Source: a virus (lineage: Duplodnaviria; Caudoviricetes). Taken from it: a DNA stretch of 64,000 nucleotides. The notes below the pieces were generated by a model. That model had not been told where the DNA came from, ran no database searches, and worked only from the letters and a program-made list of their open reading frames with translations. This document shows positions 1-64,000 of this stretch, in pieces (position 1 is the first letter of the stretch; the number at the start of each line of letters is the position of its first letter). The DNA is taken from the IMG/VR virus record IMGVR_UViG_3300010167_000010, positions 265,019-329,018 of that record; one strand, given 5' to 3'. The translations under genes were made by a program, and so were the position numbers.

Positions 1-3000
1 TTCTTCCATTTACAATACCAGAAATAAATACATTATCAAAATAAGTGAATCCTGGTGATAAAGCCCCTGTTCCCATTGCAGCAGCTTGATTATAACCATT
101 AAATGTTGCTGTACCAAAATGAGTAAATAATCCAGAATAATCGCCGTATTTTTTATTTCTAATAGCTTCATTAGATAAAATAATACCAGGACCACCATTA
201 TTTCTCCATAAATTATTAGCTTCTGTTCCTGAAGCTCCAGAGAAATGATTAGAATCTTGATATATTTCCATAATAGCTTGATTACCATAGTCTAAGTTTA
301 TATCTGTTTCTGTATACTGATAAGCTAATGAATCATAAAAACCAAATAATGGTTGATGGTCAATAATTTGTCCTTGAATATTTCGTATTGGTACAAGAGC
401 ACCACTATTTTCAGATATAGTTGTAGTAACATTTCCTGGACCAATCCCAATAGTATTTTGATTTCCTGAAAGTGATGGAACGTTAACCCTAACATTATCA
501 ATATTTACTTCATACTCAGTTGGTTCTCTTGTAAAATCTATACCAATAATATCTCCAATAAGTATATTACCATCTGAACCTGTTGGAGAATTTTCGATCC
601 ATTCAGGGAAAGTTATAAAAGCCCTATAAGTAATAGTTACAGAATTAGAATTAGAAGAATCGTTTGCAAAACCAGTATTTACAGTAGCACTAACAGATGA
701 ATTAGATGTTCCACCATTAAAAGTAATTGGATTAGGAATTGATATATTTTCTCCAAAAGAAATATTTCTATTAGAATTATGATGTTGTAAAATAATATTT
801 CCAGGTGTCCAGGCTGGTTGTTGTTTTAATTGGGCTATATAAGTTGGTGGGACTTCTGGTATATCTGGGATTGGTGGATCAACATCAGGATCTCCTGGAA
901 TAAATGGTGATCCTGGGTTCGTTTGTATAATATCTAATTCTAATGGAATAAAAGTATTAGTAACATCAAATATTTTTACTATATTAGGATATTCTGGAAT
1001 TAAAACAGTTGCTCTTCCATGAACTGACACATCATTATGCCCATTAACTGTAGTCATAAATCCAGATAATGTTCCGTTAACCCGACCACTAATATTTAAT
1101 GCTTGAGTTCTTCTAATAGTTCCAGATATCCACTCATCTTCAATTGGTCTAATGTATTGATCATGTTTTAATTCGATTCCACTTGTTAAATCAGCTCTAA
1201 TAATTTGTTCACCTAAATCGAAATAATTTCTATATAATCTTAAACCAGAAATTGGTCCAATATTATTTATTCCAGATAAATTAGAATGAATTTTTGTATT
1301 TATATCTTCGCCTTCGCGTTGGCCTTGCCAAATACCACTATAATTAAAATCGTGAGTACCAGAAGAATTAAATCGATATTTCATGAAATTATTCCCATGC
1401 ATATCTGTTTTTACTAAATTAAAAGTTCTATATTCATCTCCTACGTCTGGGCTTCCATCTGCAGGCCACCATTCGCTTACACCTTCAGAATTAGTTCGAT
1501 ATTCACCGCCCCAACCCCAAGGATTATCCATGTAAGTCATCATTGTAACTGAGTGAACGCCAGAAGTTAATCGAGAATCTACACCAGCTGATATATTCAT
1601 TCTATGTAATTCATTTAATTGTTGTTCAGTAAATCCCATTACTTCTTCACGAGATTCTTGTTCGGTCATATAAAAATGAGCTGTCCACTTTACTCCTGAA
1701 AAATGTTCTACATTAAATAAACTTGGATCTTTAGGTCTCCAATAATCTACAACTGAACTTATATTTTGTCTATTAAGAATATAAGTAAATTTTGGTTTAT
1801 ATTGATAATCTTTATTAGTAAAATTTTCAGGTTTATGGATCGGTCTTATTTTTAAAGTCCAACCAGACGATATCTTATGTTTTTCAAAACCAAAAGCTGA
1901 ATATTCTCCATTATATTTTATGTTTGCTTCTAAATGAGAAAATGATTCAGAACTATTTTTTAATATAAGTCTATTATTTATATCATTTTTATCAAAAGGA
2001 TAATTTGGTCTAAAAGTATAAAAACCAGTTGAAGATCTATCATATTGTTTATATTTATCTATAACAGTTAAATCAGCATTTATTGAATGAGTATCTATAT
2101 CACAATTTTCTCTTATATAAGATAATTTTGAAATAATATCGTAAAGAATACCTTCAACAGATTGGGAAGCAAATGATGATTGATATATCATCACTCCTGG
2201 GATATTAGGATCTTCAATTATTACTCTATCATTGTCACCCATCATATCTGAGTGCCACCATCTATTATAAGTATTAGAACCTAACCAAAGATCTTTTCTA
2301 AAATTAAAATAATTTGTATTTCTATTTTCTTTTATATGGCTAATTGGCCATGCAAAAGGTCTTCCTCTTGTTGTAAAAACATTTCCATCATTAAAAGGCA
2401 CTTCAAATTGATAGCCGCCTTCTCTAGTACCCGTATCTCTATTGAAAAATGAATGCGATTTTTGTATATAAATATTTTTTGCTGAATCATTTGCAGATTG
2501 TACTCGAGTATCTGGGGCAGGTAAACTTGTTTGAATATAGTGATTAGAAATACCTTCCGCGTTAAATCCTCCTTGTTTAGCTAACCACCAAATATAAACT
2601 CTGTGAAAATTTCCATTTGAAGTTCCACCATTACTATTTATTAGATTAAGCCAATCTTGTTCTGTTACATAATTACCAAATAATTCATTATTTATATCTA
2701 TAAAATTAGAATGATATGCTTCTGCGGAAGTAATATCTCTCGTTATATTATTTATAACATTAAATCTTCTCATAGCACCCATTTGACGAAGTATCCCACC
2801 TTCATCTAAACAAGCGTTTAATTTTTCGTATTTATCTAATTGACTTTGAATTTGTAAACCATGAATACCTTTTGGCATTGTTTCATAATCTGAACCAAAT
2901 AAAGCTCTTTCTATTCTTAATAATCTGTCTTGTGTTTCTTTTGCTGCATAATTTAATAAACCAATATTTGTTTGAAATACTTGATATTCACCACCTGTTG

Positions 3001-5920
3001 TATTTCCATAACTATCTCTTACAACATTACTAAACATCATATTTATTTCTTGAACAATATGTTCCCATTCACCTCTATGTCTTATATTACTCGCATTAAT
3101 AGAAGCGTATTGATAAGATGTACCGCTTATTGGGATGTAATTTATTGATGTTGTACCATCTCCATTATCTACTTCAATTTCTTGTGGTGGAAATATATGT
3201 CTAATAAAATCATTTGGTAACCATTTCTCTAAACTAACATTTCGAGGATCTGTTAAATCACCACTTGTCATCCAATCTCTTGCTAAAGTAGTAATTCTTC
3301 TATTATTTTTATTTAAATCAGAAGTATAATTAAAAAATCCTACTGGTACTTCGTGTAAAGTTTTAAGTGCTGATCTTGGTGTTAAATATAAACCAGATGG
3401 ATTTTCTTGAGTTCTTCCTTCAATATAATTTCCATAGTGATAATCTATAGTTTCATTTGTCCAAGAATTGAACTCAGTTATATTTTCATCTGCAGTAGAT
3501 GGGGCAACTAATTTAGGAGCAAACTCAGCTAATAAACCAACAATTTGATTATCAAAATCATATTGCCAATCTATACTTCTTTGATTTAAAACACCCGAGG
3601 CCCAATTTGTTACAATTCTTTTTTCAGTTACAAAATTAACTGTTTGAGCTCCCGTTAAATCTGGATCCCAGTGTGGACCATAAATAACGTTATGTTGTTT
3701 TCTATATCTCCCAGAAATTGGGGAGTCTTGTTTAATTTGTATTTGTGAAGCACCTGACATATTTAATATCCAAGATGTTTCATCGTTTATCCCAGTAATG
3801 CCACTATGCATTTCACCAAAAAATAAAGTATCTTCAGTTACTAAATTTTGGCCATCTGTATGTGGTTTCCATGGAAAATGTTCTACCAATTGATTCAAAA
3901 ATAAACTATGATATTGAACAGGTCTTCTTCTAATAAATATTTGAATTAAAAGTTGTCTATCAGGCCTTCGTCCATGTGGCCAACATAATCCTAAACATTG
4001 GCTATTTGGAATATCACTCGGGCCACCTGGTTTAGTTGCCATTCTTAAATACCAAGAACCTAATACTGGATCAAAGTTTATTACCCATTCAAATCCACAC
4101 CACAACCCTTGTCCATTAGTATAAAAACCAGGTGAAAGATAAACGCCCATATCTACATTATGAATACCTACTGGTCCTTGTCTTGGAACTTTTGCAACTA
4201 TATCATAATTTTCTATATTTCGACCTTGTCCATCAATATGCGCACCTAAATTTACTAAGTAATCAATATTAAATCTAATATTAGTGCTAACATAATCCAT
4301 TGGATTAAGGCCTTCTATTTGTGGATCATAAATAAAATTAAAAGACATTTGAGGCCAAACATATTGCATATCATCTGGTGCACCCTCTTGATTATAATTT
4401 ATTTGAGAAGATACAACACCATTTTGTGCACTATAAAATACATCTTTAAATTTAAAGTAACCACCAATTATAGAATTTGGACCAGAATCAAAAGTAAAAT
4501 TGCCATCAATATCTACCCATGGCCCTGTTGGGTTTCCATCTGGAGAATATAAATACATTCCAGTATGCATTGTAGTTCTTAATAATTGCTCAAAATTTAT
4601 TGCACCACCACTTACTTTATGTATTTCATTTATATTTATTTCTATAAACCCCGGTTCAACTATTATTCTATCAGTTTCTCTATCGGTATATGCAGGTTTA
4701 ATAGTTCCGATAGCATCGAATTTTTTAAACATTCGAGGATATCTACAATCTACTAAAACTCTATTATAATCTAAAATTATACCAACTTTATATTCAAACG
4801 AGTCTGCTGCCCCCTCATGTGTTATAGCACCATTTGCTAAATAAAGTTCTTTACCAAAATCTTCAACATTAAATTGAAAACCGCCTCTTATTATATTCCC
4901 TGAAGCGTCTTTTATTTGCTCACCTTCTAAAATACCTAATCGATGACACAATACATTTGTATCACAATATTCTTCTAAATCTATTTCATCGTTTTCATTT
5001 GGCTTAGCTAAAAAGGCTCCAATTGGACTTCGTTGTGCACTATTTCTTAATAAAATTTCATCTGAAGTAATAACGATACCAATTGGTCTATTATTTAATT
5101 CTTCTATTTTAACAAAAATTAATCTATCTGCATTTTGATTTTCATATTTTATCAATCTATTATTTGGATCAGAAGGTGCAATTCTAACATCAAATTGTGT
5201 AGAGTCAATCATACCTCTAACGTCACCAGCTGGCTGAACTTCAATAACTATTTGTTGTTGATCTAATAAATCAGCTTTTCTAGGAGCATCTGCTAGTCTT
5301 CCAACTGAAATAATATTTGCACCATTATAATAAGCGTGTGTAATATCAATAGTTAACCCACCCGGTTTTCCAAAGTTATCGTCTGGATGATTTGATACAT
5401 AAACTGGTTTACCAATATCATCTTCGTAATTCCAAACATATCTAACTTTATTTCCAGATGTATCTGTAATATAAGGTGGATGAAATATATTTTCTCGAGT
5501 ATCATTTAAATCATATTCTATTTGACCCCGTGATAAAATATGTATATGATTTAATATATTAGGAAAAGTTGGATTTACAACAGCATTACCTGGTTCTAAT
5601 GCAATACCAATACACCATTGATATTTTCTAGGATTAGTTGGTACTACTGCGGGGTCAGCTGAACTTTGTACGATAGCATCTAAGTCTTCAAATAAACCAA
5701 CTGAAACTGGTTGTCCTCTTTTAATATAAGCTTCATTTGGAAGAATAACTTCGTTATTATCTTTTACATTATTACCAACTTCATATACTGACAATGGGAC
5801 AACCCAATTTGATGGTTCATCTGAAGCTATTTTATATCTTAATTGTTTAGACTTTTCATTTATCCAAATATTTCCTGGCTGATTTAATCCATTTAATGAT
5901 ACATCAATTTTATCATTCAT
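1..5920 (-). CDS. Giant virion structural protein (tail fibre/baseplate-like), >1970 aa, 3' end outside the window
   Basis: ATG at 5920 (MNDKIDVSLNGLNQPGNIWINEKSKQLRYKI...); same frame is open at the left edge (...SPGFTYFDNVFISGIVNGR); its absence from the ORF track is consistent with no stop in the window; ACTAAATAAT motif directly upstream. Confidence 0.8.
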   Translation of the reverse strand, partial: MNDKIDVSLNGLNQPGNIWINEKSKQLRYKIASDEPSNWVVPLSVYEVGNNVKDNNEVILPNEAYIKRGQPVSVGLFEDLDAIVQSSADPAVVPTNPRKYQWCIGIALEPGNAVVNPTFPNILNHIHILSRGQIEYDLNDTRENIFHPPYITDTSGNKVRYVWNYEDDIGKPVYVSNHPDDNFGKPGGLTIDITHAYYNGANIISVGRLADAPRKADLLDQQQIVIEVQPAGDVRGMIDSTQFDVRIAPSDPNNRLIKYENQNADRLIFVKIEELNNRPIGIVITSDEILLRNSAQRSPIGAFLAKPNENDEIDLEEYCDTNVLCHRLGILEGEQIKDASGNIIRGGFQFNVEDFGKELYLANGAITHEGAADSFEYKVGIILDYNRVLVDCRYPRMFKKFDAIGTIKPAYTDRETDRIIVEPGFIEININEIHKVSGGAINFEQLLRTTMHTGMYLYSPDGNPTGPWVDIDGNFTFDSGPNSIIGGYFKFKDVFYSAQNGVVSSQINYNQEGAPDDMQYVWPQMSFNFIYDPQIEGLNPMDYVSTNIRFNIDYLVNLGAHIDGQGRNIENYDIVAKVPRQGPVGIHNVDMGVYLSPGFYTNGQGLWCGFEWVINFDPVLGSWYLRMATKPGGPSDIPNSQCLGLCWPHGRRPDRQLLIQIFIRRRPVQYHSLFLNQLVEHFPWKPHTDGQNLVTEDTLFFGEMHSGITGINDETSWILNMSGASQIQIKQDSPISGRYRKQHNVIYGPHWDPDLTGAQTVNFVTEKRIVTNWASGVLNQRSIDWQYDFDNQIVGLLAEFAPKLVAPSTADENITEFNSWTNETIDYHYGNYIEGRTQENPSGLYLTPRSALKTLHEVPVGFFNYTSDLNKNNRRITTLARDWMTSGDLTDPRNVSLEKWLPNDFIRHIFPPQEIEVDNGDGTTSINYIPISGTSYQYASINASNIRHRGEWEHIVQEINMMFSNVVRDSYGNTTGGEYQVFQTNIGLLNYAAKETQDRLLRIERALFGSDYETMPKGIHGLQIQSQLDKYEKLNACLDEGGILRQMGAMRRFNVINNITRDITSAEAYHSNFIDINNELFGNYVTEQDWLNLINSNGGTSNGNFHRVYIWWLAKQGGFNAEGISNHYIQTSLPAPDTRVQSANDSAKNIYIQKSHSFFNRDTGTREGGYQFEVPFNDGNVFTTRGRPFAWPISHIKENRNTNYFNFRKDLWLGSNTYNRWWHSDMMGDNDRVIIEDPNIPGVMIYQSSFASQSVEGILYDIISKLSYIRENCDIDTHSINADLTVIDKYKQYDRSSTGFYTFRPNYPFDKNDINNRLILKNSSESFSHLEANIKYNGEYSAFGFEKHKISSGWTLKIRPIHKPENFTNKDYQYKPKFTYILNRQNISSVVDYWRPKDPSLFNVEHFSGVKWTAHFYMTEQESREEVMGFTEQQLNELHRMNISAGVDSRLTSGVHSVTMMTYMDNPWGWGGEYRTNSEGVSEWWPADGSPDVGDEYRTFNLVKTDMHGNNFMKYRFNSSGTHDFNYSGIWQGQREGEDINTKIHSNLSGINNIGPISGLRLYRNYFDLGEQIIRADLTSGIELKHDQYIRPIEDEWISGTIRRTQALNISGRVNGTLSGFMTTVNGHNDVSVHGRATVLIPEYPNIVKIFDVTNTFIPLELDIIQTNPGSPFIPGDPDVDPPIPDIPEVPPTYIAQLKQQPAWTPGNIILQHHNSNRNISFGENISIPNPITFNGGTSNSSVSATVNTGFANDSSNSNSVTITYRAFITFPEWIENSPTGSDGNILIGDIIGIDFTREPTEYEVNIDNVRVNVPSLSGNQNTIGIGPGNVTTTISENSGALVPIRNIQGQIIDHQPLFGFYDSLAYQYTETDINLDYGNQAIMEIYQDSNHFSGASGTEANNLWRNNGGPGIILSNEAIRNKKYGDYSGLFTHFGTATFNGYNQAAAMGTGALSPGFTYFDNVFISGIVNGR

Positions 5921-5930
5921 ATTATTTAGT
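5921..5930 (-). promoter_or_regulatory. Class III (late-like) motif ACTAAHTAWT (example)
   Basis: Immediately precedes ATG at 5920, 8191, 19677, 36069 (minus) and 20830, 40732, 62106 (plus). Confidence 0.7.
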
Positions 5931-5935
5931 TTCCT

Positions 5936-8191
5936 TTAGAACATTTCATCACTACGTACAGGAATTAATGTAGATTGTTTAGTAGAATGCCATTTTCCAT
6001 CAGCTCCTAAATAAACTGCCCATGAAGGTACAACTTCTTTATTATCGGTAGTCATATCGTCTGTAATTTCTCCTAAACCTATTCCATAACTTATAGTTTC
6101 TCTGTGATATCTTTCATCATATACTGTATTAGGTTGATTAAAAGAATTTTTAGCATCATATTCTTTATGTAATTGATATAATCCACCAGCATTAACATTA
6201 TATTCTTTATCGTCTGAATTATTTCTGCCAATCATTCCATTATATACACCAAAATTTTGTATATGTGTAATATAATAACATAAATTCCAACGTAAACCTT
6301 TTAATTGAGATTCTATTTCTCGTAATGACCAAGGATTAGTTGATGGATTATATGATGTTGGTAAATTAATTGTATCTATTCTTTCTTTAATTAAATCTAT
6401 ATTTCCACTATTTACAATTAAAGTATTTAAGTCTATAAGTTCTTTAATTATATTATATTCTATTTGAGATGGATTATTTATCCAAGATGTAATTTCATAA
6501 TGTGGTTCTTCAGCATCTAAATTATAATCTATATTTGTTGGATCACCTATTACATCAGCATTTGTTCTATAATTTTTAAATTTATGGCTTCTAATTGATG
6601 GTCGAGTATCAACAGTAACACGTCTATCATTTAAACCTCTAGGATAACCAGCTTCTTCATTTTCTGAAACAGCTTCATTATCTGGTTTTCTACCTCCAGC
6701 TAATTCTTTAATCATTTTCCAAAGTTCATCTATTGTTGGAGATATAATACGACCATTCATTATTAAATTTCCATCTTTTGGAATTAAGATTGGAAAATCG
6801 TTATAATCTTCTGAACCTTTTCTAGATTCTGGATCAAACCAAACTTGGGGTGGAGTATCTAATGCTTCTGATGTAAAATGTGGGGTATCCATTCCATCAA
6901 TTTGCAATTCGAGTGGCTCAACAGGAAGTGCACCAATTCTACTATGTGGATCATCTGCATTTTCTATAATAAAATCCATTTGTTGACGGAAATTAAAATT
7001 GCCTTGTCTAGTTGGTAATAATGTATCTCTTAGAATATCTACTGATGGAGTTGTTGATGGTAAATAAGGTCGCGATGCTCTTGCTAAATCGCGAGCTGCT
7101 ATTGCTCCTTCTGAAAATAATTTATTATATCTTTTAAAATCACCTGTTTTAGTTAACATTAAATTTTCGTGAATAACTTTAGCTGATTTATTTAGAGATT
7201 GATCGAAATCTCTATAATCTATATAATCGGCAAAGAAAGAACATTTAATCCAAACATAACAATGTTCTAATAAATATCTTAATACTGGGTTTATATGAAG
7301 AACTATAATCCCATTACATGAAACAAAATCGTTAACTTCATTTTGCGTTAAATTTATTCTAGCATTATAATATTTCATTAAATTTTGCCAAACATTAACA
7401 GAAGAATAATTTACACAAAGTCCATTATAAGCTCTAATTTGATAAGTGTCAACATTCGTGCTATCATCATATTCACCAAAAAGAAATCTATCTTCAAAAG
7501 CCCTATCTCTATTAGATAAAATAATGTCTGCACCATCAACATTTCTAGAAACATAATCTTCTTCAACTGCAATTTTCCAAGGATAGGGATAATCAGCCCA
7601 AGTATTTGGTTCTTCTCTATTTAATGGAACTAATACTGAATTATTATAAAAATCGAAAGATGTTTGTGGTTTTAATGCTGCATCTTTATCCCATATTTTA
7701 AATCCTCGTGACTTAAAAAAATCTAAACTATCAGGATCTTGTGGGTTTAATAAAGTTAACAAATTTCCTATATCTGTTTGCGAAGCATTTCTTATATATG
7801 TAGTAACATTCGCTGGATTTAAATGTAATGGTTTAACTCTTTTATCAAATTTTGGTAAACAAATATCAAAACCAGATTTTGCCCATTGTTCAAATGTTGT
7901 TCCACCATCTCCAGGTGAGTCTTCTTTTATTAAATCTCTATAACCTAATTGAAAACTAGGAAATCTATAAATATTTTGATCAAATACTATAATATTATGT
8001 TGTAATTCTAAACCCATAGACTTAAATGAAGATTCAGTTGCATTTTTTACATATCTGGTACACAATCTATTTGCAGCATCAGTAAAAAACATCAAATCAA
8101 ATAGAGAAACTTGCATTGCAACAGGTCTATAGTTACTTTGTGATAATGGAACCTTCCATTCTCTATATAAAGTTATCGGATTATTAGCCAT
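5936..8191 (-). CDS. Probable virion structural protein, 751 aa
   Basis: Long ORF co-oriented with the giant ORF; ACTAACTATT motif directly upstream of ATG. Confidence 0.6.
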   Translation of the reverse strand: MANNPITLYREWKVPLSQSNYRPVAMQVSLFDLMFFTDAANRLCTRYVKNATESSFKSMGLELQHNIIVFDQNIYRFPSFQLGYRDLIKEDSPGDGGTTFEQWAKSGFDICLPKFDKRVKPLHLNPANVTTYIRNASQTDIGNLLTLLNPQDPDSLDFFKSRGFKIWDKDAALKPQTSFDFYNNSVLVPLNREEPNTWADYPYPWKIAVEEDYVSRNVDGADIILSNRDRAFEDRFLFGEYDDSTNVDTYQIRAYNGLCVNYSSVNVWQNLMKYYNARINLTQNEVNDFVSCNGIIVLHINPVLRYLLEHCYVWIKCSFFADYIDYRDFDQSLNKSAKVIHENLMLTKTGDFKRYNKLFSEGAIAARDLARASRPYLPSTTPSVDILRDTLLPTRQGNFNFRQQMDFIIENADDPHSRIGALPVEPLELQIDGMDTPHFTSEALDTPPQVWFDPESRKGSEDYNDFPILIPKDGNLIMNGRIISPTIDELWKMIKELAGGRKPDNEAVSENEEAGYPRGLNDRRVTVDTRPSIRSHKFKNYRTNADVIGDPTNIDYNLDAEEPHYEITSWINNPSQIEYNIIKELIDLNTLIVNSGNIDLIKERIDTINLPTSYNPSTNPWSLREIESQLKGLRWNLCYYITHIQNFGVYNGMIGRNNSDDKEYNVNAGGLYQLHKEYDAKNSFNQPNTVYDERYHRETISYGIGLGEITDDMTTDNKEVVPSWAVYLGADGKWHSTKQSTLIPVRSDEMF

Positions 8192-8222
8192 AATAGTTAG
8201 TTGTAGAAGTTTTAATTACATT

Positions 8223-8253
8223 TTGAACGCTATATGTTAATTTCTTATATAAT
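8223..8253 (+). promoter_or_regulatory. Class I (sigma70-like) promoter, TTGAAC-N17-TATATAAT
   Basis: Same layout at 24205, 36746, 37021, 50534, 56269 (N18), 59455; variants at 57885 and 62611. Confidence 0.75.
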
Positions 8254-8255
8254 AT

Positions 8256-9959
8256 ATGAATATGAGTAAACAAGCACGGTTCAAATCACTACAATCAAAT
8301 GGTCCAGTATTCCCCAAAAAATGGGAACATAAGGGCTACCACGCGGCTGGAGAAAAGCTTCCCCTTCTTGCAGAAGAAATGGCTTGGAAAGCAGCTCGTT
8401 TTATTGGTTCAGATTATGAAAAAGAATGTTTCGCATCTGATTCTAATATGTGGAAATGCTTTTATCCAGAATTGACCAAATCGCAACAAAAATTATCACA
8501 TGCTGATTATATTGCGATGATGAGTGGTATGAAGGCAACACAAGAGATTTTAAAAGAAGAAAAGAAAGCTCTTTCAAAAGAAGAAAAAATAGCAATTAAA
8601 AATGAAAAAGAAGCTCTTAAAGAAAAATACGGATTCGCAATTCTTGATGGTGAAAGTGTTCCCCTTTCCGGATATATGATTGAAGAGTCAAATTGGATTT
8701 TAACTCGCGGTAAAGATCCCCGAAAATTTTGTTGGAAATATGCTGTAGAAAAATCTGATGTTACTTTGAATATTGTAAATGGAAAACCAGTTTCAGGATT
8801 TAATTGTATTTCTGATAATACAGTTATTTGGGTAATGCGATATAAAATTAAATGCGGAAGACCTGAGATGAAGGCTTTTATGGAGCTCAATAAAATTATT
8901 GCTTTTGCTCCTTCTGTTTCAGTTCGTCAAGCTAATAATTCTGGAAAATTTGATAAATCTAAAAATATTCTTAAAAATTGGAATAAAATTCAATCTCAAG
9001 TTCTTGCTGATGCTACCGATTGTTCATTAAAGAAAAATCCTAAGCATGAAGCACTTATCGTGTATCTTATTCAAGAAACTGGTATTCGTATTGGTGGTGA
9101 AAAAGATGAACGAAGAGCTAAAACTTATGGAATGAGTACTCTTGAAAAAAGACATATAACTCTTGGTTCAGATTTTACAGTAACATTTGATTTTCTTGGA
9201 AAAGATAGTGTTCCTGAAACGAGAACAATAATTATTGATGAAAATGTTTGGTATAATCTTGAAAGTCTTTTAGCTTGTAGAGATACAAATGAAAGAATAT
9301 TTAATAATGATATAGACGTTAATGGTTACCTCAAGAAAATACATCCTGGTGCAACAGTTAAAAATCTTCGTACTGTAAAATGTAATGAAGTTTTGGTAAA
9401 AAATCTTAAAACAAAAAAAGTTACAAAAACAAATACTGAGGCCGAAAAGCTTAGAGCAATATTTGAAGCAAATCTCGAAATTGCAAAGACAATGAATCAC
9501 CAAAAAAATATTGGTAAAAATCAAAAAGAAGGTGAAGTAAAAATTGCTGAAAAAGTTCAAAAAGCGAAAGCTCGTGTAAAAGAACTTAAGAAAAAGCATA
9601 AAGAGAAAATAATTAAACTTGATACTCAGGTAGCAAAAATTAAAATTGCTTTCAAAGGCATGAAGATATTAAAAGAAAAACTTGCCAAAATTGAAGAAAC
9701 AAAAATTAAAATGATTGCTCAAATGGAAAGAGCAGTAATGAGCATTGAAAAAACAGAATTTGCTCTTGACAAGAAAAAACTTACTGCGGATATTGCTTTG
9801 GGAACTTCCCTTGCAAATTATGCTGACCCTAACGTAATATATTCTTATTGCAAATACGTAGATCTCCCAATTGAAAGAATATATTCTGCTAGTCAGAGAA
9901 AAAATCTAACTTTTGCTGAAAGTGTAGATGCAAATTATTGGATAAATTACCCAAGTTAA
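8256..9959 (+). CDS. DNA topoisomerase IB, large eukaryote-like type
   Basis: Motifs SLQSNGPVFP, GIRIGGEKDE, FDFLGKDSV, VKNLRT, MNHQK, Lys-rich coiled-coil linker, IALGTSLANYADP (catalytic Tyr); R-K-R-H-Y residues present. Confidence 0.93.
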   Translation: MNMSKQARFKSLQSNGPVFPKKWEHKGYHAAGEKLPLLAEEMAWKAARFIGSDYEKECFASDSNMWKCFYPELTKSQQKLSHADYIAMMSGMKATQEILKEEKKALSKEEKIAIKNEKEALKEKYGFAILDGESVPLSGYMIEESNWILTRGKDPRKFCWKYAVEKSDVTLNIVNGKPVSGFNCISDNTVIWVMRYKIKCGRPEMKAFMELNKIIAFAPSVSVRQANNSGKFDKSKNILKNWNKIQSQVLADATDCSLKKNPKHEALIVYLIQETGIRIGGEKDERRAKTYGMSTLEKRHITLGSDFTVTFDFLGKDSVPETRTIIIDENVWYNLESLLACRDTNERIFNNDIDVNGYLKKIHPGATVKNLRTVKCNEVLVKNLKTKKVTKTNTEAEKLRAIFEANLEIAKTMNHQKNIGKNQKEGEVKIAEKVQKAKARVKELKKKHKEKIIKLDTQVAKIKIAFKGMKILKEKLAKIEETKIKMIAQMERAVMSIEKTEFALDKKKLTADIALGTSLANYADPNVIYSYCKYVDLPIERIYSASQRKNLTFAESVDANYWINYPS

Positions 9960-10414
9960 TTATGAATATGAAAAATTGGAAATACAGTTGGAAAAGCGTA
10001 ACAGACAAAGATTATATAGACTCTATTATGATCTTCTGGAAGTTTTTTAAAGAAAATTATCAAAATGTTTTCGTTTATAATGCTTGCCATTATGAAATTC
10101 GTTTAATAACTTTAAATATTGGAAGAGGAAAAGAAATTCTTTCTTCAGAAGCTGCTTCCAAATCTACACAAAAAGATGAACATCATCTTGTAGAAGCAAA
10201 ACAATTTCTTGATGAATTTAAATACTGTGTTGATAACAAAATTGAATTTACAAGAAAGGATGCAAAATCTTGGCTTATTAAGGCTAGAAATATTTACGTT
10301 ACTAAACCAGAGCACAATATTTTACATTCTAAAGTTTTCAAAGATTATAGAAAAAATAATCCGACAGAGAATATAATAAAAGTTTTAGAAAAATTTGGAA
10401 TTATTTTAATTTAA
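9938..10414 (+). CDS. Hypothetical protein, possible HNH-like nuclease (start probably 9962 or 9968)
   Basis: DEHHL ... EHNILH pattern. Confidence 0.4.
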   Translation: MDKLPKLIMNMKNWKYSWKSVTDKDYIDSIMIFWKFFKENYQNVFVYNACHYEIRLITLNIGRGKEILSSEAASKSTQKDEHHLVEAKQFLDEFKYCVDNKIEFTRKDAKSWLIKARNIYVTKPEHNILHSKVFKDYRKNNPTENIIKVLEKFGIILI

Positions 10415-10442
10415 TTCTTATATTTTATTAAGAGGAAAGAAA

Positions 10443-12878
10443 ATGATTTTAGACAACAAGAATTATAATATTGAAAACAATTTGGAAACTGAATCTAGCG
10501 AATTTGAAATTGCTGCTAATGCAAAAATGTTTGATATATTATCAAATAAAATTTATGAAGATCCAATCAGAGCAGTAATTCGTGAGCTTTCCTGTAATGC
10601 TATCGATGCTAATATTGAAGTAGAAAATATTGAACCATTTAAAGTTTATCTTCCAACCCAAAATTATAAATCTTTAATTATTGAAGATAACGGTATAGGC
10701 ATGACCCATGAAGATGTTATGACAGTTTATAAATCTTATGGAAAATCTACTAAATCTAATTCTAATAAGGTAATTGGTGCATTAGGTTTAGGCGGGAAAA
10801 CACCTCTTGCTTATACTTCACAATTTATTTTAGAAACTGCAAAAGATGGAAAGAAAAATAGTTATATAATTTTTAAAGATGAAGATGGTATTCCAAACGT
10901 TACTTTAACTTCTTCAGAAGATACTGATATTTCTGGAACAAAAATTGAAATGATTGTTCGTAATGAAGATATCGATCTTTTTATTACAGCAGCTATTAAA
11001 ACTTTTGTTTTCTTTGATAAAATGCCGATAATTATGAGAGGAGAAGACGAGTTTTATAGAGTAATATATCAAAAATTTAGTAATACTATGGAAATAGGAA
11101 AGGCTAAATTAGCTTTTGATGAAGCTAGATTTTTATTAAAGAATGATTATATTTCTAATGAAAGCAACGGTGGCGATATTATTATTCGTAAAATATTAAA
11201 TAGCTATAATAGTACACATGGAATTATTATGGGACAAGTTTATTATTCAGTAAATCCTAAAGCAATTTTAAGAGATGGTTATGGAACAGCTGCTGAAGAA
11301 GTATTAAATTTTCCAAATTATAGTAATTATTCTGGCATAAGAAAAGTTATTCATGTAAATCTTGGTGATGTATCTTTTCAACCTTCACGTGAAGTATTAA
11401 ATTATAATAAATCTACAATTGCTTTACTTCAAAATAGATTTTATAATCATTTTGAAAATTATATCGTAAATATGGAAAATTACAAGGATCCAAAAACTTT
11501 CTTGAAGAATTTTTCTAAAATAAATTATGCAAAAGATGTAGTAAAAATCTCTACATGGGATGATACAAATCAAGATGTTTCTTCTATAAGAGATTTATAT
11601 AAAAATGTTATAAATTATTTGTATTCTGAAATTGATCAAAAAGAAGCAAATTATTATATTAAGCAACGCCATAATGGAACTTGGGAAGTACAAGCTATAG
11701 CTCAAGACAGCGCATCAAAAATACAAGACTTAAACACTACAAAAAGTATTTTTTCTGATATATTTGTAGAAAACAAAATAAAAAATATTATTGTATTAGA
11801 TGATGCAAATATTTCTGAAAAACTGGATAATTTTCATAAGAAAGCTTTAGAAAAACAAAGATTTTATTTTACTACTCCAATAAGTTTAAGAAATAAACTT
11901 GTTCTTCTTGATAAAACTATAAATACATTATGTGTAACTGAAAAGACAGCAAAAAAATTAAAAGCTTTTCTAAAAATAGATTTTATAAATTGTTCTAAAT
12001 TAGTAGTTACAAAAGAAGCTAAAATTAAAACAAAATCTGAAAGAGATACTTCTGCAAAATGTTATAATTATACTGAAAGAAGATATGCCGAAATTAATGA
12101 AGTATTAAAAATTACTAAGAAAAATAAAGTTACATATGAATGTTTTGAAGGAGAAGTAAATAAGAAAGGTTGGTGGTATACTCCTTTATTTGATGTAATA
12201 AATAAGAGTACAAAAATAAATAAGCAGGCTTGTATTAAAATAAATTATCATGGAAGCTATAATAATTGCAGTAATAGAGTAGAAGATTTTAATACGATAT
12301 TTAATATGCTTCCCAGTAATAGACCGCATCATTATTTGGTAGATTGGAATTTCTTTAAAAAATATATTATTGGAAATAAAAATTGGGTTCATATAAATGA
12401 TTATGCAACCAATTTAATTAAGGATAATTTTAATACAATTTCAACTAACGCATTAAATATAATTTTATTTGGTGATTCTCCATTTTATAGATCAACTCAA
12501 GCTGAGGCATTATTAAAACATGGAACTGAAAAATATCTTAATTTTGAAAATACAGCTTTTGGAATAGAATGTCAAAGAAAAATTAATGAATCGTTTAATA
12601 AAGAAACTGATATTAGCTTAAATAAAAAGACAGTATCTACATTTCATAATTCTCTTATGGGAATGAAAGAATATTTTAGTTCAGACAGTTTTAATAAACT
12701 ATTAAAAGATTTTGAAGAATTAAAATTAAAATTAGAAGCTGTCAATATAAAAAGAGTAAATTATTGTACAGAAATATATGAAAAATATCCGATGATTATT
12801 TATGCATTAAAATCTGATTTCGATAAAGATCACTTAATAAATTATATTGCAGAAAAAGAGAGCTTAGTATTAAAATGA
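10443..12878 (+). CDS. rIIA: rIIA-like protein with N-terminal GHKL/Hsp90-type ATPase
   Basis: ILSNKIYEDPIRAVIRELSCNAIDA, EDNGIGM, YGKSTK, IGALGLGGKTPLAYT, FQPSREVL are typical of phage rIIA. Confidence 0.85.
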   Translation: MILDNKNYNIENNLETESSEFEIAANAKMFDILSNKIYEDPIRAVIRELSCNAIDANIEVENIEPFKVYLPTQNYKSLIIEDNGIGMTHEDVMTVYKSYGKSTKSNSNKVIGALGLGGKTPLAYTSQFILETAKDGKKNSYIIFKDEDGIPNVTLTSSEDTDISGTKIEMIVRNEDIDLFITAAIKTFVFFDKMPIIMRGEDEFYRVIYQKFSNTMEIGKAKLAFDEARFLLKNDYISNESNGGDIIIRKILNSYNSTHGIIMGQVYYSVNPKAILRDGYGTAAEEVLNFPNYSNYSGIRKVIHVNLGDVSFQPSREVLNYNKSTIALLQNRFYNHFENYIVNMENYKDPKTFLKNFSKINYAKDVVKISTWDDTNQDVSSIRDLYKNVINYLYSEIDQKEANYYIKQRHNGTWEVQAIAQDSASKIQDLNTTKSIFSDIFVENKIKNIIVLDDANISEKLDNFHKKALEKQRFYFTTPISLRNKLVLLDKTINTLCVTEKTAKKLKAFLKIDFINCSKLVVTKEAKIKTKSERDTSAKCYNYTERRYAEINEVLKITKKNKVTYECFEGEVNKKGWWYTPLFDVINKSTKINKQACIKINYHGSYNNCSNRVEDFNTIFNMLPSNRPHHYLVDWNFFKKYIIGNKNWVHINDYATNLIKDNFNTISTNALNIILFGDSPFYRSTQAEALLKHGTEKYLNFENTAFGIECQRKINESFNKETDISLNKKTVSTFHNSLMGMKEYFSSDSFNKLLKDFEELKLKLEAVNIKRVNYCTEIYEKYPMIIYALKSDFDKDHLINYIAEKESLVLK

Positions 12879-13729
12879 TTAAACACATAATTACAGATGA
12901 AGCAATTTTAATTCCCACATCTAAAGGAGTTATTCAATATCAAAAAGATGATGATCTCTATAATGATATTTTAACCCTTGTAATGAAAGAAGATTCTACA
13001 TTAGAAGATATTAAAAAATTAAATTCTTCTTGTAATTATGAAGATGATGATATAGTTTTTATTCAAGAAAAAAATACAGATTCAGTAGAAGTTATTTTTA
13101 ATGGAAGATATCATTTTTTAAATCATACTTTTGTTTCTAGACTTATTCAAATGTTAAAATTAAATGATGGTTTTCAAATGAAACACGCAGCTAATTTTAT
13201 CAAAAGATTATTAAAAAATAATTTTAATTTAACTAATACTTTAGAAAAATTATTAGAAATTGGTTTTTTATATACTCCTTCTGGACAAATTATTTCAGTA
13301 AAAAATTTTGAAAATGAAGGCAAAGGTGTTTTTGCAAAAAAGAGGTCTTTTGCTGAAAAAGATATGATTAAAAAAACTTTCATTTTAATAAACCCTGAAG
13401 ACATTGATGCTCATTTTAATTTTGATCAATATATAGTTTTAGCTAATGTTATGGGCCCTGAAATTTTTGGAGAAAAATATCAAACATTTCTTAATGGTTC
13501 TTGTATAGGTGATGCAGATGAATTATTTAATATATTTAATGTTTTTGAAAAATGCAAAAATAACTATTTATTAAAAGATATAGAAGATTTTACAAGCTTT
13601 AATAAAGAGATAGAAGAAAAATTAGGTGTAGAAATAAATATGAAAAATAGAAAAAGTTCTGAAGTAGTTCTTTCTATATCTCGTTTAATGAAGTTTAAAA
13701 AAATAGTAAATAATATCTTATTTGACTAA
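12875..13729 (+). CDS. Divergent rIIB-like protein
   Basis: Overlaps the rIIA stop; ANFIKRLLKN ... YTPSGQIISVK resembles rIIB NF..RL..N/TPDG.F.AYK. Confidence 0.5.
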   Translation: MIKHIITDEAILIPTSKGVIQYQKDDDLYNDILTLVMKEDSTLEDIKKLNSSCNYEDDDIVFIQEKNTDSVEVIFNGRYHFLNHTFVSRLIQMLKLNDGFQMKHAANFIKRLLKNNFNLTNTLEKLLEIGFLYTPSGQIISVKNFENEGKGVFAKKRSFAEKDMIKKTFILINPEDIDAHFNFDQYIVLANVMGPEIFGEKYQTFLNGSCIGDADELFNIFNVFEKCKNNYLLKDIEDFTSFNKEIEEKLGVEINMKNRKSSEVVLSISRLMKFKKIVNNILFD

Positions 13730-14483
13730 TATGAAAAGTTATAATTGGAATCCTTTTTCACTTGTAGATAGTCCCACAGGTTCAGCTGCAGTAGTTTATA
13801 CATGCGGCTGCCATTTAAGTTGTCCTTATTGTTTTAATCCAGAATTACGACAATTTAATTCAGGTAATTTTGATAAAAAACAAATTATAAAAAAAATTAA
13901 ATCTCTTCAAATTGTACCAGACCCAATAGTTAATGGTTCTGAAATTTTTAATACAGTTGAATGGCTTATTATTTCAGGTGGAGAACCATTAGATGCTCCT
14001 AGTAATGAACTTGTAGAAATAATAAATGTCGGGGCTGAAACAGATTTAAGAATTGGGTTTTTTACATCTGGTTATAATATACATCAATTTAAACAGATAA
14101 TCGATCAAACTGATATAGAATATTTTCATATAGATTATAAAGGTTTAGAAAATGATAAAGAAACTTTAGAATCTATAGAATATTTATATGAAAGATTTTG
14201 TAGTAGATATAATCATATGTATATTCATATAAATACTACGATAATGAGATCATTTCATACAGAAGAAAAATTATTTGAAATGAAAAAGAAATTAATGAAA
14301 ATATTATATAAAAATAAAAATATTCCAATTTTTATAAATAAACCAGATACTTCTGATAGATTATTATTTTGGACTTTAACACCTATATCTATAAATCATC
14401 AAAACACTTTAACAAAATTAAATTATATTAAAGATGGTTTTTTGGAAGAAGATTTAGATTTTTTAAAAGCAATTGTAAAATAA
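13722..14483 (+). CDS. Radical SAM activase (NrdG/PflA-like)
   Basis: GCHLSCPYCFNP (CxxxCxxC) and ISGGEP. Confidence 0.8.
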   Translation: MTNMKSYNWNPFSLVDSPTGSAAVVYTCGCHLSCPYCFNPELRQFNSGNFDKKQIIKKIKSLQIVPDPIVNGSEIFNTVEWLIISGGEPLDAPSNELVEIINVGAETDLRIGFFTSGYNIHQFKQIIDQTDIEYFHIDYKGLENDKETLESIEYLYERFCSRYNHMYIHINTTIMRSFHTEEKLFEMKKKLMKILYKNKNIPIFINKPDTSDRLLFWTLTPISINHQNTLTKLNYIKDGFLEEDLDFLKAIVK

Positions 14484-14484
14484 A

Positions 14485-16773
14485 TTATGCACGATTTCTT
14501 CTAAAAATATTTCCTAAACCTCTGCGTGCTGGTGCAGCAGCTTCAGCTACTTCTGGTGCATTTGGGAAATATTTAAATTCTTGACCTCTACCTGCATCAA
14601 AACTTACTACCCTACCAATTTGTTGGCCTGCTTCATTATAAGCGTTTCCGTCTCTAACAAACATTTCAACTCCATCTATAGTCATTGGTCTAGCTGTATA
14701 AAATCCTCCAGTTTCATTGGGTAATACAAGAATATCTTCATTGCCTCTTGCAGTTGGTAAATTAACTGTTGTCGGTTGTCCAGAGGTTGCAACTTCATGA
14801 CCAATCGTGCCAGGTCTAGGATTATTCATAGAATTAAAACCATCTGGCGATTGAATAGCTAAATTACCATTCCCATCACTTACAAAATTAATTTCATTTG
14901 CAGCTTGTTGTGCTACTTGTTGGTTTACGCCTTGTCTAGCAATTTCATCTGCAATTACATTATCTGGAATAACTTGACCATTTGCTAAATTTTCACCAAT
15001 ATCAGCTATATTTTTTAATGCCTCATCATTTAATTCTACACCATATTTTTGACAAATTTGATTTAATTGATATGTTTCATATGGGTCTATTATAGTTTTT
15101 ATTGGTTCCATTCCTGGAGGAGTAATATCTGGAACTAATTCAGCTACTATTATTTGAGCTTCATTAGGATCTAATCCATTTTGTTCAGCTATTTCAATAA
15201 TAGCATTATTTATTTCTTCAGTACCAGCTCCAGCAGCAACTTGTTGTTCAATTACATCTAAACATTTTGGAACTATGTCATAAACTGCATCTGATTGTAA
15301 ACCATCTGCAACTAAATTTCCACATATAGATTCTAATTGTGCTGGACTTATATCCCCACCCTGAGAAATAATTTGATGTGGCGAAATTCTTTGTTGGGCC
15401 CAGTTTATATCAGCTTGTGTTAATTGAACTTGAGTACCATCTGTACGAGTTATAACATCCCCAACGTTTGCTTCTGCTTGTGCTGCAATAGAATTATGAA
15501 CTGTACTAGGTGGTTGTGTTTGTGCAGTTAAAGTTTCTATAGAATTCATTGCTTCAGCTTCAGCTGCCGATATTGCGTCACTAGACGATGCAACAATCTC
15601 TGCTGCTTCTGGAATTGCCGCCGCAAATGCGCCTGCTAAAGAAGAAACTCCAGCTTGTAATGCTGCGGAAGCTCCCATCATAAATCCACCACCAAGTGCA
15701 ACACCACCAAGAATAGAAGCAAAAGTTTTTAAGAATATTTTACCCTTATCTGATGATTGTAATTTTTTTAATATCCATTGTGCTATTTTATTTTTAGAAT
15801 TTTGTAATGCTTCAATAATAGTGTCATATGCTTTTTCTCCTAGTTGACCGCCTTTTTCGGCTCCATATTTTCCAAACTTTAACATAAAGTGGGCAACTAC
15901 AATACCAGTTACAGCTCCTAATAAAATTCCTGGAGGACCAAATGGTGCAAACATTGCTCCAAATTTAAACATTGATGCACCATAAGCTAATGGTTTAGCT
16001 ATTTTAGCAACAACACCACCAATTTTTCCAAGTAAGCCTTTTAAGAAACCACCTTTTTTACCAGCAGGTTTAATTGTATCAGCTAATTCTTGTGATGCTT
16101 GTTTATATGTAACTTGACCATGTAATATTTTAGATTGTAATTCTCTAGCTATATCTTGAGCAGTTTTTTCAATTTCTGGAATTGTCATTGCTTCTAATTC
16201 TTCTGTTTCTGGAATAGATTCAATTTCAATTTTTCCCATTTCTCTATCGTTATCTAATTTTTGTTCTATAGGTGTTTCAGCTGGTCTATTTGCTCTATCA
16301 TCTCTTCTTTTTTGTAATCCAGAACGAATATCGTCACCTGGGGTATCTTTTTTTAATTTACGTCTAATATATGCGGCGTCATTTTCTCTATCTTTTCTAG
16401 CTCTTTCTCTACCAAAATAATCTTCATCTGATTCATCTGATTTACGAACTAATTTACGTTCTTGTAAATGATTACTATCTTCAAATAAAGATATTCTAGC
16501 ATATTCTTCTAATAAACGATTTTTATTTTCTCTTAAATTAAATGACGGGTTAAAAATTTGTTCTTCTAATCTCATCATATTTATAATTGCTTCTCTTAAA
16601 TAAGGCCAATCTTTATCACAAATAGCTGGTGCAATTTCTTTATAAAATTCACTTAATTTAAATTGTGGAAGCCAAGTTCCTTCGCGAGCTTCTCTTAGTA
16701 TTTGTTGATTTTCTCTTAATCGAATTTTTCGTTCACGAACTGTTTCATTATTATTTAAAAAATTATCTATCAT
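14485..16773 (-). CDS. Putative internal virion/ejection protein with Gly/Ala-rich hydrophobic segments
   Basis: LRE-rich N-terminus, candidate membrane helices, N-terminal domain shared with the neighbouring gene. Confidence 0.5.
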   Translation of the reverse strand: MIDNFLNNNETVRERKIRLRENQQILREAREGTWLPQFKLSEFYKEIAPAICDKDWPYLREAIINMMRLEEQIFNPSFNLRENKNRLLEEYARISLFEDSNHLQERKLVRKSDESDEDYFGRERARKDRENDAAYIRRKLKKDTPGDDIRSGLQKRRDDRANRPAETPIEQKLDNDREMGKIEIESIPETEELEAMTIPEIEKTAQDIARELQSKILHGQVTYKQASQELADTIKPAGKKGGFLKGLLGKIGGVVAKIAKPLAYGASMFKFGAMFAPFGPPGILLGAVTGIVVAHFMLKFGKYGAEKGGQLGEKAYDTIIEALQNSKNKIAQWILKKLQSSDKGKIFLKTFASILGGVALGGGFMMGASAALQAGVSSLAGAFAAAIPEAAEIVASSSDAISAAEAEAMNSIETLTAQTQPPSTVHNSIAAQAEANVGDVITRTDGTQVQLTQADINWAQQRISPHQIISQGGDISPAQLESICGNLVADGLQSDAVYDIVPKCLDVIEQQVAAGAGTEEINNAIIEIAEQNGLDPNEAQIIVAELVPDITPPGMEPIKTIIDPYETYQLNQICQKYGVELNDEALKNIADIGENLANGQVIPDNVIADEIARQGVNQQVAQQAANEINFVSDGNGNLAIQSPDGFNSMNNPRPGTIGHEVATSGQPTTVNLPTARGNEDILVLPNETGGFYTARPMTIDGVEMFVRDGNAYNEAGQQIGRVVSFDAGRGQEFKYFPNAPEVAEAAAPARRGLGNIFRRNRA

Positions 16774-17763
16774 TTATTTACCCTTCATCGCGGTTCTAGT
16801 ATTTTTATCTTGAGCTATAGTAGCTGTATTTGCATTTCTTGCTACCTCATCTGCCGCCCTTTGATTTGCACCTTTATTTGCTGCAGCACTTACAGTATTT
16901 TGAAATTGATTTACATTGTTTTTAATACCTTGTCCAAAATTTTGAATTTTATTTTTAACGCCCTTTACTGTATCGAATGCACCACCTATCTTATTAGCAA
17001 GCCATCCACCACCTCCGCCCATTTGTTTATTAGCATTATTTATTTGATGACCTGTACCAGTATCAACTTCTTTTTTATTATCTTGTGCAGGAGCAGCTTG
17101 ATTATTCTGTGTAGCAGCATTATTTTGATTATTTTCGGCAGGTTGTTCTGCACTACCTTCTTGGTTTTGATCTTGGCCTTCACTTTGATCAGCTTGTTCG
17201 TTTCCGCCTTCTTGGTTTTGTTCTTCTCCATCTTGATTTTCAGAATTTTCTTCTGCAGGTGGTGCTTCTTGATTTTGACCTTCCTGATTATTTCCTTGAT
17301 TTTGATTATCAGGTTGTTGATTACTATCTCCACCAGCATTTACTTCATTAGATAAATTATCTAATTCAGTTTTAATTTTATCAATCATATTTTGAATATT
17401 ACCAGTATTTATTTCTTCTCGTAATGAATTAGATCTTAAACAAGCTATATTAAAATAATATTCTAATAATCGAGTATTACTTTTATCTAAATTAAAAGCT
17501 GGAGAAAAAATATGTTGTTCTAAAAATTTAAGTTTATTTACAACGGTATCTAAAACTTTCTGTTCTTCTAAATTAAAATGTTTATAATAAGGTTTATATA
17601 ATTCTGATAATTTTTTAATTGGGATAAGTTCACCTCTTCTTATTCCCATTAAAGTCTTTTTATAAATTATATCTTCAGTTTTTTGTTCTCTTACTGTTTT
17701 ATAAGAATCTGCATACTGAATAAAACTATTTATATTACTATTATAAATATTCTCAAAGTTCAT
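16774..17763 (-). CDS. Putative internal head protein with Q/N/E low-complexity region
   Basis: N-terminal domain paralogous to 14485..16773 (KLSE.YK ... IF.P.FNL ... RLLE.Y). Confidence 0.5.
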   Translation of the reverse strand: MNFENIYNSNINSFIQYADSYKTVREQKTEDIIYKKTLMGIRRGELIPIKKLSELYKPYYKHFNLEEQKVLDTVVNKLKFLEQHIFSPAFNLDKSNTRLLEYYFNIACLRSNSLREEINTGNIQNMIDKIKTELDNLSNEVNAGGDSNQQPDNQNQGNNQEGQNQEAPPAEENSENQDGEEQNQEGGNEQADQSEGQDQNQEGSAEQPAENNQNNAATQNNQAAPAQDNKKEVDTGTGHQINNANKQMGGGGGWLANKIGGAFDTVKGVKNKIQNFGQGIKNNVNQFQNTVSAAANKGANQRAADEVARNANTATIAQDKNTRTAMKGK

Positions 17764-17771
17764 ATTTTCTC

Positions 17772-18476
17772 CTAATAATTTTGTACTATAGAACTCATTG
17801 GTACCTGTAAATTACGAGGCATCATAGTATTTATTTTTCTTCTAAAATTGATAAACTCTTGGGGAATATCACACCATCTTAATGGACATCTTTTCCAACC
17901 AACTGTTTCCCAATGTGTAGTTAAAATTTCTACTGTTCTATTATTTCTCGTTAAAATATCTACAACTAATTTTTCTAATGAATCCATTGTTGCTGGAGTA
18001 AATAAGCCATCCCATGCTGAATGACATAATCCAATTCCAATAGCATGCCAATTATTAGTTCTATTTCTACAAACATCTTCACCATATAATCTTCTAGCAA
18101 AATCTGTATAAATTTTTCCAGATTTTGGATCATTTTGAGAACTTCCTACATGCCAAGCTACTTCATTTTCTGGCACAACTCTCATAATTTCACCATCAAT
18201 GCCAATTAAATATTGATAAGAACCAAAGGCTTGTGCTGATTCAAACCAGCGTCTGTTTGCAGTTGGTGTAGTACCAGGATTAGCTACCCAATGAATAGCT
18301 ATAGCCCTTAATTCTCTCATTGCATCACCACGTCTGTTTTGACTACCTCGAGGTAGTAATTGTTCATTTATATTCAATTGTTTAATCTCCTCTTCTTTTT
18401 CTTCATATTCTTCTATTTCTGATTTTTCTTTTATTCCAAATAATATTCGGAATATTTTCATTAAAAAATCTATCAT
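17772..18476 (-). CDS. N-acetylmuramoyl-L-alanine amidase (Amidase_2), probable endolysin
   Basis: IAIHWVANP, SYQYLIGIDG, PENEVAWHVG, AIGIGLCH, TTH, KRCP. Confidence 0.88.
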   Translation of the reverse strand: MIDFLMKIFRILFGIKEKSEIEEYEEKEEEIKQLNINEQLLPRGSQNRRGDAMRELRAIAIHWVANPGTTPTANRRWFESAQAFGSYQYLIGIDGEIMRVVPENEVAWHVGSSQNDPKSGKIYTDFARRLYGEDVCRNRTNNWHAIGIGLCHSAWDGLFTPATMDSLEKLVVDILTRNNRTVEILTTHWETVGWKRCPLRWCDIPQEFINFRRKINTMMPRNLQVPMSSIVQNY

Positions 18477-18763
18477 GCAGTAACGTGTCTATTATTATGT
18501 TTCTTAAATTCTTTTAAGAATTTTTTCATTAAACGAATAATAATATCTTCTCTATAATGTTCATTACTTTGTTTAAATACTTTATCAAACTTATCGTCGA
18601 TATCTCTTCTTAATTCTTTTATTTCGTTAAAAGCTTTATCAATATTATCTTTATTTGATTGATTTATAATAGTCCATTTACTTGCATTCCAAAAACCAGT
18701 TCCTATTAAACCGGCTATCATTATTATAACAGTAACTAAAGATATAATTGTTGATGTGTCCAT
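18473..18763 (-). CDS. Single-TM coiled-coil protein, holin-like candidate
   Basis: N-terminal TM plus coiled coil; overlaps the amidase start. Confidence 0.45.
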   Translation of the reverse strand: MDTSTIISLVTVIIMIAGLIGTGFWNASKWTIINQSNKDNIDKAFNEIKELRRDIDDKFDKVFKQSNEHYREDIIIRLMKKFLKEFKKHNNRHVTA

Positions 18764-18764
18764 T

Positions 18765-19361
18765 TTATTTGATTTTCTCCTTTTTCATCCACCAAAGCAA
18801 GAAATCATCAATTTGGCCATCTAATAATTTTGATTTACCAATAGTTGTAGTTCTATATACTCCGGCATCATCATTTCTTTTTCTATCTTCATTTTCTATT
18901 TCGGTTCTTTCTTTTCGTTTTTTAGTAATAATTCCTTCTCTCCAAGCTTCATAAGATGAAGGACCACCTTTTTCACCATCTAAAGTACCATCTTCTTTTA
19001 ATGTCCCACCATTAGTCCATTTTTGTAATTGATAACGAACTAAATTGACATTACTATCTTCATTACATAAATCTTCTTTTAATCTATTACTTGTAGCTGC
19101 CTTAAAAATTTCTTCATTTAAAACTTGTAAAGTTCCAATAAGCTCTTCACTTTCATCTAATTCTTCACCATAATTTAAATAAACATTATTTTCTTCTATT
19201 TTATCTAAATCAGTTTTTTCTACTAATATTCTTTGATTTTCAGGTGTTGTAGCATTTAAAGAACTAGGTCCTCCATCAGAGGCTGTTACACATTCATAAA
19301 TATTTTCAAAAATGTTATTCTTGTTCATCATAATTTTCCTTTGGCTCTTGATTATACCCAC
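18765..19361 (-). CDS. Putative head-associated protein
   Basis: NIFENIYE and LKE motifs shared with core proteins. Confidence 0.4.
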   Translation of the reverse strand: MGIIKSQRKIMMNKNNIFENIYECVTASDGGPSSLNATTPENQRILVEKTDLDKIEENNVYLNYGEELDESEELIGTLQVLNEEIFKAATSNRLKEDLCNEDSNVNLVRYQLQKWTNGGTLKEDGTLDGEKGGPSSYEAWREGIITKKRKERTEIENEDRKRNDDAGVYRTTTIGKSKLLDGQIDDFLLWWMKKEKIK

Positions 19362-19677
19362 CGATATATCCGCCCATTGTTGAGTTTATTATTTGAATAA
19401 TTTCTTCTTGGGTTGCACCCCATCCTTTAGAGATCATTTCAATTGCTTCAGTTTTTGAGAAATCTTCATTTAAAACTAAAGAAACAAAATCTCCAGTTAT
19501 TTCATCACACTCGAAATCTTTAAAAGAGATATCATCATCTTCATCGAAATCATAATCAGATGATTCTCTAATTTTATCGTTTAATCTATCATATTTATGA
19601 ATAAATGATTCTTTTATTGGAATCTTCTTTTCATAAACAGACTCAAAAATTTCATTTAAAGTTTTGTTGTCTTTCAT
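19315..19677 (-). CDS. Acidic putative head protein
   Basis: EIFESVYE, IKE/IRE motifs; ACTAAATAAT upstream. Confidence 0.45.
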   Translation of the reverse strand: MKDNKTLNEIFESVYEKKIPIKESFIHKYDRLNDKIRESSDYDFDEDDDISFKDFECDEITGDFVSLVLNEDFSKTEAIEMISKGWGATQEEIIQIINSTMGGYIGGYNQEPKENYDEQE

Positions 19678-19703
19678 ATTATTTAGTATTTTATTTTACA
19701 ATA

Positions 19704-19731
19704 AATAAAAAGGCCCTGAAAATCAGGGCCT
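19704..19731 (-). terminator. Intrinsic terminator
   Basis: GGCCCTGA-TTT-TCAGGGCC followed by T run on the minus strand. Confidence 0.8.
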
Positions 19732-19736
19732 TCAAG

Positions 19737-19832
19737 TTATTTCTTTTTCTTTGGTTTTTGCTTTTGTTGTTTTGGAGCAGCAGCAGGCTTATTCGTCTTC
19801 GCTGTCTTCTTCTTCGCCATCGTAATCGCCAT
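19737..19832 (-). CDS. Overprinted 31-aa basic peptide MAITMAKKKTAKTNKPAAAPKQQKQKPKKKK
   Basis: GAGGAGG SD 9 nt upstream inside the acidic ORF; ends just before the terminator. Confidence 0.55.
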   Translation of the reverse strand: MAITMAKKKTAKTNKPAAAPKQQKQKPKKKK

Positions 19833-19998
19833 TTTCATCTTCCTCCTCTTCGTCATATTCTTCTTCATCGTAATCATCATATTCATTACAAACTTCGTCG
19901 TATAAATCAGCTAAATCTACTTCAGCTTGTTCTCTACTACCGTCTTTTATAGTTTCAATGATCTCTTCAAGTCGTTCAATTAATTCCTCATCTTTCAT
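19789..19998 (-). CDS. Very acidic small protein, 69 aa
   Basis: AAGGAG SD; D/E-rich tail. Confidence 0.7.
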   Translation of the reverse strand: MKDEELIERLEEIIETIKDGSREQAEVDLADLYDEVCNEYDDYDEEEYDEEEEDENGDYDGEEEDSEDE

Positions 19999-20027
19999 AT
20001 TAAATATTCTCCTTTATAACTTAGTTA

Positions 20028-20759
20028 TTAGTCTAATCTTTGAGTCCATTCAGTTGGTGATTTCCAATCTGCGTTTTGACCTAGGTCTAAAGTATTTCCA
20101 CCGAATTGAGGATAATCCATATCCATAAATTGGAAAGTAACTGTAAACTTATTAGGATCTGTTCCTTCAGTACTAAATGCAATACCACCCATTTTTGATA
20201 CCCAAACGTTATAAAAAGACCATAAAGCTAATGGATTCATTTTACTTCTTGTAGTTAAGTGACCATAAGTATCTTGAATATCTTCTGGACCAGCGTCAGC
20301 TTTTTTTCCTGTACCATTTGGGCTGTTAACTGTTGTTGCATAATATGCGCCGGCAATTGTTCCAACGTCTACTCTTCCAAAGAATTGTGTTGCATTAGAT
20401 ACACCACCAGTTACTGGATCTACTACTGCCATTAACCAAGCACTAAATCTACGTCTTAAGTCAAATGCAGCATCTTCTCTAAATTCTATTTCAAATTGTC
20501 TATCTAATACTAAAGTAGCATTTGGTCTTTTAATTGTAATACCGTGATATTTTATTTCATATGTTCCAACTTCAACATCTGGAATATTAAAAGCTGTTGC
20601 TCTAACAGTTATTGGATATGATTGAAATGGGTTTTGATCTGGTTGTCCACTTGCAGATGGGAAGTAAATCTTAATATCATACATTTGGACTAAAAGGTCG
20701 GCACCTGAGTTTACTAAACCTCTAATAGGTGCAGTTGTTTTATTTGCATTATAAGCCAT
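20028..20759 (-). CDS. Tail tube protein-like (T4 gp19-like)
   Basis: F..P.VEVG..I.Y.G, FEIEFRE...LRRRFSAW, W.FYNVW.S, F.VTF.F pattern of myovirus tube proteins. Confidence 0.6.
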   Translation of the reverse strand: MAYNANKTTAPIRGLVNSGADLLVQMYDIKIYFPSASGQPDQNPFQSYPITVRATAFNIPDVEVGTYEIKYHGITIKRPNATLVLDRQFEIEFREDAAFDLRRRFSAWLMAVVDPVTGGVSNATQFFGRVDVGTIAGAYYATTVNSPNGTGKKADAGPEDIQDTYGHLTTRSKMNPLALWSFYNVWVSKMGGIAFSTEGTDPNKFTVTFQFMDMDYPQFGGNTLDLGQNADWKSPTEWTQRLD

Positions 20760-20829
20760 TTTTATCTCCTATAAATAAATAGATTGTTTTCAAATATTCT
20801 TTATAACTTTAAAAATGATACTAACTAAT

Positions 20830-21549
20830 ATGATTACTGATACTAGTTTTATTACTGAATGTTGGCATGCTGAAAAGATAGATAATTATAAAGATCTAAT
20901 GGATTATATGAAACAATTTAAAAAAGAAACTTGGGAACGTATGAATATTATGATAGAAAAACATCATATTACACCAGCTTTTGAATGTAAAGATTTAGAT
21001 CAAGAGGAAGAAATTTGGCTTCCAGTTGGAATACATTTTAGAGCCCATCTTTTACGAGCTCGAGATTATGTATCAGAAAGCATGAATATGGAGCCTTATA
21101 TTGATTATGCTATTGGGAACTATACTGAAGCATTTTGTATATTACGACCACATAAACGATTACAAAATATATTCTATAAAGAATTTACTGAAGCAGAAGA
21201 ATGTTACGAAAAGTTTTTTAAGCCGGCAACTTATGAAGCAGCCTTTGGAAAACGAAAGGCAACTTTAATAAAAAGAAAAATAGCAAAAGCAATGAGTAAT
21301 CTTGATCCAATAATTATAGCTAAAAGAAATAAAAGTATTTCTAAATATGCAAAAACTAGACCAGAATCTCATAATCAAGCTATTTCTAGAGGAAAAATGA
21401 AAACAGTAATTCATATCAATACTGGAAAATGTTATAAAAACGCAGGGGCGGCTGCTATTATAACTGGTATTAGTTTAACTTCAATAAAACAATGTTGTCA
21501 AGGAAAAATAAAATCAGTTAAAAATCAACAGTTTGAATATATGTTGTGA
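20830..21549 (+). CDS. Protein with C-terminal NUMOD1-type DNA-binding domain
   Basis: TGKCYKNAGAAAIITGISLTSIKQCCQGK; start reassigned to 20830 from the ACTAACTAAT-ATG spacing. Confidence 0.55.
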   Translation: MITDTSFITECWHAEKIDNYKDLMDYMKQFKKETWERMNIMIEKHHITPAFECKDLDQEEEIWLPVGIHFRAHLLRARDYVSESMNMEPYIDYAIGNYTEAFCILRPHKRLQNIFYKEFTEAEECYEKFFKPATYEAAFGKRKATLIKRKIAKAMSNLDPIIIAKRNKSISKYAKTRPESHNQAISRGKMKTVIHINTGKCYKNAGAAAIITGISLTSIKQCCQGKIKSVKNQQFEYML

Positions 21550-21643
21550 TCTCTGATTTTGTTTCCTTTTTAAATTTATCTTTAAAAACGAAAGAGATTT
21601 CGAGATCAAAATTTGATTACACTATAAAGTTAATATAAAATAT

Positions 21644-21958
21644 ATGAATAATAGACAGAAAAAGAAAGAAGGTGCTAGGGTACATAACAATACTATGGAT
21701 ATCGCAACAAACATTTTTCCCGTCGGAGCTTGTTCTTGTGAGAAAGGTGAGTTATTTATGTATTTGGCTTCTAATCCAGAAAACATTTTTAATATTTACT
21801 GTACAAATTGTATCGTAAGAAGAAACTTAAACATTATTGATCAATACACAGATATAAAGCTTTTTTATAATCCATCTTTAATACTTAAAACTTTAGTAGA
21901 TACTTATGGTGAAGAACAAATAAATAAATTATGGGAAAACAAATGGCAAAAAGAATGA
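21644..21958 (+). CDS. Hypothetical Zn-binding protein
   Basis: CSC ... CTNC. Confidence 0.5.
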   Translation: MNNRQKKKEGARVHNNTMDIATNIFPVGACSCEKGELFMYLASNPENIFNIYCTNCIVRRNLNIIDQYTDIKLFYNPSLILKTLVDTYGEEQINKLWENKWQKE

Positions 21959-22275
21959 TCGGTTATTTAGAATTTGATTTAGATGATCAAAAAAGAAAAT
22001 CTCGGGAAAATACTATTTATTTTCATTTAAGTGATGACGTAGATAAAAAAATACTTAAAAAAGATGTTAGTGCTTTTATTTATAAAGCTGATAACGTTTC
22101 ACACTTTATAGTTAATGAAGATAATTATAAAAAATATAAAAAAGCTTTAGAAGAAAATAAAGAACATTCTCAAGAAATAGAAAAATATAAAAAGGAGATT
22201 AAATTATTAAAGAAAAATATTGAAGATCATAAAGTAGAAATTCAATCTTTAAGTGATAATTTATTATTTAATTAA
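21931..22275 (+). CDS. Hypothetical coiled-coil protein
   Basis: ORF in operon. Confidence 0.5.
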   Translation: MGKQMAKRMIGYLEFDLDDQKRKSRENTIYFHLSDDVDKKILKKDVSAFIYKADNVSHFIVNEDNYKKYKKALEENKEHSQEIEKYKKEIKLLKKNIEDHKVEIQSLSDNLLFN

Positions 22276-22464
22276 ATGAAATATAAAATAGATGAAGCAG
22301 TATTAAAACAAAATTGGCAAGGAAATGTTGATGTTGCTATAGCAATAGCTCTTAATAATATTGCAAATGAATTATCTCGAAGAAATGACATAGAATATGC
22401 CGATAAAATAAATCACGATGAAGATAAATTTTATTTATATCAATCATTGCAGGAGAAAAAATGA
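22276..22464 (+). CDS. Hypothetical protein
   Basis: Abuts both neighbouring genes. Confidence 0.5.
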   Translation: MKYKIDEAVLKQNWQGNVDVAIAIALNNIANELSRRNDIEYADKINHDEDKFYLYQSLQEKK

Positions 22465-22631
22465 AAGAATTAAGATTAGGTGATATAATTGCTTCTTTTG
22501 ATAAAACTGGAGCATTAGTTTTTACTGATGCTTATAAAGAAAACAAAGAAATTTGTTGGATAAATAAAATAGGTGTAACAGCCTTAAAAAAATTTATTGA
22601 AGATAATATGGAGGAACAAGATGAAATTTAG
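22461..22631 (+). CDS. Small hypothetical protein, 56 aa (not in ORF track)
   Basis: AGGAG SD, ATGA overlap, MKELRLGDIIASFDK... Confidence 0.55.
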   Translation: MKELRLGDIIASFDKTGALVFTDAYKENKEICWINKIGVTALKKFIEDNMEEQDEI

Positions 22632-23109
22632 AAACGGATTTGTAAGCAATAGTTCATCTTCATCATTTATTGTAGTTGGAAATGAACCATTACAAATTCA
22701 TAAATTACATGTAGCTTATGGTGATGTTAAAACATTACAGATACCTCAAACATTTGGTGGGACAGCCGATTGGGAATGTGGGATATATAATACATTTATT
22801 GATAGATTAAATTGGGTATCACTTATGTGTTATTGTTCATGGTCGCCTAATCAAGAAGATAACGGATGGACTGATATGTTCGTTGATGTTCTTAAAGAAA
22901 ACTTAGATTTAGAACATATTAAAATAAATTGGATATATGATGAAGATTATCATGAAGTTTTTACTGCTGATAAAGTTATATATGAATTAAATCATGGTTC
23001 ACACCCAAATAATAATCCAGAAGAAATGGAAAAAATATTTTCAAATAAAGAATCACTTAAAAGATTTTTATTTGCACCAGATTCTTCTATTAAAATAGAA
23101 TGGGATTAG
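22621..23109 (+). CDS. Protein with MKxRNGFVSNSSSSSF N-terminus
   Basis: GGAGG SD before ATG 22621; same N-terminus at 32094. Confidence 0.7.
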   Translation: MKFRNGFVSNSSSSSFIVVGNEPLQIHKLHVAYGDVKTLQIPQTFGGTADWECGIYNTFIDRLNWVSLMCYCSWSPNQEDNGWTDMFVDVLKENLDLEHIKINWIYDEDYHEVFTADKVIYELNHGSHPNNNPEEMEKIFSNKESLKRFLFAPDSSIKIEWD

Positions 23110-23159
23110 AATAATTTTCTCTTATGTTTTTCATCTACTAATTATTAAGGAGAAAAAAT

Positions 23160-23600
23160 GTGAATGAAAAACGTATCAAAAATATCATTATCATTGTTCT
23201 TAGCGTTGCTTTTATTATTAGCACCGCTATCGCCATCTATTATGGCCGCACAGGAAGTATCGATTACGCCAATCAGCTTCGAGATACAATCAACAGATTG
23301 GAATCCAACAATGATGAATTACGAACAGCTAATGCTGAACAAGGCAGAACACTTACATCAGTCCTTGACGACCTTGAACATGCAAATCAATATATCACTG
23401 AACTCGAACACAACCACGGACTCGCCATTGGGGTTTCTAGACGAACAAATGAGAGACTTATTGAATTTACAAGCTCAATGGGAACTATTGGAACAGACAT
23501 CACGGGACTTATTGAGCGACAACGAAGAATTGATATCATTGTTAGAGAGCTCTGGGAGGATAATCGCGAGTTTAGAGCAGCGCTTGGCATCAGCGACTAG
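23160..23600 (+). CDS. i-spanin-like protein (N-terminal TM plus coiled coil)
   Basis: MNEKRIKNIIIIVLSVAFIISTAIAIYY then heptad-rich helix; AAGGAG SD. Confidence 0.55.
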   Translation: MNEKRIKNIIIIVLSVAFIISTAIAIYYGRTGSIDYANQLRDTINRLESNNDELRTANAEQGRTLTSVLDDLEHANQYITELEHNHGLAIGVSRRTNERLIEFTSSMGTIGTDITGLIERQRRIDIIVRELWEDNREFRAALGISD

Positions 23601-23904
23601 GGGGGTAACCGACGCACTAGAAAATTGGTGGCATATGGAGAATTTATTAGATGAACAACGTGAACTAGTTGCTATTGCTCATTTACAAATTAATCAATGG
23701 GAAAGAGCTCACTTTCAACTTCAAAGACGTGTTAAATTGGGACCTTACGTTTTTGCCATTGGCGGAATTTGTTTCGTTGGTGGTGGATCTGTGATGGGAA
23801 TGGGGATTGCAAACAATGATATTCAGCAAACAATGACAGGTGCAGGTATCGTTGTAGGAACTGGACTTATCTACATTTTAGGCCGAACATTTAATTGGTG
23901 GTAA
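23164..23904 (+). CDS. Secreted/membrane coiled-coil protein overprinted on 23160..23600 (spanin partner candidate)
   Basis: Signal peptide, long coiled coil, two C-terminal hydrophobic segments. Confidence 0.6.
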   Translation: MKNVSKISLSLFLALLLLLAPLSPSIMAAQEVSITPISFEIQSTDWNPTMMNYEQLMLNKAEHLHQSLTTLNMQINISLNSNTTTDSPLGFLDEQMRDLLNLQAQWELLEQTSRDLLSDNEELISLLESSGRIIASLEQRLASATRGVTDALENWWHMENLLDEQRELVAIAHLQINQWERAHFQLQRRVKLGPYVFAIGGICFVGGGSVMGMGIANNDIQQTMTGAGIVVGTGLIYILGRTFNWW

Positions 23905-23932
23905 TGACTAAATTCTATAAGGAGGTCATATC

Positions 23933-24172
23933 ATGGCTGAACAAAGAGATATTGGACAAAAGATTAGTGACACAATCACAATCGTATTTCCAATGGTTAT
24001 TGCACTTTTAGCTGCTCTCGGGTTAGCAGGAATAGAAATACTCGAAGGACAAATAATGTACATCTCATTCTTAGCAATGGGTATTGTTTCTACAATCGCA
24101 AGCATTTGGTTTAATAAGACAATTGGTGTTGGTTGGTTCTGCGGAAACAAAGATTGTTTACCAAAAAATTAA
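23933..24172 (+). CDS. Small two-TM protein, holin candidate
   Basis: AAGGAGGT SD; two hydrophobic helices. Confidence 0.55.
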   Translation: MAEQRDIGQKISDTITIVFPMVIALLAALGLAGIEILEGQIMYISFLAMGIVSTIASIWFNKTIGVGWFCGNKDCLPKN

Positions 24173-24179
24173 AAATATG

Positions 24180-24206
24180 GAGGAGCTTTTCAGCTCCTCT
24201 TTTTTT
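24180..24206 (+). terminator. Intrinsic terminator
   Basis: GAGGAGCT-TTTC-AGCTCCTC followed by T run. Confidence 0.8.
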
Positions 24207-24255
24207 GAACATATTCTTTATAAAACTTATATATTATTATATGGAGAAATATTAA

Positions 24256-24564
24256 ATGAATCAAACCAGAATTTCTATAGCTACAGCTGCCGCAGAGGCA
24301 TGTAATGGGAAACTTGTTTCCACACAAAAACAATTAGAAAATGGAACTTATATGTTTCAATTTGGTGCAGCACCAGAAAAAACTTATGGAATTTATGCGT
24401 CTGGTGCAGTTAGGTGCTTAGGAAAAGGTTCTAATCATAAACAATATAGCCATACATATATGACACCATTACTTTTTAATAGACTTCCTGGTGATAGAAG
24501 AGAAATCCGTCGAGTCTCATTTGATGAAGGCTTAGCATATTTGATAAATCGTTTCAAAAATTAA
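24256..24564 (+). CDS. Hypothetical early protein
   Basis: Own class I promoter and downstream hairpin at 24574-24591. Confidence 0.6.
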   Translation: MNQTRISIATAAAEACNGKLVSTQKQLENGTYMFQFGAAPEKTYGIYASGAVRCLGKGSNHKQYSHTYMTPLLFNRLPGDRREIRRVSFDEGLAYLINRFKN

Positions 24565-24631
24565 GATAACTCAGGCCGGAGAGATCCGGCCAAAGTTAAT
24601 TTAAAACTTATAAAATTTCTTATATTTATTT

Positions 24632-26002
24632 ATGGAGAAGAAAATGGCTGAAAAAGAAAAAGAAGTAAATAATGATCAAGATGATCGTAATCCTAATCAT
24701 GTTAGAGATTTAATATTTACTGCATTGAGCATTACTGAATATACACAAATTCCAATGCTTTTTTTGGGAAATCCTGGAATTGCTAAAACAACAGGCGTTC
24801 GTCTTTGGGCTGAAACTTATGGATATCGAGTTACGACCTTGATTGGAACACAAAGAGTTGCTGAAGAAATTCTTGGTTATATGGTAAATGATACTGGAGA
24901 AAAACGTCTCATAACTTATACTCCAGATTGGTTTGACGAAGTTGTTGAGAACAAGAAAGCAGGATTTAAAACCCTTCTTTTTATTGATGAACTTTCACAA
25001 GCTCCTGATAATGTTCAAGGTGCAATGTTGCAGCTTATTTTTGATCGCCGAGTTGGTGGTAGAGCAAATTATCTTCCCGATGATTGTCTCGTTGTTTCAG
25101 CTGCAAATTATAAGGGAAATATTCCACCTCAGTGCGGTATTCAAGCTCCTACATTAAATCGTTTTTGTATAGTTAACGTTAATCCAATTGATGGAATTGG
25201 TCTCATAACGGAATTTTTACAATCAGAAGAAGAAAGAAAAGATAAAATTCCAGTTTTCGGCCGAGTAGAAATTTCTCCTCGTATTGAAGATACAGCGAGA
25301 AAAGTATTAAAAGATACATTAGCAATTTTATTTTCTACATATTGTAGAAAAGATGATAAAGAAATGACGCTTGATGTAAATAACACAAATTTTAGTGATA
25401 TATTTGATCAACCAGGTCCAATTCATAATTTTATAACCGGTAGAACTGTTCATTATATGTATAAACTTGTTATTGGTTTTATTCATCTTAGGCTTATACG
25501 GAAAATACATAAAGAAATAATTGCTAATTTAGTTTTAGGTCTTGGTGGTCTTGGTACAAATACATTTAAGAATGAAAAACAAAAAGAAGATTTCCAAACT
25601 TCACTTCTAACCGGTTTCCAAAAAATACTTCGTCGTTCAGTAGAATCAAATATGGAAGAAATAAATTCTGTAGAACTTGATTTTACCGATAAAACTATTG
25701 AAGAAGGAATCTCAATGTGGATGAGATCTCAAGAATCTAATGGAAATATTAATGATATAAATCTTCAGCGGTTAATGGAACTAATCAGAAAGAATTATGG
25801 CTCTTCAGAAACTAAAATGACTGCTACGCTTACAAAAAATTGGGATTCAAAAAGAGTTTTAGGTGATTTGCAAAAATTAAATACTTTGGCAGGATATCTT
25901 AAATCAGCCCAAATGATGGAAATTGGTCCTTTGGTAAAAGAACTTGAAGTAATTGCTGCATCTTGGGACACATATAAAACTGCCATTCTTAATTCAATAT
26001 AG
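24632..26002 (+). CDS. MoxR/AAA_5-type AAA+ ATPase
   Basis: GNPGIAKT Walker A, LLFIDE Walker B, VSAAN, LNRF. Confidence 0.85.
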   Translation: MEKKMAEKEKEVNNDQDDRNPNHVRDLIFTALSITEYTQIPMLFLGNPGIAKTTGVRLWAETYGYRVTTLIGTQRVAEEILGYMVNDTGEKRLITYTPDWFDEVVENKKAGFKTLLFIDELSQAPDNVQGAMLQLIFDRRVGGRANYLPDDCLVVSAANYKGNIPPQCGIQAPTLNRFCIVNVNPIDGIGLITEFLQSEEERKDKIPVFGRVEISPRIEDTARKVLKDTLAILFSTYCRKDDKEMTLDVNNTNFSDIFDQPGPIHNFITGRTVHYMYKLVIGFIHLRLIRKIHKEIIANLVLGLGGLGTNTFKNEKQKEDFQTSLLTGFQKILRRSVESNMEEINSVELDFTDKTIEEGISMWMRSQESNGNINDINLQRLMELIRKNYGSSETKMTATLTKNWDSKRVLGDLQKLNTLAGYLKSAQMMEIGPLVKELEVIAASWDTYKTAILNSI

Positions 26003-26011
26003 GAGAAAAAG

Positions 26012-26230
26012 ATGATTGTAATAATTACAACCAAAACAGGTGAAAATAAGAAAGCTTTTATTAGAAATCAAATTTTTAAAGAAATTGATCAAAATAATAA
26101 GCCAATAGGTCCAATAACTACTTCTACAATAAAATCTATTTATTGGCCAATAAAGAACAAAATTGAAGATATTCCTATAAAAGAGTGGATGAAAACTGCA
26201 GAAGAAAATAATTTCTGGGGAATGGATTAA
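26012..26230 (+). CDS. Hypothetical protein
   Basis: AGGAG SD. Confidence 0.5.
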   Translation: MIVIITTKTGENKKAFIRNQIFKEIDQNNKPIGPITTSTIKSIYWPIKNKIEDIPIKEWMKTAEENNFWGMD

Positions 26231-26255
26231 TCTTATATAATATTAAGAGGATTAA

Positions 26256-28151
26256 ATGGGAAAAATAACTACTAAAACATTAGATAAATCTGTATTTGTA
26301 TTGGTTCCAAAAACTAATAGACAACAAGCTGAAAAAATGTTTCATGCCGCACCTTTTTATGATGCAAAAGGAAAAATAGATTTTTTTGGTAATACATTAC
26401 CAATTATAGATTTTGAAACAACTAGACTAATAACTAGATCAGATGTAATGTATCTTCAACAAATGTTGGATGTTATTTATCCAAAATCTCGTTATACTCC
26501 TACAAAACTAAAATTAGCAAATGATGATCTCATAGAACATAGCACAATGGTAAAATATACTGATAGGGCACATCCAAAACTTAAAGCAGCGGGTGTGCTC
26601 GCCTGTGTAATGAAAGAATGGCGAAATATGTTTAACATATTTATTAATGAAGATATGGAAAATGAATCTTATGATTCAGCTGATCTTCATGAAAAAGGCC
26701 ATATTCTTTTTAATCATACAGCTGGAACAAAAATGTATATTGAACAGTTTAGAAAAGAAATTGATAAAATATGGGATTTAAAACTTGCTAAATATTTTGA
26801 ATCTACAACATTTAAAAACTCTAAAGATAAAATAGTTAGAATGCTTTTTAATGAATTTTCTAATATTGCACAAGATATGGAAATAAATTCTAAATTATTT
26901 GATAATGGTGAATGGGTTAAAGCTAAAAAAACATTAGCTCGTTCAGCAACTGTAGTTCATTATCTTGATGTTTATAGAGAATTTGATGAATTAAGTGGTT
27001 TAATTAAAAATGAAAATGCTAGAAATTTAGGACACAAAAGTTATGAGAAAATAGTTAAAAAGTTTTTAATTGTTCTTTCTAATATTATTGATCGTATTGA
27101 TGGAAAAGAAGGTGATTTTAAATTTTGTTATCCAACAAATAAAGGTTGGCCGGAAAAACTAGATTGGATGACATATATGATTCTTCTTGTAAAAGATATT
27201 GATGATACTATGGAACAAGTACTAAAACAAATACAAGAAAAACTTCAAGCAGGTGCAGCAGCACAAGGTTCAGGAAATGGTGGTGCAGGAACAGGAACTG
27301 CAGGTGGCCAGAAAAAAATCTCTCAAGATATTTTAGATGAATATTTTGACCAAGATAAAAGTGAAAAAGATGCAATGGACGATGCCAATGAAGGTGGCGG
27401 TATAGGTGATGATGAAGATGATGAAGAAACTGGAGATGCATCGTCTGGTGGAAGAAGTCAAGGTGGAGAAGGTAGAGGAAGGGGTTCATCTCCTGTTGAA
27501 GTAGAGTTTGAAACATGTGAAACTTTTGATAGTTTTACAAAATTTTTAAGAAAAAATTGTTTAGGAAAAAAGAATCGCCGTTGGAATTCAGACGTATTAT
27601 ATAATTCTAATAGAGGAAAATTTGCATCGCGTGTTGTAGTTCCTAGAAGACATTTAATTGAAAAATGGATGCCAACTGAATGTCATATTATCGTTGACGT
27701 TTCTGGTTCAGTACCAACTGATTATGTTGAAAGAGTTATAAACAGTATTGTTGATACAAATTCTGGAATTGATTTAGCTCGTTCACATATTATATTTTGT
27801 GATACTTCTGTAGTAAGTGATGAAATAATGAATGCTAGAACAAAATCAGTTTATTCTGGTGGTGGTACAGAAATTGCTGAAGGAATTAAATATGTTGCTA
27901 AAAAAGGATATTGTTCAAAAAGAACTGATAAACTTTTTATAATATCAGATTTCCAAGATAATTTAAATGCTTGGGTACAAGCAGCACAAGAAATTCCTGG
28001 AATTAAATATGCTATTGGTTATAATGTAACTAATAAAGAAGATTGTAATAGAATATTCGATCATGCAGGTTATGGTGGTCGTGGTGATGGTGAATTTAAA
28101 CAAAAATGGAATAACACTTTTAAGACAGTATTTATAACAGAAGTAATTTAG
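26256..28151 (+). CDS. HExxH metallopeptidase-like plus VWA domain protein (MoxR partner, DUF2201-like)
   Basis: LHEKGHI, NIAQDMEIN, acidic/Gly linker, VDVSGS MIDAS, GGGT, IISD. Confidence 0.82.
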   Translation: MGKITTKTLDKSVFVLVPKTNRQQAEKMFHAAPFYDAKGKIDFFGNTLPIIDFETTRLITRSDVMYLQQMLDVIYPKSRYTPTKLKLANDDLIEHSTMVKYTDRAHPKLKAAGVLACVMKEWRNMFNIFINEDMENESYDSADLHEKGHILFNHTAGTKMYIEQFRKEIDKIWDLKLAKYFESTTFKNSKDKIVRMLFNEFSNIAQDMEINSKLFDNGEWVKAKKTLARSATVVHYLDVYREFDELSGLIKNENARNLGHKSYEKIVKKFLIVLSNIIDRIDGKEGDFKFCYPTNKGWPEKLDWMTYMILLVKDIDDTMEQVLKQIQEKLQAGAAAQGSGNGGAGTGTAGGQKKISQDILDEYFDQDKSEKDAMDDANEGGGIGDDEDDEETGDASSGGRSQGGEGRGRGSSPVEVEFETCETFDSFTKFLRKNCLGKKNRRWNSDVLYNSNRGKFASRVVVPRRHLIEKWMPTECHIIVDVSGSVPTDYVERVINSIVDTNSGIDLARSHIIFCDTSVVSDEIMNARTKSVYSGGGTEIAEGIKYVAKKGYCSKRTDKLFIISDFQDNLNAWVQAAQEIPGIKYAIGYNVTNKEDCNRIFDHAGYGGRGDGEFKQKWNNTFKTVFITEVI

Positions 28152-28171
28152 AACATAGTTAATTTAATATT

Positions 28172-28348
28172 ATGTGGAAAGAATGGTTAAGAGATTGCGG
28201 TATTTGTTATGGTGCTATATTTGCTATTATAGGATTATTAGTTTTATTTAGTCTTCCAATTTTTCATTATATTTTTGGAATATTAATCATTGGATTTATA
28301 ATATTTGTTTGTATTCAATTTGTCAGAATAATAAAGGCAATTGAATGA
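28172..28348 (+). CDS. Small membrane protein, 58 aa (not in ORF track)
   Basis: MWKEWLRDCGICYGAIFAIIGLLVF...; GTTAATTTA motif 14 nt upstream. Confidence 0.55.
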   Translation: MWKEWLRDCGICYGAIFAIIGLLVLFSLPIFHYIFGILIIGFIIFVCIQFVRIIKAIE

Positions 28349-28611
28349 TAGATAAAGAATTATTTGTTGTCGGTGTTCATGATAAAAAATCTGGTTACAA
28401 ACAAATATGGCATATTGATGAATATAAAAAAGTAAAAGTTACATATGATGCCTGTTTATCAGGTGCAAAAAATCAAGGTTTAGATCCAGATTCTTTATTT
28501 TTATTTCCTTTCCCACCTGATGATGAAGTTGTTGAAAAATTTAAGTTAACACATGATTTTTTAAAATGGCTTCACGATACTACAAAACCAATTATTCAAA
28601 ATTTTAAATGA
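28345..28611 (+). CDS. Hypothetical protein
   Basis: ATGA coupling. Confidence 0.5.
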   Translation: MIDKELFVVGVHDKKSGYKQIWHIDEYKKVKVTYDACLSGAKNQGLDPDSLFLFPFPPDDEVVEKFKLTHDFLKWLHDTTKPIIQNFK

Positions 28612-28952
28612 GTAAACAACAAAAAATAAGATGGAATATAACTGCTCATACAGATGAAGGCGATCCAATAGCTCTTAAAGAATATCAAGATGTAAATTAT
28701 AAAGATGCACCGGTATCTATAAATGAAATAGATAAAATATCTATTGGAAGTTGGGCTTATAACCCAGATGGTAAAGTAACTAAAAATCATTCTGAAGACG
28801 GTATAGAAAAAATATTTATAAGTCAAAAAAAATATAATGAATTAGCAAGATCAAGTTTAATAGCACAAGGAAAAGTAATTTCTTTAATAGAAGAAAAAGA
28901 GCAATTAGAAAATCAATTAAAATACTATAAATCGTTATGTGAGTTAATATAA
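28608..28952 (+). CDS. Hypothetical protein
   Basis: ATGA coupling. Confidence 0.5.
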   Translation: MSKQQKIRWNITAHTDEGDPIALKEYQDVNYKDAPVSINEIDKISIGSWAYNPDGKVTKNHSEDGIEKIFISQKKYNELARSSLIAQGKVISLIEEKEQLENQLKYYKSLCELI

Positions 28953-29049
28953 TTAAAGAAGAGATACTAATTATTATAGATTATTTCTATATGACTGAAG
29001 TATAGTAAGTCAATAATTAGTGTGAACAATTTCACAATAGGAGAAAAAA

Positions 29050-30435
29050 ATGAGTGAACAAACAAAACAAGAAGTCGTAACGGATCTCGACCCTAGCTTT
29101 TTTCAAGCTTATTCAAAAAAGGTCGCAGAAGAATCAAAAAAATCAACAGGACAATCTAATTTCCCACAAAGAGAATTCGAAGACATCGGTTATACTGGAT
29201 TAGAAACAGGTGTAAACAAAATTTATAGAGTAATTGGTGCACCTCCTGGTTCAGAAACTATGGGTTATGTTAGAAAAAATTATGACCCAAAACAAGTTAT
29301 GATGTGTGAAGTAAAGGATGATGAAGGTAAAAAATTTACTATTCGTCTTCCATTAAGAGAAGATATTGCTGCACATAATCATATTTTACATCGATTATAT
29401 GACAAAATAACAGAGGTGGTTTGGGTTAACAGAAAGAAAGTTTTTGTAAATGAAACTAAATACCCAGATCTATGGAAGATGATTACTAAAGGTAATTATA
29501 CTGAAAATGATGGCAAAACTTATTCAATTTCGGCAGGATTTAAGTCTACAACATATACAGTAATGAATGTTATAGATAGACAAGATGATTGGTGTGAAAA
29601 AAATAAGCATACTAAAATTTTGTGTAACGATATTGGTGTATCAACAAATCCAAAAACACAAGAAGTTACTTATTGGCCAAAACCTGGTATTAAAACTTTT
29701 TCTTTAAAGAAAAGATTAGCAGAAATCGTCGGTAAGTATGGTAATTTAGAAACGTACGATATCGCTTTTAAGAAAACAGGTGAACAGGACAATCCTCTTG
29801 AATTAAGAAACGCATCTCTTTATAAATCTAAGAGTATGATGGAAGAAATAAAGAATACAGATGGAACTTTACCAGATGAAAATATTATCATTTGTGGTCC
29901 ACTTACTTCAGAAGAAAAATCTTATGTAAGATATGATTTAGATAAATTATATCAACCAACATCTTATACAAAACTTCTAAAAAGAGTTGCAGCATTATTT
30001 AAGCTTACAGATGCTTATTTAGGTTCGAAGTTTTTCCAAGAACTTGAAGATCTTTCTGAAAAAGAAAAGGAAGAATGGGCTCGATTATATCCTAAGGGAG
30101 AAAATAATGATGAAGCAGAACAGGTTGCAGTAGAAAATAAAACTATAAATGAAGAAGTTAAAAAGGAAGAAGCACCTGTAACACCAAAAAGACGAACTGC
30201 AATTGGTCCAGTAGCAAATTTATCTGATGATAAAATTGCTTTACTTAAAGGTTGGTCAAAACTTAATGATCATCAAAAATCTTTAATTAAAGATATTAAA
30301 ACTAAAGACGGAGTAGTATCAGAAATTGAATGGGAAGAGTGTGATGAGACTAAAGGTCTTTTCGCTTGCGATTGTCACTTACCTTCACCTGAAACATTTG
30401 AAACATGTCCTGGCTGCGGAGCCAATTTCGTTTAA
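29050..30435 (+). CDS. Single-stranded DNA-binding protein (T4 gp32-like) with C-terminal Zn ribbon
   Basis: YRVIGAP, VMNVIDR, YDIAFKKTG, YDLDKL pattern; terminal CDC...CPGC. Confidence 0.6.
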   Translation: MSEQTKQEVVTDLDPSFFQAYSKKVAEESKKSTGQSNFPQREFEDIGYTGLETGVNKIYRVIGAPPGSETMGYVRKNYDPKQVMMCEVKDDEGKKFTIRLPLREDIAAHNHILHRLYDKITEVVWVNRKKVFVNETKYPDLWKMITKGNYTENDGKTYSISAGFKSTTYTVMNVIDRQDDWCEKNKHTKILCNDIGVSTNPKTQEVTYWPKPGIKTFSLKKRLAEIVGKYGNLETYDIAFKKTGEQDNPLELRNASLYKSKSMMEEIKNTDGTLPDENIIICGPLTSEEKSYVRYDLDKLYQPTSYTKLLKRVAALFKLTDAYLGSKFFQELEDLSEKEKEEWARLYPKGENNDEAEQVAVENKTINEEVKKEEAPVTPKRRTAIGPVANLSDDKIALLKGWSKLNDHQKSLIKDIKTKDGVVSEIEWEECDETKGLFACDCHLPSPETFETCPGCGANFV

Positions 30436-30830
30436 TAGGAGGAAGCGGAGATGAAATATTCTCCGCTAATTTTATGTTATTAGTTAGAATAAATCCAGGC
30501 GAGGATTATATAATTGAAGATGATTCTATATTTAATGATTCTACATTTAGATTAAAAGATATTCCACCAGAAAAAGTTCATAGAGTTTTCCATAGAATAA
30601 TAGAATTATCTGAAGAAGAAATGATTAAATATTTCGGTGAAAATTATAAAGAACAACCAAATGTTACAAAATCACAAGTAGAATTTTCTTTTCAACCATT
30701 ATCACAAATGCCTTTTAATTTTAAAAGATTTTTTATAAATATGAATAATATTATTTTTTATGGTGAACTTACTGAAGATTGTGGATTATTAATGTTATTT
30801 AATAAATATAAAGCTGAGATGAATTTATGA
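30405..30830 (+). CDS. Hypothetical protein (start probably later, near 30474)
   Basis: ORF coupled to the next gene. Confidence 0.45.
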   Translation: MSWLRSQFRLIGGSGDEIFSANFMLLVRINPGEDYIIEDDSIFNDSTFRLKDIPPEKVHRVFHRIIELSEEEMIKYFGENYKEQPNVTKSQVEFSFQPLSQMPFNFKRFFINMNNIIFYGELTEDCGLLMLFNKYKAEMNL

Positions 30831-31573
30831 GAGCTTATATATTAGCTGGTGGAAAAGGTACACGTCTATCATCAATAAATACAGAAGATAAACCAAAATG
30901 TTTAGTAGAAATAGCAGGTAAATCTATTTTAGAATGGCAATTACTACAACTTAAAAAATATGACATTAATGATGTAATAATTATCACGTGTTATAAAGCT
31001 GAATTGATAAATGATTGGATAAAAGAAAAACAAAAAGATAACGAATTAAAAAATCAACTTTGGGGATTAAATATAATAATTGTTACAGAAGAAACACCAA
31101 TGGGAACTGGTGGAATAATTTGTGCACTTAGTCAAGCTTTATTAGATAATGAAGATTTAAATGAACCATTTTTAGTAATTTATGGAGATATAATTTTTAA
31201 TTTTAATTTCAACGATTTTATAAATTATTCGAGAGGAAAAACAGCAGTTGTTGTTACACATCAATCAGATCATCCCCATGATAGTAGTTGTGTAGAAATA
31301 GAAAATAATGAAATTATTAAATGGTGGAAAAAAGGACAAGCACCAAATTATTGTGATACAACAGTAACTGGTATTAGATATTTTGATCCAAAATTATTTG
31401 AAAATTTTGAAAATAGTGTTTTAGATCTAGAAGAAGATATTTTAAAACCATATCTTAATAATGGAAAAATTATAAATACTTATTATACAGACGAATTTAT
31501 TAAAGATATTGGAACTCCAGAAAGATTTATTAAAGTAGAGAAAATAATTCAAGAAGGATTATATGAAAAATAA
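30827..31573 (+). CDS. Sugar-phosphate nucleotidyltransferase (HddC-like)
   Basis: ILAGGKGTRL, PKCL, EETPMGTGG, YGD, HPHDS, KDIGTPER. Confidence 0.88.
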   Translation: MRAYILAGGKGTRLSSINTEDKPKCLVEIAGKSILEWQLLQLKKYDINDVIIITCYKAELINDWIKEKQKDNELKNQLWGLNIIIVTEETPMGTGGIICALSQALLDNEDLNEPFLVIYGDIIFNFNFNDFINYSRGKTAVVVTHQSDHPHDSSCVEIENNEIIKWWKKGQAPNYCDTTVTGIRYFDPKLFENFENSVLDLEEDILKPYLNNGKIINTYYTDEFIKDIGTPERFIKVEKIIQEGLYEK

Positions 31574-32090
31574 AGCTATTTTTTTAGATCGAGATGGTGT
31601 TATAAATGAAGCAATAAAAGAAAATCCCTGTGTTAAATCACCAGAAGAATTTTATTTATTACCATCTGTTATTCAAGCAATTCGTAAAATAAATGAATCT
31701 GATTATTTAGCAATAATTATTACTAATCAACCTGGAATTGCCCAAGGATTATTTATTAAAGAAGATTTAGAAAGAGTTCACGACTACATGATTCATTTGT
31801 TACAATTTGGTGAAGCTAAAATAGATGATATTTTTTATTGTCCGCATCATCCTGAAAAAGGTTGGCCGAATGAAGTTAAAGAATTAAAAATTCAATGTGA
31901 ATGTAGAAAACCATTACCGGGATTATTAAAATATGCATCAATGAAGCATGGTATAGATTTATCTCAAAGTTTTTTTATTGGTGATAGAATTCAAGATACA
32001 TTAGCAGGTCAGGCAGCTGGTTGTAAAACTATTCAGATAGAAACAAATGGTAGTTTATTAGAAGCAATCAATTTTATATTAGGAGAATAA
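31563..32090 (+). CDS. gmhB: D,D-heptose 1,7-bisphosphate phosphatase (HAD IIIA)
   Basis: FLDRDGVIN, ITNQPGIA, YCPHHP...CECRKP.PG, IGDR..D. Confidence 0.88.
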   Translation: MKNKAIFLDRDGVINEAIKENPCVKSPEEFYLLPSVIQAIRKINESDYLAIIITNQPGIAQGLFIKEDLERVHDYMIHLLQFGEAKIDDIFYCPHHPEKGWPNEVKELKIQCECRKPLPGLLKYASMKHGIDLSQSFFIGDRIQDTLAGQAAGCKTIQIETNGSLLEAINFILGE

Positions 32091-32093
32091 AAA

Positions 32094-32471
32094 ATGAAAA
32101 CAAGAAACGGTTTCGTTAGTAATAGTTCAAGCAGCTCATTTGTAATTGTCGGACATTATTTTGATGAAGAAAATTTAATGGAATTAAAAAATAAGTTAGG
32201 TTTTATCACAGATGAAGATGATGAAAATTACGATTATGATGAATTAGAAGAAAAAATGTATAGTATTTTAGATGAAAATGGTTTCACTTATCATTTTGAT
32301 GATAATGGTTTATATGTTGGATTAGAATTTTTAGAAATTGAAGATGATGAAACTAGAAAACAATTTTATGAAAGAGTAAAAACAAAAATAAAAAATGCTT
32401 TTGAAGTAGACGTTGAACCAGAATTAGTCAATGCAGTAATTGGTATGGGTGGTGAATTGGAGTGGGGTTAA
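32094..32471 (+). CDS. Second MKxRNGFVSNSSSSSF family protein
   Basis: Shared N-terminal motif; acidic body. Confidence 0.7.
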   Translation: MKTRNGFVSNSSSSSFVIVGHYFDEENLMELKNKLGFITDEDDENYDYDELEEKMYSILDENGFTYHFDDNGLYVGLEFLEIEDDETRKQFYERVKTKIKNAFEVDVEPELVNAVIGMGGELEWG

Positions 32472-32480
32472 TCTATATTT

Positions 32481-33074
32481 ATGGATGAAAAAACATTTCA
32501 AGAACAAAATACAACAATACAAAGAAAAACAATTTGCGTAAATCTAATCGGCGCGCCTGGTTCGGGAAAATCGACAGGTGCAGCTTATATTTTTGCAAAA
32601 CTTAAAATGCAAGGTATAAATTGTGAACTAGTAGTTGAATATGCGAAGGACAGAGTTTGGCAAAACGATTTGGAAGTATTTCGTAATCAATTTTATGTAA
32701 CAGCAAAACAATCACAACGAATGGCTAGATTACAAAACAAAGTTGATATTATAGTTACAGATAGCCCACTTTTAATGGCGGCTTATTACGCAAAAGATAA
32801 ACCATATTACAAGCCTTATGTAGAAGTATTACAACATCTTCATAATGAGTATCTTAACATAAATTGTTTAATAAAGAGAGTTAAACCATATAATCCAAAA
32901 GGTAGATTTCAAGATGAAGCGGGAAGTGATGCAATGCAATCTGAATTTATAGAAATGTACGCAAAAGAATTTGGAGTAACTCTCGATGATTTTAAAGGTA
33001 ATGAAAAAGGTTATAATGAAATTATTAAAGGTGTTTTAGAATGTCATCAAAAAGAATTTATAAATTTTAATTAG
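32481..33074 (+). CDS. P-loop kinase (NadR/AAA_28-like)
   Basis: GAPGSGKST, EYAKD, IVTDSPLL, YNPKGRFQ. Confidence 0.8.
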   Translation: MDEKTFQEQNTTIQRKTICVNLIGAPGSGKSTGAAYIFAKLKMQGINCELVVEYAKDRVWQNDLEVFRNQFYVTAKQSQRMARLQNKVDIIVTDSPLLMAAYYAKDKPYYKPYVEVLQHLHNEYLNINCLIKRVKPYNPKGRFQDEAGSDAMQSEFIEMYAKEFGVTLDDFKGNEKGYNEIIKGVLECHQKEFINFN

Positions 33075-33083
33075 GAGAAAAAT

Positions 33084-33290
33084 ATGAAGAAAAGAGATCC
33101 AGAAATAACAGAAGCTTTAGGTTTAAAGAAAGAATATGATATGTTTATTAAAAATGCATCAAGACCAGGGGCTCCAAAAATAGAATCTGATTATTATCAT
33201 TCTATGGCACAAAGAACAGCAAGTGGAATAAATTGGAAACATTTAGAAAAGAAAAAGAAGAAAGAAGAAAGAGATAATTACGATAGTTAA
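33084..33290 (+). CDS. Small basic hypothetical protein
   Basis: AGGAG SD. Confidence 0.5.
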   Translation: MKKRDPEITEALGLKKEYDMFIKNASRPGAPKIESDYYHSMAQRTASGINWKHLEKKKKKEERDNYDS

Positions 33291-33294
33291 TTTA
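33286..33294 (+). promoter_or_regulatory. Class II motif GTTAATWTA (example)
   Basis: Begins 14-15 nt before ATG at 21629, 28158, 32467, 33286, 43120, 47596; also at 37389, 44712, 55864, 58731. Confidence 0.6.
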
Positions 33295-33299
33295 ATTTT

Positions 33300-34037
33300 A
33301 TGTTAAAAAAATGGACCCAATGTCGACAATGTAAATCTAAACAGTCACCAACTATTCCAGCTGGGTATTTTAAAACAGAAGAAATAAAAAATGGAATACA
33401 TTATATTGTAACAAAAGAATGTTTATGCCACAAAAATTGGAGACTTGAAGAAGAAAAATATCAAAAATTTATAAGTTCAGGTTTCGATAAAGATAAATAT
33501 AATTTAAACTTTGAAGATTATAAGGGAACCCAATCAATAGGAAATATAACTCGATTAAAAAATTATATAGAATTATTTCCAAAAGATGATAAAGTAAGAA
33601 AAACTATTTTATATTTTTGGGGTTTAACTGATACTCAAAAAACTACTGTAGCTACTATTATAGCTAATAAATTACTTTCTCATTTTGATATTAGATATAA
33701 AATATGTGATGATTTATTTAAAATAATAATAGATAATCAATATTACCCAGAAAATGAAGAATATGAAATTAAAGTTCAACAATGTATAAACTGTGATTTA
33801 CTTATTATTGATGATGTATTTAACGAAATATATACTGATAAACAACTTCCATTTTTAGAAAAGTTTATTCAAAAAAGAATAGATAATAAAAAAGGAATTA
33901 TATTTATTTCTAACGTTCATTTAGCAGATATAAAAAATATGTCTATTAAAAACTTAATTAAAAAATATACTGATAAAAATAAAACAGAATTTAATTTTTT
34001 CGATATTTATAATGATATTCCAGAGGTATTATTTTAA
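33300..34037 (+). CDS. DnaC/IstB-like helicase loader with degenerate Walker A
   Basis: N-terminal CxxC...CxC, GLTDTQKTT, DLLIIDD, IIFISN; adjacent to helicase. Confidence 0.7.
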   Translation: MLKKWTQCRQCKSKQSPTIPAGYFKTEEIKNGIHYIVTKECLCHKNWRLEEEKYQKFISSGFDKDKYNLNFEDYKGTQSIGNITRLKNYIELFPKDDKVRKTILYFWGLTDTQKTTVATIIANKLLSHFDIRYKICDDLFKIIIDNQYYPENEEYEIKVQQCINCDLLIIDDVFNEIYTDKQLPFLEKFIQKRIDNKKGIIFISNVHLADIKNMSIKNLIKKYTDKNKTEFNFFDIYNDIPEVLF

Positions 34038-35431
34038 TGGCTAAATCAGATATAGATCAATTTACTGAAAAAAGATTATTACAAACTTTATATTTTCAAC
34101 CAGAATTTTTAGAAGATCAACTTGTAAATGAGGATATATTTTCATCTTCATCAACTAGAAATATTTATAAATCTTTACTATTTTTAAAAAATTCAGCAAT
34201 ACCATTTACTCGTGATGCATTATTACAAGAATATGGAAAATTAGATTTAGATGCAAATCCTGCTGTTATAGACTTAATAACTCAAAAACAAAATCAATCT
34301 TTAACTACAATAAAAGATATTATAACACAATTACAAGATGCTAAAAAGAGAAGAAGGGCCGCCGCAAATTTAAAAGCAGCAATTAAAAAAATAGATGAAG
34401 TTACTCATTTAAATGAAGTTAACGTTGTAGATATAAAAGATTTAATTGGTGATGCTGAAAGTTCTTTAATCTTAGAAGATTATTCTACAAAAAAGGTAAT
34501 GGGAATTCCTGAGTGGATGGATAATTATAATAAAGATTTAAATGCTAGAAAAAAGGGAAAACAATATTATTTTTATAATTTTATATTTGATGAATTAATT
34601 TTGAGTGGACCACAACCTGGCGAAATTGGGATTATAGCGTCAGCATCTGGTTCAGGTAAAAGTACATTATGTCTTAACTTAGTTAATTCTTTAATTGATG
34701 TAAATATTCCTTGTATGTATTTTTCTCTAGAAATGTCGTCAACAACTACTATGGATAGATTATTATCTAAAAGATTAGAAATAAAATATAGTGATATAGT
34801 TGCTCCACAAGATCAGGGTCAATTTGAAGATTTATGTAGTTTAATAGAATCTGAAAGATTAAATTTAATTCAAAATACTAAATTTCGTTTTTCAGAAGAT
34901 CCTTCAATGTCTTTAAGTGATTTAAGAAAATATATAAAGAAATTTCAAGCTGAAATTGGTCAAAATTATTGTATAATAGTTTTAGATTTATTATCAATGA
35001 TTACTGATTTTACTAGAATGAAAAACGGAATGAATTTTGCACAAGTTATTGAAGTTGCTGTTAATCAACTATCTGCGTTATCTAAAGAATTAAATATTCA
35101 TATAGTTGGTGTATTACAATTAAATAGATCTTCAGAAGCAGATAAAAAATGTCATGACTTAAAAGATTTACAACAATTTAGACCAAATCGTTCACAAATA
35201 AAAAATGCACATGGTTGGGTTGAAAGATGTAGATATGCAATTACAACTTTTAGAGAAAAAATGTATGCTGAATTATATTTACAACCTGAACAATATGAAA
35301 ATATGATAGATATAATCGAGTGTCAAGTTGTAAAAGGAAATAATTTTAAATTAGGTAAAACAGTTAAAGGAATATTTAATGGAGAATATTTCACAATCGA
35401 GCCACTTCCTTCTGAAACTACTTTTAATTAA
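34037..35431 (+). CDS. dnaB: DnaB-like replicative helicase
   Basis: ASASGSGKS, YFSLEM, IVLDLL, LSKELNIHIVGVLQLNR. Confidence 0.88.
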   Translation: MAKSDIDQFTEKRLLQTLYFQPEFLEDQLVNEDIFSSSSTRNIYKSLLFLKNSAIPFTRDALLQEYGKLDLDANPAVIDLITQKQNQSLTTIKDIITQLQDAKKRRRAAANLKAAIKKIDEVTHLNEVNVVDIKDLIGDAESSLILEDYSTKKVMGIPEWMDNYNKDLNARKKGKQYYFYNFIFDELILSGPQPGEIGIIASASGSGKSTLCLNLVNSLIDVNIPCMYFSLEMSSTTTMDRLLSKRLEIKYSDIVAPQDQGQFEDLCSLIESERLNLIQNTKFRFSEDPSMSLSDLRKYIKKFQAEIGQNYCIIVLDLLSMITDFTRMKNGMNFAQVIEVAVNQLSALSKELNIHIVGVLQLNRSSEADKKCHDLKDLQQFRPNRSQIKNAHGWVERCRYAITTFREKMYAELYLQPEQYENMIDIIECQVVKGNNFKLGKTVKGIFNGEYFTIEPLPSETTFN

Positions 35432-36069
35432 ATATATTTAAAATGATATCCTTTCATACATATTCCTAACCGCGCCGCTTTATTTACACAAGTTATATTC
35501 ATTTTAAGGCCAGCTTCTTTTGCTGAATTAAATATTTCTTTAGTTTCAATGCATATTATTTTTTTAGAATTATCATAATTAAATTTATATTTTCTTCCTA
35601 AATAAAAATTATCAGGAATATTTTCATTTTTATGAATTCTTTTATTTTCTTTTCCATTAGTTATCCATATATAATTTTGATTTGAAAATTTATTTTGTCC
35701 TTTATTTCCACCTGATATATAGCCTTCAGGTTGTTTTTCTTGAAATTTTAAACTTATTCCATTAGTCCACCATTTTTTATTTCCCATTTTTTCTCTCATT
35801 TTTATTTTCCATTCTTCTGAATGTTTTTGTATTTTTCCTAATTTATTATGCAAAGCAGTATGCTCATCTGAATACATTGGTATAACTTTCCAATTTTCAT
35901 ATGGGCTATTAAAATCATAATGATGATATACTATTCGTATATTAGGCCTTTTTAATTTCATTTCTTTAACAATAAATTTAAAAATTAAAACCATTATTTT
36001 ATAATTTTTAAATCCTTTTATCTTAATTGGATCATTATTTGGTGTATTTAACCATTCTTTTCGAGTCAT
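35428..36069 (-). mobile_element. HNH homing endonuclease with NUMOD motifs
   Basis: VYHHYD...EHTALH, HSEEWKIKM, WWTNG/WITNG repeats, CIETKEIFNSAKEA. Confidence 0.75.
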
Positions 36070-36098
36070 ATTATTTAGTTATTATTTTACTATAGAGT

Positions 36099-36701
36099 CT
36101 AATCCTCTTTTTTAATTATTTGATCTATAATTAAACTATTAATAAAAAAGTATTCAGACGCTTCTTCTAAAGTTTTAAATTTTCCAGAACGATAATTTTT
36201 TAAGAAAATAACTAAACTACCGCCATTAAATTTATATCTAAAACTTTCTCCAATTTCATCATTAAGAAATGAACTTTCTTCTAATAATAAAATTGCAATT
36301 TGTTTCCAAGCTAATATTTTATCTATTCGATACATACGAGTACCAATAACACGCATTTCATATTTAGATAAATTATTTATATCATGTCCTTTTTCTACTT
36401 TTAATGCTAATTCACTTGAAGTTAATTCATGTTTTTCTAAAATTTCTTCTATTATCCTAGGATAATGCTTTTCTACTAAAAGAGATTTAATATCAGCTAT
36501 AAAATCTTTTGGATCTTGCTCATATTTAAATGGAAAAAAATATTTACTATTTGAATTGACATGAGTAATTAAAACACCTTCTTCTCCATTTTGTATTTTA
36601 ATTATCATTGAAAGTAATACGGGTGATTTTTTACAAAAATTTGTAAATTTTGAACTGAACTTATCTTTCCACCATTTGGCAGAAAATTTGTTATCTAACA
36701 T
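36099..36701 (-). CDS. Hypothetical protein
   Basis: AAGGAG SD, 200 aa. Confidence 0.55.
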   Translation of the reverse strand: MLDNKFSAKWWKDKFSSKFTNFCKKSPVLLSMIIKIQNGEEGVLITHVNSNSKYFFPFKYEQDPKDFIADIKSLLVEKHYPRIIEEILEKHELTSSELALKVEKGHDINNLSKYEMRVIGTRMYRIDKILAWKQIAILLLEESSFLNDEIGESFRYKFNGGSLVIFLKNYRSGKFKTLEEASEYFFINSLIIDQIIKKED

Positions 36702-36802
36702 ATTATTATTTCTCCTTATATATAAGTTGTTCTTAGTAATTAGTTTTGAATTTATTTTTTTAAGTTCTTATATAAATTTAATAAATAATTAAGGGTGGTT
36801 TT

Positions 36803-37024
36803 ATGAATAAAAAGCAAAAATACAATATTCACGATATTGTAAAAATTTCTAATTCTCTAGATTTAGAACATACAGATAGAAGATGTAAAGAATGGACAAT
36901 TAGATCGGTAGAATTTTTAAATTATACTGATCCATCTTCTAGACGGTTTATCTATGGTATGGCTAATAAAGCCGGTGATATCTTAGATTATGTTAAAGAA
37001 GATGAAATAATTGGTGTTATTTGA
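36803..37024 (+). CDS. Small SH3-like hypothetical protein
   Basis: KYNIHDIVK...YG...VKEDEI; class I promoter. Confidence 0.5.
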   Translation: MNKKQKYNIHDIVKISNSLDLEHTDRRCKEWTIRSVEFLNYTDPSSRRFIYGMANKAGDILDYVKEDEIIGVI

Positions 37025-37073
37025 ACAATCTTTCTTATAATCTTATATTATATATGTAAGGGAGATTACAGAT

Positions 37074-37349
37074 ATGACAAAGATTTTAATCACTATTCAA
37101 AAACCAGACTTGACTAAGGGGATTTCTAATACTCCTCATTATCAAGCAATTCGGACTCTGCCATTTGGAATCGAGAGTGGGGCTTATCCAGTAGGCGATG
37201 ATTTCGTCGTAGAGATTAAGGGCCGTAGATCAGAACAGGCCTTTCAAGCTGCAACTTCTTTCATGGAAAATTATCCTGGTGAGATTTTTAGTGCCTTTCA
37301 ACACTCTGGAAAACGAGTAACAGATCTTATGCCGGCTGTGGCTGGCTAA
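37074..37349 (+). CDS. Hypothetical early protein
   Basis: Class I promoter, AAGGGAG SD, terminator. Confidence 0.6.
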   Translation: MTKILITIQKPDLTKGISNTPHYQAIRTLPFGIESGAYPVGDDFVVEIKGRRSEQAFQAATSFMENYPGEIFSAFQHSGKRVTDLMPAVAG

Positions 37350-37354
37350 ATAAT

Positions 37355-37378
37355 AGCCCCGGATAATCCGGGGCTTTT
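37355..37378 (+). terminator. Intrinsic terminator
   Basis: AGCCCCGGA-TAA-TCCGGGGCT followed by TTT. Confidence 0.75.
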
Positions 37379-37426
37379 GTTGTATATAGTTAATATACAA
37401 ATATAATTATCATTAAGGAAGATAAA

Positions 37427-37810
37427 ATGGCGAAAGCAAAAAAAGAAAAGAAACCTTCATATGTTTATACTATTTCGGACATTGAAGCAAAATATAAAAT
37501 TTTTATGAATCCGGATTTAGAAAAAAGAACTGCATTAAAAGAACGTGTCATGTTAAATGGTGGATATTGTCCATCTAGAAATGAAAAAACATCTGATAAT
37601 AGATGTATGTGTAAACAATTTCAAAATAGAGATAGTGAGGGTTGGTGTAAGTGTCGGCTTTATTTTAAAGAAGCAAGAACAAAAAAGCAGGCAGCTGCAT
37701 TTCAAAATTCTACCTTTGAAGCTAATGAAAAGAAAGAAAAAGAATTAGAAAAACAATTAGCAAAAGAAGAAAAACTAAAGCAGAAGGAATTAGAAGCATT
37801 AAATGAGTGA
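37427..37810 (+). CDS. Ferredoxin-thioredoxin reductase catalytic-subunit-like protein
   Basis: NPD...GGYCPSR...CMC..F.....GWCKCRLY. Confidence 0.65.
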   Translation: MAKAKKEKKPSYVYTISDIEAKYKIFMNPDLEKRTALKERVMLNGGYCPSRNEKTSDNRCMCKQFQNRDSEGWCKCRLYFKEARTKKQAAAFQNSTFEANEKKEKELEKQLAKEEKLKQKELEALNE

Positions 37811-38468
37811 ACAACGAGTAAAACGTAGACCAGTTACGTCAGCATCAGCTGACGTAATTGATAATTTAAAAGATATAGAAAAAAGTCAAATAAATGGTAT
37901 TGTGGTAGAAGTTGGTCAATATCCTGAAGTCCCAGAGGAATTATTTAATCAAGAAAAACCATATAAAGAAGCTGAAGAAAATTTAGTAATATTTGTAGAA
38001 AAACAAATAGAACTTATGAAAGAAAATCTTCTTTTTGGCGGGATGGCTGAGCCATCATTTTATGCTTTAAATCAATCTTTAATGAATTATGAGTCGGTGC
38101 TATTAGGGCTTATCGCTTTACATCAAGAAATGAGAATACAAAAAGATATTGCAAACGAAAAATACGAAAATTTTTATGCTGAAAAATATTGTGAAATAAA
38201 AATGCAACAAGTTAGTTTGGGTAAAAGTGCAAACTTTACAGCAGCAAGAGAAATTGAAATGTTTGTTAGAAAAAATTGGTTAAAAGAATTATCTCAATTA
38301 AAAGCTGAATATATAAAAATAGAAAATAAATACAATTTTATAAATCATTTAATGTCTGGTTGGGAAAAATATGCTTTCGTATTAAATACATTATCAAAAA
38401 ATGCCCAGGCAGAAGCTGCTGCATCTGGGATAAGTAAAAAAGAATTTGGTGATGAAAGTATAAATTAA
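37803..38468 (+). CDS. Helical protein, UvsY-like recombination mediator candidate
   Basis: Long amphipathic helices, ...YENFYAEKY...AAREIEMFV... pattern. Confidence 0.4.
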   Translation: MSEQRVKRRPVTSASADVIDNLKDIEKSQINGIVVEVGQYPEVPEELFNQEKPYKEAEENLVIFVEKQIELMKENLLFGGMAEPSFYALNQSLMNYESVLLGLIALHQEMRIQKDIANEKYENFYAEKYCEIKMQQVSLGKSANFTAAREIEMFVRKNWLKELSQLKAEYIKIENKYNFINHLMSGWEKYAFVLNTLSKNAQAEAAASGISKKEFGDESIN

Positions 38469-38480
38469 ATAGGAGAAATT

Positions 38481-38855
38481 ATGTTCGGAAAGAAAAAGAA
38501 CGATTTAGTCGGAGATTGGGGAAAACAAGTTCAAAAAATATTAGAACAGTCTGTTGCCATTACATCAGCAAATATTTTAGGGATAGAAGACCTAGAAGAT
38601 ACTGGTAGATCTAAATTAGTATCTGAAATACAAAATCTTGTAAAAGAAACAGCTGAACTAATTCAAGAAAATTGTGAACATCAATTTGAAAAGTCTTTAG
38701 TAAATAAATTAGATAGATCACCATTTGGCTCTTATTCATATACTAAATCTACCAGTATTCCAAAAGAAAGCTTATTTGAAATTATTGATGAAAGATTAAG
38801 AGAACATAATTTAATTAAAACTCCTACTGGAACACCTCTTAAAAAAGAGAAATAG
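38481..38855 (+). CDS. Hypothetical protein
   Basis: AGGAG SD. Confidence 0.5.
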   Translation: MFGKKKNDLVGDWGKQVQKILEQSVAITSANILGIEDLEDTGRSKLVSEIQNLVKETAELIQENCEHQFEKSLVNKLDRSPFGSYSYTKSTSIPKESLFEIIDERLREHNLIKTPTGTPLKKEK

Positions 38856-38858
38856 ATA

Positions 38859-39311
38859 ATGAACATTATTCAACAACAATATAACGAACTTATAGTAAAA
38901 GCTTTAAGTGAAAATAGAAGTTATATTAAAGGAGTATACGAAGGCCATCATATTTTTCCAAAAGAAATATATAGAAAATGGAAAAATAAAGAATGGAATA
39001 GAGTTCATTTAACTCCTGAAGAACATAATAAAGCACACGATTTATTAAATATAATTTTTAAAGAACAACTAGAAGAATTTTATAAATTAAATGCAAAAAG
39101 ACTTTTAAAAGAGCACCAAAGACATGAAAGAGGAAGACAAAATAATATTATTAAAAAAATATTAGGTAAACAAATACATGAACAAAATATGGCTAGACAT
39201 CGTGAAAAAATAAAAATAAGAGAAGAACAACTAATATTAGAACAAGAATTAAATCGAAATATTGCATATAAATCACCTTGGGGCCCAGTAAAACAATGGG
39301 AAATATTTTAA
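38859..39311 (+). mobile_element. HNH endonuclease
   Basis: YEGHHIFPK...NRVHLTPEEHNKAHDLL. Confidence 0.75.
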
Positions 39312-39832
39312 TGTCGAAAACATATTTTATTTCAGATTTACATTTAAATCATAAAAATATAATTAAATATTGTAATCGTCCATTTAATGATGTTGAAGAA
39401 ATGAATAATAAAATTATCAATAATTGGAACTCTATAATTCAACCAGATGATATAGTTTATCATCTTGGAGATTTTTGTTTAGGTGATAGAGAAGTAATTA
39501 AAAAATTTACTGCTAGATTATCTGGACGAAAGATGGCTGTACTCGGAAATCATGACAAATATCGTCCAACTGAATATATGGAATTAAACTTTGAATGGTG
39601 TAGCCGTTTTCCAATTATATTTAATGGGTTTATGATTTTGTCTCATGAACCAGTATTTTTAGAAATAAACTCTCCGTATGTAAATTTGCACGGTCATACT
39701 CATCAAAATAATTATATTAGTCCTGGTGGTAATCATTTAAACGTTTGTGTTGAACAAATAGACTATAAACCAATCTCATTAGATGATGTAAGTAATATAT
39801 TTTATGAACGTGGGATAAAGAGTGAAAGATGA
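39311..39832 (+). CDS. Calcineurin-like metallophosphoesterase (start at TAATG, 39311)
   Basis: SDLHLNH, HLGDF, GNHD, SHEP, HGHTH. Confidence 0.88.
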   Translation: MSKTYFISDLHLNHKNIIKYCNRPFNDVEEMNNKIINNWNSIIQPDDIVYHLGDFCLGDREVIKKFTARLSGRKMAVLGNHDKYRPTEYMELNFEWCSRFPIIFNGFMILSHEPVFLEINSPYVNLHGHTHQNNYISPGGNHLNVCVEQIDYKPISLDDVSNIFYERGIKSER

Positions 39833-40260
39833 ATGTTGTAGAAAAAATTCTTGAATTATTTGATGATTTAGATGCTGAAGAATCAACAGAATTAATGATT
39901 CGCCTAAGAAATAGAGGTTATGAATTAAAAATAAATAAAGATTTTTCTTTTAAAGATGTAAAAAAAATAAGTAATGAAAAAACAGCAAATCTTATTTTAA
40001 AAGGTTTTAATGAAGATTTTAATATAAGAGCTATTAAACTTATTAGAAATTTAAATCAAGAATATTCTGATGTATTAGTAGATTTTAATATAATATCAGG
40101 ATTAAGAGAAGCTAAAGATTATTGTGAAAATAAAAATTTATGGGAATCTAAACCATTAGCTTTTGGAAAATATAATCAAATAGAATTTTTATATAATATG
40201 TTAAAAAGAGATTATCCGGATATTTATTTTAAAGTAGAAAAAAATGAAATTTTATCATAG
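39829..40260 (+). CDS. Protein with ribosomal L7/L12 C-terminal-like motif
   Basis: IRAIKLIRNL ... SGLREAKDYCE. Confidence 0.5.
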   Translation: MNVVEKILELFDDLDAEESTELMIRLRNRGYELKINKDFSFKDVKKISNEKTANLILKGFNEDFNIRAIKLIRNLNQEYSDVLVDFNIISGLREAKDYCENKNLWESKPLAFGKYNQIEFLYNMLKRDYPDIYFKVEKNEILS

Positions 40261-40564
40261 AACAAAAGAGGAGAGATGGGATGCAATTAGAAAAGATGGG
40301 TGCCTTTGGGGTGTACACGGTAATTTATGGGAACAAGACAATGAAAGAAAATATAGTGGAGATTCTTATAGATACACTTATCTGGCTCCTTCCGATCCCG
40401 GTATTTCTTATGGCGATGTTCTTCTTGAAGTTGACTATATACCATTAAGAAAAGATTTTGGAATAAAACATAATTATGGTTTTGACCCACCACCTGGACA
40501 AATCTGTTGGCAATTTTCTGTATTTGAACCAATTCCATTAGATAAAATTAAGAGGTTAATTTAA
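40244..40564 (+). CDS. Small ADP-ribosyltransferase-fold protein (Tpt1/KptA or DUF952-like)
   Basis: FYHRT...I.KDG.L...YTYLA...YGDVLLEV...V.EPIP..KI. Confidence 0.55.
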   Translation: MKFYHRTKEERWDAIRKDGCLWGVHGNLWEQDNERKYSGDSYRYTYLAPSDPGISYGDVLLEVDYIPLRKDFGIKHNYGFDPPPGQICWQFSVFEPIPLDKIKRLI

Positions 40565-40574
40565 CTAAATAATA

Positions 40575-40616
40575 ACAAGTAAAGGATTACTTGTCTACAG
40601 AATATACAAGGAGGTA
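40575..40616 (+). promoter_or_regulatory. CsrA-type translational operator
   Basis: Perfect stem ACAAGTAA/TTACTTGT with AGGA loop (40575-40594) and a second ACAAGGAGGT site over the SD. Confidence 0.7.
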
Positions 40617-40619
40617 TAT

Positions 40620-40709
40620 ATGAGAATAAATAGCGTTCCGGCGTTATTTGCCCAACGTCAACTCGGGATAAATGAACTCGAGTTATCAAAACAAATGCAA
40701 CAGGATTAG
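40620..40709 (+). pseudogene. Flagellin N-terminal remnant, 29 aa (MRINSVPALFAQRQLGINELELSKQMQQD)
   Basis: Aligns with the FlaB N-terminus at 41474 (ALFAQR.LGIN..E.SKQ); ends before the HNH gene. Confidence 0.75.
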
Positions 40710-40731
40710 CACTTTCCCATAACTAATTATT

Positions 40732-41472
40732 ATGAATAAAAATAATTTTGTTAAAGATTATATGGAAATTATTAAAAGTGCTAAAAATAGAAAATATGAA
40801 GTTCATAAATATGAAAAGCACCATATATTACCAAAATCTTTATTTCCATTATGGACCAACAGAAAATCTAATTTAATTTTATTAACACCACGAGAACATA
40901 TTAAATGTCATAAATTATTAGCTTATATTTATGGAAAAAATATGTGGCATGCTTATTGGCAAATGGCTATAGATAAAAAAGATGGCCATAAACTAACACC
41001 AGAAGAATATGAAGAAGTTAGAATAGAACATTCTAAAAGAGTTTCAGAATTTAATAAGAAAAATAAAAAAAATCAAATTCCATGGAACAAAGGTAAAAAA
41101 GGTTTACAATTTTGTTCAGAAGAAACTAAAAAACTATTAAGTCATATAAACAGTGGTTCTAATAATGCCTTTTTTGGAAAAAAACATACTGAAGAAACTA
41201 AAAAAAATATAGGTGAAAAAAGAAAAGGTAAACCTGCGTGGAATTCTGGAAAAATTGGAATTTATTCAAATGAATATAGATATAAATGTGGAAATGGTTC
41301 TAGGGGTAGAAAAAATTCTATTGAAGAAATAGAAAGAAAAAGACTTAATTCCTTAGGAAAAATTTGGTGGACAAATGGTGAAGAAGACAAATTTAGTTTA
41401 ATTTGCCCTGAAGGTTATTGGAAAGGAAGATTAAAAGTTAAAGGATGGAAAAATAAAGTCAAGGAGGACTAA
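40732..41472 (+). mobile_element. HNH homing endonuclease with NUMOD3 repeats
   Basis: YEKHHILPK...NLILLTPREHIKCHKLL, PWNKGK, FGKKHTEETKK, WWTNG. Confidence 0.85.
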
Positions 41473-41473
41473 T

Positions 41474-42328
41474 ATGGTTATTAATAATAACTTAAGTGCA
41501 TTATTTGCACAACGGATGCTTGGAATAAACAACAAGGAAGTTTCCAAGCAATTAGAAAAATTAGCATCTGGTTTAAGAATAAACAGAGCTGCAGATGACA
41601 GCGCGAATTTAGCAGTATCTGAAAAGATGAGAGCTCAAATCCGCGGACTTCAACAAGCTTCAGCTAATACACAAAATGGTGTATCTTTTATTCAAACTAC
41701 AGAAGCACATCTTGTAAACACAACAGATATTTTACAACGTTTAAGAGAATTAGCAGTTCAAGCATCAAATGGAATTTATTCAGACGAAGATCGTTTAATG
41801 ATTCAAGTTGAAGTATCACAATTGGTTTCCGAAATTGATCGTATTGCAAGTCACGCTCAATTTAATGGGATGAATTTACTTACTGGTAGATTTGCTAGAC
41901 AAACTGGAACACAAGATATGTTTTTTCATGTTGGTGCAAACATGGATCAGCGCATTCAAGCTCATATTGGTGAAATGACAGCTCAAGCTCTTGGTATGCG
42001 AAATGAACAGGGCTCTAATGAAATTATCTCTTTAAGAGATACAGAATCATCAAATATGGCACTCGGTAGTATCGACGCCGCTCTTCGCATCGTCAACAAA
42101 CAACGAGCTGATTTAGGTGCATTGCAAAACAGAATGGAACATGCACAACGAGGTATCGACATCGCAAGAGAAAATCTACAAGCATCTGAAAGTAGAATTA
42201 GAGATGCAGACATGGCAGCAGAAACTACAAAATATGTCAAAGATCAAATTTTAATGCAAGCAGCTGTAGCAATGTTAAGCCATGCAAATGGAAACTCACA
42301 AAACGTATTACGACTTTTAGGTATGTAA
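41474..42328 (+). CDS. flaB: Spirochaete-type flagellar filament core protein FlaB
   Basis: [76 protein letters not shown]; 284 aa. Confidence 0.95.
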
Positions 42329-42333
42329 CAGAA

Positions 42334-42357
42334 AGTGGGGAGTTAATTCTCCCCACT
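42334..42357 (+). terminator. Stem-loop after flaB
   Basis: AGTGGGGAG-TTAAT-TCTCCCCACT inverted repeat; no clear U tail. Confidence 0.6.
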
Positions 42358-42365
42358 AATTATTT

Positions 42366-43043
42366 ATGAAAATTATTATTATAAGCGATATTCACGGTTC
42401 TGATAATTGGAAAAGAGTTATTCCATATAAAGATCAGTTTGATAAAATAGTTGTGCTTGGAGATGAATTTGATTCTTGGACTAATAAATGGCCTAATCAA
42501 ATGGATAATGCTTTAGATTTAATTAAATTTAAAACTCTTAATTCAGAAAAAGTAGATTTATGTTGGTCAAACCATGCAACAAGTTATTTTTTAAGAGAAC
42601 AGTGTAGTGGTTTTCAACCAGAACGTTTTATTGATATAAAAGAATTTTATGATAAAAATCAAAATTTGTATGATGCTATTTATATTTATGATAATTGGGT
42701 TTTCTCACATGCCGGTATTTCTAAAGCATGGATGAAATCTTGTGGAATAAAAAATATACGAAAAATAAATAGATTATTCAGAGAAAGACCAAATTATTTT
42801 AGATGGGTTGGGCCGAATGGTTATGGAGATAATGATAATGAAGGGCCGTTTTGGATTAGACCAATTTCATTATTAAAAAATAGTATTAAGAAATATCATC
42901 AATGTGTAGGACATACAGAAGGAAATGATCCAAGAATGCTAATACAAGATAAGCAAATATTTGTATTTGCCGATACTAAAAATCATGATTATTTTGTTAT
43001 TATTGATACAAATACTAATAATGTAGAGTTTGTTAATTTATAA
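42366..43043 (+). CDS. Metallophosphoesterase
   Basis: SDIHG, LGDEFD, SNHA, SHAG, GPFWIRP, QCVGHT. Confidence 0.85.
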   Translation: MKIIIISDIHGSDNWKRVIPYKDQFDKIVVLGDEFDSWTNKWPNQMDNALDLIKFKTLNSEKVDLCWSNHATSYFLREQCSGFQPERFIDIKEFYDKNQNLYDAIYIYDNWVFSHAGISKAWMKSCGIKNIRKINRLFRERPNYFRWVGPNGYGDNDNEGPFWIRPISLLKNSIKKYHQCVGHTEGNDPRMLIQDKQIFVFADTKNHDYFVIIDTNTNNVEFVNL

Positions 43044-43133
43044 ATAATTAAAAATGTTTGGATGTCAATAGTTTATTTATGGCGCCTCGGAGGAGTAATA
43101 AACTATTGACTAAATGCCAGTTAATTTATAATT

Positions 43134-43685
43134 ATGAATGTAGAAAATAAGAAAGTAAAAGCAGCAAAATTTGTTTTAGAAAATTGTGAAATTCTTTTAC
43201 TTAACTTAACTAATATAAAATATTATGACATAATAATTGGTAATTGTCATGAATCCTTTCATGTCCAACATGGTATTATGTTTTCTAGAAATAGTACCAA
43301 ATATCTTTCTCTAAAATTAGAGTGGCAACAATTTTATGATAATTTAGGTTATGATTTTGAGTTTGTTCCAGAAGAAGGTCATAATGAAGGAATTACTAAA
43401 GCTTATAAAAGATTTAAATATAAAGATATAACAGCTGTTTGTATTATTTTTGAAGATGATACGGAAATAGATATAGGAGTTCCTTGGAGAGGTGAATGGA
43501 AAAATAAAGCCCAATATATTAAAATACGAAAGGCAGACGAATATAGACCAGAAATGATAGAAATTACTTTCGATTATAATTATTATTGGAATGAATTTAT
43601 ATGGCAATTAAAATATGGAATAAAAATATCTATAAGTAACTTTTTTTATAGAATAAGTCAAATATTTAAGAGGAGAAAAATATGA
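43134..43685 (+). CDS. Hypothetical protein
   Basis: GTTAATTTA 14 nt upstream of ATG. Confidence 0.55.
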   Translation: MNVENKKVKAAKFVLENCEILLLNLTNIKYYDIIIGNCHESFHVQHGIMFSRNSTKYLSLKLEWQQFYDNLGYDFEFVPEEGHNEGITKAYKRFKYKDITAVCIIFEDDTEIDIGVPWRGEWKNKAQYIKIRKADEYRPEMIEITFDYNYYWNEFIWQLKYGIKISISNFFYRISQIFKRRKI

Positions 43686-43930
43686 CCGTACAAAAATTTA
43701 AGTACAAAGATGTTGACCGCGAAGTTTTGATTATTAAGGAAGACGCAGACTCTATTACTGGGTATGACCTTTCTAAATTGACAGAAGAAGAAAAAAAAGA
43801 AACTTGGAGAGTAGCAACTAAAGATATCGATTTATCTCAAATGACAGAAGAACAGGCAAAAGCTGAATACCAAAAGTGTAAAGAGATCCATGGAATCATT
43901 AGACGATTTAAGAAAAGTGCTATGAAATAA
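43682..43930 (+). CDS. Hypothetical protein
   Basis: GAGGAG SD. Confidence 0.55.
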   Translation: MTVQKFKYKDVDREVLIIKEDADSITGYDLSKLTEEEKKETWRVATKDIDLSQMTEEQAKAEYQKCKEIHGIIRRFKKSAMK

Positions 43931-43935
43931 TTATT

Positions 43936-44178
43936 GTGAATAGATTATACGATTTTCAGTTTAAACAAATAAATGACTCTATGTCTATTCAAGATATGAT
44001 TATACATTTAAATAATTTTCAAAATGCTGTTATTGAAGAAATTAGAGATTTAGAAGTTAAGATGTTAACTATTCCACCACCGCAAACTAATCCTTATATA
44101 AATCATTTAATGCAAGAAATAGAAAATTTAAAAGAAGAATTTAAAAGAGAAAGAAAACGTTGGGGACTTCTTGACTAA
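43936..44178 (+). CDS. Hypothetical coiled-coil protein
   Basis: ORF. Confidence 0.45.
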   Translation: MNRLYDFQFKQINDSMSIQDMIIHLNNFQNAVIEEIRDLEVKMLTIPPPQTNPYINHLMQEIENLKEEFKRERKRWGLLD

Positions 44179-44220
44179 TTTTTAGTGTCATTACTAACTA
44201 ATTATTAAGGAGAATATACA

Positions 44221-44703
44221 ATGGCAGATAGAAATGAATTACAAAAAATGCGCCAAGATATGTTAGACGTAGGTATTGTAGATCAAAATGGACATGTTAG
44301 AAGAAAGCCAGACGGTTCTGTTTTATTTCAAACAGATCAAGATGGAAAAGATACACCTTTTCAAGTAAGTAAGGCTGGAATAGTTCCACCTATTGAAAAA
44401 CTTGTTCCAAGAACTAGAGCTGTAAAAAGATCATTTGCAAGATACCCTCTCGATGCTCCTCATTCAATGGAAGCAATCGCAGAAGCAAATGGAGATAGAA
44501 ATAAATCACCATGGCTTAATATGACTAATTTTGCAAATAATCCACCACATGGCAAAGGCTCTGGAGATCCAGATACAAAAACACCAGATCCTGGTACAGG
44601 CGGAGGTTCTACAGGAACAACACCTAAATTATGCGAAGAGTGTGGAATAGGACATGTTGTAGATGATGAGTGTGATAATAATGATTGTCCTTCACATACT
44701 TAA
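44221..44703 (+). CDS. Hypothetical late protein with C-terminal Cys cluster
   Basis: ACTAATTATT plus AAGGAG; CEEC...CDNNDC. Confidence 0.55.
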   Translation: MADRNELQKMRQDMLDVGIVDQNGHVRRKPDGSVLFQTDQDGKDTPFQVSKAGIVPPIEKLVPRTRAVKRSFARYPLDAPHSMEAIAEANGDRNKSPWLNMTNFANNPPHGKGSGDPDTKTPDPGTGGGSTGTTPKLCEECGIGHVVDDECDNNDCPSHT

Positions 44704-44800
44704 ATAAATTTGTTAATATAAATAAAAGTTATACAAGATCAACTAAAGATTGCCTTAACCACAGCAGGAATTAAAGTTAGATACTTGAAAGGAGAATAAC

Positions 44801-45313
44801 ATGAGTAATAATTACTATGGTTTAAATGGTTTTAAAGATTTGTTCCAATTGATGGACGATATCTTTTCTACTGACGGATTTGCAACTATTTATGATAGAC
44901 AACCGCGATTTAACAGACTCATTTCTACCAGGGATTTCCCACCAGCAAATGTGTCAGTTAACAAAGAAACAAAGGAACTTTTAATAGAAGTTGCCTTAGC
45001 AGGATGTAACGAAGAGAACGTAAATCTTTCGTTTGATTCAGATTATCTTAAGTTAATTGTAGATGTACCTACAAAAGCTGAGATAGAACCACTTCATTTT
45101 ATTCAGAGAGGACTAAAGAAGATTCAACATATTGAAACTTCATGGATCGTAGATCATAGATTTTACGATAGAGATAATGTCAAAGTTGAATTTAATAATG
45201 GTCTATTAATGATACGAATTTTTCCTAAAGAGGAAGTTAGACCGAAGAAAATTAATCTTTTCGGTAAATATCAACCACAGGAAAAAGCTACTTTAGAACA
45301 TAAAACAGAGTAG
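44801..45313 (+). CDS. Small heat-shock protein (Hsp20)
   Basis: FPPANV, IEVALAG, IQRGL, FNNGLLMI. Confidence 0.88.
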   Translation: MSNNYYGLNGFKDLFQLMDDIFSTDGFATIYDRQPRFNRLISTRDFPPANVSVNKETKELLIEVALAGCNEENVNLSFDSDYLKLIVDVPTKAEIEPLHFIQRGLKKIQHIETSWIVDHRFYDRDNVKVEFNNGLLMIRIFPKEEVRPKKINLFGKYQPQEKATLEHKTE

Positions 45314-45353
45314 CAAATGATTACTAAGCTGTGGTAGTATAAAGGAGATAAAG

Positions 45354-45382
45354 AAAGGACGATAGAAATATCGTCCTTTTTT
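45354..45382 (+). terminator. Intrinsic terminator after hsp20
   Basis: AAAGGACGATA-GAAA-TATCGTCCTTTTTT. Confidence 0.8.
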
Positions 45383-45383
45383 A

Positions 45384-45650
45384 ATGGAAATTATGGAACA
45401 ACAAAATTTTAATAATTTACAAGACGCAATTTTAGAATTACGTGCTGAACTTGGATCTACAAAGAAAAATATAAAAGAAATTCTAACTATAGGTGAAGGA
45501 ACTATTATAGAACTTGACAAAAATGCTGATGAGCCAGTTACAATTTTTGTAAATAATATCAAATTTGCCGAAGGGGAAGTAGTAGCAGTAGACGAAAACT
45601 TTGGAATCCGTCTAACGAGGATTTTTTCACAAGCTGAAAGAAAAAGTTAA
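45384..45650 (+). CDS. fliN: FliN/FliY C-terminal (SpoA) domain protein
   Basis: LRAELGSTK..IKEIL.IGEGTIIELDKNADEPV.IFVN...FAEGEVVAVDENFGIRLT. Confidence 0.9.
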   Translation: MEIMEQQNFNNLQDAILELRAELGSTKKNIKEILTIGEGTIIELDKNADEPVTIFVNNIKFAEGEVVAVDENFGIRLTRIFSQAERKS

Positions 45651-45685
45651 TTTAACTAATTATATAGTAAATAATTTTACTTAGG

Positions 45686-47422
45686 ATGCTTATGAAAAAA
45701 ACTTTAAACATTGACTCCAATATATTTATCTTTATAAGATATTTTTCGTTTTCTATAGCCAGTGCTATATCTATTCTATTAAATATTTTCTTCTTTCAAG
45801 CTTTAGATACGGGCGGATATTATTGGATTCTTTTCGGCATTTCTATTTTGTTAGAATCAGCAAAAGTTTCTACTATTCTAACTAGAAATGTTTTCTCATC
45901 ATTATATATAAAATTACAGAAAAAACGTATACAATTAGCTAAATCATTCTTTTTATGTTTATACATTACTTTAGCTGTTTTATCTATAATGTCAGCTGCA
46001 GGATTTTCTTATTATGTTACCGAAACTACAGACACAATTAAAGAAATAGAAGTTGCAAATCTTCAAAATAAAATAGAAATTATGGAATCTATTCGAGATA
46101 GAATAGAATCATTTGCAGATGAAAGAGATGTTACTCTTTCAGAATATTCTCCATACATAAGAGCAAATGAATTTTTTGAAGAACGAAATCGAATATTTCT
46201 CGAAGCAAACGATAGGTGGACTAGACTCAATACTAGATTTAGATCTACTGACCCTGATGATGATTTATATTTACAATTACAAAGAGAAACTAACGCAGCT
46301 TGGACTGAACGAGCTAACTTAAACGTTCAAATGATTGCTGCTAGAGATGCTAGACAACGTGCAATAAATGAATTTAATGATAGAGGAACTAATGTAGAAG
46401 AAAGAATGAATGAATTAGATGCTGAATTTAATATGATGGTTAGAGAATTAGATTTAACAGCACCCGGTTTAGATTTACCACTTATTAGTAGAGCTAGATT
46501 AGTAACACGAGAACTCATTCAAGAATTGGGTTTATTAGAAGATAGAATATTAAAAGAAAAAGGTATGCAAATTATCTTTGACGATATGGGTGCATTATTT
46601 GGTATAGAACCAAAAATGATAAAACTTATCATTTTATTATTTGTTGCTATTTTAATAGAATTGACTATTTTCCAAACAGCTCCAGATATTAAAGTAAATA
46701 GAAAAGTATTATATTATTTTAGAAATTGGATTCCAAACGATGTAGATATAAATGAATTATTAGGAAAATTTGATAAAGAATTAGAAAGATTTGATGAAAA
46801 TTTTAAACCTGAAGAATCTCCAAAGCAATTTGAACAACAAGTTGTAATGCGAAAAAAGAGAATAAAAAGAGAAAAAATAATACAGCCAACACCGACTGTC
46901 ACTAATGTTACTCAACCATCAAATGAAAAAGAAACTCTTCCTTCTTTACCACCAGTCAGTAAAGAAAGATTAGAAAAATTTTTTAATGATGATGAAAAAA
47001 AAGAAGAAACAGAATATACAAAATCACTTCAAGAAGAATTACGAAATAAAGAAATTATTACTCCAGTTGAAGTAGTTCCTGAAACTATAAAAGTAAATAG
47101 AGTAAAAGTTGAACCAACTATTTATACTGATAATAAAACTATTAGATATCGTTTTGGAAGAACTACAGAAGTTATAGCAAATAAACTTTGTGATTTTATT
47201 AGATTATGTATAAATGAAGCTGGTCCTTTTATTCAATATCCAGAAAAAGCTGCAGAACAATTAGGGCTTTCAAGAAAAGCTAAAGATGTATTTTTAGAAC
47301 ACATGTCAAATTTAAAATTAAAATCAAAACCGTTAATTACTCGAAATCAATTAAATGAATATTATGCTAATTATTCAGCTGATGAAATAATAAAATATGC
47401 AACGGAAATAATTGATGAGTAG
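45686..47422 (+). CDS. Multi-TM membrane protein with long coiled coil
   Basis: Three N-terminal TMs, coiled coil, a further TM, cytoplasmic tail. Confidence 0.6.
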   Translation: MLMKKTLNIDSNIFIFIRYFSFSIASAISILLNIFFFQALDTGGYYWILFGISILLESAKVSTILTRNVFSSLYIKLQKKRIQLAKSFFLCLYITLAVLSIMSAAGFSYYVTETTDTIKEIEVANLQNKIEIMESIRDRIESFADERDVTLSEYSPYIRANEFFEERNRIFLEANDRWTRLNTRFRSTDPDDDLYLQLQRETNAAWTERANLNVQMIAARDARQRAINEFNDRGTNVEERMNELDAEFNMMVRELDLTAPGLDLPLISRARLVTRELIQELGLLEDRILKEKGMQIIFDDMGALFGIEPKMIKLIILLFVAILIELTIFQTAPDIKVNRKVLYYFRNWIPNDVDINELLGKFDKELERFDENFKPEESPKQFEQQVVMRKKRIKREKIIQPTPTVTNVTQPSNEKETLPSLPPVSKERLEKFFNDDEKKEETEYTKSLQEELRNKEIITPVEVVPETIKVNRVKVEPTIYTDNKTIRYRFGRTTEVIANKLCDFIRLCINEAGPFIQYPEKAAEQLGLSRKAKDVFLEHMSNLKLKSKPLITRNQLNEYYANYSADEIIKYATEIIDE

Positions 47423-47600
47423 AAAAATACAACATTCTATAACTAGTTATAGTAGTTTAAGTTTAAATCAATTATTAAAAATTAAAAAAAGGAAAATAGA
47501 ACAATTAGCTTATGCTAGGCAACATCATAATCTTCAATGTATAAAAAATATTTCTACTGAATTGATTATGATTGAAGATGTAATTAGAGAAAGAAGTTAA
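47412..47600 (+). CDS. Hypothetical protein
   Basis: Overlaps the previous stop. Confidence 0.4.
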   Translation: MMSRKIQHSITSYSSLSLNQLLKIKKRKIEQLAYARQHHNLQCIKNISTELIMIEDVIRERS

Positions 47601-47610
47601 TATAATTTAT

Positions 47611-48057
47611 ATGTTAAAAGCAGAAGACATGCTCAATATTATCAAAAGGGGCATAACGTATCAAAATAATTTAAACGATAGTTATTCTTATGTAAGTGTA
47701 GAAAATGAAATAAACTTATGTCCATTTTGTGGTAATAAAATGACAGTTGCAAAAAGTAATGGAAAATGGGTACAACTTTGTAATTGTAAAGAAGGAGTAG
47801 AATTTTGTTGTAAAATAAGAGATCTACTTATTGAAAAAGATAAAATAGAAAATGAATTATCTGATATATACGCAGATATAGAAAAAAGGGCTTTTATAGT
47901 TTTTAAAAATTATTATAAAGGTAATTTTATTCCTTATCTAGAAAAATTACAACAAATAGAAAATAAAATTATTTTAGAAATGCCTTTTTTAACTACAGAT
48001 GAAAATTTAATACAAAAAATGAGGGAAAAAATATTATGCCTGCAGGAAAACGAATAG
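47611..48057 (+). CDS. Zn-ribbon hypothetical protein
   Basis: CPFCG ... CNC. Confidence 0.55.
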   Translation: MLKAEDMLNIIKRGITYQNNLNDSYSYVSVENEINLCPFCGNKMTVAKSNGKWVQLCNCKEGVEFCCKIRDLLIEKDKIENELSDIYADIEKRAFIVFKNYYKGNFIPYLEKLQQIENKIILEMPFLTTDENLIQKMREKILCLQENE

Positions 48058-49703
48058 AGCGTTCTAAAACAGCTCGTGAACAAATTTTAAAAGGAATGTT
48101 AGAAGTATCTAAAACAGTTTCTTCAACATACGGCCCATGCGGTCGTACTGTTGGTTTTGATAGAGGAGGTTCTTTTAGAATTACTAAAGATGGAATTACA
48201 GTAGCTAGAGAAATAAAATTTTCTGACGAAGCTAAAAACTTTGGAGCAATGCTTATTAAAGAAGCTGCAGGTAAAAGTAATTATATAAGTGGAGACGGTA
48301 GTTCTTCTACAACTATTTTAACTGCTGAATTATGCGCGGCAGCTCATAATTTATTAAATCAAGGGATTGATATTAATGATTTACGAACTGGTTTTGAAGT
48401 AGCGGAAAAAGTAGTATTAGAATGTTTAGAAAAATATCAAACTATAATGAATAAAGAAGAAGATATTTTTAATATAGCAAAAATATCAGCTAATAACGAT
48501 GAAGAAATTGCAAAACATATTCAAGAAGCTTTTTTAGCAATTGGAGATAACGGTATAGTATCTATTGCTGATAGTTTATCTCGTAAAGGAGAAACTACAG
48601 TTAAAATATCTTCTGGTATAGAATTTGATAGAGGATTTTTATCATCACTTTGTGTAAATTCTACTAATGATCAATGTATTTTACATGATGCTAAATTTTT
48701 GTTATCTACTGATATATTAAATAGCCCACAAGATTTACATGTGCTTATTCAAATGGTGCAAATGAATAAATGGCCTTTAATTATTATTGCCCCAGACTTT
48801 GATGAAGAAGTAATGGCTTGGCATAGAGAAATGATTTCTAAAAAAATGTTAACAGGTTCATTAGTATTAGCACCTGGTGTATCTAAATTAAATATTGCAG
48901 ATAATTTATTAGATTTAGCTGTTTTAACTAATGCTACTATTTTAGGTCAAGATGTTTCTTTAAATGATTTTGATGTACATAATCATTTAGGTTCAGCAGA
49001 TCAAGTTGTAATCACTAAAGGGAAAACTACTATTTTGGGAGCAGGAACTAATCAAGAAAGATTTGATAAACATATAGAATTTTTACAAGCTAAAGTCGAT
49101 CATGATAGTGCTGAAATTGGTTATTCAGAATATGAATTACAAAATATAAAAGAAAGAATTGCTAAAATGACTGGTGGAGTCGCAACAATTTTTATTGGTT
49201 CTTTAACTTCAGTAGAATTAGGTGAAAAGAAAGATAGATATGAAGATGCAATAAATTCAGTTAGAGCAATGTTAAGTGAAGGATACATTCCAGGAGCATC
49301 AACCCCTTTATTAAGAATTTCGTATAATCAATTTAATTATTGTGACCAATTTAATTCAGAACAAATGAGTATTGGTTCACGAACATCATTTAAATCTTAT
49401 ATGAAAGCAATTAGAATACCATCACAAATTTTAATTAGATCTTCAGGTGAAGATTATGAAAATGTTGTTCAAGATATTTTAAAACTCAGTGATAATGAGG
49501 GTTTTAATGTTAAAAAAAGAAAAATAGAAAACTTAATAGATTCTGGAATAATAGATCCATATAAAATAATTTATAACTCAATATTATACGCATCTAATGT
49601 AGCTGAACAATTTATGGGTTTAGATTCTATTATAATTTCTGACGTACGAAACTTGTCAGTAGAATCTTTAGATGATATATTAAATGAAGATGGAGTAAGA
49701 TAA
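48036..49703 (+). CDS. groEL: Phage GroEL-like chaperonin
   Basis: TYGPCGR, ITKDGITVA, GDGSSSTT, GIEFDRGF, ERIAKMTGGVA, EKKDRYEDA, GIIDP. Confidence 0.92.
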   Translation: MPAGKRIERSKTAREQILKGMLEVSKTVSSTYGPCGRTVGFDRGGSFRITKDGITVAREIKFSDEAKNFGAMLIKEAAGKSNYISGDGSSSTTILTAELCAAAHNLLNQGIDINDLRTGFEVAEKVVLECLEKYQTIMNKEEDIFNIAKISANNDEEIAKHIQEAFLAIGDNGIVSIADSLSRKGETTVKISSGIEFDRGFLSSLCVNSTNDQCILHDAKFLLSTDILNSPQDLHVLIQMVQMNKWPLIIIAPDFDEEVMAWHREMISKKMLTGSLVLAPGVSKLNIADNLLDLAVLTNATILGQDVSLNDFDVHNHLGSADQVVITKGKTTILGAGTNQERFDKHIEFLQAKVDHDSAEIGYSEYELQNIKERIAKMTGGVATIFIGSLTSVELGEKKDRYEDAINSVRAMLSEGYIPGASTPLLRISYNQFNYCDQFNSEQMSIGSRTSFKSYMKAIRIPSQILIRSSGEDYENVVQDILKLSDNEGFNVKKRKIENLIDSGIIDPYKIIYNSILYASNVAEQFMGLDSIIISDVRNLSVESLDDILNEDGVR

Positions 49704-50188
49704 TGCCAACAGCAGACAAATTAGATTTTAATGAAATAGTAAAAAGAGGAAATGATAGATTTAGAAAAGAAAGACCAATGCCTTCTGAATTATATCAATG
49801 TGCAATATTTTTTAGTAGATTAGTTATGGAAGAAATAGATGAATTACAATCTATTAGACAAATTATAGAATTAAAAAAATGGGATAAAGAAAAGAAAATT
49901 TTTAATTTTTTTAATAATAATTTAAGAAATTTAATTCTACAATTAAATGAAGATTTAGAAAAACAACGATTTATATTTCCATTTTATAGTAAAGAGATAT
50001 TTATGTCACAACAAGAAGCTACAAATTTTCTTCCATTATTTATTAAACAACTTATTAAAGAAGAAAAACTTCCTGCAAGTGTAATAAATGAAGATAGATC
50101 TATAAATGAGGAAATTATTAAGCCGGCAATAATCCCATTACAAACTACAGTATTAGAACAAGATAGACCTGAGTTTAAAGATTCATAA
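49703..50188 (+). CDS. Hypothetical protein
   Basis: TAATG coupling to groEL. Confidence 0.5.
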   Translation: MPTADKLDFNEIVKRGNDRFRKERPMPSELYQCAIFFSRLVMEEIDELQSIRQIIELKKWDKEKKIFNFFNNNLRNLILQLNEDLEKQRFIFPFYSKEIFMSQQEATNFLPLFIKQLIKEEKLPASVINEDRSINEEIIKPAIIPLQTTVLEQDRPEFKDS

Positions 50189-50504
50189 CAGCATTTTCAT
50201 TTGAAATTTTATCTTTATATATTATAATTTCTTTATCTATATAAATATTTTTTGGAACTTCAATTCTTATTTCAACTGGAATTTCTTTTATAATTGGAAC
50301 TTCTTTAATTTTTTCAATATAGACAATATTACCTTTTATTTCTACAGGTACTTCTTTTATAACTTCAACTATTTTTTCTTGAATAGTTTTGATTTCTACA
50401 GGCACTTCAATAATCCGATCTATTTCTATCTCTTTTTCAATTATTTTAACTGAATTTTCTTCCCATCCTAAATATTTTAGTATACTTAATAAAAATTTTA
50501 TCAC
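50175..50504 (-). CDS. Small protein with (I/K)EVPVE repeats
   Basis: AAGGAG SD plus GTG start; repeated EVPVE/EIPVE. Confidence 0.6.
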   Translation of the reverse strand: MIKFLLSILKYLGWEENSVKIIEKEIEIDRIIEVPVEIKTIQEKIVEVIKEVPVEIKGNIVYIEKIKEVPIIKEIPVEIRIEVPKNIYIDKEIIIYKDKISNENAVMNL

Positions 50505-50585
50505 AATCTAACTCCTTAATAAATAGTTTGATTTTGAACATGTAATCTAAGTTTCTTATATAATATTTGTAAGGGAGATTATATT

Positions 50586-51386
50586 ATGACAAAGAGAACT
50601 TATACAACACATGAAGAGCAGCTTGCTGCTTTAGAACAGGAACTTGTAGAATTCAAGGTTGCATCTGATGCTTTCGGTTTGGAAAGATTAAATTGTTTGG
50701 AAGCAAATATTGCAATGTTTAATGAGTTTTTTGCTGGCCACAACGTTAATTTTCAACTCAAAAGAGTTAGCAAGGATTCCTATTTCGGTTCAAAGGATAA
50801 TGATCTTCGTTACGATTTTTGCTTCATGACTGATGCTGACGATAGTTGGGGTTCAGTTTCAGTTGAAGTTCTTTATTCTTCTGCACTTGGTCTTAGAGTT
50901 CACCGTTTTGGTTTGCCTTCCAGAAGTCACAGTGGAAAAGATTTAAATCTTGATAAAGATATTGCATTTTTCCAGAATATGACAAACTTGGCAAATATTT
51001 TGAAGAGCGGAACTGAATTAGCTGCTGTACTTGACCAGTGGAAAGAAGTTGAACGAACATGGCCTGAAAGAGATGAATATAAAATCACTTCTGATATAAA
51101 TGCTTGCAAGGAAAACATTCGCATTCTTAATTTGGGTTTTAGGGTTGGAGCAACTTTAATGGTTGATACTAATACTTCAAAAAAATATAGAAATCATTGG
51201 CAGAAAGCTACAATCGTAAAGATTAATGCAAAATCTGTTCACTATGTAATTCATTGGGATCGTGAAGATGGAACTACTTCTACTTCTGATGTTCGCAAAA
51301 CTTGGATGGACTTTAATTATTTCAGAACAATTGAAGAGCATGCCAGAATAATTGAAGAGAAAAAAGCAGGTAGAAGAAACTACTAA
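50586..51386 (+). CDS. Hypothetical early protein
   Basis: Class I promoter, AAGGGAG SD, terminator. Confidence 0.65.
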   Translation: MTKRTYTTHEEQLAALEQELVEFKVASDAFGLERLNCLEANIAMFNEFFAGHNVNFQLKRVSKDSYFGSKDNDLRYDFCFMTDADDSWGSVSVEVLYSSALGLRVHRFGLPSRSHSGKDLNLDKDIAFFQNMTNLANILKSGTELAAVLDQWKEVERTWPERDEYKITSDINACKENIRILNLGFRVGATLMVDTNTSKKYRNHWQKATIVKINAKSVHYVIHWDREDGTTSTSDVRKTWMDFNYFRTIEEHARIIEEKKAGRRNY

Positions 51387-51433
51387 AACAACCTCCCTTA
51401 CGGGTTCAGTCGTTGGCTAAACCCGTTTAATAT

Positions 51434-51457
51434 AAGCTCCCGAAAGGGAGCTTTTTT
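51434..51457 (+). terminator. Intrinsic terminator
   Basis: AAGCTCCC-GAAA-GGGAGCTTTTTT. Confidence 0.85.
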
Positions 51458-51485
51458 ATTGTAAAAAACTTACTAAATATATAAT

Positions 51486-53738
51486 ATGAGAAGTGATGAT
51501 AAAGCTGGCTCTATTATTGTCAATCCCTTTACTGTTGATATAGATAAATTGGAAGGCCAGAAAATAGATGAAGGATTATTAAAATATACATTTAAAGATG
51601 AAAAAGCTATAAATAATTTAGCTTATATAATGAAAGATATTTTATCTGGTGATGTTTCATTAGCTAGAAGAGAAGAATATGCATATCTTAATTTTAAACA
51701 ATTACAAGAAGCAATAAAGTTTTTATTAAGTACTGGTATTGATGATTCACTCCGTCAATTACTTTTAGAACGACCTTATTTATTAACGTTTAAAGATAAA
51801 CCACCAACAGCAGAAGAATTTTTAGGTGAAAAATATATTGGAGTTATGAGCGAATCAGTTTGGGTTCCAGTTAAAAAAGCTTTTATAGAATATTTAGATC
51901 CATTAAAACCATATAGAACAGCTGCATTAAATCCATCAATTGGTGCTGGAAAATCTACATTTACTATGTTAGTATTATTGTATGTTGCAGTTTGTTTTGC
52001 ACTTATGAGAGATCCTTGGAAGTTTTTTAGTATGTCTCCAACATCAGTATTTGTATTTGTATTGTGTGCTGTTACACAATCTAAAGCATCTGAAATTTAT
52101 CTTGAGCCAATTCAGCAATTAATAGAATCTGCAACTTATTGGAAATTTTGTAGAGATCACCAAGCAATGATTCGTGAGGATAATCATTTAAGACAATCTG
52201 ATTATGTAAATTATATTCCTTGGACAACATCTAGTAAAACATCTGTATTACAAACTGGAAATGGATTAAATTGGAAACAAATATCGTCTGCTGGTTCTCT
52301 TTTAGGTATGAATATTTTAGTCGGTGCAATGACAGAAATTACATTCTTTCTTGAAGCAGGAAAAGGTTGGAATGGAGAAAAGCTTATGGGCTTCTTCTCT
52401 AAACTTCGACAAAGAATTAGCAACCGTTTTCAAAATAATTATTATGCTCGTTTTATATTAGATTCATCACCATCATCGTTAGAAGATCCAATTCAAAGTT
52501 GGATGACATATGATGCTCCTAATAATAGTGCTAATTTTGTTTGGAAGGGGAGTAGATGGAATTTATATCCAGAAGAATTTCCAGATTTTTGTAACATAGA
52601 AGATTTACATGGATTAAATGAAAAAATAACTGAAAATCATAATTTTGATGTTGGATTTAAATTATTTAAAGGTGGTAATGGTAAAATACCTCAAATATGT
52701 GAAACAGATAGCGAAGCAGCTATTTTTGAAGAAGCTGATACTATATGGTGCCCAATTAAACAAGTAACTAAAAAGGGAACAGAAAACTTTTTAGATAAAG
52801 CAAAAGAAAACCCAATAGAGTTTATGAAAAATATAGCAGGAATTCCTGCTGGTCAAGCTGATCGTATTTTTTATCAAGGACATTGGATAGATGATTGTTT
52901 TGATAATGGCTTAAAAAATGTTTATGGGAGTATAGTTGCTTTAGCTCATGAAGAACCAGAACATCTTATTTGGAATCAAATTTATAATTTATTTTTTAAT
53001 AAAATATTAGATAGATGGTATTATTATTATGAGCCAGATCTTCCTAGAGTAATTTCAGTTGACTTATCAAAATCAAAAGATTGTACTTGTATTGCTATGA
53101 GCCACGTTGAAAGAGATCCAACTAGAATAGATCCATTAACTGGACAATCGGTAATAGTTTATGTTACTGATTTTACTATTATGTTAGTTCCAAAAGGTGG
53201 TTTAATAAATTTAGATGCAGTTAAATTTTTTATTCTCGATTTACGTAAATTAGGTGGATTAAATATTAGACACGTTTCATTTGACGGATATCAATCTGAA
53301 TCAACTAAACAAGCATTAAAAAGAATGAATTTTACTGTAGATTATATTTCAGTTGATAGTAATAATGAATCATATTATACTTATATAGACTTAGTAACTA
53401 AAAATAGATGGTTTTGTGGAAAAAATATATTCGTTAAAAATAATATGAAATCATTATATCATACTAAACGTAAACGAAGTGAATCTATGAAAATTGAACA
53501 CTTTCCAGGTGATTTAAATTATGATTGGCAAGGAGGAGATTGGATAACTTGTACTGCTGGTATTAATGCTAAGGATGCTACCGATGCTATCGCTGGTAAC
53601 ATAGAATTAATGAAGATGTATTCAGGTGAATTTATTCCATCAAAAATATGGAACCCACAAGCTTGTTTTGATAGAGATTACGATAATGTTTTTCAAAAAA
53701 ATAAAGATTTTCTTAAAAGTGTAAATTTACGCTATTAA
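51486..53738 (+). CDS. terL: Terminase large subunit
   Basis: SIGAGKST Walker A, AMTEI Walker B-like, LDSSP coupling motif, RNase H-like SVDLSKSKDCT, VSFDGYQS, KDATDAIA. Confidence 0.85.
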   Translation: MRSDDKAGSIIVNPFTVDIDKLEGQKIDEGLLKYTFKDEKAINNLAYIMKDILSGDVSLARREEYAYLNFKQLQEAIKFLLSTGIDDSLRQLLLERPYLLTFKDKPPTAEEFLGEKYIGVMSESVWVPVKKAFIEYLDPLKPYRTAALNPSIGAGKSTFTMLVLLYVAVCFALMRDPWKFFSMSPTSVFVFVLCAVTQSKASEIYLEPIQQLIESATYWKFCRDHQAMIREDNHLRQSDYVNYIPWTTSSKTSVLQTGNGLNWKQISSAGSLLGMNILVGAMTEITFFLEAGKGWNGEKLMGFFSKLRQRISNRFQNNYYARFILDSSPSSLEDPIQSWMTYDAPNNSANFVWKGSRWNLYPEEFPDFCNIEDLHGLNEKITENHNFDVGFKLFKGGNGKIPQICETDSEAAIFEEADTIWCPIKQVTKKGTENFLDKAKENPIEFMKNIAGIPAGQADRIFYQGHWIDDCFDNGLKNVYGSIVALAHEEPEHLIWNQIYNLFFNKILDRWYYYYEPDLPRVISVDLSKSKDCTCIAMSHVERDPTRIDPLTGQSVIVYVTDFTIMLVPKGGLINLDAVKFFILDLRKLGGLNIRHVSFDGYQSESTKQALKRMNFTVDYISVDSNNESYYTYIDLVTKNRWFCGKNIFVKNNMKSLYHTKRKRSESMKIEHFPGDLNYDWQGGDWITCTAGINAKDATDAIAGNIELMKMYSGEFIPSKIWNPQACFDRDYDNVFQKNKDFLKSVNLRY

Positions 53739-53858
53739 ATAACTAATTTATTAAGAGAATTGCTTCACGCTCTTTGGATTCGTATCATATTACGCCTAAA
53801 AGAAAGATTAAAATATCTAATATGTATAACGTGAAAGACTTAATATAGGAGAAAATTT

Positions 53859-55214
53859 ATGAAGAAAACATTTGTAGACCTAGTAAAGGAATACAGCGCC
53901 TGGAAATTACAAGAAAAAGGCAACGGTAAGCTTACCAGAGAAGAACTCACAAAGCTTAGAGAATCTTATAAAGCAACAACAGAAAAACAATCTGCTCTTA
54001 AAGAAAAAGTAGAAGAGTACAGAGCTTGGAAGAAAGAAAATAAGGGAACAGATAAAATTACTGAAAAAGAATTTAAAGCCCTTAGAGAATCCGTAATTAA
54101 AGAAAGTAAAAAAATAAATAATAAAGAACCACAACAAAATTGGGAAACTTATCTTTCTAATTACAAAAAATTTAAAGAAGGTAAAGAAGGCGAAGGTGCA
54201 AAAATTACTTATAAAGAATTAAAAATGCTTAAAGAAAATTGGAAGGAAGCAAGAGAAAAAGGTATTCATCTTAAAGAAGGTGATCCAGCTAATGCCGGTT
54301 TTGATCCAACAGGAGATCCAAATGCAATGCCTCCAGTTGAAGGAGCAGTTCCAGGAGCTGATATGGGAATGCCAGATCCAGCAGGCGGACAAACTGTTTC
54401 TGATATGGCAGCAGCTATTTCTGCAGCAGTTCAACCATTTATGGCAGATGCAGGGGCAATGGCACCAGTAGGAGATCCATTAGGTGCTCCTCCAGCAGGA
54501 ACAGATGCAGGACCAGTAACAGGAATGCCTCCAGCTGATCCAGCAGCACCACTTCAATCAAGTGAAAAACGTGGTGATAGATCAGGTAGATTATTTGAAC
54601 AATTAACAAATGATTATAAAGCTTGGAAAAAAGCAAATAAAGGAACTGATAAACTCACTGAAGCTGAAGTTGCAGCATTAAAAGAAGAAGCAGAAAAACA
54701 AAGTGCACCAGCACCAAAATCAAAATACGAACAAATTAAAGAAAGAATTGCAGCTAGACAAGCAGCAATTGAAGAACTTCAAGAAAACAGTATGGGCCCG
54801 CTTCCAACAGCTGCCCTTGCTAACTCAAAATTATGGAAACATAATAAGGGAAATAGCACAGGTGAAACACAAAAAACAGCTCCAGCAGCTCCATCACAAA
54901 TTGAAAAAGTTCCATCACCACAAACTTTAGCAAATGGTTATAGTTCAGGTGCAGCAGCAGGTGAAACATCACCAGCAAAAACATGGCCAACAAAATCAAT
55001 GGGTAAGGAAGCAGGTGGAGCACTTCAAGGTGCAAATGCAAAACAAATGAAAGAAAATGCAGAAGAAACAGAAACTGATTTAACTCAAGTAAAAGAAAGT
55101 GTTGTAGATAATTCAGTAAAAACAGTAACAGATGTTTATGTAGATAGATATTTTGAACCAAAACTTGACTTCGGAAAACTTAAGGAATCAATGAAGAAAG
55201 GCCTTTTAGGTTAA
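53859..55214 (+). CDS. Prohead core/scaffold-like protein
   Basis: Four repeats of Y.AWK..K.G..K.T..E...L[RK]E; many LKE/LRE; Pro/Ala/Gly linker. Confidence 0.55.
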   Translation: MKKTFVDLVKEYSAWKLQEKGNGKLTREELTKLRESYKATTEKQSALKEKVEEYRAWKKENKGTDKITEKEFKALRESVIKESKKINNKEPQQNWETYLSNYKKFKEGKEGEGAKITYKELKMLKENWKEAREKGIHLKEGDPANAGFDPTGDPNAMPPVEGAVPGADMGMPDPAGGQTVSDMAAAISAAVQPFMADAGAMAPVGDPLGAPPAGTDAGPVTGMPPADPAAPLQSSEKRGDRSGRLFEQLTNDYKAWKKANKGTDKLTEAEVAALKEEAEKQSAPAPKSKYEQIKERIAARQAAIEELQENSMGPLPTAALANSKLWKHNKGNSTGETQKTAPAAPSQIEKVPSPQTLANGYSSGAAAGETSPAKTWPTKSMGKEAGGALQGANAKQMKENAEETETDLTQVKESVVDNSVKTVTDVYVDRYFEPKLDFGKLKESMKKGLLG

Positions 55215-55225
55215 GGGGGTTAAAA

Positions 55226-55810
55226 ATGAGAAAGCTTAAAGAAGAAGCAATCACCCTTTTTGATACTGGAGATCAAAGAAGTTTTAATGAACTTTATGAA
55301 GGACAAGAGCATCTCTTTACTGATGTTGATGATTTGATTAGTCCAAAATTTAAAAAACTTTTTGAAGAAACTTATCAAGTTGGTAATATTCAACAAAAAC
55401 AAACTTTAAGAGAATGCGATGTTAAATACGGAAATGCAAATGGTTTTCAAGAACTCGATAATAGAAATGATGGTGTTCCAGAAGGACATAATAGGTCTTT
55501 AGCACCAGCTGGTGGTTCTAGTCCAAAAGTTAGACAATCTACACCTAATTATAGTACAAACAAACCATTATATGAAATGTTTGAACGTATTTATGAAGAT
55601 GTAAGTGGTCCTCCAGGTGGTCATTATGATAGTGGGAAAGGTAGTCCAAAACCATCAAATGACGGAGTACCTAGCGAAATTAATGGAAGTGCATTAAGTA
55701 AAGGACCTGCTAGTTCAATAGTACAATCAGGTGCTAGACAAGATGATAATTCACAATTAGGTAATGAACCAGCAATGGGACATGGGGCAGGCCCGAAAGC
55801 TCAAAGATAA
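55226..55810 (+). CDS. Putative internal head protein
   Basis: LKE/LRE, FEETYQ/FERIYE, repeated NDGVP. Confidence 0.5.
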   Translation: MRKLKEEAITLFDTGDQRSFNELYEGQEHLFTDVDDLISPKFKKLFEETYQVGNIQQKQTLRECDVKYGNANGFQELDNRNDGVPEGHNRSLAPAGGSSPKVRQSTPNYSTNKPLYEMFERIYEDVSGPPGGHYDSGKGSPKPSNDGVPSEINGSALSKGPASSIVQSGARQDDNSQLGNEPAMGHGAGPKAQR

Positions 55811-55835
55811 GTTACGAATATTGTAGTTAAATAAT

Positions 55836-55860
55836 AGCCCCTGATTTTCAGGGGCTTTTT
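55836..55860 (+). terminator. Intrinsic terminator
   Basis: AGCCCCTGA-TTT-TCAGGGGCTTTTT. Confidence 0.85.
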
Positions 55861-55883
55861 ATTGTTAATATAACTTAAAAATT

Positions 55884-56264
55884 ATGACTCAAAAAGAAAA
55901 AAAGAAAATAGCTAAATCATTGGCTTTACCAATGGAAGACATAAGATATACAGAAGTGTTAAGCCAAGAAGAAATAGATCAACTTTTAACAGCAATTAAT
56001 GGTGATGAAGAATCTCCTAAAAATTTTAATAAAACACGAAAAAATACTCCAAAAATAGACTATATTTTTGATCAACATACAAAAATCAACTCTGAATTCT
56101 CAAAAGAAGCTAAAAATAATATTCTTTTATTAGAGGCTAAACTTAAGAAAACATATAAAGTTTTTTTAGAGACAACAAAAGAATTACAAAAAGAGTTAGA
56201 ACAATTAAAAGCCGAAAATGAAAGAATTAGAAAAATTATTAGAACTGCAGAATTATTCGATTAA
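55884..56264 (+). CDS. Protein with FliM-like CheY-binding peptide, coiled coil and ELFD tail
   Basis: TEVLSQEEIDQLLTAI matches the spirochaete FliM N-terminus. Confidence 0.7.
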   Translation: MTQKEKKKIAKSLALPMEDIRYTEVLSQEEIDQLLTAINGDEESPKNFNKTRKNTPKIDYIFDQHTKINSEFSKEAKNNILLLEAKLKKTYKVFLETTKELQKELEQLKAENERIRKIIRTAELFD

Positions 56265-56305
56265 ATAATTGAACAATAAAAATAAAAAGGCTTATATAAT
56301 AATAT

Positions 56306-56821
56306 ATGGAAATAATAACAGGTAATTATACCAAATTAGCTATTATTGAATGTTCTGTTTGTAGAGAAAATCATACATTAGAATTAATTTATGACCATGA
56401 CGATATGACAGTTTGGTTCGAAATGATGCCACAATCTTTTCCTTTTTCATTAAAATTAAAACATTGGTTTCTTTTTAAATTTTATCCAGAATTATTCACT
56501 TTAGGTTATTATAGACAATTTTTTAGTATAGCTTTAACAAATAATCAAATAATCAAAATTATAGAAGTATTAGAAAAAGTTGGTTATAAATCTAGAAGTT
56601 CATATTTATCTCAAAATTATGTTAACTTTATCGAATATTTTGATGTAAATGGTGTTATGATTAGTAAAGATAAAGATTTAGACCATATAGATTTATCTAT
56701 TCATGCTGTTGAAAAAACAGAATTAAATTGGAGACGAACTACTGGCGCGTGGGAAGCTGGTTTATCTAAAGAAGATACAGAAATATTTATTGGTACTCTA
56801 AGAAGTTTAGTTTATGAATAA
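56306..56821 (+). CDS. Hypothetical protein
   Basis: Class I promoter; CSVC..H. Confidence 0.55.
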   Translation: MEIITGNYTKLAIIECSVCRENHTLELIYDHDDMTVWFEMMPQSFPFSLKLKHWFLFKFYPELFTLGYYRQFFSIALTNNQIIKIIEVLEKVGYKSRSSYLSQNYVNFIEYFDVNGVMISKDKDLDHIDLSIHAVEKTELNWRRTTGAWEAGLSKEDTEIFIGTLRSLVYE

Positions 56822-56990
56822 AAAACCAAATCCACCATGGTGTCATTGTGAATATCATGAACATTTATATGAAAATGAGAAACCTAATTATTGGAATAAC
56901 GATTTAAGTGAGCCAATATGCGTTGGACATTTAAATAGAGATAAATGTAATTTTAGAAAAAAATTAAAAGAATGTGAATTATTTGATTAA
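56814..56990 (+). CDS. Cys/His-rich 58-aa protein ending CELFD (not in ORF track)
   Basis: MNKKPNPPWCHCEYH...KECELFD*. Confidence 0.65.
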   Translation: MNKKPNPPWCHCEYHEHLYENEKPNYWNNDLSEPICVGHLNRDKCNFRKKLKECELFD

Positions 56991-57000
56991 GGAGTAAAAA

Positions 57001-57348
57001 ATGACAATCAATAACCCATTTATTAAAGACAAGGATAACATTAAGTGGCTCGAAGATAATTATGAAACATTTTTAGATTATATGGCCAAACATCATTCAT
57101 TAGCAGATTGTTGGCATACCATTTTAGATTTATCAACGTTTGATGATAAATATATTTCTAATATGATAACTAAAGTTACTGCGGCTGATAATAAAAAAAT
57201 TAAAGAAGCTGCTGCTAGAAAAAGAAAACTTGGTGGAAAGAAAACAAATACAAAATCTACAACAATAGAAAAAAAGCAAAGCTTAATTGAAGAAGCAATA
57301 GAAGAAAAAAAAAGGAAATCAAAAGAAGAAGATGAGCTTCTGGACTAA
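57001..57348 (+). CDS. Hypothetical protein ending ELLD
   Basis: AAGGAG SD. Confidence 0.6.
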   Translation: MTINNPFIKDKDNIKWLEDNYETFLDYMAKHHSLADCWHTILDLSTFDDKYISNMITKVTAADNKKIKEAAARKRKLGGKKTNTKSTTIEKKQSLIEEAIEEKKRKSKEEDELLD

Positions 57349-57688
57349 GAAACATTTTAAAGATAAAGATATAGAACAATTTGTTTTAACACCATCTTTA
57401 ATTCGTACAAATTGTCACGATTGTTTTAATTTTATTTCAGGTGGAACAGCATGCGATGTAAAAAGAGAAGAATTTAAAAATAAATATATAAAATATTTTA
57501 AGAAAAATAGTTTAAATGTATTATCTTCTGGAATAAGAGATGAGCATATGATTGGAGAATGTGTATCTAATTTATGTCAAAATTATTCTAAAAAATTATA
57601 TCCAAAAAAATATATTGATCAAATAAACAAAGTACATCCTCCTATAGAAAATCCATTCAAAAAGGGAGAATACGAATTATTTGATTAA
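57332..57688 (+). CDS. Cys-containing protein ending YELFD
   Basis: CHDC...C...C...C. Confidence 0.6.
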   Translation: MSFWTKKHFKDKDIEQFVLTPSLIRTNCHDCFNFISGGTACDVKREEFKNKYIKYFKKNSLNVLSSGIRDEHMIGECVSNLCQNYSKKLYPKKYIDQINKVHPPIENPFKKGEYELFD

Positions 57689-57690
57689 TT

Positions 57691-57903
57691 ATGTGTGTAA
57701 AAGATGCTGATCGTTATTGTGCTAATGCAAATAGTAAATATTGTAAACTCTGTTTTGAAATAAGTATATTTCCTTATTTCTTTAGAGCAACTGGACTTGA
57801 TGATTTTAATTTAAAAGGCTGGCATGAAACTGAATATGAGAAAATTTTAAAAATAAAAGAAGAAAAAATTAATGAAGCTATGCTTTGTGAATTATTTGAT
57901 TAA
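57691..57903 (+). CDS. Cys-containing protein ending CELFD
   Basis: C....C.....CxxC. Confidence 0.6.
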   Translation: MCVKDADRYCANANSKYCKLCFEISIFPYFFRATGLDDFNLKGWHETEYEKILKIKEEKINEAMLCELFD

Positions 57904-57930
57904 ATCTTATATAATATTAAGGAGAAAACT

Positions 57931-58725
57931 ATGGGAAGACCTAAAAAAATAAATAATAATACTGGAAAACCATTTAGATCAGACAGAGAACTAGTAGAAC
58001 AATTTCAAATAAATTTACATTTGAGTTCTACAGCTAGAAAAGATCATACTAAAGAAAAATATCAAAAATTGATGATGGCAGCTGCTACCGAATTATGGGA
58101 AAAATATTTTTTATTAAGAATGAAAATGAGAGCTCAGTTAGCAAAAGTTGTTAGAGATAATAATTTATATTACCCAGAATTATATGAAGAATATGATGGT
58201 GAGGCATGGGATAAATTTATAAATCAAATGGATGGAATTAGATTAGACGATGTTGCTCATTTACCAAATTGGAGTATTTATATTCGTCTTTGGGGTTATT
58301 GGAGATCTATGAATCGTGATTTATTAAAAAAATGGTTTGATTGGAATATAAATACTACACCAATTTTTTCTATTGGTAAAGATCAGGGAAAAGAAAGCTT
58401 AACTAATATAGATGTCGAAGTAGCTAAAAAACCAACTGATATAGAAGATGACTTAAATATTGAAATAAATAAAACTATTTTTTGGGAATCTATAGATAAA
58501 TTAAAGGAAGAATTAACTCCAAAACAAAAAAAATTATTAAATATGAAATCTTCAGGAGCCAAAAATAGAGAAATATTAAGTGAATTAAAAATCAATAATA
58601 AACTTATGAAAGAGCATCTTGATTATATTAAACATCGTTTAGATAAAATAATTACTCAAGTATCGAAACAAAAAGGAGTAGAAATAAACTATTCTGAATT
58701 AGTAGAATCATTAGGTGGGGCATAA
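57931..58725 (+). CDS. Phage sigma-factor-like protein
   Basis: C-terminal region-4-like HTH (LTPKQKKLLNMK..G.KNREIL..L.I); region-2-like centre. Confidence 0.6.
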   Translation: MGRPKKINNNTGKPFRSDRELVEQFQINLHLSSTARKDHTKEKYQKLMMAAATELWEKYFLLRMKMRAQLAKVVRDNNLYYPELYEEYDGEAWDKFINQMDGIRLDDVAHLPNWSIYIRLWGYWRSMNRDLLKKWFDWNINTTPIFSIGKDQGKESLTNIDVEVAKKPTDIEDDLNIEINKTIFWESIDKLKEELTPKQKKLLNMKSSGAKNREILSELKINNKLMKEHLDYIKHRLDKIITQVSKQKGVEINYSELVESLGGA

Positions 58726-58762
58726 TTTAAGTTAATATAATTTTAAGGAGATTATAATATAC

Positions 58763-58969
58763 GTGAAAACTTATGAGTACCAAGACGCAGTAGAGACTTT
58801 ATTTGGAATTTTATCTATACAAGATAAAAATTTACTAGCTAAGGAACTCGCCAAAGTACTTGTTAAATATTCAGACGGAATGAATCGCGGTTGGACAATT
58901 AAAGATATTGATCTAACTCTCTCAAAAGAAAATAATAAATTTTTAATTAAAGTAGGAAACGAAACATGA
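58763..58969 (+). CDS. Hypothetical protein
   Basis: ORF with SD. Confidence 0.45.
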   Translation: MKTYEYQDAVETLFGILSIQDKNLLAKELAKVLVKYSDGMNRGWTIKDIDLTLSKENNKFLIKVGNET

Positions 58970-59469
58970 TGAAATTTTTGCTTTTTATATATGATCCAGA
59001 GGAAATTATATGGGAAGCTCTTAATCCAATGGATGACGATATATATGATTTAATAGAATCTTTAAATGAAAATATTTCTTTAAATATTAAAGAAGTCGTT
59101 ATTCGTGGTTCATTAGGTGAAACATTAGAAATGTATGTAAATATTTCTGATGATCAAGATTATGATAGAATTCTTTTTTATTATGATGGAAACTTTTGGT
59201 TAGATAGTTTAGCTAATAACGCATTCTTAACTTTTGTATCAGAAAATATGCGACCAGAAGTTGGTCATCATACTCATAATTTAATTGACAGATGGATAAA
59301 AACTCCTTATGAAGAAGGAAACGGTAAAAAACTTTTTGCTGAAATTTTACATCTTTGCTATAAAAACTTAGCAGGTGATATACTTTACGAACAAGATAAA
59401 GTTAAAACATTAGAAGAAAAACGTGCTAAAATAGATGAAATAGGCAAGTTTTATTTGAATAATTCTTAA
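58966..59469 (+). CDS. Hypothetical acidic protein
   Basis: ATGA coupling. Confidence 0.5.
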   Translation: MMKFLLFIYDPEEIIWEALNPMDDDIYDLIESLNENISLNIKEVVIRGSLGETLEMYVNISDDQDYDRILFYYDGNFWLDSLANNAFLTFVSENMRPEVGHHTHNLIDRWIKTPYEEGNGKKLFAEILHLCYKNLAGDILYEQDKVKTLEEKRAKIDEIGKFYLNNS

Positions 59470-59488
59470 TATTATCTTATATTATATT

Positions 59489-60802
59489 ATGGATAAGAAA
59501 CTTCAATCTTTATTTAATTTTATTCAAGAAAACGAAAATTGGTATGAGCTTTTAAAAGATGCTCCATATAATTTACGAATACGAGAACATCCCCATATAA
59601 AAAATAGATTTATATTCTCATACGATATGATCAGATCTGATATGAGTTTTGATATTGTAAAAGTATCTAGGGGCCTCGTTCTTGATGTTATAACGAAACA
59701 TTTATTTGATGATTCTAAAGATTACTCAAAGGTTGAACCAGAAAAAGTAAGAAAATGTGAAGTCATAATTAGAGGTTTTGATAAATTTTTTAATCACGGT
59801 GAAACTAATGCTGATAAAATAGATTGGAATGGTCCAATATATGCATTTGAAAAATTAGATGGTTCTCTTATAAAATATACTACAATAAAAGATGTTTATC
59901 CAAAAACCCATCATGGTGTTTGGTATAGAAAATTATGGACAACAAATAATGGGTTTGATGCTAGTGCAAGTTTACCAGGTGACTTAATTTGTGAATATGA
60001 AACATTTCAAGATTTAATAGATGAAGCAATAAAAAATTGGGATCAGAGCATTATTTATGAAATGAAAGAATTGGGAAAAGATTTAGTTTTTATGTTTGAA
60101 CTTGTATCTCCATTTAATAGGGTTGTAGTTCCATACAATATGATCGAACTTTATTGGTTAGGTTGTAGATGCAAAATAACTGGAAAAGAATATTTACCTC
60201 GAGATTTAGTTCATATTGGAACAGATAAAAAGTTTAACTCATCAGTAAGTAAATTATTATATGGGATAAAACAACCAAAAGTTTATCAGATGGAAACAAA
60301 AACTGTTGCAGAAATAATAAATTTAGTTTCTGAAATGGGTGCAGATAAAGAAGGGATAGTTTTAGTAGATCAACATTTTAATAGAATAAAAATTAAAGGT
60401 GAAGCTTATCTTTCAGTTCATAGAATGAAAGATAATAGTGGGCAGTTATCAACAGAACATGTTCTTAAGTGTATTCAAAATGAAACTATCGATGATATAA
60501 TTGGAATGTTTCCAGAATATAATCAAAAAATTCAAGAAGTAGTTAGTCTGTATAAAACTGTAGATTCTAAAATTGATGAAGTATTTTATATGTATGACCA
60601 TCACATTGCTAATATATATCATGCTGATAAAGATGGTCCAACAATGAAAAAAGAATTTGCAATGAAAGTTAAAGATAGTCCATTCTCAAAAATATATTTT
60701 AATATATATAAATGGGGAAAACTTCCAGAAATAAAATCAGACTTTCTTAATAATTTAGATTTAGATTCTTTAAAAAAATATTCGGAGATAAAAGTTGAAT
60801 AA
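59489..60802 (+). CDS. RNA ligase (T4 Rnl1-like)
   Basis: SRGLVL, GFDKFFN, EKLDGSL motif I, MFELVSP.NRVVV.Y, KEGIVL, RIKIK...Y. Confidence 0.88.
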   Translation: MDKKLQSLFNFIQENENWYELLKDAPYNLRIREHPHIKNRFIFSYDMIRSDMSFDIVKVSRGLVLDVITKHLFDDSKDYSKVEPEKVRKCEVIIRGFDKFFNHGETNADKIDWNGPIYAFEKLDGSLIKYTTIKDVYPKTHHGVWYRKLWTTNNGFDASASLPGDLICEYETFQDLIDEAIKNWDQSIIYEMKELGKDLVFMFELVSPFNRVVVPYNMIELYWLGCRCKITGKEYLPRDLVHIGTDKKFNSSVSKLLYGIKQPKVYQMETKTVAEIINLVSEMGADKEGIVLVDQHFNRIKIKGEAYLSVHRMKDNSGQLSTEHVLKCIQNETIDDIIGMFPEYNQKIQEVVSLYKTVDSKIDEVFYMYDHHIANIYHADKDGPTMKKEFAMKVKDSPFSKIYFNIYKWGKLPEIKSDFLNNLDLDSLKKYSEIKVE

Positions 60803-61307
60803 AATTAAAATTGTGTTTCTAGATATTGACGGTGTACTCAATGGTGGATATCAGAAAAAAATGACAAATAATTATTATAATCTTGACAAAGAAAAAATAA
60901 AATTATTAAATAAAATAATTAAAGATTCTTCTGAACCTGGAATTCAAACAAAAATAGTTTTATCTTCAACTTGGAGATTAGATTATACTGAACATGAAAT
61001 TGATTTTCATGGGCATGCAATTGATATGTTTTTTGAAGCCGTTGGAATTATTCCAGTTTGTTTAGGAAGAACAAGATATTTAAGTACTGATAGAGGAAAA
61101 GAAATCTTATCTTGGTTAGTACATTATCATCTTATGGGAAAAGATAAGATAGAAAATATCTGTATATTAGATGATGATGACGATATGTTAGAATTAGAAC
61201 CATGGTTAGTTAACACTAGTCATAGATTAGGTTTAACTGAAGAAAATGTTGTTGAAGCAATAGAAATGTTAAAAAAACCATTTAGATTAAATATAAACTT
61301 GGAGTAA
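60795..61307 (+). CDS. HAD phosphatase of RNA-repair type (HAD_SAK_2-like)
   Basis: FLDIDGVLN, IVLSSTWR, RGKEI..W, ILDDD.DM, GLT. Confidence 0.82.
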   Translation: MNKIKIVFLDIDGVLNGGYQKKMTNNYYNLDKEKIKLLNKIIKDSSEPGIQTKIVLSSTWRLDYTEHEIDFHGHAIDMFFEAVGIIPVCLGRTRYLSTDRGKEILSWLVHYHLMGKDKIENICILDDDDDMLELEPWLVNTSHRLGLTEENVVEAIEMLKKPFRLNINLE

Positions 61308-61310
61308 ATT

Positions 61311-61676
61311 ATGGCTAAATTAATTCAAGAAGAATTTAAATTATTAAGAGATAAACATTGGACTAATGAAAATGCTGAAAAAATAGTTTTAGAAAATACT
61401 ACTGATAATCATTATAAATATTATCATTTATCTCAAGATAAAAATGAAAATTTTATTTTATCTAATAGTCGACCTTTCAGAGCCGCGTGGGGAAGAATTG
61501 GTCATAAAGCACAATCTAAAAATTATATAGAACCAGGATTAACTATGTGGGATCAAATGATGAAAAAATTAGCAAAAGGATATATAGTTAAAACTTATCA
61601 AGTATTTGGAGATCATTGTTCTGCATATCAAGAATTCATGCAATTAGTTGGAGATGATGCGGAGTTATTCGATTGA
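61311..61676 (+). CDS. WGR-domain protein ending AELFD
   Basis: NHYKYY...WGRIG...KKLAKGY. Confidence 0.75.
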   Translation: MAKLIQEEFKLLRDKHWTNENAEKIVLENTTDNHYKYYHLSQDKNENFILSNSRPFRAAWGRIGHKAQSKNYIEPGLTMWDQMMKKLAKGYIVKTYQVFGDHCSAYQEFMQLVGDDAELFD

Positions 61677-61897
61677 TTGATTTTATTGGTCGAAAGTTTA
61701 AATATAAAAAGAAAGAATTTATTGTACATGGGATTCATTGCACAAACTCAGTTTGGGCAACTGGTGCTGTTCAATATGAATGTAGATATTTACCATTAAG
61801 AAAAGATTTACAATATAAAAAATCTTGGGCGTTTGAATGTTTTTCTCTTAGTAAATTAAGTGAAATATTTAAAAAAGATTGGGAGTTATTTGATTGA
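61673..61897 (+). CDS. Small protein ending WELFD
   Basis: GGAG SD plus TTG overlapping the previous stop. Confidence 0.6.
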   Translation: MIDFIGRKFKYKKKEFIVHGIHCTNSVWATGAVQYECRYLPLRKDLQYKKSWAFECFSLSKLSEIFKKDWELFD

Positions 61898-62082
61898 ATG
61901 TTGTTGGTGAAAGATTTATAAGTAGTGCTGGAATAAATTATACTGTTACTGATGAAAAGGGGCCGTCGGCAAGAAGATATCTTTATAAATGTATAAAAGA
62001 TTCTGGTGGTTTTACTTGGTTTAGTAGAAAAGAAATTTTAAATTATATTATAGAACAAACAAAAGCAGAATTATTTGATTGA
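61894..62082 (+). CDS. Small protein ending AELFD
   Basis: GGAG SD plus TTG overlapping the previous stop. Confidence 0.6.
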   Translation: MNVVGERFISSAGINYTVTDEKGPSARRYLYKCIKDSGGFTWFSRKEILNYIIEQTKAELFD

Positions 62083-62105
62083 TATGAAAACAGGGACTAA
62101 ATAAT

Positions 62106-62630
62106 ATGACAATTAAAGATATTTTAACTGAGGCAGTAGAGAAAAAAATAACTTATGCAGAAGCAAAAGAAAAATTAAAAAAATTAAGGCTTCCGCGGGA
62201 TGATTTTGAGCAATATGATATTTTAATTTACAAATTATTAGGAAAGGAAGAAAAAATAATTCATAATAAAATTCAATATCTTCCTAATATTCCTAATACT
62301 GTTTATAGTGTTATATTACAAGATGCTATTCAAAAAGTTAGAGAAGAATGGTATACTCCTGAAATATGTCAACACTTATTTGATACATATAGAATAAGCT
62401 CAAGTTTAATGAATTATTTTATAAATGAAGCAATTCATATAGTTAGAATGAACTCTATGAGCCAGGAAGAATTTGTAGAAATTGGTAAAATGTATCATAA
62501 TGCTATAAAATTTTTAGAAGAAAATATTAAAGAAGGGAAAAATATAAAATTAGAGGTACCAACTCCTAATATAAATGCTGAACAAGCAGAGAAAATTATA
62601 GTTAAACCAGTTGATTGTGACGACGAATAG
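62106..62630 (+). CDS. Hypothetical late protein
   Basis: ACTAAATAAT directly before ATG. Confidence 0.55.
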   Translation: MTIKDILTEAVEKKITYAEAKEKLKKLRLPRDDFEQYDILIYKLLGKEEKIIHNKIQYLPNIPNTVYSVILQDAIQKVREEWYTPEICQHLFDTYRISSSLMNYFINEAIHIVRMNSMSQEEFVEIGKMYHNAIKFLEENIKEGKNIKLEVPTPNINAEQAEKIIVKPVDCDDE

Positions 62631-62658
62631 TCTTATATAATATTTAGAGGATATCAAT

Positions 62659-63531
62659 ATGTCAGAAAATAAATATATTAAAGTAATTGCAGATGAAAAC
62701 GAATTAAAATGGTGGCATAAATATGCTATGCCTACACTTAAACCAAATGAAATATATTTTGTCTCTATGAGTATAAGAAAGAAACGCCTTTCTTCAGAAC
62801 AAAGAAAAGTAATTCCACATAATGAAATGTGGAATAAACAGCAAATTAGACATCAAGGTTGGGAAGCCTTTATTAAACATATTCGTCGTTTAGAAGTAAG
62901 AGTAGATTCTTATTTCCCTCATGAGTCGGCTGATTGGATAAATGAGGCTGTAGTTTGTTATTTTAATATCTGTCCAATAGACGCATATTCTGCAATGAAA
63001 GATCAATTAAATCACTTAAATGAAGTAATGACATCATTGACAGATAGTGCAATTAAAAATTCTAAAAATGGTTTAGAACAATCTTTTTATAAAGTTAGAA
63101 AATCTTTCGATACTTCACAATCTCTATTTGCTAGAAATTTTGGAGAAAAATGTTGGATAGATTTTGACATCGATTTTGATGATCAAGATTATTGGGGAAA
63201 ATATGAATTACTCAGAGGTTATTTTAATGCACAATTCGGAGAAGGAAATACGATTTTTGTTCGCACTGGTGGTGGAATCCATTGTTTGGTCCGCAGAAGC
63301 GTTTATAATATCAACCCGAACATCATTTATGACGGCGTTTCAAAAATCTTTCCAAATGCGAAAGAAATAGTAAAAAACGACAATCAAATGATTCCTTTGC
63401 CCGGCACTTGGATGTATGGTGATCATTCCGTATGTATTTTAAATAAGCAAGATATTACTGAAGAAATGAGACCACAGACTTTTTCAACATCAGAAATGAT
63501 GAGTGAAGAATACTCTAAGGTAGGAGATTAA
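62659..63531 (+). CDS. Protein with AEP/PrimPol-like motifs
   Basis: IDFDID, RTGGGIH, IPLPGT. Confidence 0.5.
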   Translation: MSENKYIKVIADENELKWWHKYAMPTLKPNEIYFVSMSIRKKRLSSEQRKVIPHNEMWNKQQIRHQGWEAFIKHIRRLEVRVDSYFPHESADWINEAVVCYFNICPIDAYSAMKDQLNHLNEVMTSLTDSAIKNSKNGLEQSFYKVRKSFDTSQSLFARNFGEKCWIDFDIDFDDQDYWGKYELLRGYFNAQFGEGNTIFVRTGGGIHCLVRRSVYNINPNIIYDGVSKIFPNAKEIVKNDNQMIPLPGTWMYGDHSVCILNKQDITEEMRPQTFSTSEMMSEEYSKVGD

Positions 63532-64000
63532 ATGAAAAAAGTTTATTCAATGGAAAGTAATGCGGTGGACCCTGATACTTTAGATACCTGGACAAAATTA
63601 GGAAAAACTACACAAAAAATAAGTCAAAGAAAACTTCAATTAGAAACAGGATGTCCAGGTGGGATTAAAGAAATAGATGCTTGGGGTTTTCAAAATGCTG
63701 ATGAAATTGAAAAACATTTTCATAATTTAGCTAAAAAAGAAAAAATAAATTGTTTTAAAGAATGGATCCCTACATCTTGGTTTAAACAAAATATTAAACC
63801 TCATTTAGAATTATTTGGAAATAAAATTGATGAAAATGATACAAAAACTGAACTTGCAAAACCTCCCCAAAGAGTTTGGTTACGTAATTGTAATACTAAT
63901 GAAATAATAGAATGTTTTTCACAACGAGAAGCAGAATTTATAATAAGACCTAATCTTCCCAAACATCAAAATAAAGCAGCTTATATATCACGAGTAAAAA
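63532..64000 (+). CDS. GIY-YIG (T5orf172/MUG113-like) endonuclease, partial
   Basis: KLGKT...R..QLETGCP...EIEKHFH......KEW; AGGAG SD; runs off the window. Confidence 0.65.
   Translation, partial: MKKVYSMESNAVDPDTLDTWTKLGKTTQKISQRKLQLETGCPGGIKEIDAWGFQNADEIEKHFHNLAKKEKINCFKEWIPTSWFKQNIKPHLELFGNKIDENDTKTELAKPPQRVWLRNCNTNEIIECFSQREAEFIIRPNLPKHQNKAAYISRVK

Follow-up and report, generated by a model that had tools for sequence, protein, structure and literature searches.

A Full-Length Topoisomerase IB Gene

Within the window, by which we mean the whole 64-kb stretch of DNA analyzed, a single long open reading frame at 8256..9959 on the plus strand encodes a type IB topoisomerase (TopIB), a gene present in one copy within the 329-kb phage genome. 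It is followed by a homologue of rIIA and preceded by a divergent gene on the opposite strand, and both of these neighbors are conserved in position in related genomes (Table 1). The 567-aa product exceeds the curated cut-offs of all three Pfam models for the long Top1 form, with 79.5 bits for the N-terminal model, whose cut-off is 25, and the large Top1 form proposed in the initial sequence-only reading is borne out by these matches. When the protein was compared with PDB sequences using phmmer, human Top1 aligned end to end with phage residues 8-555 (E 2e-42) and Caldiarchaeum TOP1 matched with E 1e-38; the short Deinococcus and variola enzymes were matched through the catalytic part alone (E 1e-6 and 3e-5, respectively). 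These short bacterial and poxviral TopIBs (Deinococcus 2F4Q/3M4A, variola 2H7F) share the catalytic fold and chemistry with the phage enzyme but are only about 310-350 aa long, have another small N-domain and no linker, and in the bacterial forms carry Asn where the catalytic His stands.

Table 1. Coordinates of the TopIB gene, its domains and key residues, and the adjacent genes in the window
Feature	Position	Strand	Remarks
Long-form topoisomerase IB gene	8256..9959	+	567 aa; stop codon included; from ORF list, Pfam, human Top1 alignment and AlphaFold2 (AF2) model
N-terminal DNA-binding cap, Topoisom_I_N (PF02919)	8277..8846	+	residues 8-197; E 3e-22
Catalytic core, Topoisom_I (PF01028)	8919..9596	+	residues 222-447; E 7e-41
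Linker, two long antiparallel helices, Lys/Glu-rich	9522..9782	+	predicted; DSSP on AF2 model
C-terminal domain, Topo_C_assoc (PF14370)	9744..9938	+	residues 497-561; E 6e-15
Arg151, in cap	8706-8708	+	equivalent of human R364; codon checked
Arg278	9087-9089	+	aligns with human R488; codon checked
Lys316	9201-9203	+	aligns with human K532; codon checked
Arg372	9369-9371	+	aligns with human R590; codon checked
His415	9498-9500	+	aligns with human H632; codon checked
Tyr522, nucleophile	9819-9821	+	aligns with human Y723; Asn521 just before; codon checked
751-aa protein, divergent	5936..8191	-	conserved upstream neighbor; no family match
158-aa ORF between TopIB and rIIA	9938..10414	+	specific to this genome; not part of the enzyme
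rIIA homologue	10443..12878	+	phrog_612 RIIA, E 5e-85; conserved downstream neighbor

The full catalytic pentad (R278, K316, R372, H415, and Y522) is present and, together with R151, is invariant across a 26-sequence alignment. In a wider set of 89 long TopIBs, the Arg-Lys-Arg-His set was conserved in 88-89 and the nucleophilic Tyr in every one. The motifs from which a large Top1 had originally been proposed were all recovered, namely FKSLQSNGPVFP at residues 9-20, NHQK at 414-417, IALGTSLANYADP at 513-525, YCKYVDLPIERIY at 531-543, and QRK at 547-549. A promoter and terminator scan round the gene gave no excess over shuffled sequence. Together, these comparisons confirm, at the level of sequence, that the phage protein is a full-length, intact enzyme of the long-form Top1 type.

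Predicted Fold and Linker

The AlphaFold2 model of the protein had a pLDDT of 91.4 and a pTM of 0.81. In Foldseek comparisons, the model gave TM-scores of 0.79-0.81 to the human Top1-DNA complexes 1K4T and 1RRJ over ~584 columns; the short enzymes of variola and Deinococcus scored 0.24-0.31. The TM-score to Caldiarchaeum 6Z01 was 0.45, a low value that we attribute to the crystal representing an open apo form, whereas the model is closed. Two helices of the model (423-465 and 471-509, assigned by DSSP) sit between His415 and Tyr522, and charged residues make up 44% of positions 418-512, in agreement with the coiled-coil linker that had been suggested between NHQK and the catalytic Tyr. As modeled, the phage TopIB is a Top1 clamp fold with a two-helix linker.

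The enzyme shares its cap, core, coiled-coil linker, C-terminal Tyr domain, and catalytic pentad with human Top1 (Topo70; 1K4T, 1A36, 1RRJ), although identity between the two is only ~25%. The long linker is also eukaryote-like: the His-to-Tyr spacing is 106 residues in the phage enzyme and 90 in the human one, with medians of 97.5 in eukaryotes, 67 in archaea, and 67-71 in giant viruses. Conversely, the charged N-terminal extension of ~200 residues found in eukaryotic Top1 is absent, with 7 residues before the conserved core in the phage protein compared to a eukaryote median of 203. In this last respect it resembles the archaeal long TopIBs (CsTOP1, 6Z01; thaumarchaeal/Asgard), which are about 520-560 aa long, lack the extension, and match the phage enzyme in domains and catalytic residues (PMC4824112, PMC8748870), but whose linkers are mostly short.

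The Carrier Genome, Its Host, and the Conserved Gene Order

The genome carrying the gene is 329,018 bp long with terminal repeats, and its completeness is 100% according to CheckV. It encodes rIIA, a T4-type RNA ligase, GroEL, an endolysin, a DnaC-like loader, DnaB, and a baseplate wedge protein. Pfam searches of the genome for the NCLDV capsid (PF04451) and Gp23, both run without a positive control, gave no match, nor did those for the sheath and Terminase_6N; phage identity consequently rests on the PHROG matches. Capsid and terminase were not identified with the models tried, and the portal evidence is weak. Judged by its gene content, the carrier is a real tailed phage (Caudoviricetes), and the suggestion that a genuine bacteriophage carries an unexpected branch of the family is upheld both by this content and by the trees described below. 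The host is probably a Treponema-like spirochaete of termite guts: the flagellin encoded by the phage shares 64-68% identity with flagellins of Treponemataceae and Termitinemataceae, and phage DNA is present in several termite-gut metagenome runs.

The order TopIB then rIIA is kept in four related loci (L007-L010) and in a 328-kb contig of P0005, where rIIA starts 28 bases after TopIB, and homologues of the 751-aa protein hold the same position in L007-L010. A five-gene block around TopIB is found again in the 328-kb contig and in four related viral contigs that are independent of one another. Across the four closest phage loci, TopIB was better conserved (52-64% identity) than rIIA (36-44%) and the upstream 751-aa protein (34-53%), in line with an intact enzyme. 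For the 158-aa ORF between TopIB and rIIA, tblastn found no counterpart at the related loci.

Topoisomerase Content and Proposed Role

PF00521, PF00204, and PF01131 were absent from the 329-kb genome, a search with three Pfam models that a very divergent enzyme could escape; TopIB is the only recognizable topoisomerase here, with type IA and IIA enzymes not found. The type IIA A-subunit was likewise detected in none of nine phage records carrying a long TopIB, using a search that detected the positive controls T4 and phiRSL1; two of these records are at least 98% complete, while several are 41-80% complete, and absence there counts for less. T4 topoisomerase II (gp39/gp52/gp60) is likewise a relaxing enzyme encoded by a phage, and its genes 39 and 60 lie directly before rIIA in the same orientation, but it is an analogue in function and position only, being a type IIA enzyme of no relation to TopIB that depends on ATP and passes double strands. 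The lack of a T4-type topoisomerase II in 9/9 records suggests that phages with very large genomes may control supercoiling by other means.

If the enzyme works as the solved Top1 structures indicate, duplex DNA would be clamped by its cap and catalytic domains, and Tyr522, aided by Arg278, Lys316, Arg372, and His415, would nick one strand to form a 3'-phosphotyrosyl link. The cut strand would then rotate, restrained by the coiled-coil linker, before religation, such that positive and negative supercoils could both be removed with no need for ATP. We infer both this enzymatic activity and a role in the infection cycle; gene content and position suggest that the enzyme most likely eases the torsional stress that arises as the 329-kb genome is replicated and transcribed, and would fill the slot held by the type II enzyme in T4-like phages. 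Spirochaete hosts possess gyrase and TopA, and the phage TopIB may therefore be non-essential. Overall, we consider it highly probable that the locus encodes an active long-form swivelase servicing the phage genome, and that the gene is an old, vertically kept member of a large phage-borne clade.

A different function, which we regard as unlikely, is that of an early host-takeover weapon that relaxes the host chromosome and collapses host transcription and replication, rather than acting mainly on phage DNA. TopIB shares a block with rIIA, the usual setting of early genes that act on the host; negative supercoils can be relaxed by type IB enzymes without ATP; and bacteria of the host's kind are not known to encode a TopIB that could act as a buffer. 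However, the protein has no sequence feature specific to host DNA, and the consistent lack of a type II enzyme in the long-TopIB phages fits housekeeping of their own genomes; nor are the two roles mutually exclusive.

It is more improbable still that the enzyme is a specialized one of the poxviral kind, acting sequence-specifically, packaged in the virion or engaged in recombination or concatemer processing instead of serving as a general swivelase. Poxviral TopIB is virion-packaged and cleaves at a specific pentamer, and the opposite-strand neighbors at this locus are very large proteins, possibly structural. The archaeal long enzyme, too, has its own cleavage-site preference (PMC4824112). 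Against this, the protein has the architecture and fold of the general long swivelase (TM-score 0.8, vs. 0.3 for the pox type), and TopIB is transcribed divergently from the large genes and co-directionally with rIIA.

Phylogeny and Distribution of Long TopIB

In a careful maximum-likelihood tree, the clade of the phage TopIB plus its grade was split from everything else (100/100), and the protein did not cluster within the short bacterial TopIBs, a placement that would have spoken against the sequence-only reading; in the outgroup-rooted tree of the catalytic domain, a branch of 1.12 leads to the short forms used as outgroup. Archaea were monophyletic (100/99), with all phage sequences outside, and Eukarya plus giant viruses formed a clade (100/100) from which the phage TopIB was likewise excluded. 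Identity to relatives in a phage context was graded from 66% down to 30%, while no cellular or giant-virus sequence exceeded ~31%. Relatives lay on phage-like contigs together with HNH, DnaB, T4 alpha-glucosyltransferase, RNR, dUTPase, and baseplate genes, genomic context having been checked for about a dozen members of the "phage" clade, many others being sequences without context.

Since a 100/100 branch lies between it and the enzymes of archaea, eukaryotes, and giant viruses, the phage TopIB is not a recent transfer. By its position in the tree, it is a deep phage-borne branch of long TopIB, and not archaeal or eukaryotic by descent; the human enzyme, by comparison, belongs to a separate part of the tree, the phage gene being that of a virus of bacteria on its own deep branch. 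The label "eukaryote/thaumarchaeal type" initially given to the protein thus holds for its domain architecture but not for its ancestry. Recent capture from an archaeon, a eukaryote, or a giant virus, or a chimeric assembly, is scarcely credible: earlier records of long TopIB had been confined to eukaryotes, some archaea, and giant viruses (PMC8748870; BFVD matches), and protists and archaea do inhabit termite guts, but the gene's GC content (31.3%) matches that of the phage (28.8% for the window), the five-gene block recurs in related contigs, the DNA is found in several termite-gut runs, and both the identity gradient and the 100/100 branch between the phage clade and all cellular groups speak against it.

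A bolder proposal is that long TopIB originated, or underwent its first diversification, in tailed phages of bacteria and that archaeal, eukaryotic, and giant-virus Top1 came from a phage-like donor. It is suggested by the outgroup-rooted tree of the catalytic domain, in which the cellular clade was nested in a grade of phage clades, and by the long linker common to phages and eukaryotes but not to most archaea or giant viruses. When monophyly of all phage sequences was imposed as a constraint, however, the likelihood was slightly better than that of the free outgroup tree (AU p 0.69); we claim no direction of transfer and hold a phage origin to be doubtful. The large, deeply diverged set of phage enzymes nevertheless changes the taxon sampling behind arguments on the origin of eukaryotic Top1, and whether topoisomerases came "out of viruses" is now testable for the IB family.

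Long and phage-encoded TopIBs were already on record separately, and the contrast with short bacterial and poxviral forms from which the sequence-only reading started was, in this sense, incomplete. Long TopIB has been annotated in giant viruses (Dasosvirus, Marseillevirus LCMAC101/202, and many metagenome genomes), whose enzymes are also viral and full-length, with TM-scores of 0.74-0.75 and tblastn matches spanning phage query residues 8-561, but which differ in their grouping with eukaryotes, their short linkers, and their eukaryotic hosts. Among phages, the jumbo phages phiRSL1, Motura, BCSR5, and PaBG carry TopIB (PMC7824862). These phiRSL1-type enzymes have a phage-encoded IB catalytic domain and a similar total length (541-562 aa), but in Pfam they show the catalytic core only, without Topoisom_I_N or Topo_C_assoc; they are divergent, with TM-scores of 0.34-0.44, and branch outside all long forms. 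With a clade-B relative as the tblastn query, the phiRSL1-type proteins were matched in the catalytic part only (35% query coverage, 25-27% identity), and phiRSL1 differs further in also having a type IIA enzyme. We could not find a description of long TopIB in phages, or of a phage-borne branch, in the papers searched, a literature that omits most subscription journals, and the phage TopIB had no tblastn match in 50,697 GenBank phage records. A scan of GTDB species representatives with narrow, subclade-specific patterns, which says nothing on bacteria in general, returned one match; this sequence, whose 2.2-kb contig was binned with Rickettsiales, clusters with giant-virus sequences.

Camptothecin-Contact Positions

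As small, extension-free, mesophilic Top1s with a linker of eukaryote length, the phage enzymes could be useful in modeling how the linker works and what the structural basis of camptothecin trapping is. The possible camptothecin sensitivity raised in the sequence-only reading is, on the residues compared, not supported. Caldiarchaeum TOP1 is camptothecin-resistant even though F361, R364, D533, and N722 are kept (PMC4824112). In the phage TopIB, two of the human drug-contact and resistance-site positions are changed, F361 to Ile148 and G363 to Thr150, whereas four are kept, R364 as R151, D533 as D317, T718 as T517, and N722 as N521.

A full-length Top1-type enzyme in a jumbo phage

The topoisomerase IB (TopIB) of the window is genuine: an intact Top1-type enzyme of full length, encoded by a bona fide bacterial jumbo phage. 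The long form of TopIB is defined jointly by three Pfam models, Topoisom_I_N, Topoisom_I and Topo_C_assoc, and the protein matches all of them, so that the N- and C-terminal long-form domains claimed in the sequence-only reading are borne out; the motifs quoted there were also all found where it had placed them. In a search against the sequences of solved structures, human Top1 aligned to residues 8-555 (E 2e-42) and the Caldiarchaeum enzyme matched at E 1e-38, while the short Deinococcus (1e-6) and variola (3e-5) enzymes matched only part of the catalytic domain. By alignment, and with the codons verified, R278, K316, R372, H415 and Y522 correspond to human R488, K532, R590, H632 and Y723. 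These catalytic residues are invariant among 26 aligned relatives, and of 89 long TopIBs drawn from phages, archaea, giant viruses and eukaryotes, 88-89 keep each of the five.

Features of the window (nucleotide positions are those of the window; residues are those of the protein named)
Feature	Position	Strand	Evidence or description
Long-form TopIB gene	8256-9959	+	one uninterrupted frame, 567 codons
Topoisom_I_N in TopIB	residues 8-197		Pfam, E 3e-22, above curated threshold
Topoisom_I in TopIB	residues 222-447		Pfam, E 7e-41, above curated threshold
Topo_C_assoc in TopIB	residues 497-561		Pfam, E 6e-15, above curated threshold
158-aa ORF	9938-10414	+	between TopIB and rIIA
rIIA homologue	directly downstream of TopIB		phrog_612, E 5e-85
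631-aa protein	26256-28151	+	HNH endonuclease domain confined to residues 452-567; remainder without family match
Flagellin, complete	41474-42328	+	Flagellin_N and Flagellin_C; phage-encoded, bacterial type
GroEL-type chaperonin	48036-49703	+	phrog_5725, E 8e-101
T4 RnlA-type RNA ligase	59489-60802	+	phrog_562, E 2e-43

We also examined an AlphaFold2 model of the protein, computed from a 26-sequence alignment (mean pLDDT 91.4, pTM 0.81). Two long helices (423-465 and 471-509) separate the catalytic His from the domain bearing the Tyr, in agreement with the coiled-coil linker proposed earlier. When compared using Foldseek, the model matched the human Top1-DNA complexes 1K4T and 1RRJ at TM 0.79-0.81 over ~584 columns, and the short variola and Deinococcus enzymes at TM 0.24-0.31. 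The TM of only 0.45 to the archaeal crystal structure is as expected, because that crystal is of the open apo form. Using the distance in sequence from the catalytic His to the catalytic Tyr as a proxy for linker length, we found 106 residues in the window's TopIB. The phage clades have medians of 101-113 and eukaryotes a median of 97.5, against 67 for archaea and 67-71 for giant viruses. Linker length thus cuts across the tree, being long in phages and eukaryotes and shorter in archaea and giant viruses.

The carrier phage and its host

The IMG/VR virus record (329,018 bp, 28.5% GC) has terminal repeats and is rated 100% complete, the window being its final 64 kb. The exact 123-bp direct terminal repeat (genome positions 1-123 and 328896-329018) may be overlap left by assembling a circularly permuted genome rather than a physical end. 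In addition to the genes tabulated, DnaB, an endolysin and a DnaC-like loader are encoded within the window, and a baseplate wedge protein gene lies elsewhere in the genome. No NCLDV capsid domain was found in the genome by a Pfam search run without a positive control. The phage's own capsid and terminase were not identified by the models tried, as often happens with divergent jumbo phages.

A spirochaete is very probably the host, since the complete flagellin shares 64-68% identity with those of Treponemataceae, Termitinemataceae and other Spirochaetia, and since three studies of termite-gut metagenomes include runs with the TopIB DNA, some of them possibly the source sample. The flagellin serves well as a host marker, and its gene may act to interfere with motility. 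A flagellin homologue is also present on a related 328-kb phage contig.

Long TopIBs in other phages

A word-indexed search returned full-length relatives in a graded run between 64% and ~30% identity, each with the three domains, and named proteins of Thaumarchaeota, Thorarchaeota and eukaryotes appeared only at 26-31% identity. Genomic contexts were phage-like in all of the ~12 relatives' loci examined. These comprised HNH, IstB and DnaB; giant fibre-like proteins; RtcB, DHH, DnaJ and CCA-adding enzyme amid numerous small ORFs; RNR, dUTPase, UDG, T4 alpha-glucosyltransferase and dCMP deaminase; numerous small ORFs with radical-SAM, SLT and methyltransferase domains; and, in the whole records of loci L008, L011, L013, L014, L015 and L077, baseplate wedge genes.

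An exhaustive search gave 1,887 matches, including many of half length that end or start near residues 297-311. Close half-length relatives (P0121, P0123, P0128, P0130, P0136, P0142 and others; up to 64% identity) have their boundary between Arg278 and Lys316. P0121, for example, is a complete 302-aa gene (locus L108, 1228-2136), 64% identical, that stops after the equivalent of R278 and before that of K316; the C-terminal half was not found within 4 kb downstream. The TopIB gene of the window is unsplit.

Published accounts state the long form for eukaryotes, Thaumarchaeota/Aigarchaeota/Bathyarchaeota and some Asgard archaea, and describe viral and bacterial forms as short (PMC2621148, PMC4824112, PMC8748870, PMC12395588). 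A comparative jumbo-phage survey mentions only the phiRSL1-type 'phage-specific' enzyme (PMC7824862), and in the literature, incompletely covered, we found no description of a long TopIB in tailed phages. Among GenBank phages there was no full-length match to the window's TopIB or to a clade-B relative; the only matches were the divergent phiRSL1/Motura/BCSR5 proteins, over 35% of the length, which carry the catalytic Pfam domain alone, whereas the window's TopIB has all three. In viruses of eukaryotes the long form is already annotated, since a pattern scan of IMG/VR yielded 155 viral contigs with long TopIB, many of them giant-virus metagenome genomes, and full-length BFVD matches came from giant viruses only (Dasosvirus and Marseillevirus LCMAC; TM 0.74-0.75). 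The phage entries in BFVD (Motura, PaBG) match our model partially. One of them, S5VM74 (Pseudomonas phage PaBG putative topoisomerase I), aligned over 573 columns at TM 0.44, beyond the catalytic domain alone; on predicted structure, enzymes of the phiRSL1/PaBG type may retain the long architecture in a remote form invisible to Pfam.

A deep phage-borne branch

Phylogenies inferred with FastTree (202 long TopIBs), quick IQ-TREE (89) and a careful analysis (57 sequences x 545 columns, LG+C20+F+G4) agree. In the careful tree, the window's clade, phA (98/88), together with a small grade, was separated from everything else at 100/100, which upholds the unexpected phage branch of the sequence-only reading. 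Archaea (100/99) and eukaryotes with giant viruses (100/100) grouped together at 86/91, and phage clade C joined this cellular clan at 92/87; clade B received 85/70. As the cellular clan is nearer to phage clades B and C than to phA, no cellular or giant-virus group encloses the phage genes, and recent capture from such a source is ruled out. The window's TopIB thus belongs to a large, deep, phage-borne branch, of which phA is the deepest clade.

We rooted the catalytic domain with short bacterial TopIBs and phiRSL1-type proteins. The free tree placed the root on the phA side, with the cellular clade nested in a phage grade. A tree constrained to hold all phage sequences together was slightly better (AU p 0.69), so the trees do not fix the root, and hence the direction of any ancient transfer; long-branch effects are a known risk in this rooting. 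The evolutionary meaning of phage-borne long TopIBs is interesting, with the trees leaving ancestry either way. A 2,263-bp contig binned as uncultured Rickettsiales (CAIKLL010000067.1; L087/L092) encodes a long TopIB that groups with giant-virus sequences, and is probably a piece of giant-virus or eukaryotic DNA placed in the wrong bin rather than a bacterial gene.

Camptothecin-contact residues

The human drug-contact residues R364, D533, T718 and N722 are kept (R151, D317, T517 and N521), while F361 and G363 are replaced by Ile148 and Thr150, positions that vary within phA. The Caldiarchaeum enzyme has F361, R364, D533 and N722 and yet resists camptothecin and non-camptothecin poisons (PMC4824112), so sensitivity is not predictable from sequence. 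The possible sensitivity raised earlier is therefore unsupported; if anything, the residues lean towards resistance.

Gene neighborhood and proposed role

The TopIB gene is divergent from two very large genes without known function and shares its strand with rIIA. The block (a large protein and a 751-aa protein; on the opposite strand TopIB, rIIA, a 284-aa protein and a radical-SAM protein) is kept in four related viral contigs (L007-L010) and on the 328-kb contig, with TopIB better conserved (52-64% identity) than rIIA (36-44%). The 158-aa ORF is peculiar to the window's genome, having neither a family match nor a counterpart at any of the related loci; it resembles an insertion confined to this lineage.

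Models for the type IIA A-subunit, GyrB-type and type IA enzymes matched nothing in the whole 329-kb genome. The type IIA A-subunit was absent from all nine phage records with a long TopIB, two of them at least 98% complete, while the positive controls, T4 and phiRSL1, both matched strongly. In T4, topoisomerase II genes 39 and 60 directly precede rIIA and share its strand (T4 locus L109, 12-5328), matching the TopIB-rIIA arrangement at window 8256-12878. Given this position and the lack of matches to the other topoisomerase models, we propose that TopIB would act as a swivelase supplied by the phage itself, serving the replication and transcription of its very large genome and standing in place of a T4-type topoisomerase II; a general swivelase substituting for the phage type II enzyme is the likely role. 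The two enzymes are unrelated, although the gene order is shared. T4's topoisomerase II is itself encoded in pieces, separated by a remnant of a homing endonuclease.

Follow-up and report, generated by a model that had tools for sequence, protein, structure and literature searches.

Flagellar rotor, filament and predicted CheY-docking proteins encoded by a jumbo phage of probable spirochaete hosts

Phage genes that reshape the flagellum have so far concerned the filament (prophage flagellin) and, by annotation, the stators only. The Flagellin Remodeling prophage FRphi of Enterobacter encodes a flagellin isoform together with TldR (PMC13418256), and a viral contig from glacier ice carries motA/motB as auxiliary genes, read as support of host motility (PMC8290583). 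On the host side, cheY3 mutants of Borrelia run constantly, and CheY3-P binds FliM (10.1101/2020.05.18.101634). Our literature search turned up no account of C-ring genes or CheY-peptide proteins in phages. The window analyzed here, a stretch of 64,000 nucleotides, belongs to a phage genome that carries a filament core protein, rotor-switch components and a protein predicted to dock CheY-P. The features of the window, and two genes of the same contig that lie outside it, are as follows:

40620..40709, + strand: 29-aa flagellin N-terminal remnant, its ORF having a strong Shine-Dalgarno site (BLASTP)
40732..41472, + strand: free-standing NUMOD3-type homing endonuclease (Pfam NUMOD3, E 1e-10)
41474..42328, + strand: full-length spirochaete-type core flagellin FlaB, 284 aa (Flagellin_N E 2.9e-40, Flagellin_C E 5.9e-24)
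42334..42357, + strand: terminator-like hairpin directly 3' of flaB (9-bp stem, 6 GC pairs; consensus match only)
45384..45650, + strand: stand-alone FliN SpoA domain, 88 aa (FliMN_C E 3.1e-23, sole Pfam match)
48036..49703, + strand: phage GroEL (Cpn60_TCP1 E 4.4e-48; phrog_5725 E 8e-101)
51486..53738, + strand: large terminase subunit TerL (tblastn to annotated Vibrio phage TerL, E down to 7e-17)
55836..55856, + strand: terminator-like hairpin between the upstream gene and the peptide-protein gene (hairpin search)
55884..56264, + strand: predicted CheY-docking-peptide protein, 126 aa (translation; homologues in other phages)
55950..55997, + strand: FliM-type CheY-P docking peptide TEVLSQEEIDQLLTAI, residues 23-38 of that protein (comparison with host FliM)
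56250..56261, + strand: its C-terminal ELFD tag (genome-wide ORF-end count)
C1:32167-33381, contig, outside the window: FliG (Pfam N, M and C domains)
C1:33374-34771, contig, outside the window: FliM::FliN fusion with tandem CheY-docking motifs (Pfam)

The phage genome is closed (329 kb) and encodes a terminase, rIIA, T4 RNA ligase, GroEL and 22 tRNAs, the rIIA and T4 RNA ligase (RnlA) genes also lying within the window. The contig ends are identical over 123 bp, and the IMG/VR record reports direct terminal repeats and a CheckV estimate of 100%. Terminase, GroEL and homing endonuclease genes surround the motility parts, which bears out the phage setting proposed in the initial annotation, and TerL has a 76% identical orthologue in a related phage (phage B). 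The phage-type AT-rich codon usage proposed for the three genes is also recovered: GC3 of the flagellar genes is 0.10-0.21 against a phage median of 0.12, and that of the spirochaete homologues is 0.19 in AT-rich Brachyspira and 0.37-0.91 in all others. The flagellar genes occupy two loci about 270 kb apart on the contig, and three or more further phage contigs carry their orthologues. A complete viral genome, a virus-like composition and conservation in related viruses identify them as auxiliary genes, and the earlier picture holds: three motility parts of host origin are established in a phage genome and do not form a flagellar operon. The hosts are probably Treponema-like spirochaetes, as judged from protein similarity only.

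Both flagellin domains of FlaB lie well above their Pfam cut-offs (PF00669, 138 bits, cut-off 26.6; PF00700, 84.7 bits, cut-off 23), in agreement with the full FlaB initially annotated. Its best 120 matches are spirochaete flagellins of 279-297 aa at 64-74% identity, and its identity to spirochaete FlaB proteins of 279-286 aa is 65-74%; it is of the short form (about 286 aa type), with no variable middle domain and with both termini conserved. In a tree with cellular homologues, the phage FlaBs form a single clade beside cellular FlaBs (SH-aLRT 96), and the orthologue in phage B is 68% identical. For FlaB, dN is 0.23-0.27 and dS at least 1.7, as compared with 0.19/1.43 for TerL, far from the dN/dS near 1 that the initial annotation had named as counter-evidence; the selective constraint on the phage FlaBs is close to that on the terminase. 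The homing endonuclease gene stops 1 nt short of the flaB start codon, suggesting that the flaB locus is mobile, and the position of flaB differs in a related phage. Upstream of the endonuclease lies the 29-aa flagellin remnant, which matches FlaB residues 5-29 (60% identity over 25 aa, E 6e-9, BLASTP) and phage-B FlaB (58% identity). An HMM scan of the genome for FlaB found no further flagellin-like ORF, and an Rfam search of positions 38000-58000 returned no group I intron and no other match. Free-standing homing endonucleases are well known in T4-like phages (seg/mob genes). The arrangement is similar here, a NUMOD3 endonuclease being wedged 5' of a conserved gene with a duplicated gene fragment left behind, but the target gene is a flagellin.

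The FliN protein consists of an isolated SpoA domain, as initially described (PF01052, 81.9 bits, cut-off 23.8). It is 58% identical to the C-terminus of host FliY (L011) and shares 13 invariant columns with host FliY C-termini. However, host FliY proteins have 348-388 aa and an N-terminal docking peptide, whereas the phage FliN stands alone, lacking both that peptide and the CheC-like middle region. An orthologue in phage C is 63-65% identical, and the gene order Hsp20-FliN-GroEL is kept.

The three parts noted initially are all real, but they do not make up the whole set, since FliG and a FliM::FliN fusion are encoded elsewhere in the genome; all three C-ring proteins (FliG, FliM and FliN) are therefore present. 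FliG retains the EHPQ, GG and MFxF motifs and the charged torque helix (R/ED/K), and FliM the GGXG loop (GGTG). The FliM docking motif is diverged (LSAKEIDELL), and CheY-docking peptides occur in three forms, two in tandem on FliM and one on the stand-alone protein. Directly after the torque domain the phage FliG has a C-terminal tail of about 45 aa, and that of another phage has about 110 extra residues at the same place; a braking role for such tails is possible. In addition, the genome encodes a sensor diguanylate cyclase and a Cache-type hybrid histidine kinase. Searches of the phage for FliW, CsrA and FliS found none, leaving the proposal of a FliW decoy without support, and no export-gate, FliH/I/J or chaperone genes are present.

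FliM::FliN with an adjoining FliG was found on two further phage-like contigs, in one case beside RnlA and primase genes and in the other flanked by a terminase-like gene and a gene weakly matching Portal_T4; the phage B contig (328 kb) likewise bears FliM::FliN. FlaB recurs in phage B, FliN in phage C and the peptide protein in both, answering the earlier proposal to look for these genes in related phages. Bacterial chromosomes, too, contain FliM::FliN/FliG pairs belonging to the clade of the phage genes, which indicates that the fusion is not a phage invention. For example, orphan fliG and fliM::fliN genes in Treponema chromosomes (L035; L034, Treponema sp. R8-4-B8) fall in one clade with the phage fusion (SH-aLRT 99), phage and chromosomal copies being interleaved in the tree, but the chromosomal FliM::FliN copies (L034, L035) have neither the first docking motif nor phage neighbours. 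We did not find a role described for these orphan pairs in the literature.

The 126-aa protein has a basic N-terminus, the FliM-type peptide, a disordered linker, a long helix and the C-terminal ELFD. Its peptide carries the N-terminal LSQxEIDxLL pattern of FliM (PF02154), with TEVLSQEEIDQLLTAI as compared with MTEVLSQDEIDQLLTAI in the host; the nearest host FliM (L011) begins MTEVLSQDEIDQLLTAINAG, and 15 of 16 residues match (17/18 over TEVLSQEEIDQLLTAING), in line with the FliM CheY-binding N-peptide first proposed for this product. Residues 23-90 align to host FliM residues 2-68 by blastp (E 6e-6 to 5e-5). No Pfam family matched the protein, neither the FliM middle domain nor the C-terminal SpoA domain being found, and only residues 23-90 are FliM-like; it is thus not a FliM but a bearer of the FliM N-peptide. 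The initial annotation described a graft onto an unrelated protein; the peptide is confirmed, but "unrelated" does not apply to the first ~68 aligned residues, which resemble the FliM N-terminal region, the remainder being the long helix followed by the tag. Homologues include those of phage B (P0125) and phage C (L009), and the family spans at least 12 clusters. In an alignment of 14 members with an overall identity of just 23-37%, L26, Q28, E30, I31, D32 and L35 are invariant, and conservation is confined to the docking peptide and a C-terminal [DE]L[FL][DE] tag. The peptide is specifically of FliM type. The AlphaFold2 model has helices at 28-38 and 70-125 (the latter at pLDDT 84-96) and low confidence at 42-52. 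A complex prediction with T. pallidum CheY scored 0.50, the best control reaching 0.00, with a partner pLDDT of at least 51 and agreement between runs in at least 75% of contacts, and is weakly supportive; since CheY-FliM peptide complexes have been solved, the score may reflect likeness only. In model species, free FliM peptides bind CheY-P at micromolar affinity only, so that sequestration of CheY-P would call for abundant expression or for avidity. After the hairpin at 55836..55856 stands the promoter-like motif GTTAATATAA; GTTAATwT is enriched upstream of genes, with a copy 20 nt before the peptide-protein ATG.

The ELFD end belongs to a genome-wide pattern. ORFs ending in LFD number 20 of 443 against about 0.24 expected, and the [DE]L[FL][DE] tag is also borne by about 28 other small proteins of the phage, its copies differing in synonymous codons. 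The tag leucine (residue 124) is the sole invariant residue of the peptide-protein family beyond the peptide. The tag is found in related phages too and in none of 67 bacterial ORFs, and points to a docking system for small phage proteins. Candidate hubs, of phage or host origin, may include proteases, chaperones and localisation factors.

Taken together, we consider it somewhat probable (roughly 0.55) that these auxiliary genes of a jumbo phage, derived from host motility genes, are under selection and jointly take over the flagellar switch and the chemotaxis output. FliG, FliM::FliN and FliN would join or exchange into the host C-ring and FlaB would be exported to the periplasmic filament, so that motors would remain functional yet phage-specified through a long infection. 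The 126-aa protein would pair via its long helix and display FliM-type peptides binding CheY-P, which would withdraw or redirect the switching signal; a spirochaete losing this signal would be expected to run persistently and without chemotaxis, as Borrelia cheY3 mutants do. The tag may tie the protein to a hub or turnover route common to the ~28 small phage proteins. A more specific and rather speculative version sees the peptide proteins as two-ended adaptors, with CheY-P or a CheY-like receiver at one end and the tag plugging into a hub at the other, by which the phage would degrade, relocate or read out the chemotaxis signal and steer the cell by its own sensory-motor pathway; its own C-ring, the sensor diguanylate cyclase and the Cache-type hybrid kinase may be further parts of such a system.

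A motor jammed by poison subunits and a pure decoy peptide, saving proton-motive force/ATP or immobilising the cell, is an unlikely alternative: the extra FliG tails adjoin the stator-facing domain and FliN has neither the CheC-like domain nor the N-peptide found in host FliY, but all checkable interface motifs are intact, the full-length conservation and terminase-like constraint of FlaB exceed the needs of a blocker, and a three-protein ring kit is a costly means of stopping a motor. With intact torque and FliG-binding motifs, including the FliM GGXG loop, the kit resembles assembly-competent, working subunits more than the decoys first proposed. The suggested exclusion of flagellotropic competitors is improbable with periplasmic flagella. 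Less likely still is a use other than swimming, with the C-ring as a type III export sorting platform by which the phage would boost or redirect periplasmic export, or FlaB and the ring proteins in a phage-specific structure. The export ATPase complex docks on FliN and FliM, and one related contig has FliM::FliN/FliG apparently inside a structural/late module; against this, the phage has no export apparatus or chaperone genes, the torque residues of FliG are retained, and the three forms of CheY-docking peptide indicate the chemotaxis signal and not export. Finally, that the genes are recent functionless host captures or a host/phage mis-assembly is largely refuted and very improbable, in spite of the metagenomic source and the mobile locus indicated by the homing endonuclease. 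The terminal repeats, the two distant loci, the fully phage-like GC3, the orthologues with dN far below dS and a docking peptide invariant within an otherwise diverged family all oppose it, and the possibility of a chimera raised in the initial annotation falls with it. The joint take-over of switch and chemotaxis output remains the preferred reading.

If it is true, motility and chemotaxis would rank beside photosynthesis or nucleotide metabolism as targets of viral take-over. The genes may also serve motor research as reagents, namely a FliM::FliN with two docking motifs, FliGs with stator-side tails and a portable predicted CheY-P binder.

The closest cellular counterparts are the canonical spirochaete proteins. 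The phage FliM middle domain is about 75% identical to that of a 343-aa Treponema FliM, and the M and C domains of the phage FliG are near-identical in motifs to those of FliG2, but with the added tail. Unlike in the motA-motB-fliL-fliM-fliY operon, the phage FliM carries a FliN domain as a fusion partner and two docking motifs at its N-terminus, and no other operon member is present. Structures of CheY-P with the FliM N-terminal peptide are established for E. coli and T. maritima; the phage protein has the same LSQxEIDxLL stretch, modelled as a helix, but on a small helical tagged protein and not on a motor protein. Similarly to FRphi, which alters both what the host flagellum is made of and how it behaves, the phage has its own flagellin; however, FRphi is temperate and enterobacterial, uses an RNA-guided repressor and concerns a filament protein only (PMC13418256), whereas this 329 kb spirochaete phage adds FliG, FliM::FliN, FliN and a CheY-docking protein, and no TldR was seen next to flaB. 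The glacier-ice contig likewise has flagellar motor genes of viral location, but these are stators on a short contig (PMC8290583), whereas the genes here concern rotor/switch, filament and signal docking, belong to a closed genome and have orthologues in related phages. The present case is a lytic-type huge phage with a whole rotor switch, a filament core and a dedicated, predicted CheY-docking protein, which its relatives share.

The flagellar genes lie in a complete jumbo phage rather than in a piece of host DNA, as indicated by the phage genes around them, the closed ends and the completeness estimate. The genome of phage A is a single contig (C1) of 329,018 bp and 28.5% GC with 22 tRNA genes, of which the window is the final 64 kb. 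Its first 123 bases are identical to its last 123, and the source record, an IMG/VR virus with direct terminal repeats, has a CheckV completeness estimate of 100%. The window harbors rIIA (phrog_612, E 5e-85), a T4-type RNA ligase, GroEL and Hsp20, DnaB, a 750-aa large terminase linked by tblastn to annotated large terminases, and a full eukaryote-type topoisomerase IB (8256-9959; Pfam N-terminal, core and C-terminal domains). The initial annotation had placed FlaB, a lone FliN domain and a FliM peptide among phage genes, and Pfam and blastp recover all three at its coordinates. However, the trio is an incomplete set, as the phage also encodes FliG and a FliM fused to a FliN domain (FliM::FliN) elsewhere on the contig:

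41474-42328, + strand: FlaB flagellin, 284 aa, both Pfam flagellin domains (E 2.9e-40 and 5.9e-24)
Upstream of flaB: NUMOD3 homing endonuclease (Pfam)
Directly 3' of flaB: hairpin
45384-45650, + strand: FliN SpoA domain alone, 88 aa (E 3.1e-23)
55884-56264, + strand: peptide protein, 126 aa, no Pfam family
C1:28284-29441 (L005:4285-5442): sensor diguanylate cyclase, a two-TM membrane protein with intact GGEEF, 3 kb upstream of fliG
C1:32167-33381, in the tRNA island: full FliG; domains N (E 7.6e-27), M (E 2.5e-27) and C (E 3.7e-42)
C1:33374-34771, overlapping fliG: FliM::FliN, 465 aa (FliM E 2.9e-75; its own weak SpoA; strong FliN domain, E 2.5e-26)

The initial interpretation, which the sequences support in part, consequently has to take in a whole C-ring kit of the phage and a putative CheY-docking adaptor family as well. 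The phage FliG keeps the EHPQ motif, the GG linker, MFIFEDIV and the charged torque helix (SKRAEAMLKEDMIYMGPLKLKD vs SKRAASMLKEDMEYMGPIRLKD in the host), and carries an added C-terminal tail of ~45 aa; the FliG of another phage has ~110 extra residues in the same place. The phage FliM keeps its GGTG loop and has docking-type motifs at two places, residues 5-16 (YVLDQDDIDDLV) and residue 36 onward (TEVLSAKEIDELLKAI), a tandem also present in the closest fusion proteins, including that of phage B, a related huge phage. The stand-alone FliN is 58% identical to the C-terminus of the 388-aa host FliY. An 11-bp hairpin (45354-45379) separates the fliN start codon from a Shine-Dalgarno-like AAGGAG, and could be either a terminator for Hsp20 or a ribosome-binding site that is split and folded. 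In eight spirochaete loci, the genes within 10 kb of fliM (not individually identified) have no phage homologue beyond FliG, FliM and the FliY C-terminus, in agreement with the earlier view that this is not a flagellar operon.

The best relatives of the phage FlaB, among the best 120 matches, are spirochaete FlaBs of 279-297 aa (64-74% identity), assigned where named to Treponemataceae, Termitinemataceae and Spirochaetia, and flagellin matches in GenBank phages are distant or fragmentary only. In the FlaB phylogeny that had been proposed as a check, a quick maximum-likelihood tree, phage-context FlaBs form one clade (SH-aLRT 96) separate from the cellular ones. Located 5' of the homing endonuclease is a 29-aa ORF, preceded by a strong ribosome-binding site, whose product shares 60% identity with residues 5-29 of FlaB. 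A "mini-flagellin" was considered here and rejected, since a FlaB HMM run over all ORFs of at least 40 aa matches FlaB alone and the short ORF is an N-terminal remnant. No Rfam match to a group I intron was found around the endonuclease. It looks as if the 5' end of flaB was the target of a free-standing endonuclease whose invasion produced the remnant, which would fit flaB being common among co-infecting relatives.

The flagellar genes of the phage are neither a chimera nor recent arrivals. The phage-type codon usage proposed for them is confirmed by their GC3 (FlaB 0.21, FliN 0.16, peptide gene 0.13) against a phage median of 0.12 (5-95% range 0.08-0.21); spirochaete homologues have 0.37-0.91, with the exception of the AT-rich Brachyspira (0.19). 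Members of the trio also recur in related huge phages, as the proposed search of such genomes revealed. Phage B, represented in IMG/VR (57.5-kb record), JGI (261-kb contig) and ENA (328,413-bp contig), has a FlaB of 68% identity at another genome position, together with a peptide protein (P0125) and a FliM::FliN (P0126). Phage C, an 86.6-kb IMG/VR record, shares with phage A the order Hsp20-FliN-...-GroEL-terminase, with a FliN of 65% identity and a peptide-protein gene just downstream. Moreover, the genes are under purifying selection, contrary to the dN/dS near 1 named as a possible refutation, although the values are rough because dS is saturated in all phage-phage comparisons: FlaB dN is 0.27 between phages A and B and 0.23 against P0007, with dS of at least 1.7, comparable to the terminase (dN 0.19, dS 1.43) and GroEL (0.29 and 1.21). 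The peptide protein evolves faster (dN 0.62-0.63, dS 1.3-1.6).

The ring genes have bacterial counterparts. Of the best 120 matches to the fusion protein, about 90 are 404-504 aa long. In a tree, all FliM::FliN fusions group in a single clade (SH-aLRT 99) whose sister is the canonical 343-aa Treponema FliM, and phage and chromosomal copies are interleaved inside the fusion clade. Two contexts are plainly bacterial: on a 270-kb contig, an orphan fliG-fliM::fliN pair adjoins genes of fatty-acid synthesis, and another copy is on a contig of Treponema sp. R8-4-B8. Two others are plainly phage-like: a 183-kb contig with T4-type RNA ligase and primase genes, and L037:7792-15521, from another phage lineage, where a terminase-like gene and a faint Portal_T4 match flank FliM::FliN and a 535-aa FliG. 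These mixed contexts and the interleaved tree indicate that the fliG-fliM::fliN cassette moves, in one direction or the other, between huge phages and Treponema chromosomes. The two orphan pairs in Treponema chromosomes (L035:8963-11242, and L034:10001-11278 from Treponema sp. R8-4-B8) are located away from the flagellar operon and belong to the clade of the phage genes; the L035 fusion gene has a GC of 0.39, lower than its surroundings (0.45). A Spirochaetales MAG (L018, 506-2665 and 6977-7720) has, adjoining AraC and histidine-kinase genes, an 80-aa FliN, a FliM-FliG(M,C) fusion of 638 aa and one more FliG_C protein; the FliN and the FliM-FliG fusion were considered as phage genes and rejected in favor of a bacterial accessory switch module.

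Residues 23-38 of the peptide protein, TEVLSQEEIDQLLTAI, resemble the FliM N-terminus of the closest spirochaete locus (MTEVLSQDEIDQLLTAINAG) and not the FliY N-terminus of the same loci (DGSLTQDEIDALL), so the docking peptide is of FliM type. It had been described as grafted onto an unrelated protein; the tail is indeed new, but blastp aligns residues 23-90 to FliM residues 2-68 (E 6e-6 to 5e-5), so that the gene looks like a truncated 5' end of fliM joined to a new tail. A single-protein pattern scan of IMG/VR yielded no relatives of this protein or of FliM::FliN, which were found through related records and protein searches. Searching 1.84 billion representatives with a profile built from the three phage homologues gave 88 matches, including at least 12 full-length clusters of 92-150 aa, one of which is encoded by a phage-like contig that also has genes for ClpS and T4 RNA ligase. 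In a 14-sequence alignment (23-37% identity to the query), L26, Q28, E30, I31, D32, L35 and L124 are invariant and S27, L34, A37 and I38 nearly so; the invariant residues from L26 to L35 all fall within the docking peptide and L124 within a C-terminal tag. One family member has a FliY-type peptide in place of the FliM-type one. AlphaFold2 on the family alignment predicts a helix at 28-38, a low-confidence linker and a single long helix at 70-125 (pLDDT 84-96). The predicted complex of residues 14-62 with Treponema pallidum CheY scores 0.50 against 0.00 for the best control (pLDDT of the partner 51 or more; runs agreeing in 75% or more of contacts). This is weak support: of 80 solved complexes 58 reach the mark, as do 2 of 110 mismatched pairs, but the range up to 0.60 holds only 7 of those 80 along with both mismatched pairs that passed. 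As solved CheY-FliM peptide complexes exist, the prediction indicates likeness rather than binding. Small proteins of 70-103 aa (P0255, P0256, P0260, P0266, P0268, P0290, P0302, P0304, P0307, P0326 and L040:4832-5143) consist of two or three LSQDEINQLL-type docking peptides in tandem; their only readable context, adjoining mnmE, is bacterial, and they may be cellular CheY-P buffers.

The C-terminal tag is widespread in the phage. About 28 mostly small proteins of the whole genome end in [ED]L[FL][DE]-COOH, and among 443 non-overlapping ORFs 20 end in LFD (14 of them ELFD), where ~0.24 are expected from the internal LFD frequency, with 6 more ending in LLD and 2 in LFE. Examples in the window are 43936-44178, 56814-56990, 57001-57348, 57332-57688, 57691-57903, 61311-61676, 61673-61897, 61894-62082 and 12875-13729. 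The codons vary between copies (GAA/GAG, CTC/CTT/TTG/TTA, TTT/TTC, GAT/GAC), which implies constraint on the peptide and not on the DNA. The tag is present in 5 of 75 ORFs of phage B loci vs none of 67 ORFs from three bacterial loci, and is probably a shared docking or turnover signal. Genome-wide, ACTAAwTA is found 10-14 nt upstream of the start codon of ~50 genes, including those of the terminase and homing endonucleases (for example 40722-40729, 42355-42362 and 51472-51479), and GTTAATwT precedes ~57 genes, that of the peptide protein among them. They probably mark two classes of promoter, with several members leaving a very short leader or none; a sigma-70 consensus scan scored no better than shuffles.

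From these features, the phage ring proteins and FlaB would enter host motors and filaments, and the peptide protein would bind CheY-P. In Borrelia, CheY3-P binds FliM and cheY3 mutants run constantly, while the setting of rotation bias has been linked to a second paralogue of FliG and to c-di-GMP enzymes (10.1101/2020.05.18.101634). By analogy, a phage with its own switch, multiplied CheY-docking sites and a capacity for c-di-GMP synthesis would be in a good position to set how the infected cell swims. The tails on the phage FliGs and the diverged docking motif of FliM could speak for a jammed motor, but because every interface motif tested is intact we favor a working, re-tuned motor with a damped CheY-P signal. 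The idea that FlaB acts as a FliW/CsrA decoy finds no support in the phage genome, where FliW, FliS, CsrA and PilZ are all absent. A hybrid histidine kinase with a dCache sensor (Cache-HisKA-HATPase-REC; C1:164185-166020, or L033:1474-3309, minus strand) contains the only receiver domain of the phage genome, which rules out a stand-alone CheY.

Two jumbo-phage surveys do not mention flagellar genes, and the literature covered, which took in few subscription journals and leaves absence unproven, contains no report of phage FliG, FliM, FliN, CheY-peptide proteins or jumbo-phage motility genes. The closest parallels in print are a temperate phage of Enterobacter that likewise replaces the host flagellin with its own (PMC13418256) and a viral contig with motA and motB (PMC8290583), another instance of flagellar genes borne by a virus.

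Follow-up and report, generated by a model that had tools for sequence, protein, structure and literature searches.

Why should small phage proteins with unrelated bodies share their last four residues? The question arises from a window of 64,000 nucleotides at the end of a virus record of 329,018 bp, which represents a jumbo phage of spirochaete type. A preliminary description of this window had listed eight open reading frames (ORFs) with a common ending, seven in ELFD and one in the variant ELLD, together with an NILFD ending at position 13729, and had proposed that the tail is a docking tag. All of these coordinates and endings proved correct.

Tail-bearing proteins and their frequency

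The carriers discussed here lie on the plus strand, and their positions are those of the window unless the genome is named. The ORF at 55884..56264 encodes a 126-aa coiled-coil protein with a FliM N-terminal-like peptide, which ends RTAELFD; its residues 21-95 match the phage's own FliM (BLASTP, 37% identity, E 1.4e-4), and no Pfam or PHROG family scored above threshold. Further downstream lie a 58-aa Cys/His-rich ORF (56814..56990, ending KECELFD), whose first 8 nt lie within the preceding gene, a 115-aa Lys/Glu-rich protein (57001..57348) with the Leu variant EEDELLD, encoded by GAG CTT CTG GAC, and two Cys-rich proteins, one of 118 aa (57332..57688, ending GEYELFD) and one of 70 aa (57691..57903, ending MLCELFD). 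A 121-aa WGR-domain protein (61311..61676; Pfam WGR E 3.6e-4, just under the cut-off) ends VGDDAELFD. It is the third gene of a conserved block, downstream of a T4 Rnl1-type RNA ligase (59489-60802, plus strand; PHROG 562, E 2e-43) and a HAD_SAK_2 phosphatase (60795-61307, plus strand; PF18143, E 1.4e-20), and the same ligase/HAD/WGR order is found in the related lineages L156, L157, L158 and L160. The stop of the WGR gene is overlapped by the TTG start (TTGA) of a 74-aa ORF ending KKDWELFD (61673..61897), which is missing from the equivalent position in lineage L154; its own stop is overlapped by the TTG start of a 62-aa ORF ending QTKAELFD (61894..62082). No Pfam or PHROG family was found for the 58-, 118-, 70-, 74- and 62-aa products.

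Other members lie elsewhere in the window. A 284-aa protein (12875..13729) ends VNNILFD, a second flavour of the type N-[I/L]-L-F-D, and directly follows an RIIA homologue (PHROG 612, E 5e-85), that is, it occupies the RIIB position. A 114-aa coiled-coil protein (21931..22275; weak PHROG 473 match) ends in the Asn variant SDNLLFN. The weakest member, an 80-aa protein (43936..44178) ending RWGLLD, is possibly a chance match, as about one L[FL][DNE] ending is expected by chance. The bodies had been described as unrelated, and this was upheld: BLASTP among the carriers found no relation between bodies and no link through the tails, and almost no carrier has a Pfam or PHROG family, the exceptions being the WGR protein, a NUDIX protein (ending ELFN) and an Hsp20-like protein (NILLD).

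A count over the whole genome (418 ORFs from crude calling, the C-termini being independent of the chosen start) gave a larger set than first noted. ELFD ends 14 ORFs, against 0.016 expected from the internal tetrapeptide frequency; the corresponding figures are 20 against 0.15 for xLFD and 31 against 1.04 for L[FL][DNE]. An unrelated control jumbo phage (340 kb, 26% GC) has no xLFD ending among 534 ORFs. The 31 carriers amount to about 7% of the ORFs. Tails are found on 29 of the 165 plus-strand ORFs of at most 160 aa (18%), against 2 of the 144 larger ones (p 6e-7), on none that reach 300 aa, and on none of the 109 minus-strand ORFs (p 7e-5). Where an upstream promoter-like motif is present (29 carriers), it is of early or middle type in 27 cases and of late type in two; judging from these putative motifs, synthesis of the carriers probably falls in the early or middle stage of infection.

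The tail consensus consists of a hydrophobic residue, Gly, two to three residues and [E/D]-L-F-[D/E], while the second flavour reads [E/K]-x-N-[I/L]-L-[F/L]-D. Residues differ at positions -6 and -5 (N, A, S, Y, D, W and others), and every one of the 31 tails ends in Asp, Asn or Glu. In an AlphaFold2 model of the WGR protein, the one carrier modelled, the body has a pLDDT of 82 and residues 116-121, after the last helix, fall below 50; the tail is thus predicted to be a disordered, exposed appendage outside the confident fold.

Level of selection and turnover in relatives

On the plus strand, GAR-Leu-TTY-GAY occurs 17 times, always in frame within a gene (no copy is out of frame or intergenic) and followed by a stop in 14 cases. 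For Leu-TTY-GAY-stop, 20 of the 24 plus-strand copies are at gene ends, and none of the five minus-strand copies is. Synonymous variation affects all four tail codons plus the stop, the rare codons GAG, GAC and TTC are at least as frequent in tails as genome-wide, and no sequence conservation was found 3' of the tail stop codons. Selection on the peptide rather than the DNA, as proposed earlier, is therefore supported by the synonymous variation, the in-frame-only motif and a codon usage no narrower than that of the genome; the out-of-frame or intergenic copies that would mark conservation at the nucleotide level only number zero. That four residues are invariant on 14-20 bodies with no relation to each other, while synonymous codons change freely, implies that precisely those side chains are still under selection.

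Some features do recall a nucleotide-level signal across gene ends (a promoter -35 box, a recombination site, a terminator or a coupling signal) that would translate as ELFD by chance: TTTGATTAA includes the -35-like TTGAT, a CTTATATA box lies 15 nt downstream of TTTGATTAA at genome position 2134, and two tails overlap TTG starts. The probability of such a signal is nevertheless negligible. It is largely refuted by the restriction of the degenerate DNA motif to the reading frame, by the breadth of tail codon usage, by variants (TTC GAT, CTC TTT GAC, CTT CTG GAC, GAA TGA) that make a fixed DNA word impossible, and by variable spacing, the distance from tail to next start ranging from -26 to several thousand nt and the gap from motif to stop in relatives from 3 to 21 nt.

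The relatives are metagenome lineages, and the WGR protein is the sole carrier conserved in every one recovered. Its orthologues carry PF05406 and keep L-F-D invariant in 7/7 lineages at 48-58% identity. The preceding residues vary (AE, CE, TD, NL, WD, VE), and three lineages add up to seven residues after L-F-D (DEDELD, DDDEILI or DDGAMF); the flavours ELFD, DLFD and NLLFD can stand in for one another on one orthologue. The expectation that homologues keep the tail also holds for the ORF at genome positions 525-728 (3/3 orthologues) and, as a DLLDD variant, for 57001..57348, whose orthologue in L156 (44% identity) ends GDDDLLDD. It fails for 12875..13729, the only homologue of which, P0002 (45% identity), ends RLER without a tail. 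Small genes with a tail come and go at fixed hot spots. The Metallophos-primase interval holds two tail-bearing ORFs in this phage, four in L158 and two in L157, mostly not mutually alignable, and none in L154, L156 and L160.

Candidate functions and readers of the tail

The function best favoured here, with somewhat better than even chances, is docking, the tail being a short linear motif by which some 30 small proteins with unrelated bodies, each bearing this flexible, exposed C-terminal appendage, would be tethered to a single shared reader. We infer that this reader exists, and it might offer a hydrophobic pocket for L-F with basic residues flanking it. The two flavours could in principle be served by two different readers. 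Another phage-encoded protein is a tentative candidate for the reader; the phage's own beta-type sliding clamp, which would act as a tool-belt by analogy with T4, a proteolytic adaptor or protease, and a host hub are each a doubtful one. A wider proposition, speculative but with a real chance of holding, is that phage accessory proteomes are organised by lineage-specific C-terminal address tags: in this phage about 7% of the proteins would be served, via ELFD, by one reader (possibly its own beta-clamp or else a proteostasis adaptor), new small genes would join by gaining the tail at recombination hot spots, and other dialects would exist across many unrelated phages.

The tail might instead have no common reader and be a shuffled C-terminal module, the WGR C-terminus (helix, Gly linker, LFD) having spread by duplication or recombination and been kept for a local reason, e.g., helix capping, solubility or self-association. 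This would suit lineage L158, in which the last 16 residues are alike in the WGR protein and two other small proteins (E 4e-4 to 4e-3), two of the three being adjacent genes, as well as the location of the N-[I/L]-L-F-D flavour at the ends of coiled-coil-like segments. In this phage, however, similarity stops at four to five residues for most carriers, with no BLASTP links through the tails, the WGR tail is disordered and not packed in the model, and the invariance of four residues on unrelated bodies despite free synonymous change also argues against a shuffled module, which is improbable. Somewhat less unlikely, though still doubtful, is a C-terminal degron, through which a host AAA+ protease (ClpAP, ClpXP or Lon), perhaps via a phage adaptor, would clear or stabilise the early accessory class together. 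The carriers are small, functionally mixed and of early or middle class, and a class-wide fate would account for this diversity more readily than a DNA tool-belt. A canonical ClpS (PF02617, E 1.2e-24) is encoded by the phage next to the tail-rich cluster, and PMC7824862 discusses phage ClpS in the role of adaptor for host ClpAP. In L156 and L160, ClpS is linked to the ligase/HAD/WGR block, and GroEL and Hsp20-like proteins are also phage-encoded. Against a C-degron role, ClpS reads N-terminal and not C-terminal residues, and known bacterial C-degrons end in non-polar residues (LAA in ssrA), not in Asp or an acidic run, unlike all 31 tails. The families searched gave no match in the phage to ClpP, an AAA_2 unfoldase or a Lon-type protease, which counts against a degron and also against the earlier idea of adaptors delivering CheY-P to a protease. 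The invariance of the tail on the conserved, operon-embedded WGR carrier fits a functional partner better than disposal.

Mimicry of a host tail, with the carriers competing for the readers of the NWETF pentapeptide (CheR/CheB), the SSB tip DDDIPF or the P-stalk tail GFGLFD, is very unlikely. On its side, the phage has many flagellar and chemotaxis parts, DWELFD and EYELFD resemble xWExF, EENILFD resembles DDDIPF in pattern, and an acidic linker plus LFD-COOH, which is the eukaryotic and archaeal ribosomal stalk ending, matches GFGLFD. The resemblance to the CheR-binding pentapeptide, raised in the preliminary description, did not withstand closer comparison: position -5 is W or Y in just 5 of 31 tails (two and three, respectively), Phe is never last, the next residue being D, N or E in every case, and up to seven residues follow the motif in three lineages. 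CheR and the partners of SSB need the alpha-carboxylate of Phe, so these additional residues are incompatible with such readers; Pro, a feature of the SSB tip, is found in 0/31 tails, and Phe is not terminal. The P-stalk tail agrees in sequence pattern but not in host setting; it belongs to archaea and eukaryotes, whereas the setting here is bacterial (flagellin, RIIA, ClpS and DnaB-type genes). The flagellin of the phage is 63-68% identical to Spirochaetota flagellins.

Comparison with known docking tails and clamp-binding motifs

A shared docking tail may be compared with known systems of short C-terminal docking motifs. In phage T7, the acidic C-terminal tails of gp2.5 and gp4 dock on the gp5 polymerase. 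These tails and the DDDIPF tip of SSB resemble the present one in having an acidic linker and then a C-terminal aromatic residue as a docking handle. They differ from it in having one or two bearers with many readers and an essential terminal Phe carboxylate, whereas there are many bearers here and Phe is penultimate or internal.

For the sliding clamp, a candidate exists in a 392-aa protein (genome 150014-151192) that matches bacterial DnaN by Atlas structure (TM 0.71/0.75) and has no Pfam or PDB sequence match; a clamp-loader-type subunit (PF13177, E 1.5e-16) is also encoded. It counts against the clamp that the two halves of the split DNA polymerase have no tail (they end DDIFLEHV and GGFYSDEK) and that the tail is confined to ORFs shorter than 300 aa. 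A sigma-like protein at 57931-58725 (VESLGGA) lacks the tail as well. Several carriers, namely the FliM-peptide protein, the Hsp20-like protein, the NUDIX protein and the protein in the RIIB position, have no evident DNA link, a further point against the clamp.

The bacterial beta-clamp-binding motif is QL[S/D]LF. It resembles the tail in that L-F is preceded by an acidic or Ser residue, and in clamp partners it often occupies the very C-terminus. The tail differs in lacking Gln-Leu at the first two positions (no Gln is found at the equivalent position among the 31 tails, which also speaks against the clamp), in its obligatory Asp after Phe, and in its bearers, which are not known clamp clients. 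The bacterial clamp-binding motif is the subject of a review (PMC11139829).

In phage T4, three proteins with no relation to one another (gp43, gp55 and gp33) have in common a C-terminal motif that is hydrophobic-acidic, freely interchangeable and set on a flexible linker, and that binds the gp45 clamp (PMC2988020); the endings read in NC_000866 are ASLDFLFG for gp43 and SLDFLYEAND for gp55. The likeness (PMC2988020, PMC7892883) lies in unrelated proteins that carry a short hydrophobic-acidic motif at their C-terminus or close to it, in a flexible linker outside the fold (predicted here for the WGR carrier, in one model), and in a putative clamp and a clamp loader of the phage's own. The motifs themselves differ: here it is [ED]LFD, to which some lineages add an acidic extension, as opposed to SLDFLFG and SLDFLYEAND in T4. 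So does the type of clamp, beta (DnaN) here versus gp45/PCNA in T4. The 'undescribed modular effector system' of the preliminary description is possible, while a shared C-terminal docking tail as a principle is already known from T4 and T7. In T4, three proteins carry the motif, all of them DNA or transcription proteins and one of them the polymerase; here, the polymerase is without a tail and the carriers number about 30, almost all of them small and with no known family.

A recurrent C-terminal tail on small plus-strand proteins

The window makes up the final 64 kb of a complete phage record (329,018 bp, 28.5% GC, 123-bp terminal repeats), which carries genes for RIIA, a DnaB-type helicase, GroEL, a T4 Rnl1-type RNA ligase, FliM-FliN and FliN. 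Its flagellin matches those of Spirochaetota, among them termite-gut Treponema MAGs, at 63-68% identity, and blastn against GenBank phages returned no close relative. The virus is interpreted as an uncultivated spirochaete jumbo phage.

All the ORFs and endings listed in the preliminary description are present in the sequence. Endings were counted over 418 ORFs called crudely across the genome, in which C-termini are independent of the start choice, and expectations were taken from the internal frequency of the same peptide. The enrichment extends to the whole genome: ELFD terminates 14 of the 418 ORFs (0.016 expected), xLFD 20 (0.15 expected), and L-[F/L]-[D/N/E] 31 (1.04 expected). These 31 carriers all lie on the plus strand, with none among the 109 minus-strand ORFs (p 7e-5), and 29 of them are no longer than 160 aa, which represents 18% of the small plus-strand ORFs versus 1.4% of the larger ones (p 6e-7). 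Two flavours can be distinguished: x-E-L-F-D, which often follows a hydrophobic residue, Gly and 2-3 further residues, and [E/K]-x-N-[I/L]-L-[F/L]-D, which terminates coiled-coil-like segments. Among 29 carriers, 27 are found behind early- or middle-type promoter-like motifs and two behind late-type ones, these motif classes being putative.

Carriers cluster most densely across the two genome ends (320.9-327.1 kb and 0.5-4.1 kb), around a ClpS gene. Within this cluster, a 264-aa protein (window 57931-58725), kept in the metagenomic relatives L154 and L156, looks sigma-70-family-like by eye, with region 2- and region 4-like segments, and has no Pfam match. The unrelated 340-kb jumbo phage G001 (26% GC), considered as a relative, shares only 9 of the 418 proteins and was used as a control; none of its 534 ORFs ends in xLFD. 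The exact DNA word GAATTATTTGATTAA gives only scattered single matches in IMG/VR, one of them in G001.

Synonymous codon variation had been taken to indicate selection on the peptide, and the codons do vary at every position (GAA/GAG, TTA/TTG/CTT/CTC/CTG, TTT/TTC, GAT/GAC), with all three stops in use and rare codons at least as frequent in the tail as genome-wide. Conservation at the nucleotide level was checked with the degenerate motif GAR-Leu-TTY-GAY, whose 17 plus-strand copies are all in frame, 14 being followed by a stop. Leu-TTY-GAY-stop coincides with a real gene end in 20 of 24 cases on the plus strand and in none of five on the minus strand. Selection acts on the peptide, because the DNA motif is in frame, the codons are free, nothing is conserved downstream (the next start lies from -26 nt to kilobases away), and up to seven codons separate motif and stop in relatives. 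A promoter -35 role for TTTGAT was considered and rejected as a nucleotide-level signal. Two consecutive tail-bearing genes (window 61673-61676 and 61894-61897) owe their TGA stops to a TTGA overlap with the next TTG start, which suggests translational coupling with TTG starts.

Carrier proteins and their relatives

The carrier bodies, described earlier as unrelated, indeed have no mutual relation by BLASTP, and Pfam and PHROGs assign almost no family to them. The five exceptions are a WGR domain protein (window 61311-61676), a NUDIX hydrolase ending in ELFN (genome 230262-230732), an Hsp20-like protein ending in NILLD (genome 154239-154982; PHROG Hsp20 match, E 1.9e-5), a protein with a FliM N-terminal-like peptide resembling the phage's own FliM (window 55884-56264), and a carrier at the RIIB position (window 12875-13729). 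Directly 3' of the NUDIX gene, a 354-aa SLT-domain protein (genome 230742-231806; L013:2742-3806, L013 being a piece of this genome) ends in ...EILILFDVE, so that one of the few larger proteins has the motif close to its C-terminus. The Hsp20-like carrier shares 28% identity over 109 aa with a second IbpA/Hsp20-like protein (window 44801-45313). A small-heat-shock IxI role for NILLD was dropped, as this carrier has a separate IxI-type motif upstream (...KINIE...) in addition to its tail, and ELFD is without alternating hydrophobics.

In an AlphaFold2 model built on the WGR alignment, the body of the WGR carrier has a mean pLDDT of 82, and residues 116-121, after the last helix, fall below 50; this drop beyond a confident body predicts that the tail is a free appendage. 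Foldseek searches of this model against the PDB gave only weak PARP WGR matches (E 0.07 or higher).

Metagenomic relatives were located by protein searches, and parts of several contigs were compared; IMG/VR searches by protein patterns returned no relatives for three queries. The MAGs that share samples with some of these contigs are named termite-gut bins. The seven WGR orthologues (48-58% identity) all keep L-F-D, which is terminal in four (AELFD, CELFD, TDLFD, NLLFD) and followed by DEDELD, DDDEILI or DDGAMF in three. Such varied endings, three of them extended, show that the ELFD, DLFD and NLLFD flavours interchange on one protein, and that a free carboxylate directly after the Asp is not required. 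Retention by homologues also holds for the ORF at genome 525-728 (YELF[N/D]) and for the orthologue of window 57001-57348 (DLLDD); it does not hold for one carrier, whose sole homologue is without the tail.

The interval from the Metallophos gene to the primase gene contains two tail-bearing ORFs in this phage (AELFE, TELFD), four in the relative L158 (TELFE, TELFD, CELYE, YELFD), two in L157 (SELFDDDEV, SELFDDEELI) and none in L154, L156 and L160. Small tail-bearing genes thus turn over at fixed positions. A 16-residue C-terminal module common to three L158 proteins suggests that tails may spread by copying of gene ends. In more distant relatives (L161:12838-14094 and L163:2810-3625), an IS605 OrfB/TnpB-type or ClpP/NfeD-like protease gene adjoins the conserved Metallophos-primase pair. 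In every relative, a conserved 174-aa all-helical protein (window 62106-62630) lies 3' of the WGR gene; its C-terminus is acidic, an internal ...QHLFD... segment is largely conserved, and the Atlas gave no informative match for it.

Docking, degradation and mimicry as candidate readings

The simplest reading is that the tail constitutes a short linear docking motif, which one putative partner would read on all carriers. Its main rival is a C-terminal degron, which would suit such a mixed class of early proteins, particularly as the phage encodes a canonical ClpS (genome 217-525; L001:217-525, another piece of this genome; PF02617, E 1.2e-24). This gene lies just past the window end, across the terminal repeat, and its product keeps the usual N-degron pocket residues (by eye). 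Its stop adjoins the first of the tail-bearing ORFs (525-728), and in L156 and L160 ClpS is directly upstream of the RNA ligase/HAD/WGR block. Nevertheless, known bacterial C-degrons do not resemble this acidic ending, a conserved operon member carries the tail without variation, and the own-genome search, with no match for ClpP or AAA_2, leaves the phage without a Clp-type unfoldase or ClpP. Among the AAA matches of the phage are a MoxR-like ATPase, a PIF1 helicase and a clamp-loader subunit; neither these nor the other matches include an obvious reader of the tail.

Mimicry was also weighed. Neither the CheR-binding pentapeptide nor the SSB tip, both proposed in the preliminary description, agrees with the tail in its defining features, and the same goes for the ribosomal stalk. 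A 226-aa protein on the minus strand (genome 136690-137370) ends in ...GDKEIPF, similar to the SSB tip of bacteria; nowhere in the phage genome does the SSB Pfam model match.

Meaning of the tail and likeness to the T4 clamp clients

For the majority of small early phage proteins, no function is known. Under the docking reading, a shared, conserved and exposed tail would place about 30 of them in the hands of a single machine, and a 6-9-residue tail peptide would offer a single experimental handle to fish out the putative reader. With the reader in hand, dozens of such proteins could be sorted by their action once there; a protease or adaptor in this role would define a new type of bacterial C-degron. 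No description of the tail came from literature searches on WGR in RNA repair, on ELFD/LFD tails or on short linear motifs of early phage proteins. It is rated a robust and exceptionally large example of a principle that is itself known.

The closest published system is that of T4, in which gp43, gp55 and gp33 bind the gp45 clamp through a common C-terminal motif that is hydrophobic-acidic, sits on a flexible linker and can be exchanged between them (PMC2988020). Endings in the T4 record read ...ASLDFLFG and ...SLDFLYEAND, and the L-F core of the tail, placed behind an acidic residue, is reminiscent of the bacterial clamp motif as well. A divergent beta-clamp-like protein is encoded here (genome 150014-151192; L008:17014-18192, again a piece of this genome), with an Atlas structure at TM 0.71-0.75 to bacterial DnaN, no Pfam or PDB sequence match (the DnaN Pfam gave none in the own-genome search) and 78 homologues in the representative library, as is a clamp-loader-type subunit (PF13177; genome 241961-243115; L013:13961-15115). 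Three ORFs directly 3' of the clamp-like gene (genome 151194-152416; L008:18194-19416) have a common N-terminal ...KIRNGFVSNSS-like peptide, and form a second group of proteins in this phage that a terminal peptide marks as a family. While the T4 proteins gp43, gp55 and gp33 carry the motif, the split DNA polymerase and all large proteins are here without the tail, and several carriers lack an evident connection to DNA, which weakens the phage clamp as a candidate reader. Should the clamp nevertheless be the reader, the T4 tool-belt idea would grow from three clients to dozens.

Follow-up and report, generated by a model that had tools for sequence, protein, structure and literature searches.

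The window (that is, the whole stretch of DNA analysed) covers the final 64 kb of an IMG/VR virus record of 329,018 bp and approximately 29% GC, which is assigned to a phage on the basis of the record itself (direct terminal repeats; CheckV 100%) and of the phage-type genes within the window (RIIA, a DnaB-like helicase, GroEL and a T4-type RNA ligase). Searches of the phage genome gave no match to Terminase_6N (PF03237) or to Gp23 (PF07068), and the Gp23 control was likewise without any match. Among small ORFan genes near the genome end, approximately 287 kb from the phage fliG–fliM genes, lies the gene for a stand-alone protein with a FliM-N peptide (P0001), which has the following parts and surroundings.

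55836..55856, + strand: intrinsic-terminator-like hairpin at the end of the upstream 194-aa gene (9-bp stem with 6 GC pairs, then a T-run)
55865..55874, + strand: TTAATATAAC box 9 nt upstream of the P0001 start codon (ATG), tentatively a promoter element of the phage
55884..56264, + strand: whole gene of P0001, the stand-alone FliM-N-peptide protein (126 aa plus stop)
55884..55949, + strand: basic N-terminal lead, residues 1–22, with a short predicted helix at 3–13
55950..56000, + strand: FliM-N copy TEVLSQEEIDQLLTAIN, residues 23–39, with 17/17 identity to Treponema FliM residues 2–18
56001..56090, + strand: mixed-charge linker, residues 40–69, of low pLDDT and predicted to be disordered
56091..56246, + strand: long heptad helix, residues 70–121, a probable coiled coil
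56247..56261, + strand: AELFD-COOH tag, residues 122–126, an LFD-type C terminus
56814..57903, + strand: run of four small ORFs with the C termini CELFD, DELLD, YELFD and CELFD, just downstream of the P0001 gene and transcribed in the same direction

As the hairpin closes the upstream gene, the P0001 gene seems to open a new transcription unit of small ORFs. The TTAATATAAC box is a variant of a CTTATATAATAT box that lies directly 5′ of several other genes of the phage (upstream regions at 56306, 57931, 59489 and 62659, and at genome position 19892), and we tentatively regard it as a promoter element. Met17 was ruled out as a general start of the ORF, given that two relatives of P0001 (P0002 and P0126) have no internal Met ahead of the peptide.

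From the letters alone, the initial annotation had described the ORF at 55884–56264 as a protein with a FliM-type peptide at about residues 23–40, without any other FliM domain, followed by a coiled-coil region and an ELFD tail, and this description is borne out: TEVLSQEEIDQLLTAING occupies residues 23–40, the predicted helix at 70–121 has heptad periodicity and the last residues are AELFD. Scans of P0001 against Pfam, PHROGs and NCBIfam gave nothing significant, the FliM (PF02154, TIGR01397) and FliN (PF01052) domains being absent, and the only matches to PF01052 (C-terminal SpoA, FliN-like) in the whole genome are the phage FliM and an 88-aa FliN. Judged by its sequence, P0001 is not a FliM; two of the three defining FliM features were tested for and are absent, and the N-terminal LSQxEIDxLL segment is present. 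AlphaFold2, run on the P0001 family alignment (mean pLDDT of 71.8), predicted helices at residues 3–13, 28–39 and 70–121, a low-confidence, disordered stretch at 40–69 and a free tail, so that a short lead and the peptide are followed by a charged, disordered linker, then by a heptad helix of 52 residues and finally by ELFD-COOH. The EIDQLLTAI part of the peptide falls into the second of these helices, which is flanked by disordered segments, and the peptide should therefore be accessible on a flexible tether if the model is right. In the long helix, a and d positions are hydrophobic at a fraction of 0.60–0.80 compared with 0.13–0.21 elsewhere (all six members tested), and an Asn at an a-position (LKAENERIRK in P0001) is conserved in four of the six. 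An a-position Asn specifies dimers in GCN4-type zippers, and it is this residue, together with the heptad periodicity, that suggests that P0001 may be a dimer. The lead is conserved with the sister phage only (TQ..KK.LAK.L...DIRY). Against PDB sequences, in a library without the FliM peptides of CheY complexes (<20 residues), P0001 returned coiled-coil noise only, and a search of the ESM Atlas returned only long-helix look-alikes.

Residues 23–39 of P0001 are identical at 17 of 17 positions to residues 2–18 of many 343-aa Treponema/Spirochaetaceae FliM proteins, and residues 26–35 (LSQEEIDQLL) fit the FliM-N consensus LSQxEIDxLL. Among approximately 8,000 homologues gathered with the phage’s own FliM as the query, all canonical 343-aa FliMs named Treponema, Spirochaetaceae or Treponemataceae start with MTEVLSQEEIDQLLTAINAG(D/E)TEPEDF, and a motif search in Treponemataceae matched FliM in 130 of 151 genomes. 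The spirochaete FliM N terminus given in the initial annotation (MTEVLSQDEIDQLLTAI) is found letter for letter in two Treponema MAGs (L013 and L015). The resemblance extends into the start of the P0001 linker (G-D-E-E-S-P-K-N-F), which is still reminiscent of the acidic AG(D/E)TEPEDF found behind the FliM peptide. We consider that the match is not due to chance and that the peptide is a genuine copy of the N-terminal segment of spirochaete FliM. It differs from host FliM by 0–1 changes and from the phage’s own, diverged FliM peptide (TEVLSAKEIDELLKAIN) by 4, and is by this comparison the most host-like copy in the phage genome. N-terminal extensions before the peptide also occur in phage-type FliMs: that of the phage’s own FliM comprises 34 residues and holds a second, degenerate copy (VLDQDDIDDLV), and those of related phage-type FliMs (P0006–P0012) hold a clear second copy (for example, (E/S)(I/V)LSQEEID).

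A word-indexed search of 5.8 billion proteins returned a single relative of P0001 (P0002, 38% identity), to which an exhaustive HMMER search (1.84 billion representatives) added P0125, P0126, P0128 and P0129, and a profile search P0131, making six relatives; tblastn and blastn searches of 50,697 GenBank phages gave no match for P0001 or for the phage GroEL gene. The members of this family of seven are 122–150 aa long and the relatives are only 28–39% identical overall to P0001, yet all seven have a variable lead, the peptide, a charged linker, a heptad helix and an LFD-type C terminus. Absence of the motif from close homologues had been set beforehand as grounds for abandoning the CheY reading; it is kept in all six relatives, with the family consensus [R/H/K/F/Y]-[T/A]-E-[V/I]-L-[S/T]-Q-x-E-I-D-x-[L/M]-L-x-A-I, and is the best conserved part of the family. 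In the six-member alignment A1 (P0131 was found later and is left out of the identity and codon figures), mean pairwise identity is 0.84 for the peptide compared with 0.28 for the lead, 0.19 for the linker, 0.27 for the helix and 0.55 for the tail. Across all family pairs, the 17 peptide codons show 142 synonymous and 41 non-synonymous differences, with synonymous sites saturated, and the Ser codons alternate between AGY and TCN. The high identity, the synonymous excess and the Ser codon switches together indicate a long-diverged peptide under purifying selection, which we read as neither a recent transfer nor an artefact.

At least five of the six relatives are carried by large phage-like contigs with the same gene order, namely GroEL, a 751-aa protein, a protein of approximately 424–451 aa ending in KGLLG, a Q/S/G/P-rich protein, the P0001-type gene, small ORFs, RNA ligase and a WGR protein. 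The phage-like contigs with genes of the family measure 328, 261, 183, 87, 47, 34 and 16 kb. A phage fliM and the P0001-type gene occur together in the contigs of at least two relatives (328,413 and 183,314 bp), and a ClpS-like gene lies a few kilobases downstream of the P0001-type gene in relatives.

The C terminus of P0001 is part of a wider pattern. Among ORFs of at least 40 aa in the genome, 18 end in LFD (12 of them in ELFD) compared with 0.19 expected, and 6 more end in LLD, so that P0001 has its AELFD tail in common with 17 other, unrelated ORFs. The LFD carriers are 54–284 aa long, and those with LFD or LLD tails cluster towards the two ends of the genome (9 of 24). Within the P0001 family, the C termini are DLFD, SLFD, ELFD, GGGDLFDDI, GGGDLLEDDI and GGGDLLEDI, and the endings HELFD, WELFD, YELFE, ALFDK and ILFDD occur on non-homologous neighbours in two related phages (L147 and L004). 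Ten tail-bearing proteins were compared with Pfam and showed no domain; the carriers other than P0001 are ORFans without a Pfam domain, with the exception of one WGR protein. A search of the phage genome for a tail receptor of the T4 gp45 family gave no match, and a 392-aa ORF gave a weak DnaN-domain match (E = 0.003–0.05, below the cut-off) and no PDB sequence match. The classical β-clamp motif (QL[SD]LF) was ruled out for the tail, which has no conserved Gln at position −5. As far as these termini can tell, the LFD tail is a real and separate phenomenon, that is, a conserved genome-wide tag.

The phage further encodes several flagellar proteins.

41474..42328, + strand: flagellin, 284 aa
45384..45650, + strand: stand-alone FliN, 88 aa, with a SpoA domain
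C1:32167-34771: three-domain FliG and a FliM with a C-terminal FliN-like domain

The phage FliM reaches 252.9 bits with PF02154 and 303.6 bits with TIGR01397 (above the cut-off), and both the FliM and the FliN match NCBIfam NF005995 (‘flagellar motor switch phosphatase FliY’). As FliG, FliM, FliN and flagellin are all encoded, motility appears to be a target of the phage. The phage genome contains no stand-alone CheY, its only receiver domain being the C-terminal one of a membrane hybrid histidine kinase, which makes the conserved CheY3 of the host the obvious candidate partner of P0001.

The host is probably a termite-gut Treponema spirochaete. Over the regions in common, identity between the phage FliM and Treponema FliM reaches 76%, and the sister phage contig (Ga0123356_10000005) comes from the same metagenome (Ga0123356) as two Treponema MAGs (Emb289P3bin52 and bin69), the FliM of which starts with TEVLSQDEIDQLLTAIN, exactly the peptide of the sister phage (Asp at position 7). 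The P0001 peptide is the E-variant, as in other Treponema. This pairing of variants resembles host-tracking mimicry, an anecdotal observation of two cases. Sampled Treponema loci have a GC content of 40–54%, compared with approximately 29% in the phage, a difference to be set against this host assignment. One protein of bin69 (P0130, 145 aa; L102:1483-1917, minus strand; best PDB match 3hzh, E = 1e-51) is the orthologue of Borrelia burgdorferi CheY3, and CheY3 was found in 37 of the 41 Treponemataceae genomes sampled (62–89% identity), which leaves Treponema CheY3 as a natural candidate partner. In B. burgdorferi, binding of CheY3-P to FliM takes place through FliM-N and depends on phosphorylation, and cheY3 mutants run constantly, whereas cheX mutants flex constantly (bioRxiv 10.1101/2020.05.18.101634). 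In Escherichia coli, the 16 residues of FliM-N (MGDSILSQAEIDALL...) are the docking site of CheY, and the isolated peptide has an affinity of approximately 600 uM for unphosphorylated CheY and binds CheY-P 20-fold more tightly (bioRxiv 10.1101/781468).

On these grounds, we suggest, with somewhat better than even confidence, that P0001 mimics FliM-N, binding CheY3-P of the host in competition with the motor, a reading based on the exact identity to the host peptide, its selective conservation, its predicted accessibility and the lack of any other recognizable function. The exposed and flexibly tethered residues 23–39 would bind CheY3-P (that is, the motor-directed response regulator of the host) in the infected Treponema and take the surface that normally docks on FliM of the C-ring. 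Such competition would lower the CheY3-P occupancy of FliM, and this lower occupancy would in turn suppress flexing/reversal and produce uninterrupted runs, as in a cheY3 mutant, with motility uncoupled from chemotaxis during infection. The C-terminal heptad helix would probably create a dimer displaying two peptides, and the ELFD tail may confer a property common to approximately 18 small phage proteins (a docking partner, localization or turnover). A complex prediction for Treponema CheY3 (alignment A2, 30 sequences) with family residues 1–60 (A1), run without controls, gave 0.27 and 0.31 against a mark of 0.32 and is given no weight in either direction.

The peptide also occurs by itself elsewhere. 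Unrelated metagenomic mini-proteins consist of nothing other than two or three tandem copies of it (P0132, P0133, P0134 and P0136), of which P0132 and P0133 lie on bacterial-looking contigs (47–54% GC) beside glycosidase-like and acyl-CoA-ligase or PemK toxin genes, and a few Treponemataceae genomes contain small extra ORFs that bear it (a 67-aa ORF in L179; the peptide with an HNH-like C terminus in L184). The tandem mini-proteins show that the peptide serves as a module by itself, consistent with a sponge. The initial annotation had envisaged P0001 as a multimeric CheY-P sponge; this view has partial support (a true FliM-N copy, selection on it, no FliM domain, motility genes in the phage and a free-standing module elsewhere), whereas what points to the multimer is the heptads and the Asn. 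A pure sponge would, by analogy with the weak FliM-N peptides of E. coli (bioRxiv 10.1101/781468), need a high copy number, and dimerization would bring no gain in avidity towards a monomeric CheY. A further point against a mimic is that the peptide is internal in P0001 (22 residues lie ahead of it) and at the extreme N terminus in FliM, although phage-type FliMs, too, have extensions ahead of it.

A simple decoy does not account for the coiled coil or for the genome-wide ELFD tail, both of which hint at a further partner. P0001 might be an adaptor, a possibility that the initial annotation also raised and to which we give limited weight, in which CheY3(-P) is caught by the peptide and passed on through the ELFD tail to a receptor (for example, a protease, a phosphatase or a phage hub) for catalytic destruction, dephosphorylation or relocation rather than titration. 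The tail is indeed specific and conserved, being found in every family member and in non-homologous neighbours of related phages at a genomic frequency far above expectation (18 LFD ORFs compared with 0.19), catalysis would circumvent the weak affinity of FliM-N peptides (bioRxiv 10.1101/781468), and the ClpS-like gene of relatives could be placed in such a route; however, no ClpS was recognized within the 64-kb window, the other carriers (ORFans without a Pfam domain, the one WGR protein excepted) give no pointer to the role of the tail, and a tag on approximately 18 unrelated proteins fits a turnover or localization signal for the carriers themselves equally well. A broader programme of motility takeover can also be envisioned, in which the phage supplies a C-ring (FliG, a FliM with two tandem CheY-type peptides, and FliN) and flagellin while P0001, as an adaptor, removes CheY3-P to a common ELFD receptor. 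We regard this as unlikely; were it to hold, P0001 would rank as the first anti-chemotaxis factor of a phage and as the first ELFD carrier with a client that can be proposed.

It is quite improbable that P0001 instead joins a C-ring rebuilt with phage FliG, FliM and FliN and offers there a host-type CheY-docking arm in trans that changes the motor response. All three proteins are phage-encoded, and the phage FliM has a diverged peptide (TEVLSAKEIDELLKAIN) and a degenerate second copy whereas the P0001 peptide is of the host type, but P0001 lacks a FliM-M, FliN or FliG-like domain as well as any detectable similarity to C-ring-binding segments, and its gene lies in the small-ORFan block near the genome end, approximately 287 kb from fliG–fliM. 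Binding of the peptide to another receiver, such as that of the phage membrane hybrid kinase (C-terminal) or another single-domain regulator of Treponema (one termite-gut MAG has 102 receiver-domain matches, several of them CheY–CheX pairs), would rewire a different phosphorelay and is very doubtful, given that the peptide is identical to host FliM-N, the known partner of which is the motor-directed CheY, that is, CheY3 in spirochaetes (bioRxiv 10.1101/2020.05.18.101634), and that there is no evidence tying FliM-N to kinase receivers. Hardly credible is a functionless remnant, that is, a 5′ fragment of a phage-captured or duplicated fliM fused by chance to a helical ORF. BLASTP aligns P0001 residues 21–104 with phage FliM residues 34–125 (34% identity, E = 3e-7 for the pair), a weak extension past the peptide that would fit such an origin, but the four-part architecture is kept in seven proteins of which the relatives have an overall identity of only 28–39% to P0001, the peptide and the tail are selectively conserved, synonymous sites are saturated, and gene order is kept on large phage contigs.

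Phages use flagella as receptors and block pili. Our literature searches found no phage protein aimed at the chemotaxis signal, no phage with a FliG/FliM/FliN/flagellin set, nothing relevant on termite Treponema jumbo phages and no description of tandem FliM-N mini-proteins. What appears to be new here is the deployment of a known binding module (FliM-N) by a virus as a free-standing protein. If P0001 does bind CheY3-P as a FliM-N mimic, it would be a clear case in a bacterial virus of short-linear-motif mimicry of a host signalling interface, the control of swimming in infected termite-gut spirochaetes would matter to the virus (for example, in holding position, in dispersal or in flagellar superinfection exclusion), and a small, genetically encodable CheY-P inhibitor would become available for research on spirochaete motility. 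As a protein with a predictable client, P0001 may also be an entry point to the reader of the ELFD tail that is carried by many ORFans of this phage clade.

Among known systems, P0001 shares the LSQxEIDxLL core with FliM-N (E. coli residues 1–16, MGDSILSQAEIDALL(N); Treponema, MTEVLSQEEIDQLLTAIN), and, as in FliM, an acidic stretch with (D/N)F at its end and a flexible linker come after the peptide, with the EIDQLL part predicted to be helical. Unlike FliM, P0001 has no middle or FliN-like C-terminal domain, has a 22-residue lead, a coiled coil and ELFD, and is encoded far from the phage fliM. The second switch protein of Bacillus subtilis, FliY, carries a CheY-P-binding peptide of the FliM-N type at its N terminus, a portable module by which a protein other than FliM recruits CheY-P, as we propose for P0001; FliY is a member of the C-ring and contains CheC-like phosphatase and FliN domains, both of which P0001 lacks. 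The C-terminal peptide of CheZ and the P2 domain of CheA are competitors for the same face of CheY. In spirochaetes, CheX acts as the phosphatase of CheY-P (bioRxiv 10.1101/2020.05.18.101634). All three would act on or compete for the CheY-P pool that P0001 would bind, lowering motor occupancy, but they are host-encoded, have catalytic or phosphotransfer roles and have no sequence relation to P0001. For the tail, T4 proteins bind the gp45 clamp through their C termini, and the acidic, Phe-ending tails of T7 gp2.5 and gp4 dock on the polymerase. In principle, the LFD tail is alike (one short C-terminal tag on many unrelated proteins, kept in related phages), although its sequence (x-[E/I/L]-L-F-D-COOH) differs and its carriers are small ORFans rather than replication proteins. 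The tandem-peptide mini-proteins, P0135 (the peptide plus another domain) and the L184 protein have neither a coiled coil nor an LFD tail, nor homology to P0001 outside the peptide, yet they carry the same peptide without FliM domains and come functionally nearest to a protein that is a CheY-binding module and nothing else.

The phage that carries the gene for the small protein with a FliM-N peptide (P0001) also encodes flagellar switch proteins, a flagellin and a sensor kinase, at the following positions of the window or of the whole genome record (G000:C1):

G000:C1:32167-34771 (L002:195-2799), outside the window: full three-domain FliG, 404 aa, together with FliM
same locus: FliM, 465 aa, with a C-terminal FliN-like domain, scoring above the TIGR01397 cut-off
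window 41474-42328: flagellin, 284 aa (Flagellin_N, 140 bits), surrounded by phage genes
window 45384-45650: stand-alone FliN, 88 aa (82.9 bits, just under the TIGR02480 cut-off of 84.05), surrounded by phage genes
G000:C1:164185-166020 (L003:1474-3309), minus strand: 611-aa membrane hybrid histidine kinase whose C-terminal domain is a receiver (Response_reg, 92.5 bits)

The kinase receiver is the only receiver domain of the phage genome. The phage FliM has a 34-residue N-terminal extension containing a second, degenerate CheY-type peptide (VLDQDDIDDLV), and this tandem copy is clear in related phage-type FliM proteins (P0006-P0012). FliM-N peptides also occur outside FliM in metagenomic proteins: four mini-proteins of 93-130 aa (P0132, P0133, P0134 and P0136) consist of two or three tandem peptides with no other domain, and two of the tandem-peptide mini-proteins sit on bacterial-looking contigs (47-54% GC). 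A single peptide is joined to a 230-aa region of no known kind in P0135 and to an HNH-like C terminus at locus L184, and is carried by a 67-aa ORF at locus L179. No description of this mini-protein class was found in the searched literature.

P0001 also shares its C-terminal residues with many other small ORFs. Among the ORFs of at least 40 aa across the genome, 18 have LFD as their last residues (ELFD in 12 of them) versus 0.19 expected from composition, and a further six end in LLD; 9 of these 24 are clustered at the two genome ends. The LFD carriers are ORFans of 54-284 aa that are unrelated to one another, and an LFD-type tag is also present on non-homologous proteins of the related phage L147 and the sister phage L004.

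window 12875-13729, 55884-56264, 56814-56990, 57332-57688, 57691-57903 and 61311-61676: LFD-ending ORFs
window 43981-44178 and 57001-57348: LLD-variant ORFs
G000:C1:150014-151192 (L152:1465-2643), plus strand: 392-aa ORF that matches the C-terminal domain of DnaN below the threshold (E = 0.003-0.05)

The 392-aa ORF possibly encodes a divergent sliding clamp, which would make it a candidate receptor for C-terminal tails.

Two genes for low-complexity proteins lie upstream of the P0001 gene and keep this position in all related phages:

window 53859-55214: 451 aa, A/P/G-rich, with repeated W-K-x-x-x-K-G-x-x-K-(L/I)-T units and the C terminus KGLLG
window 55226-55810: 194 aa, Q/S/G/P-rich

In related phages, a ClpS-like adaptor gene (PF02617; L148:6269-6574 and L163:12836-13141) is located a few kb 3′ of the FliM-N-peptide gene and immediately 5′ of an RNA ligase; the corresponding place of the window yielded no recognisable ClpS. 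A recurrent box, CTTATATAATAT, lies a few nucleotides 5′ of start codons:

window ~56284-56305, 57903-57915, 59468-59488 and 62630-62645; G000:C1 ~19875-19891: CTTATATAATAT box

At some of these genes no Shine–Dalgarno sequence is visible. The box may be a promoter specific to the phage that gives rise to transcripts with short leaders.

The window further encodes a topoisomerase IB of eukaryotic type, in which all three domains were matched:

window 8256-9959, plus strand: 567 aa (Topoisom_I_N, 79.5 bits; catalytic core, 140.4 bits; Topo_C_assoc, 55.3 bits)

Such a complete eukaryotic-type domain set is unusual in a phage.
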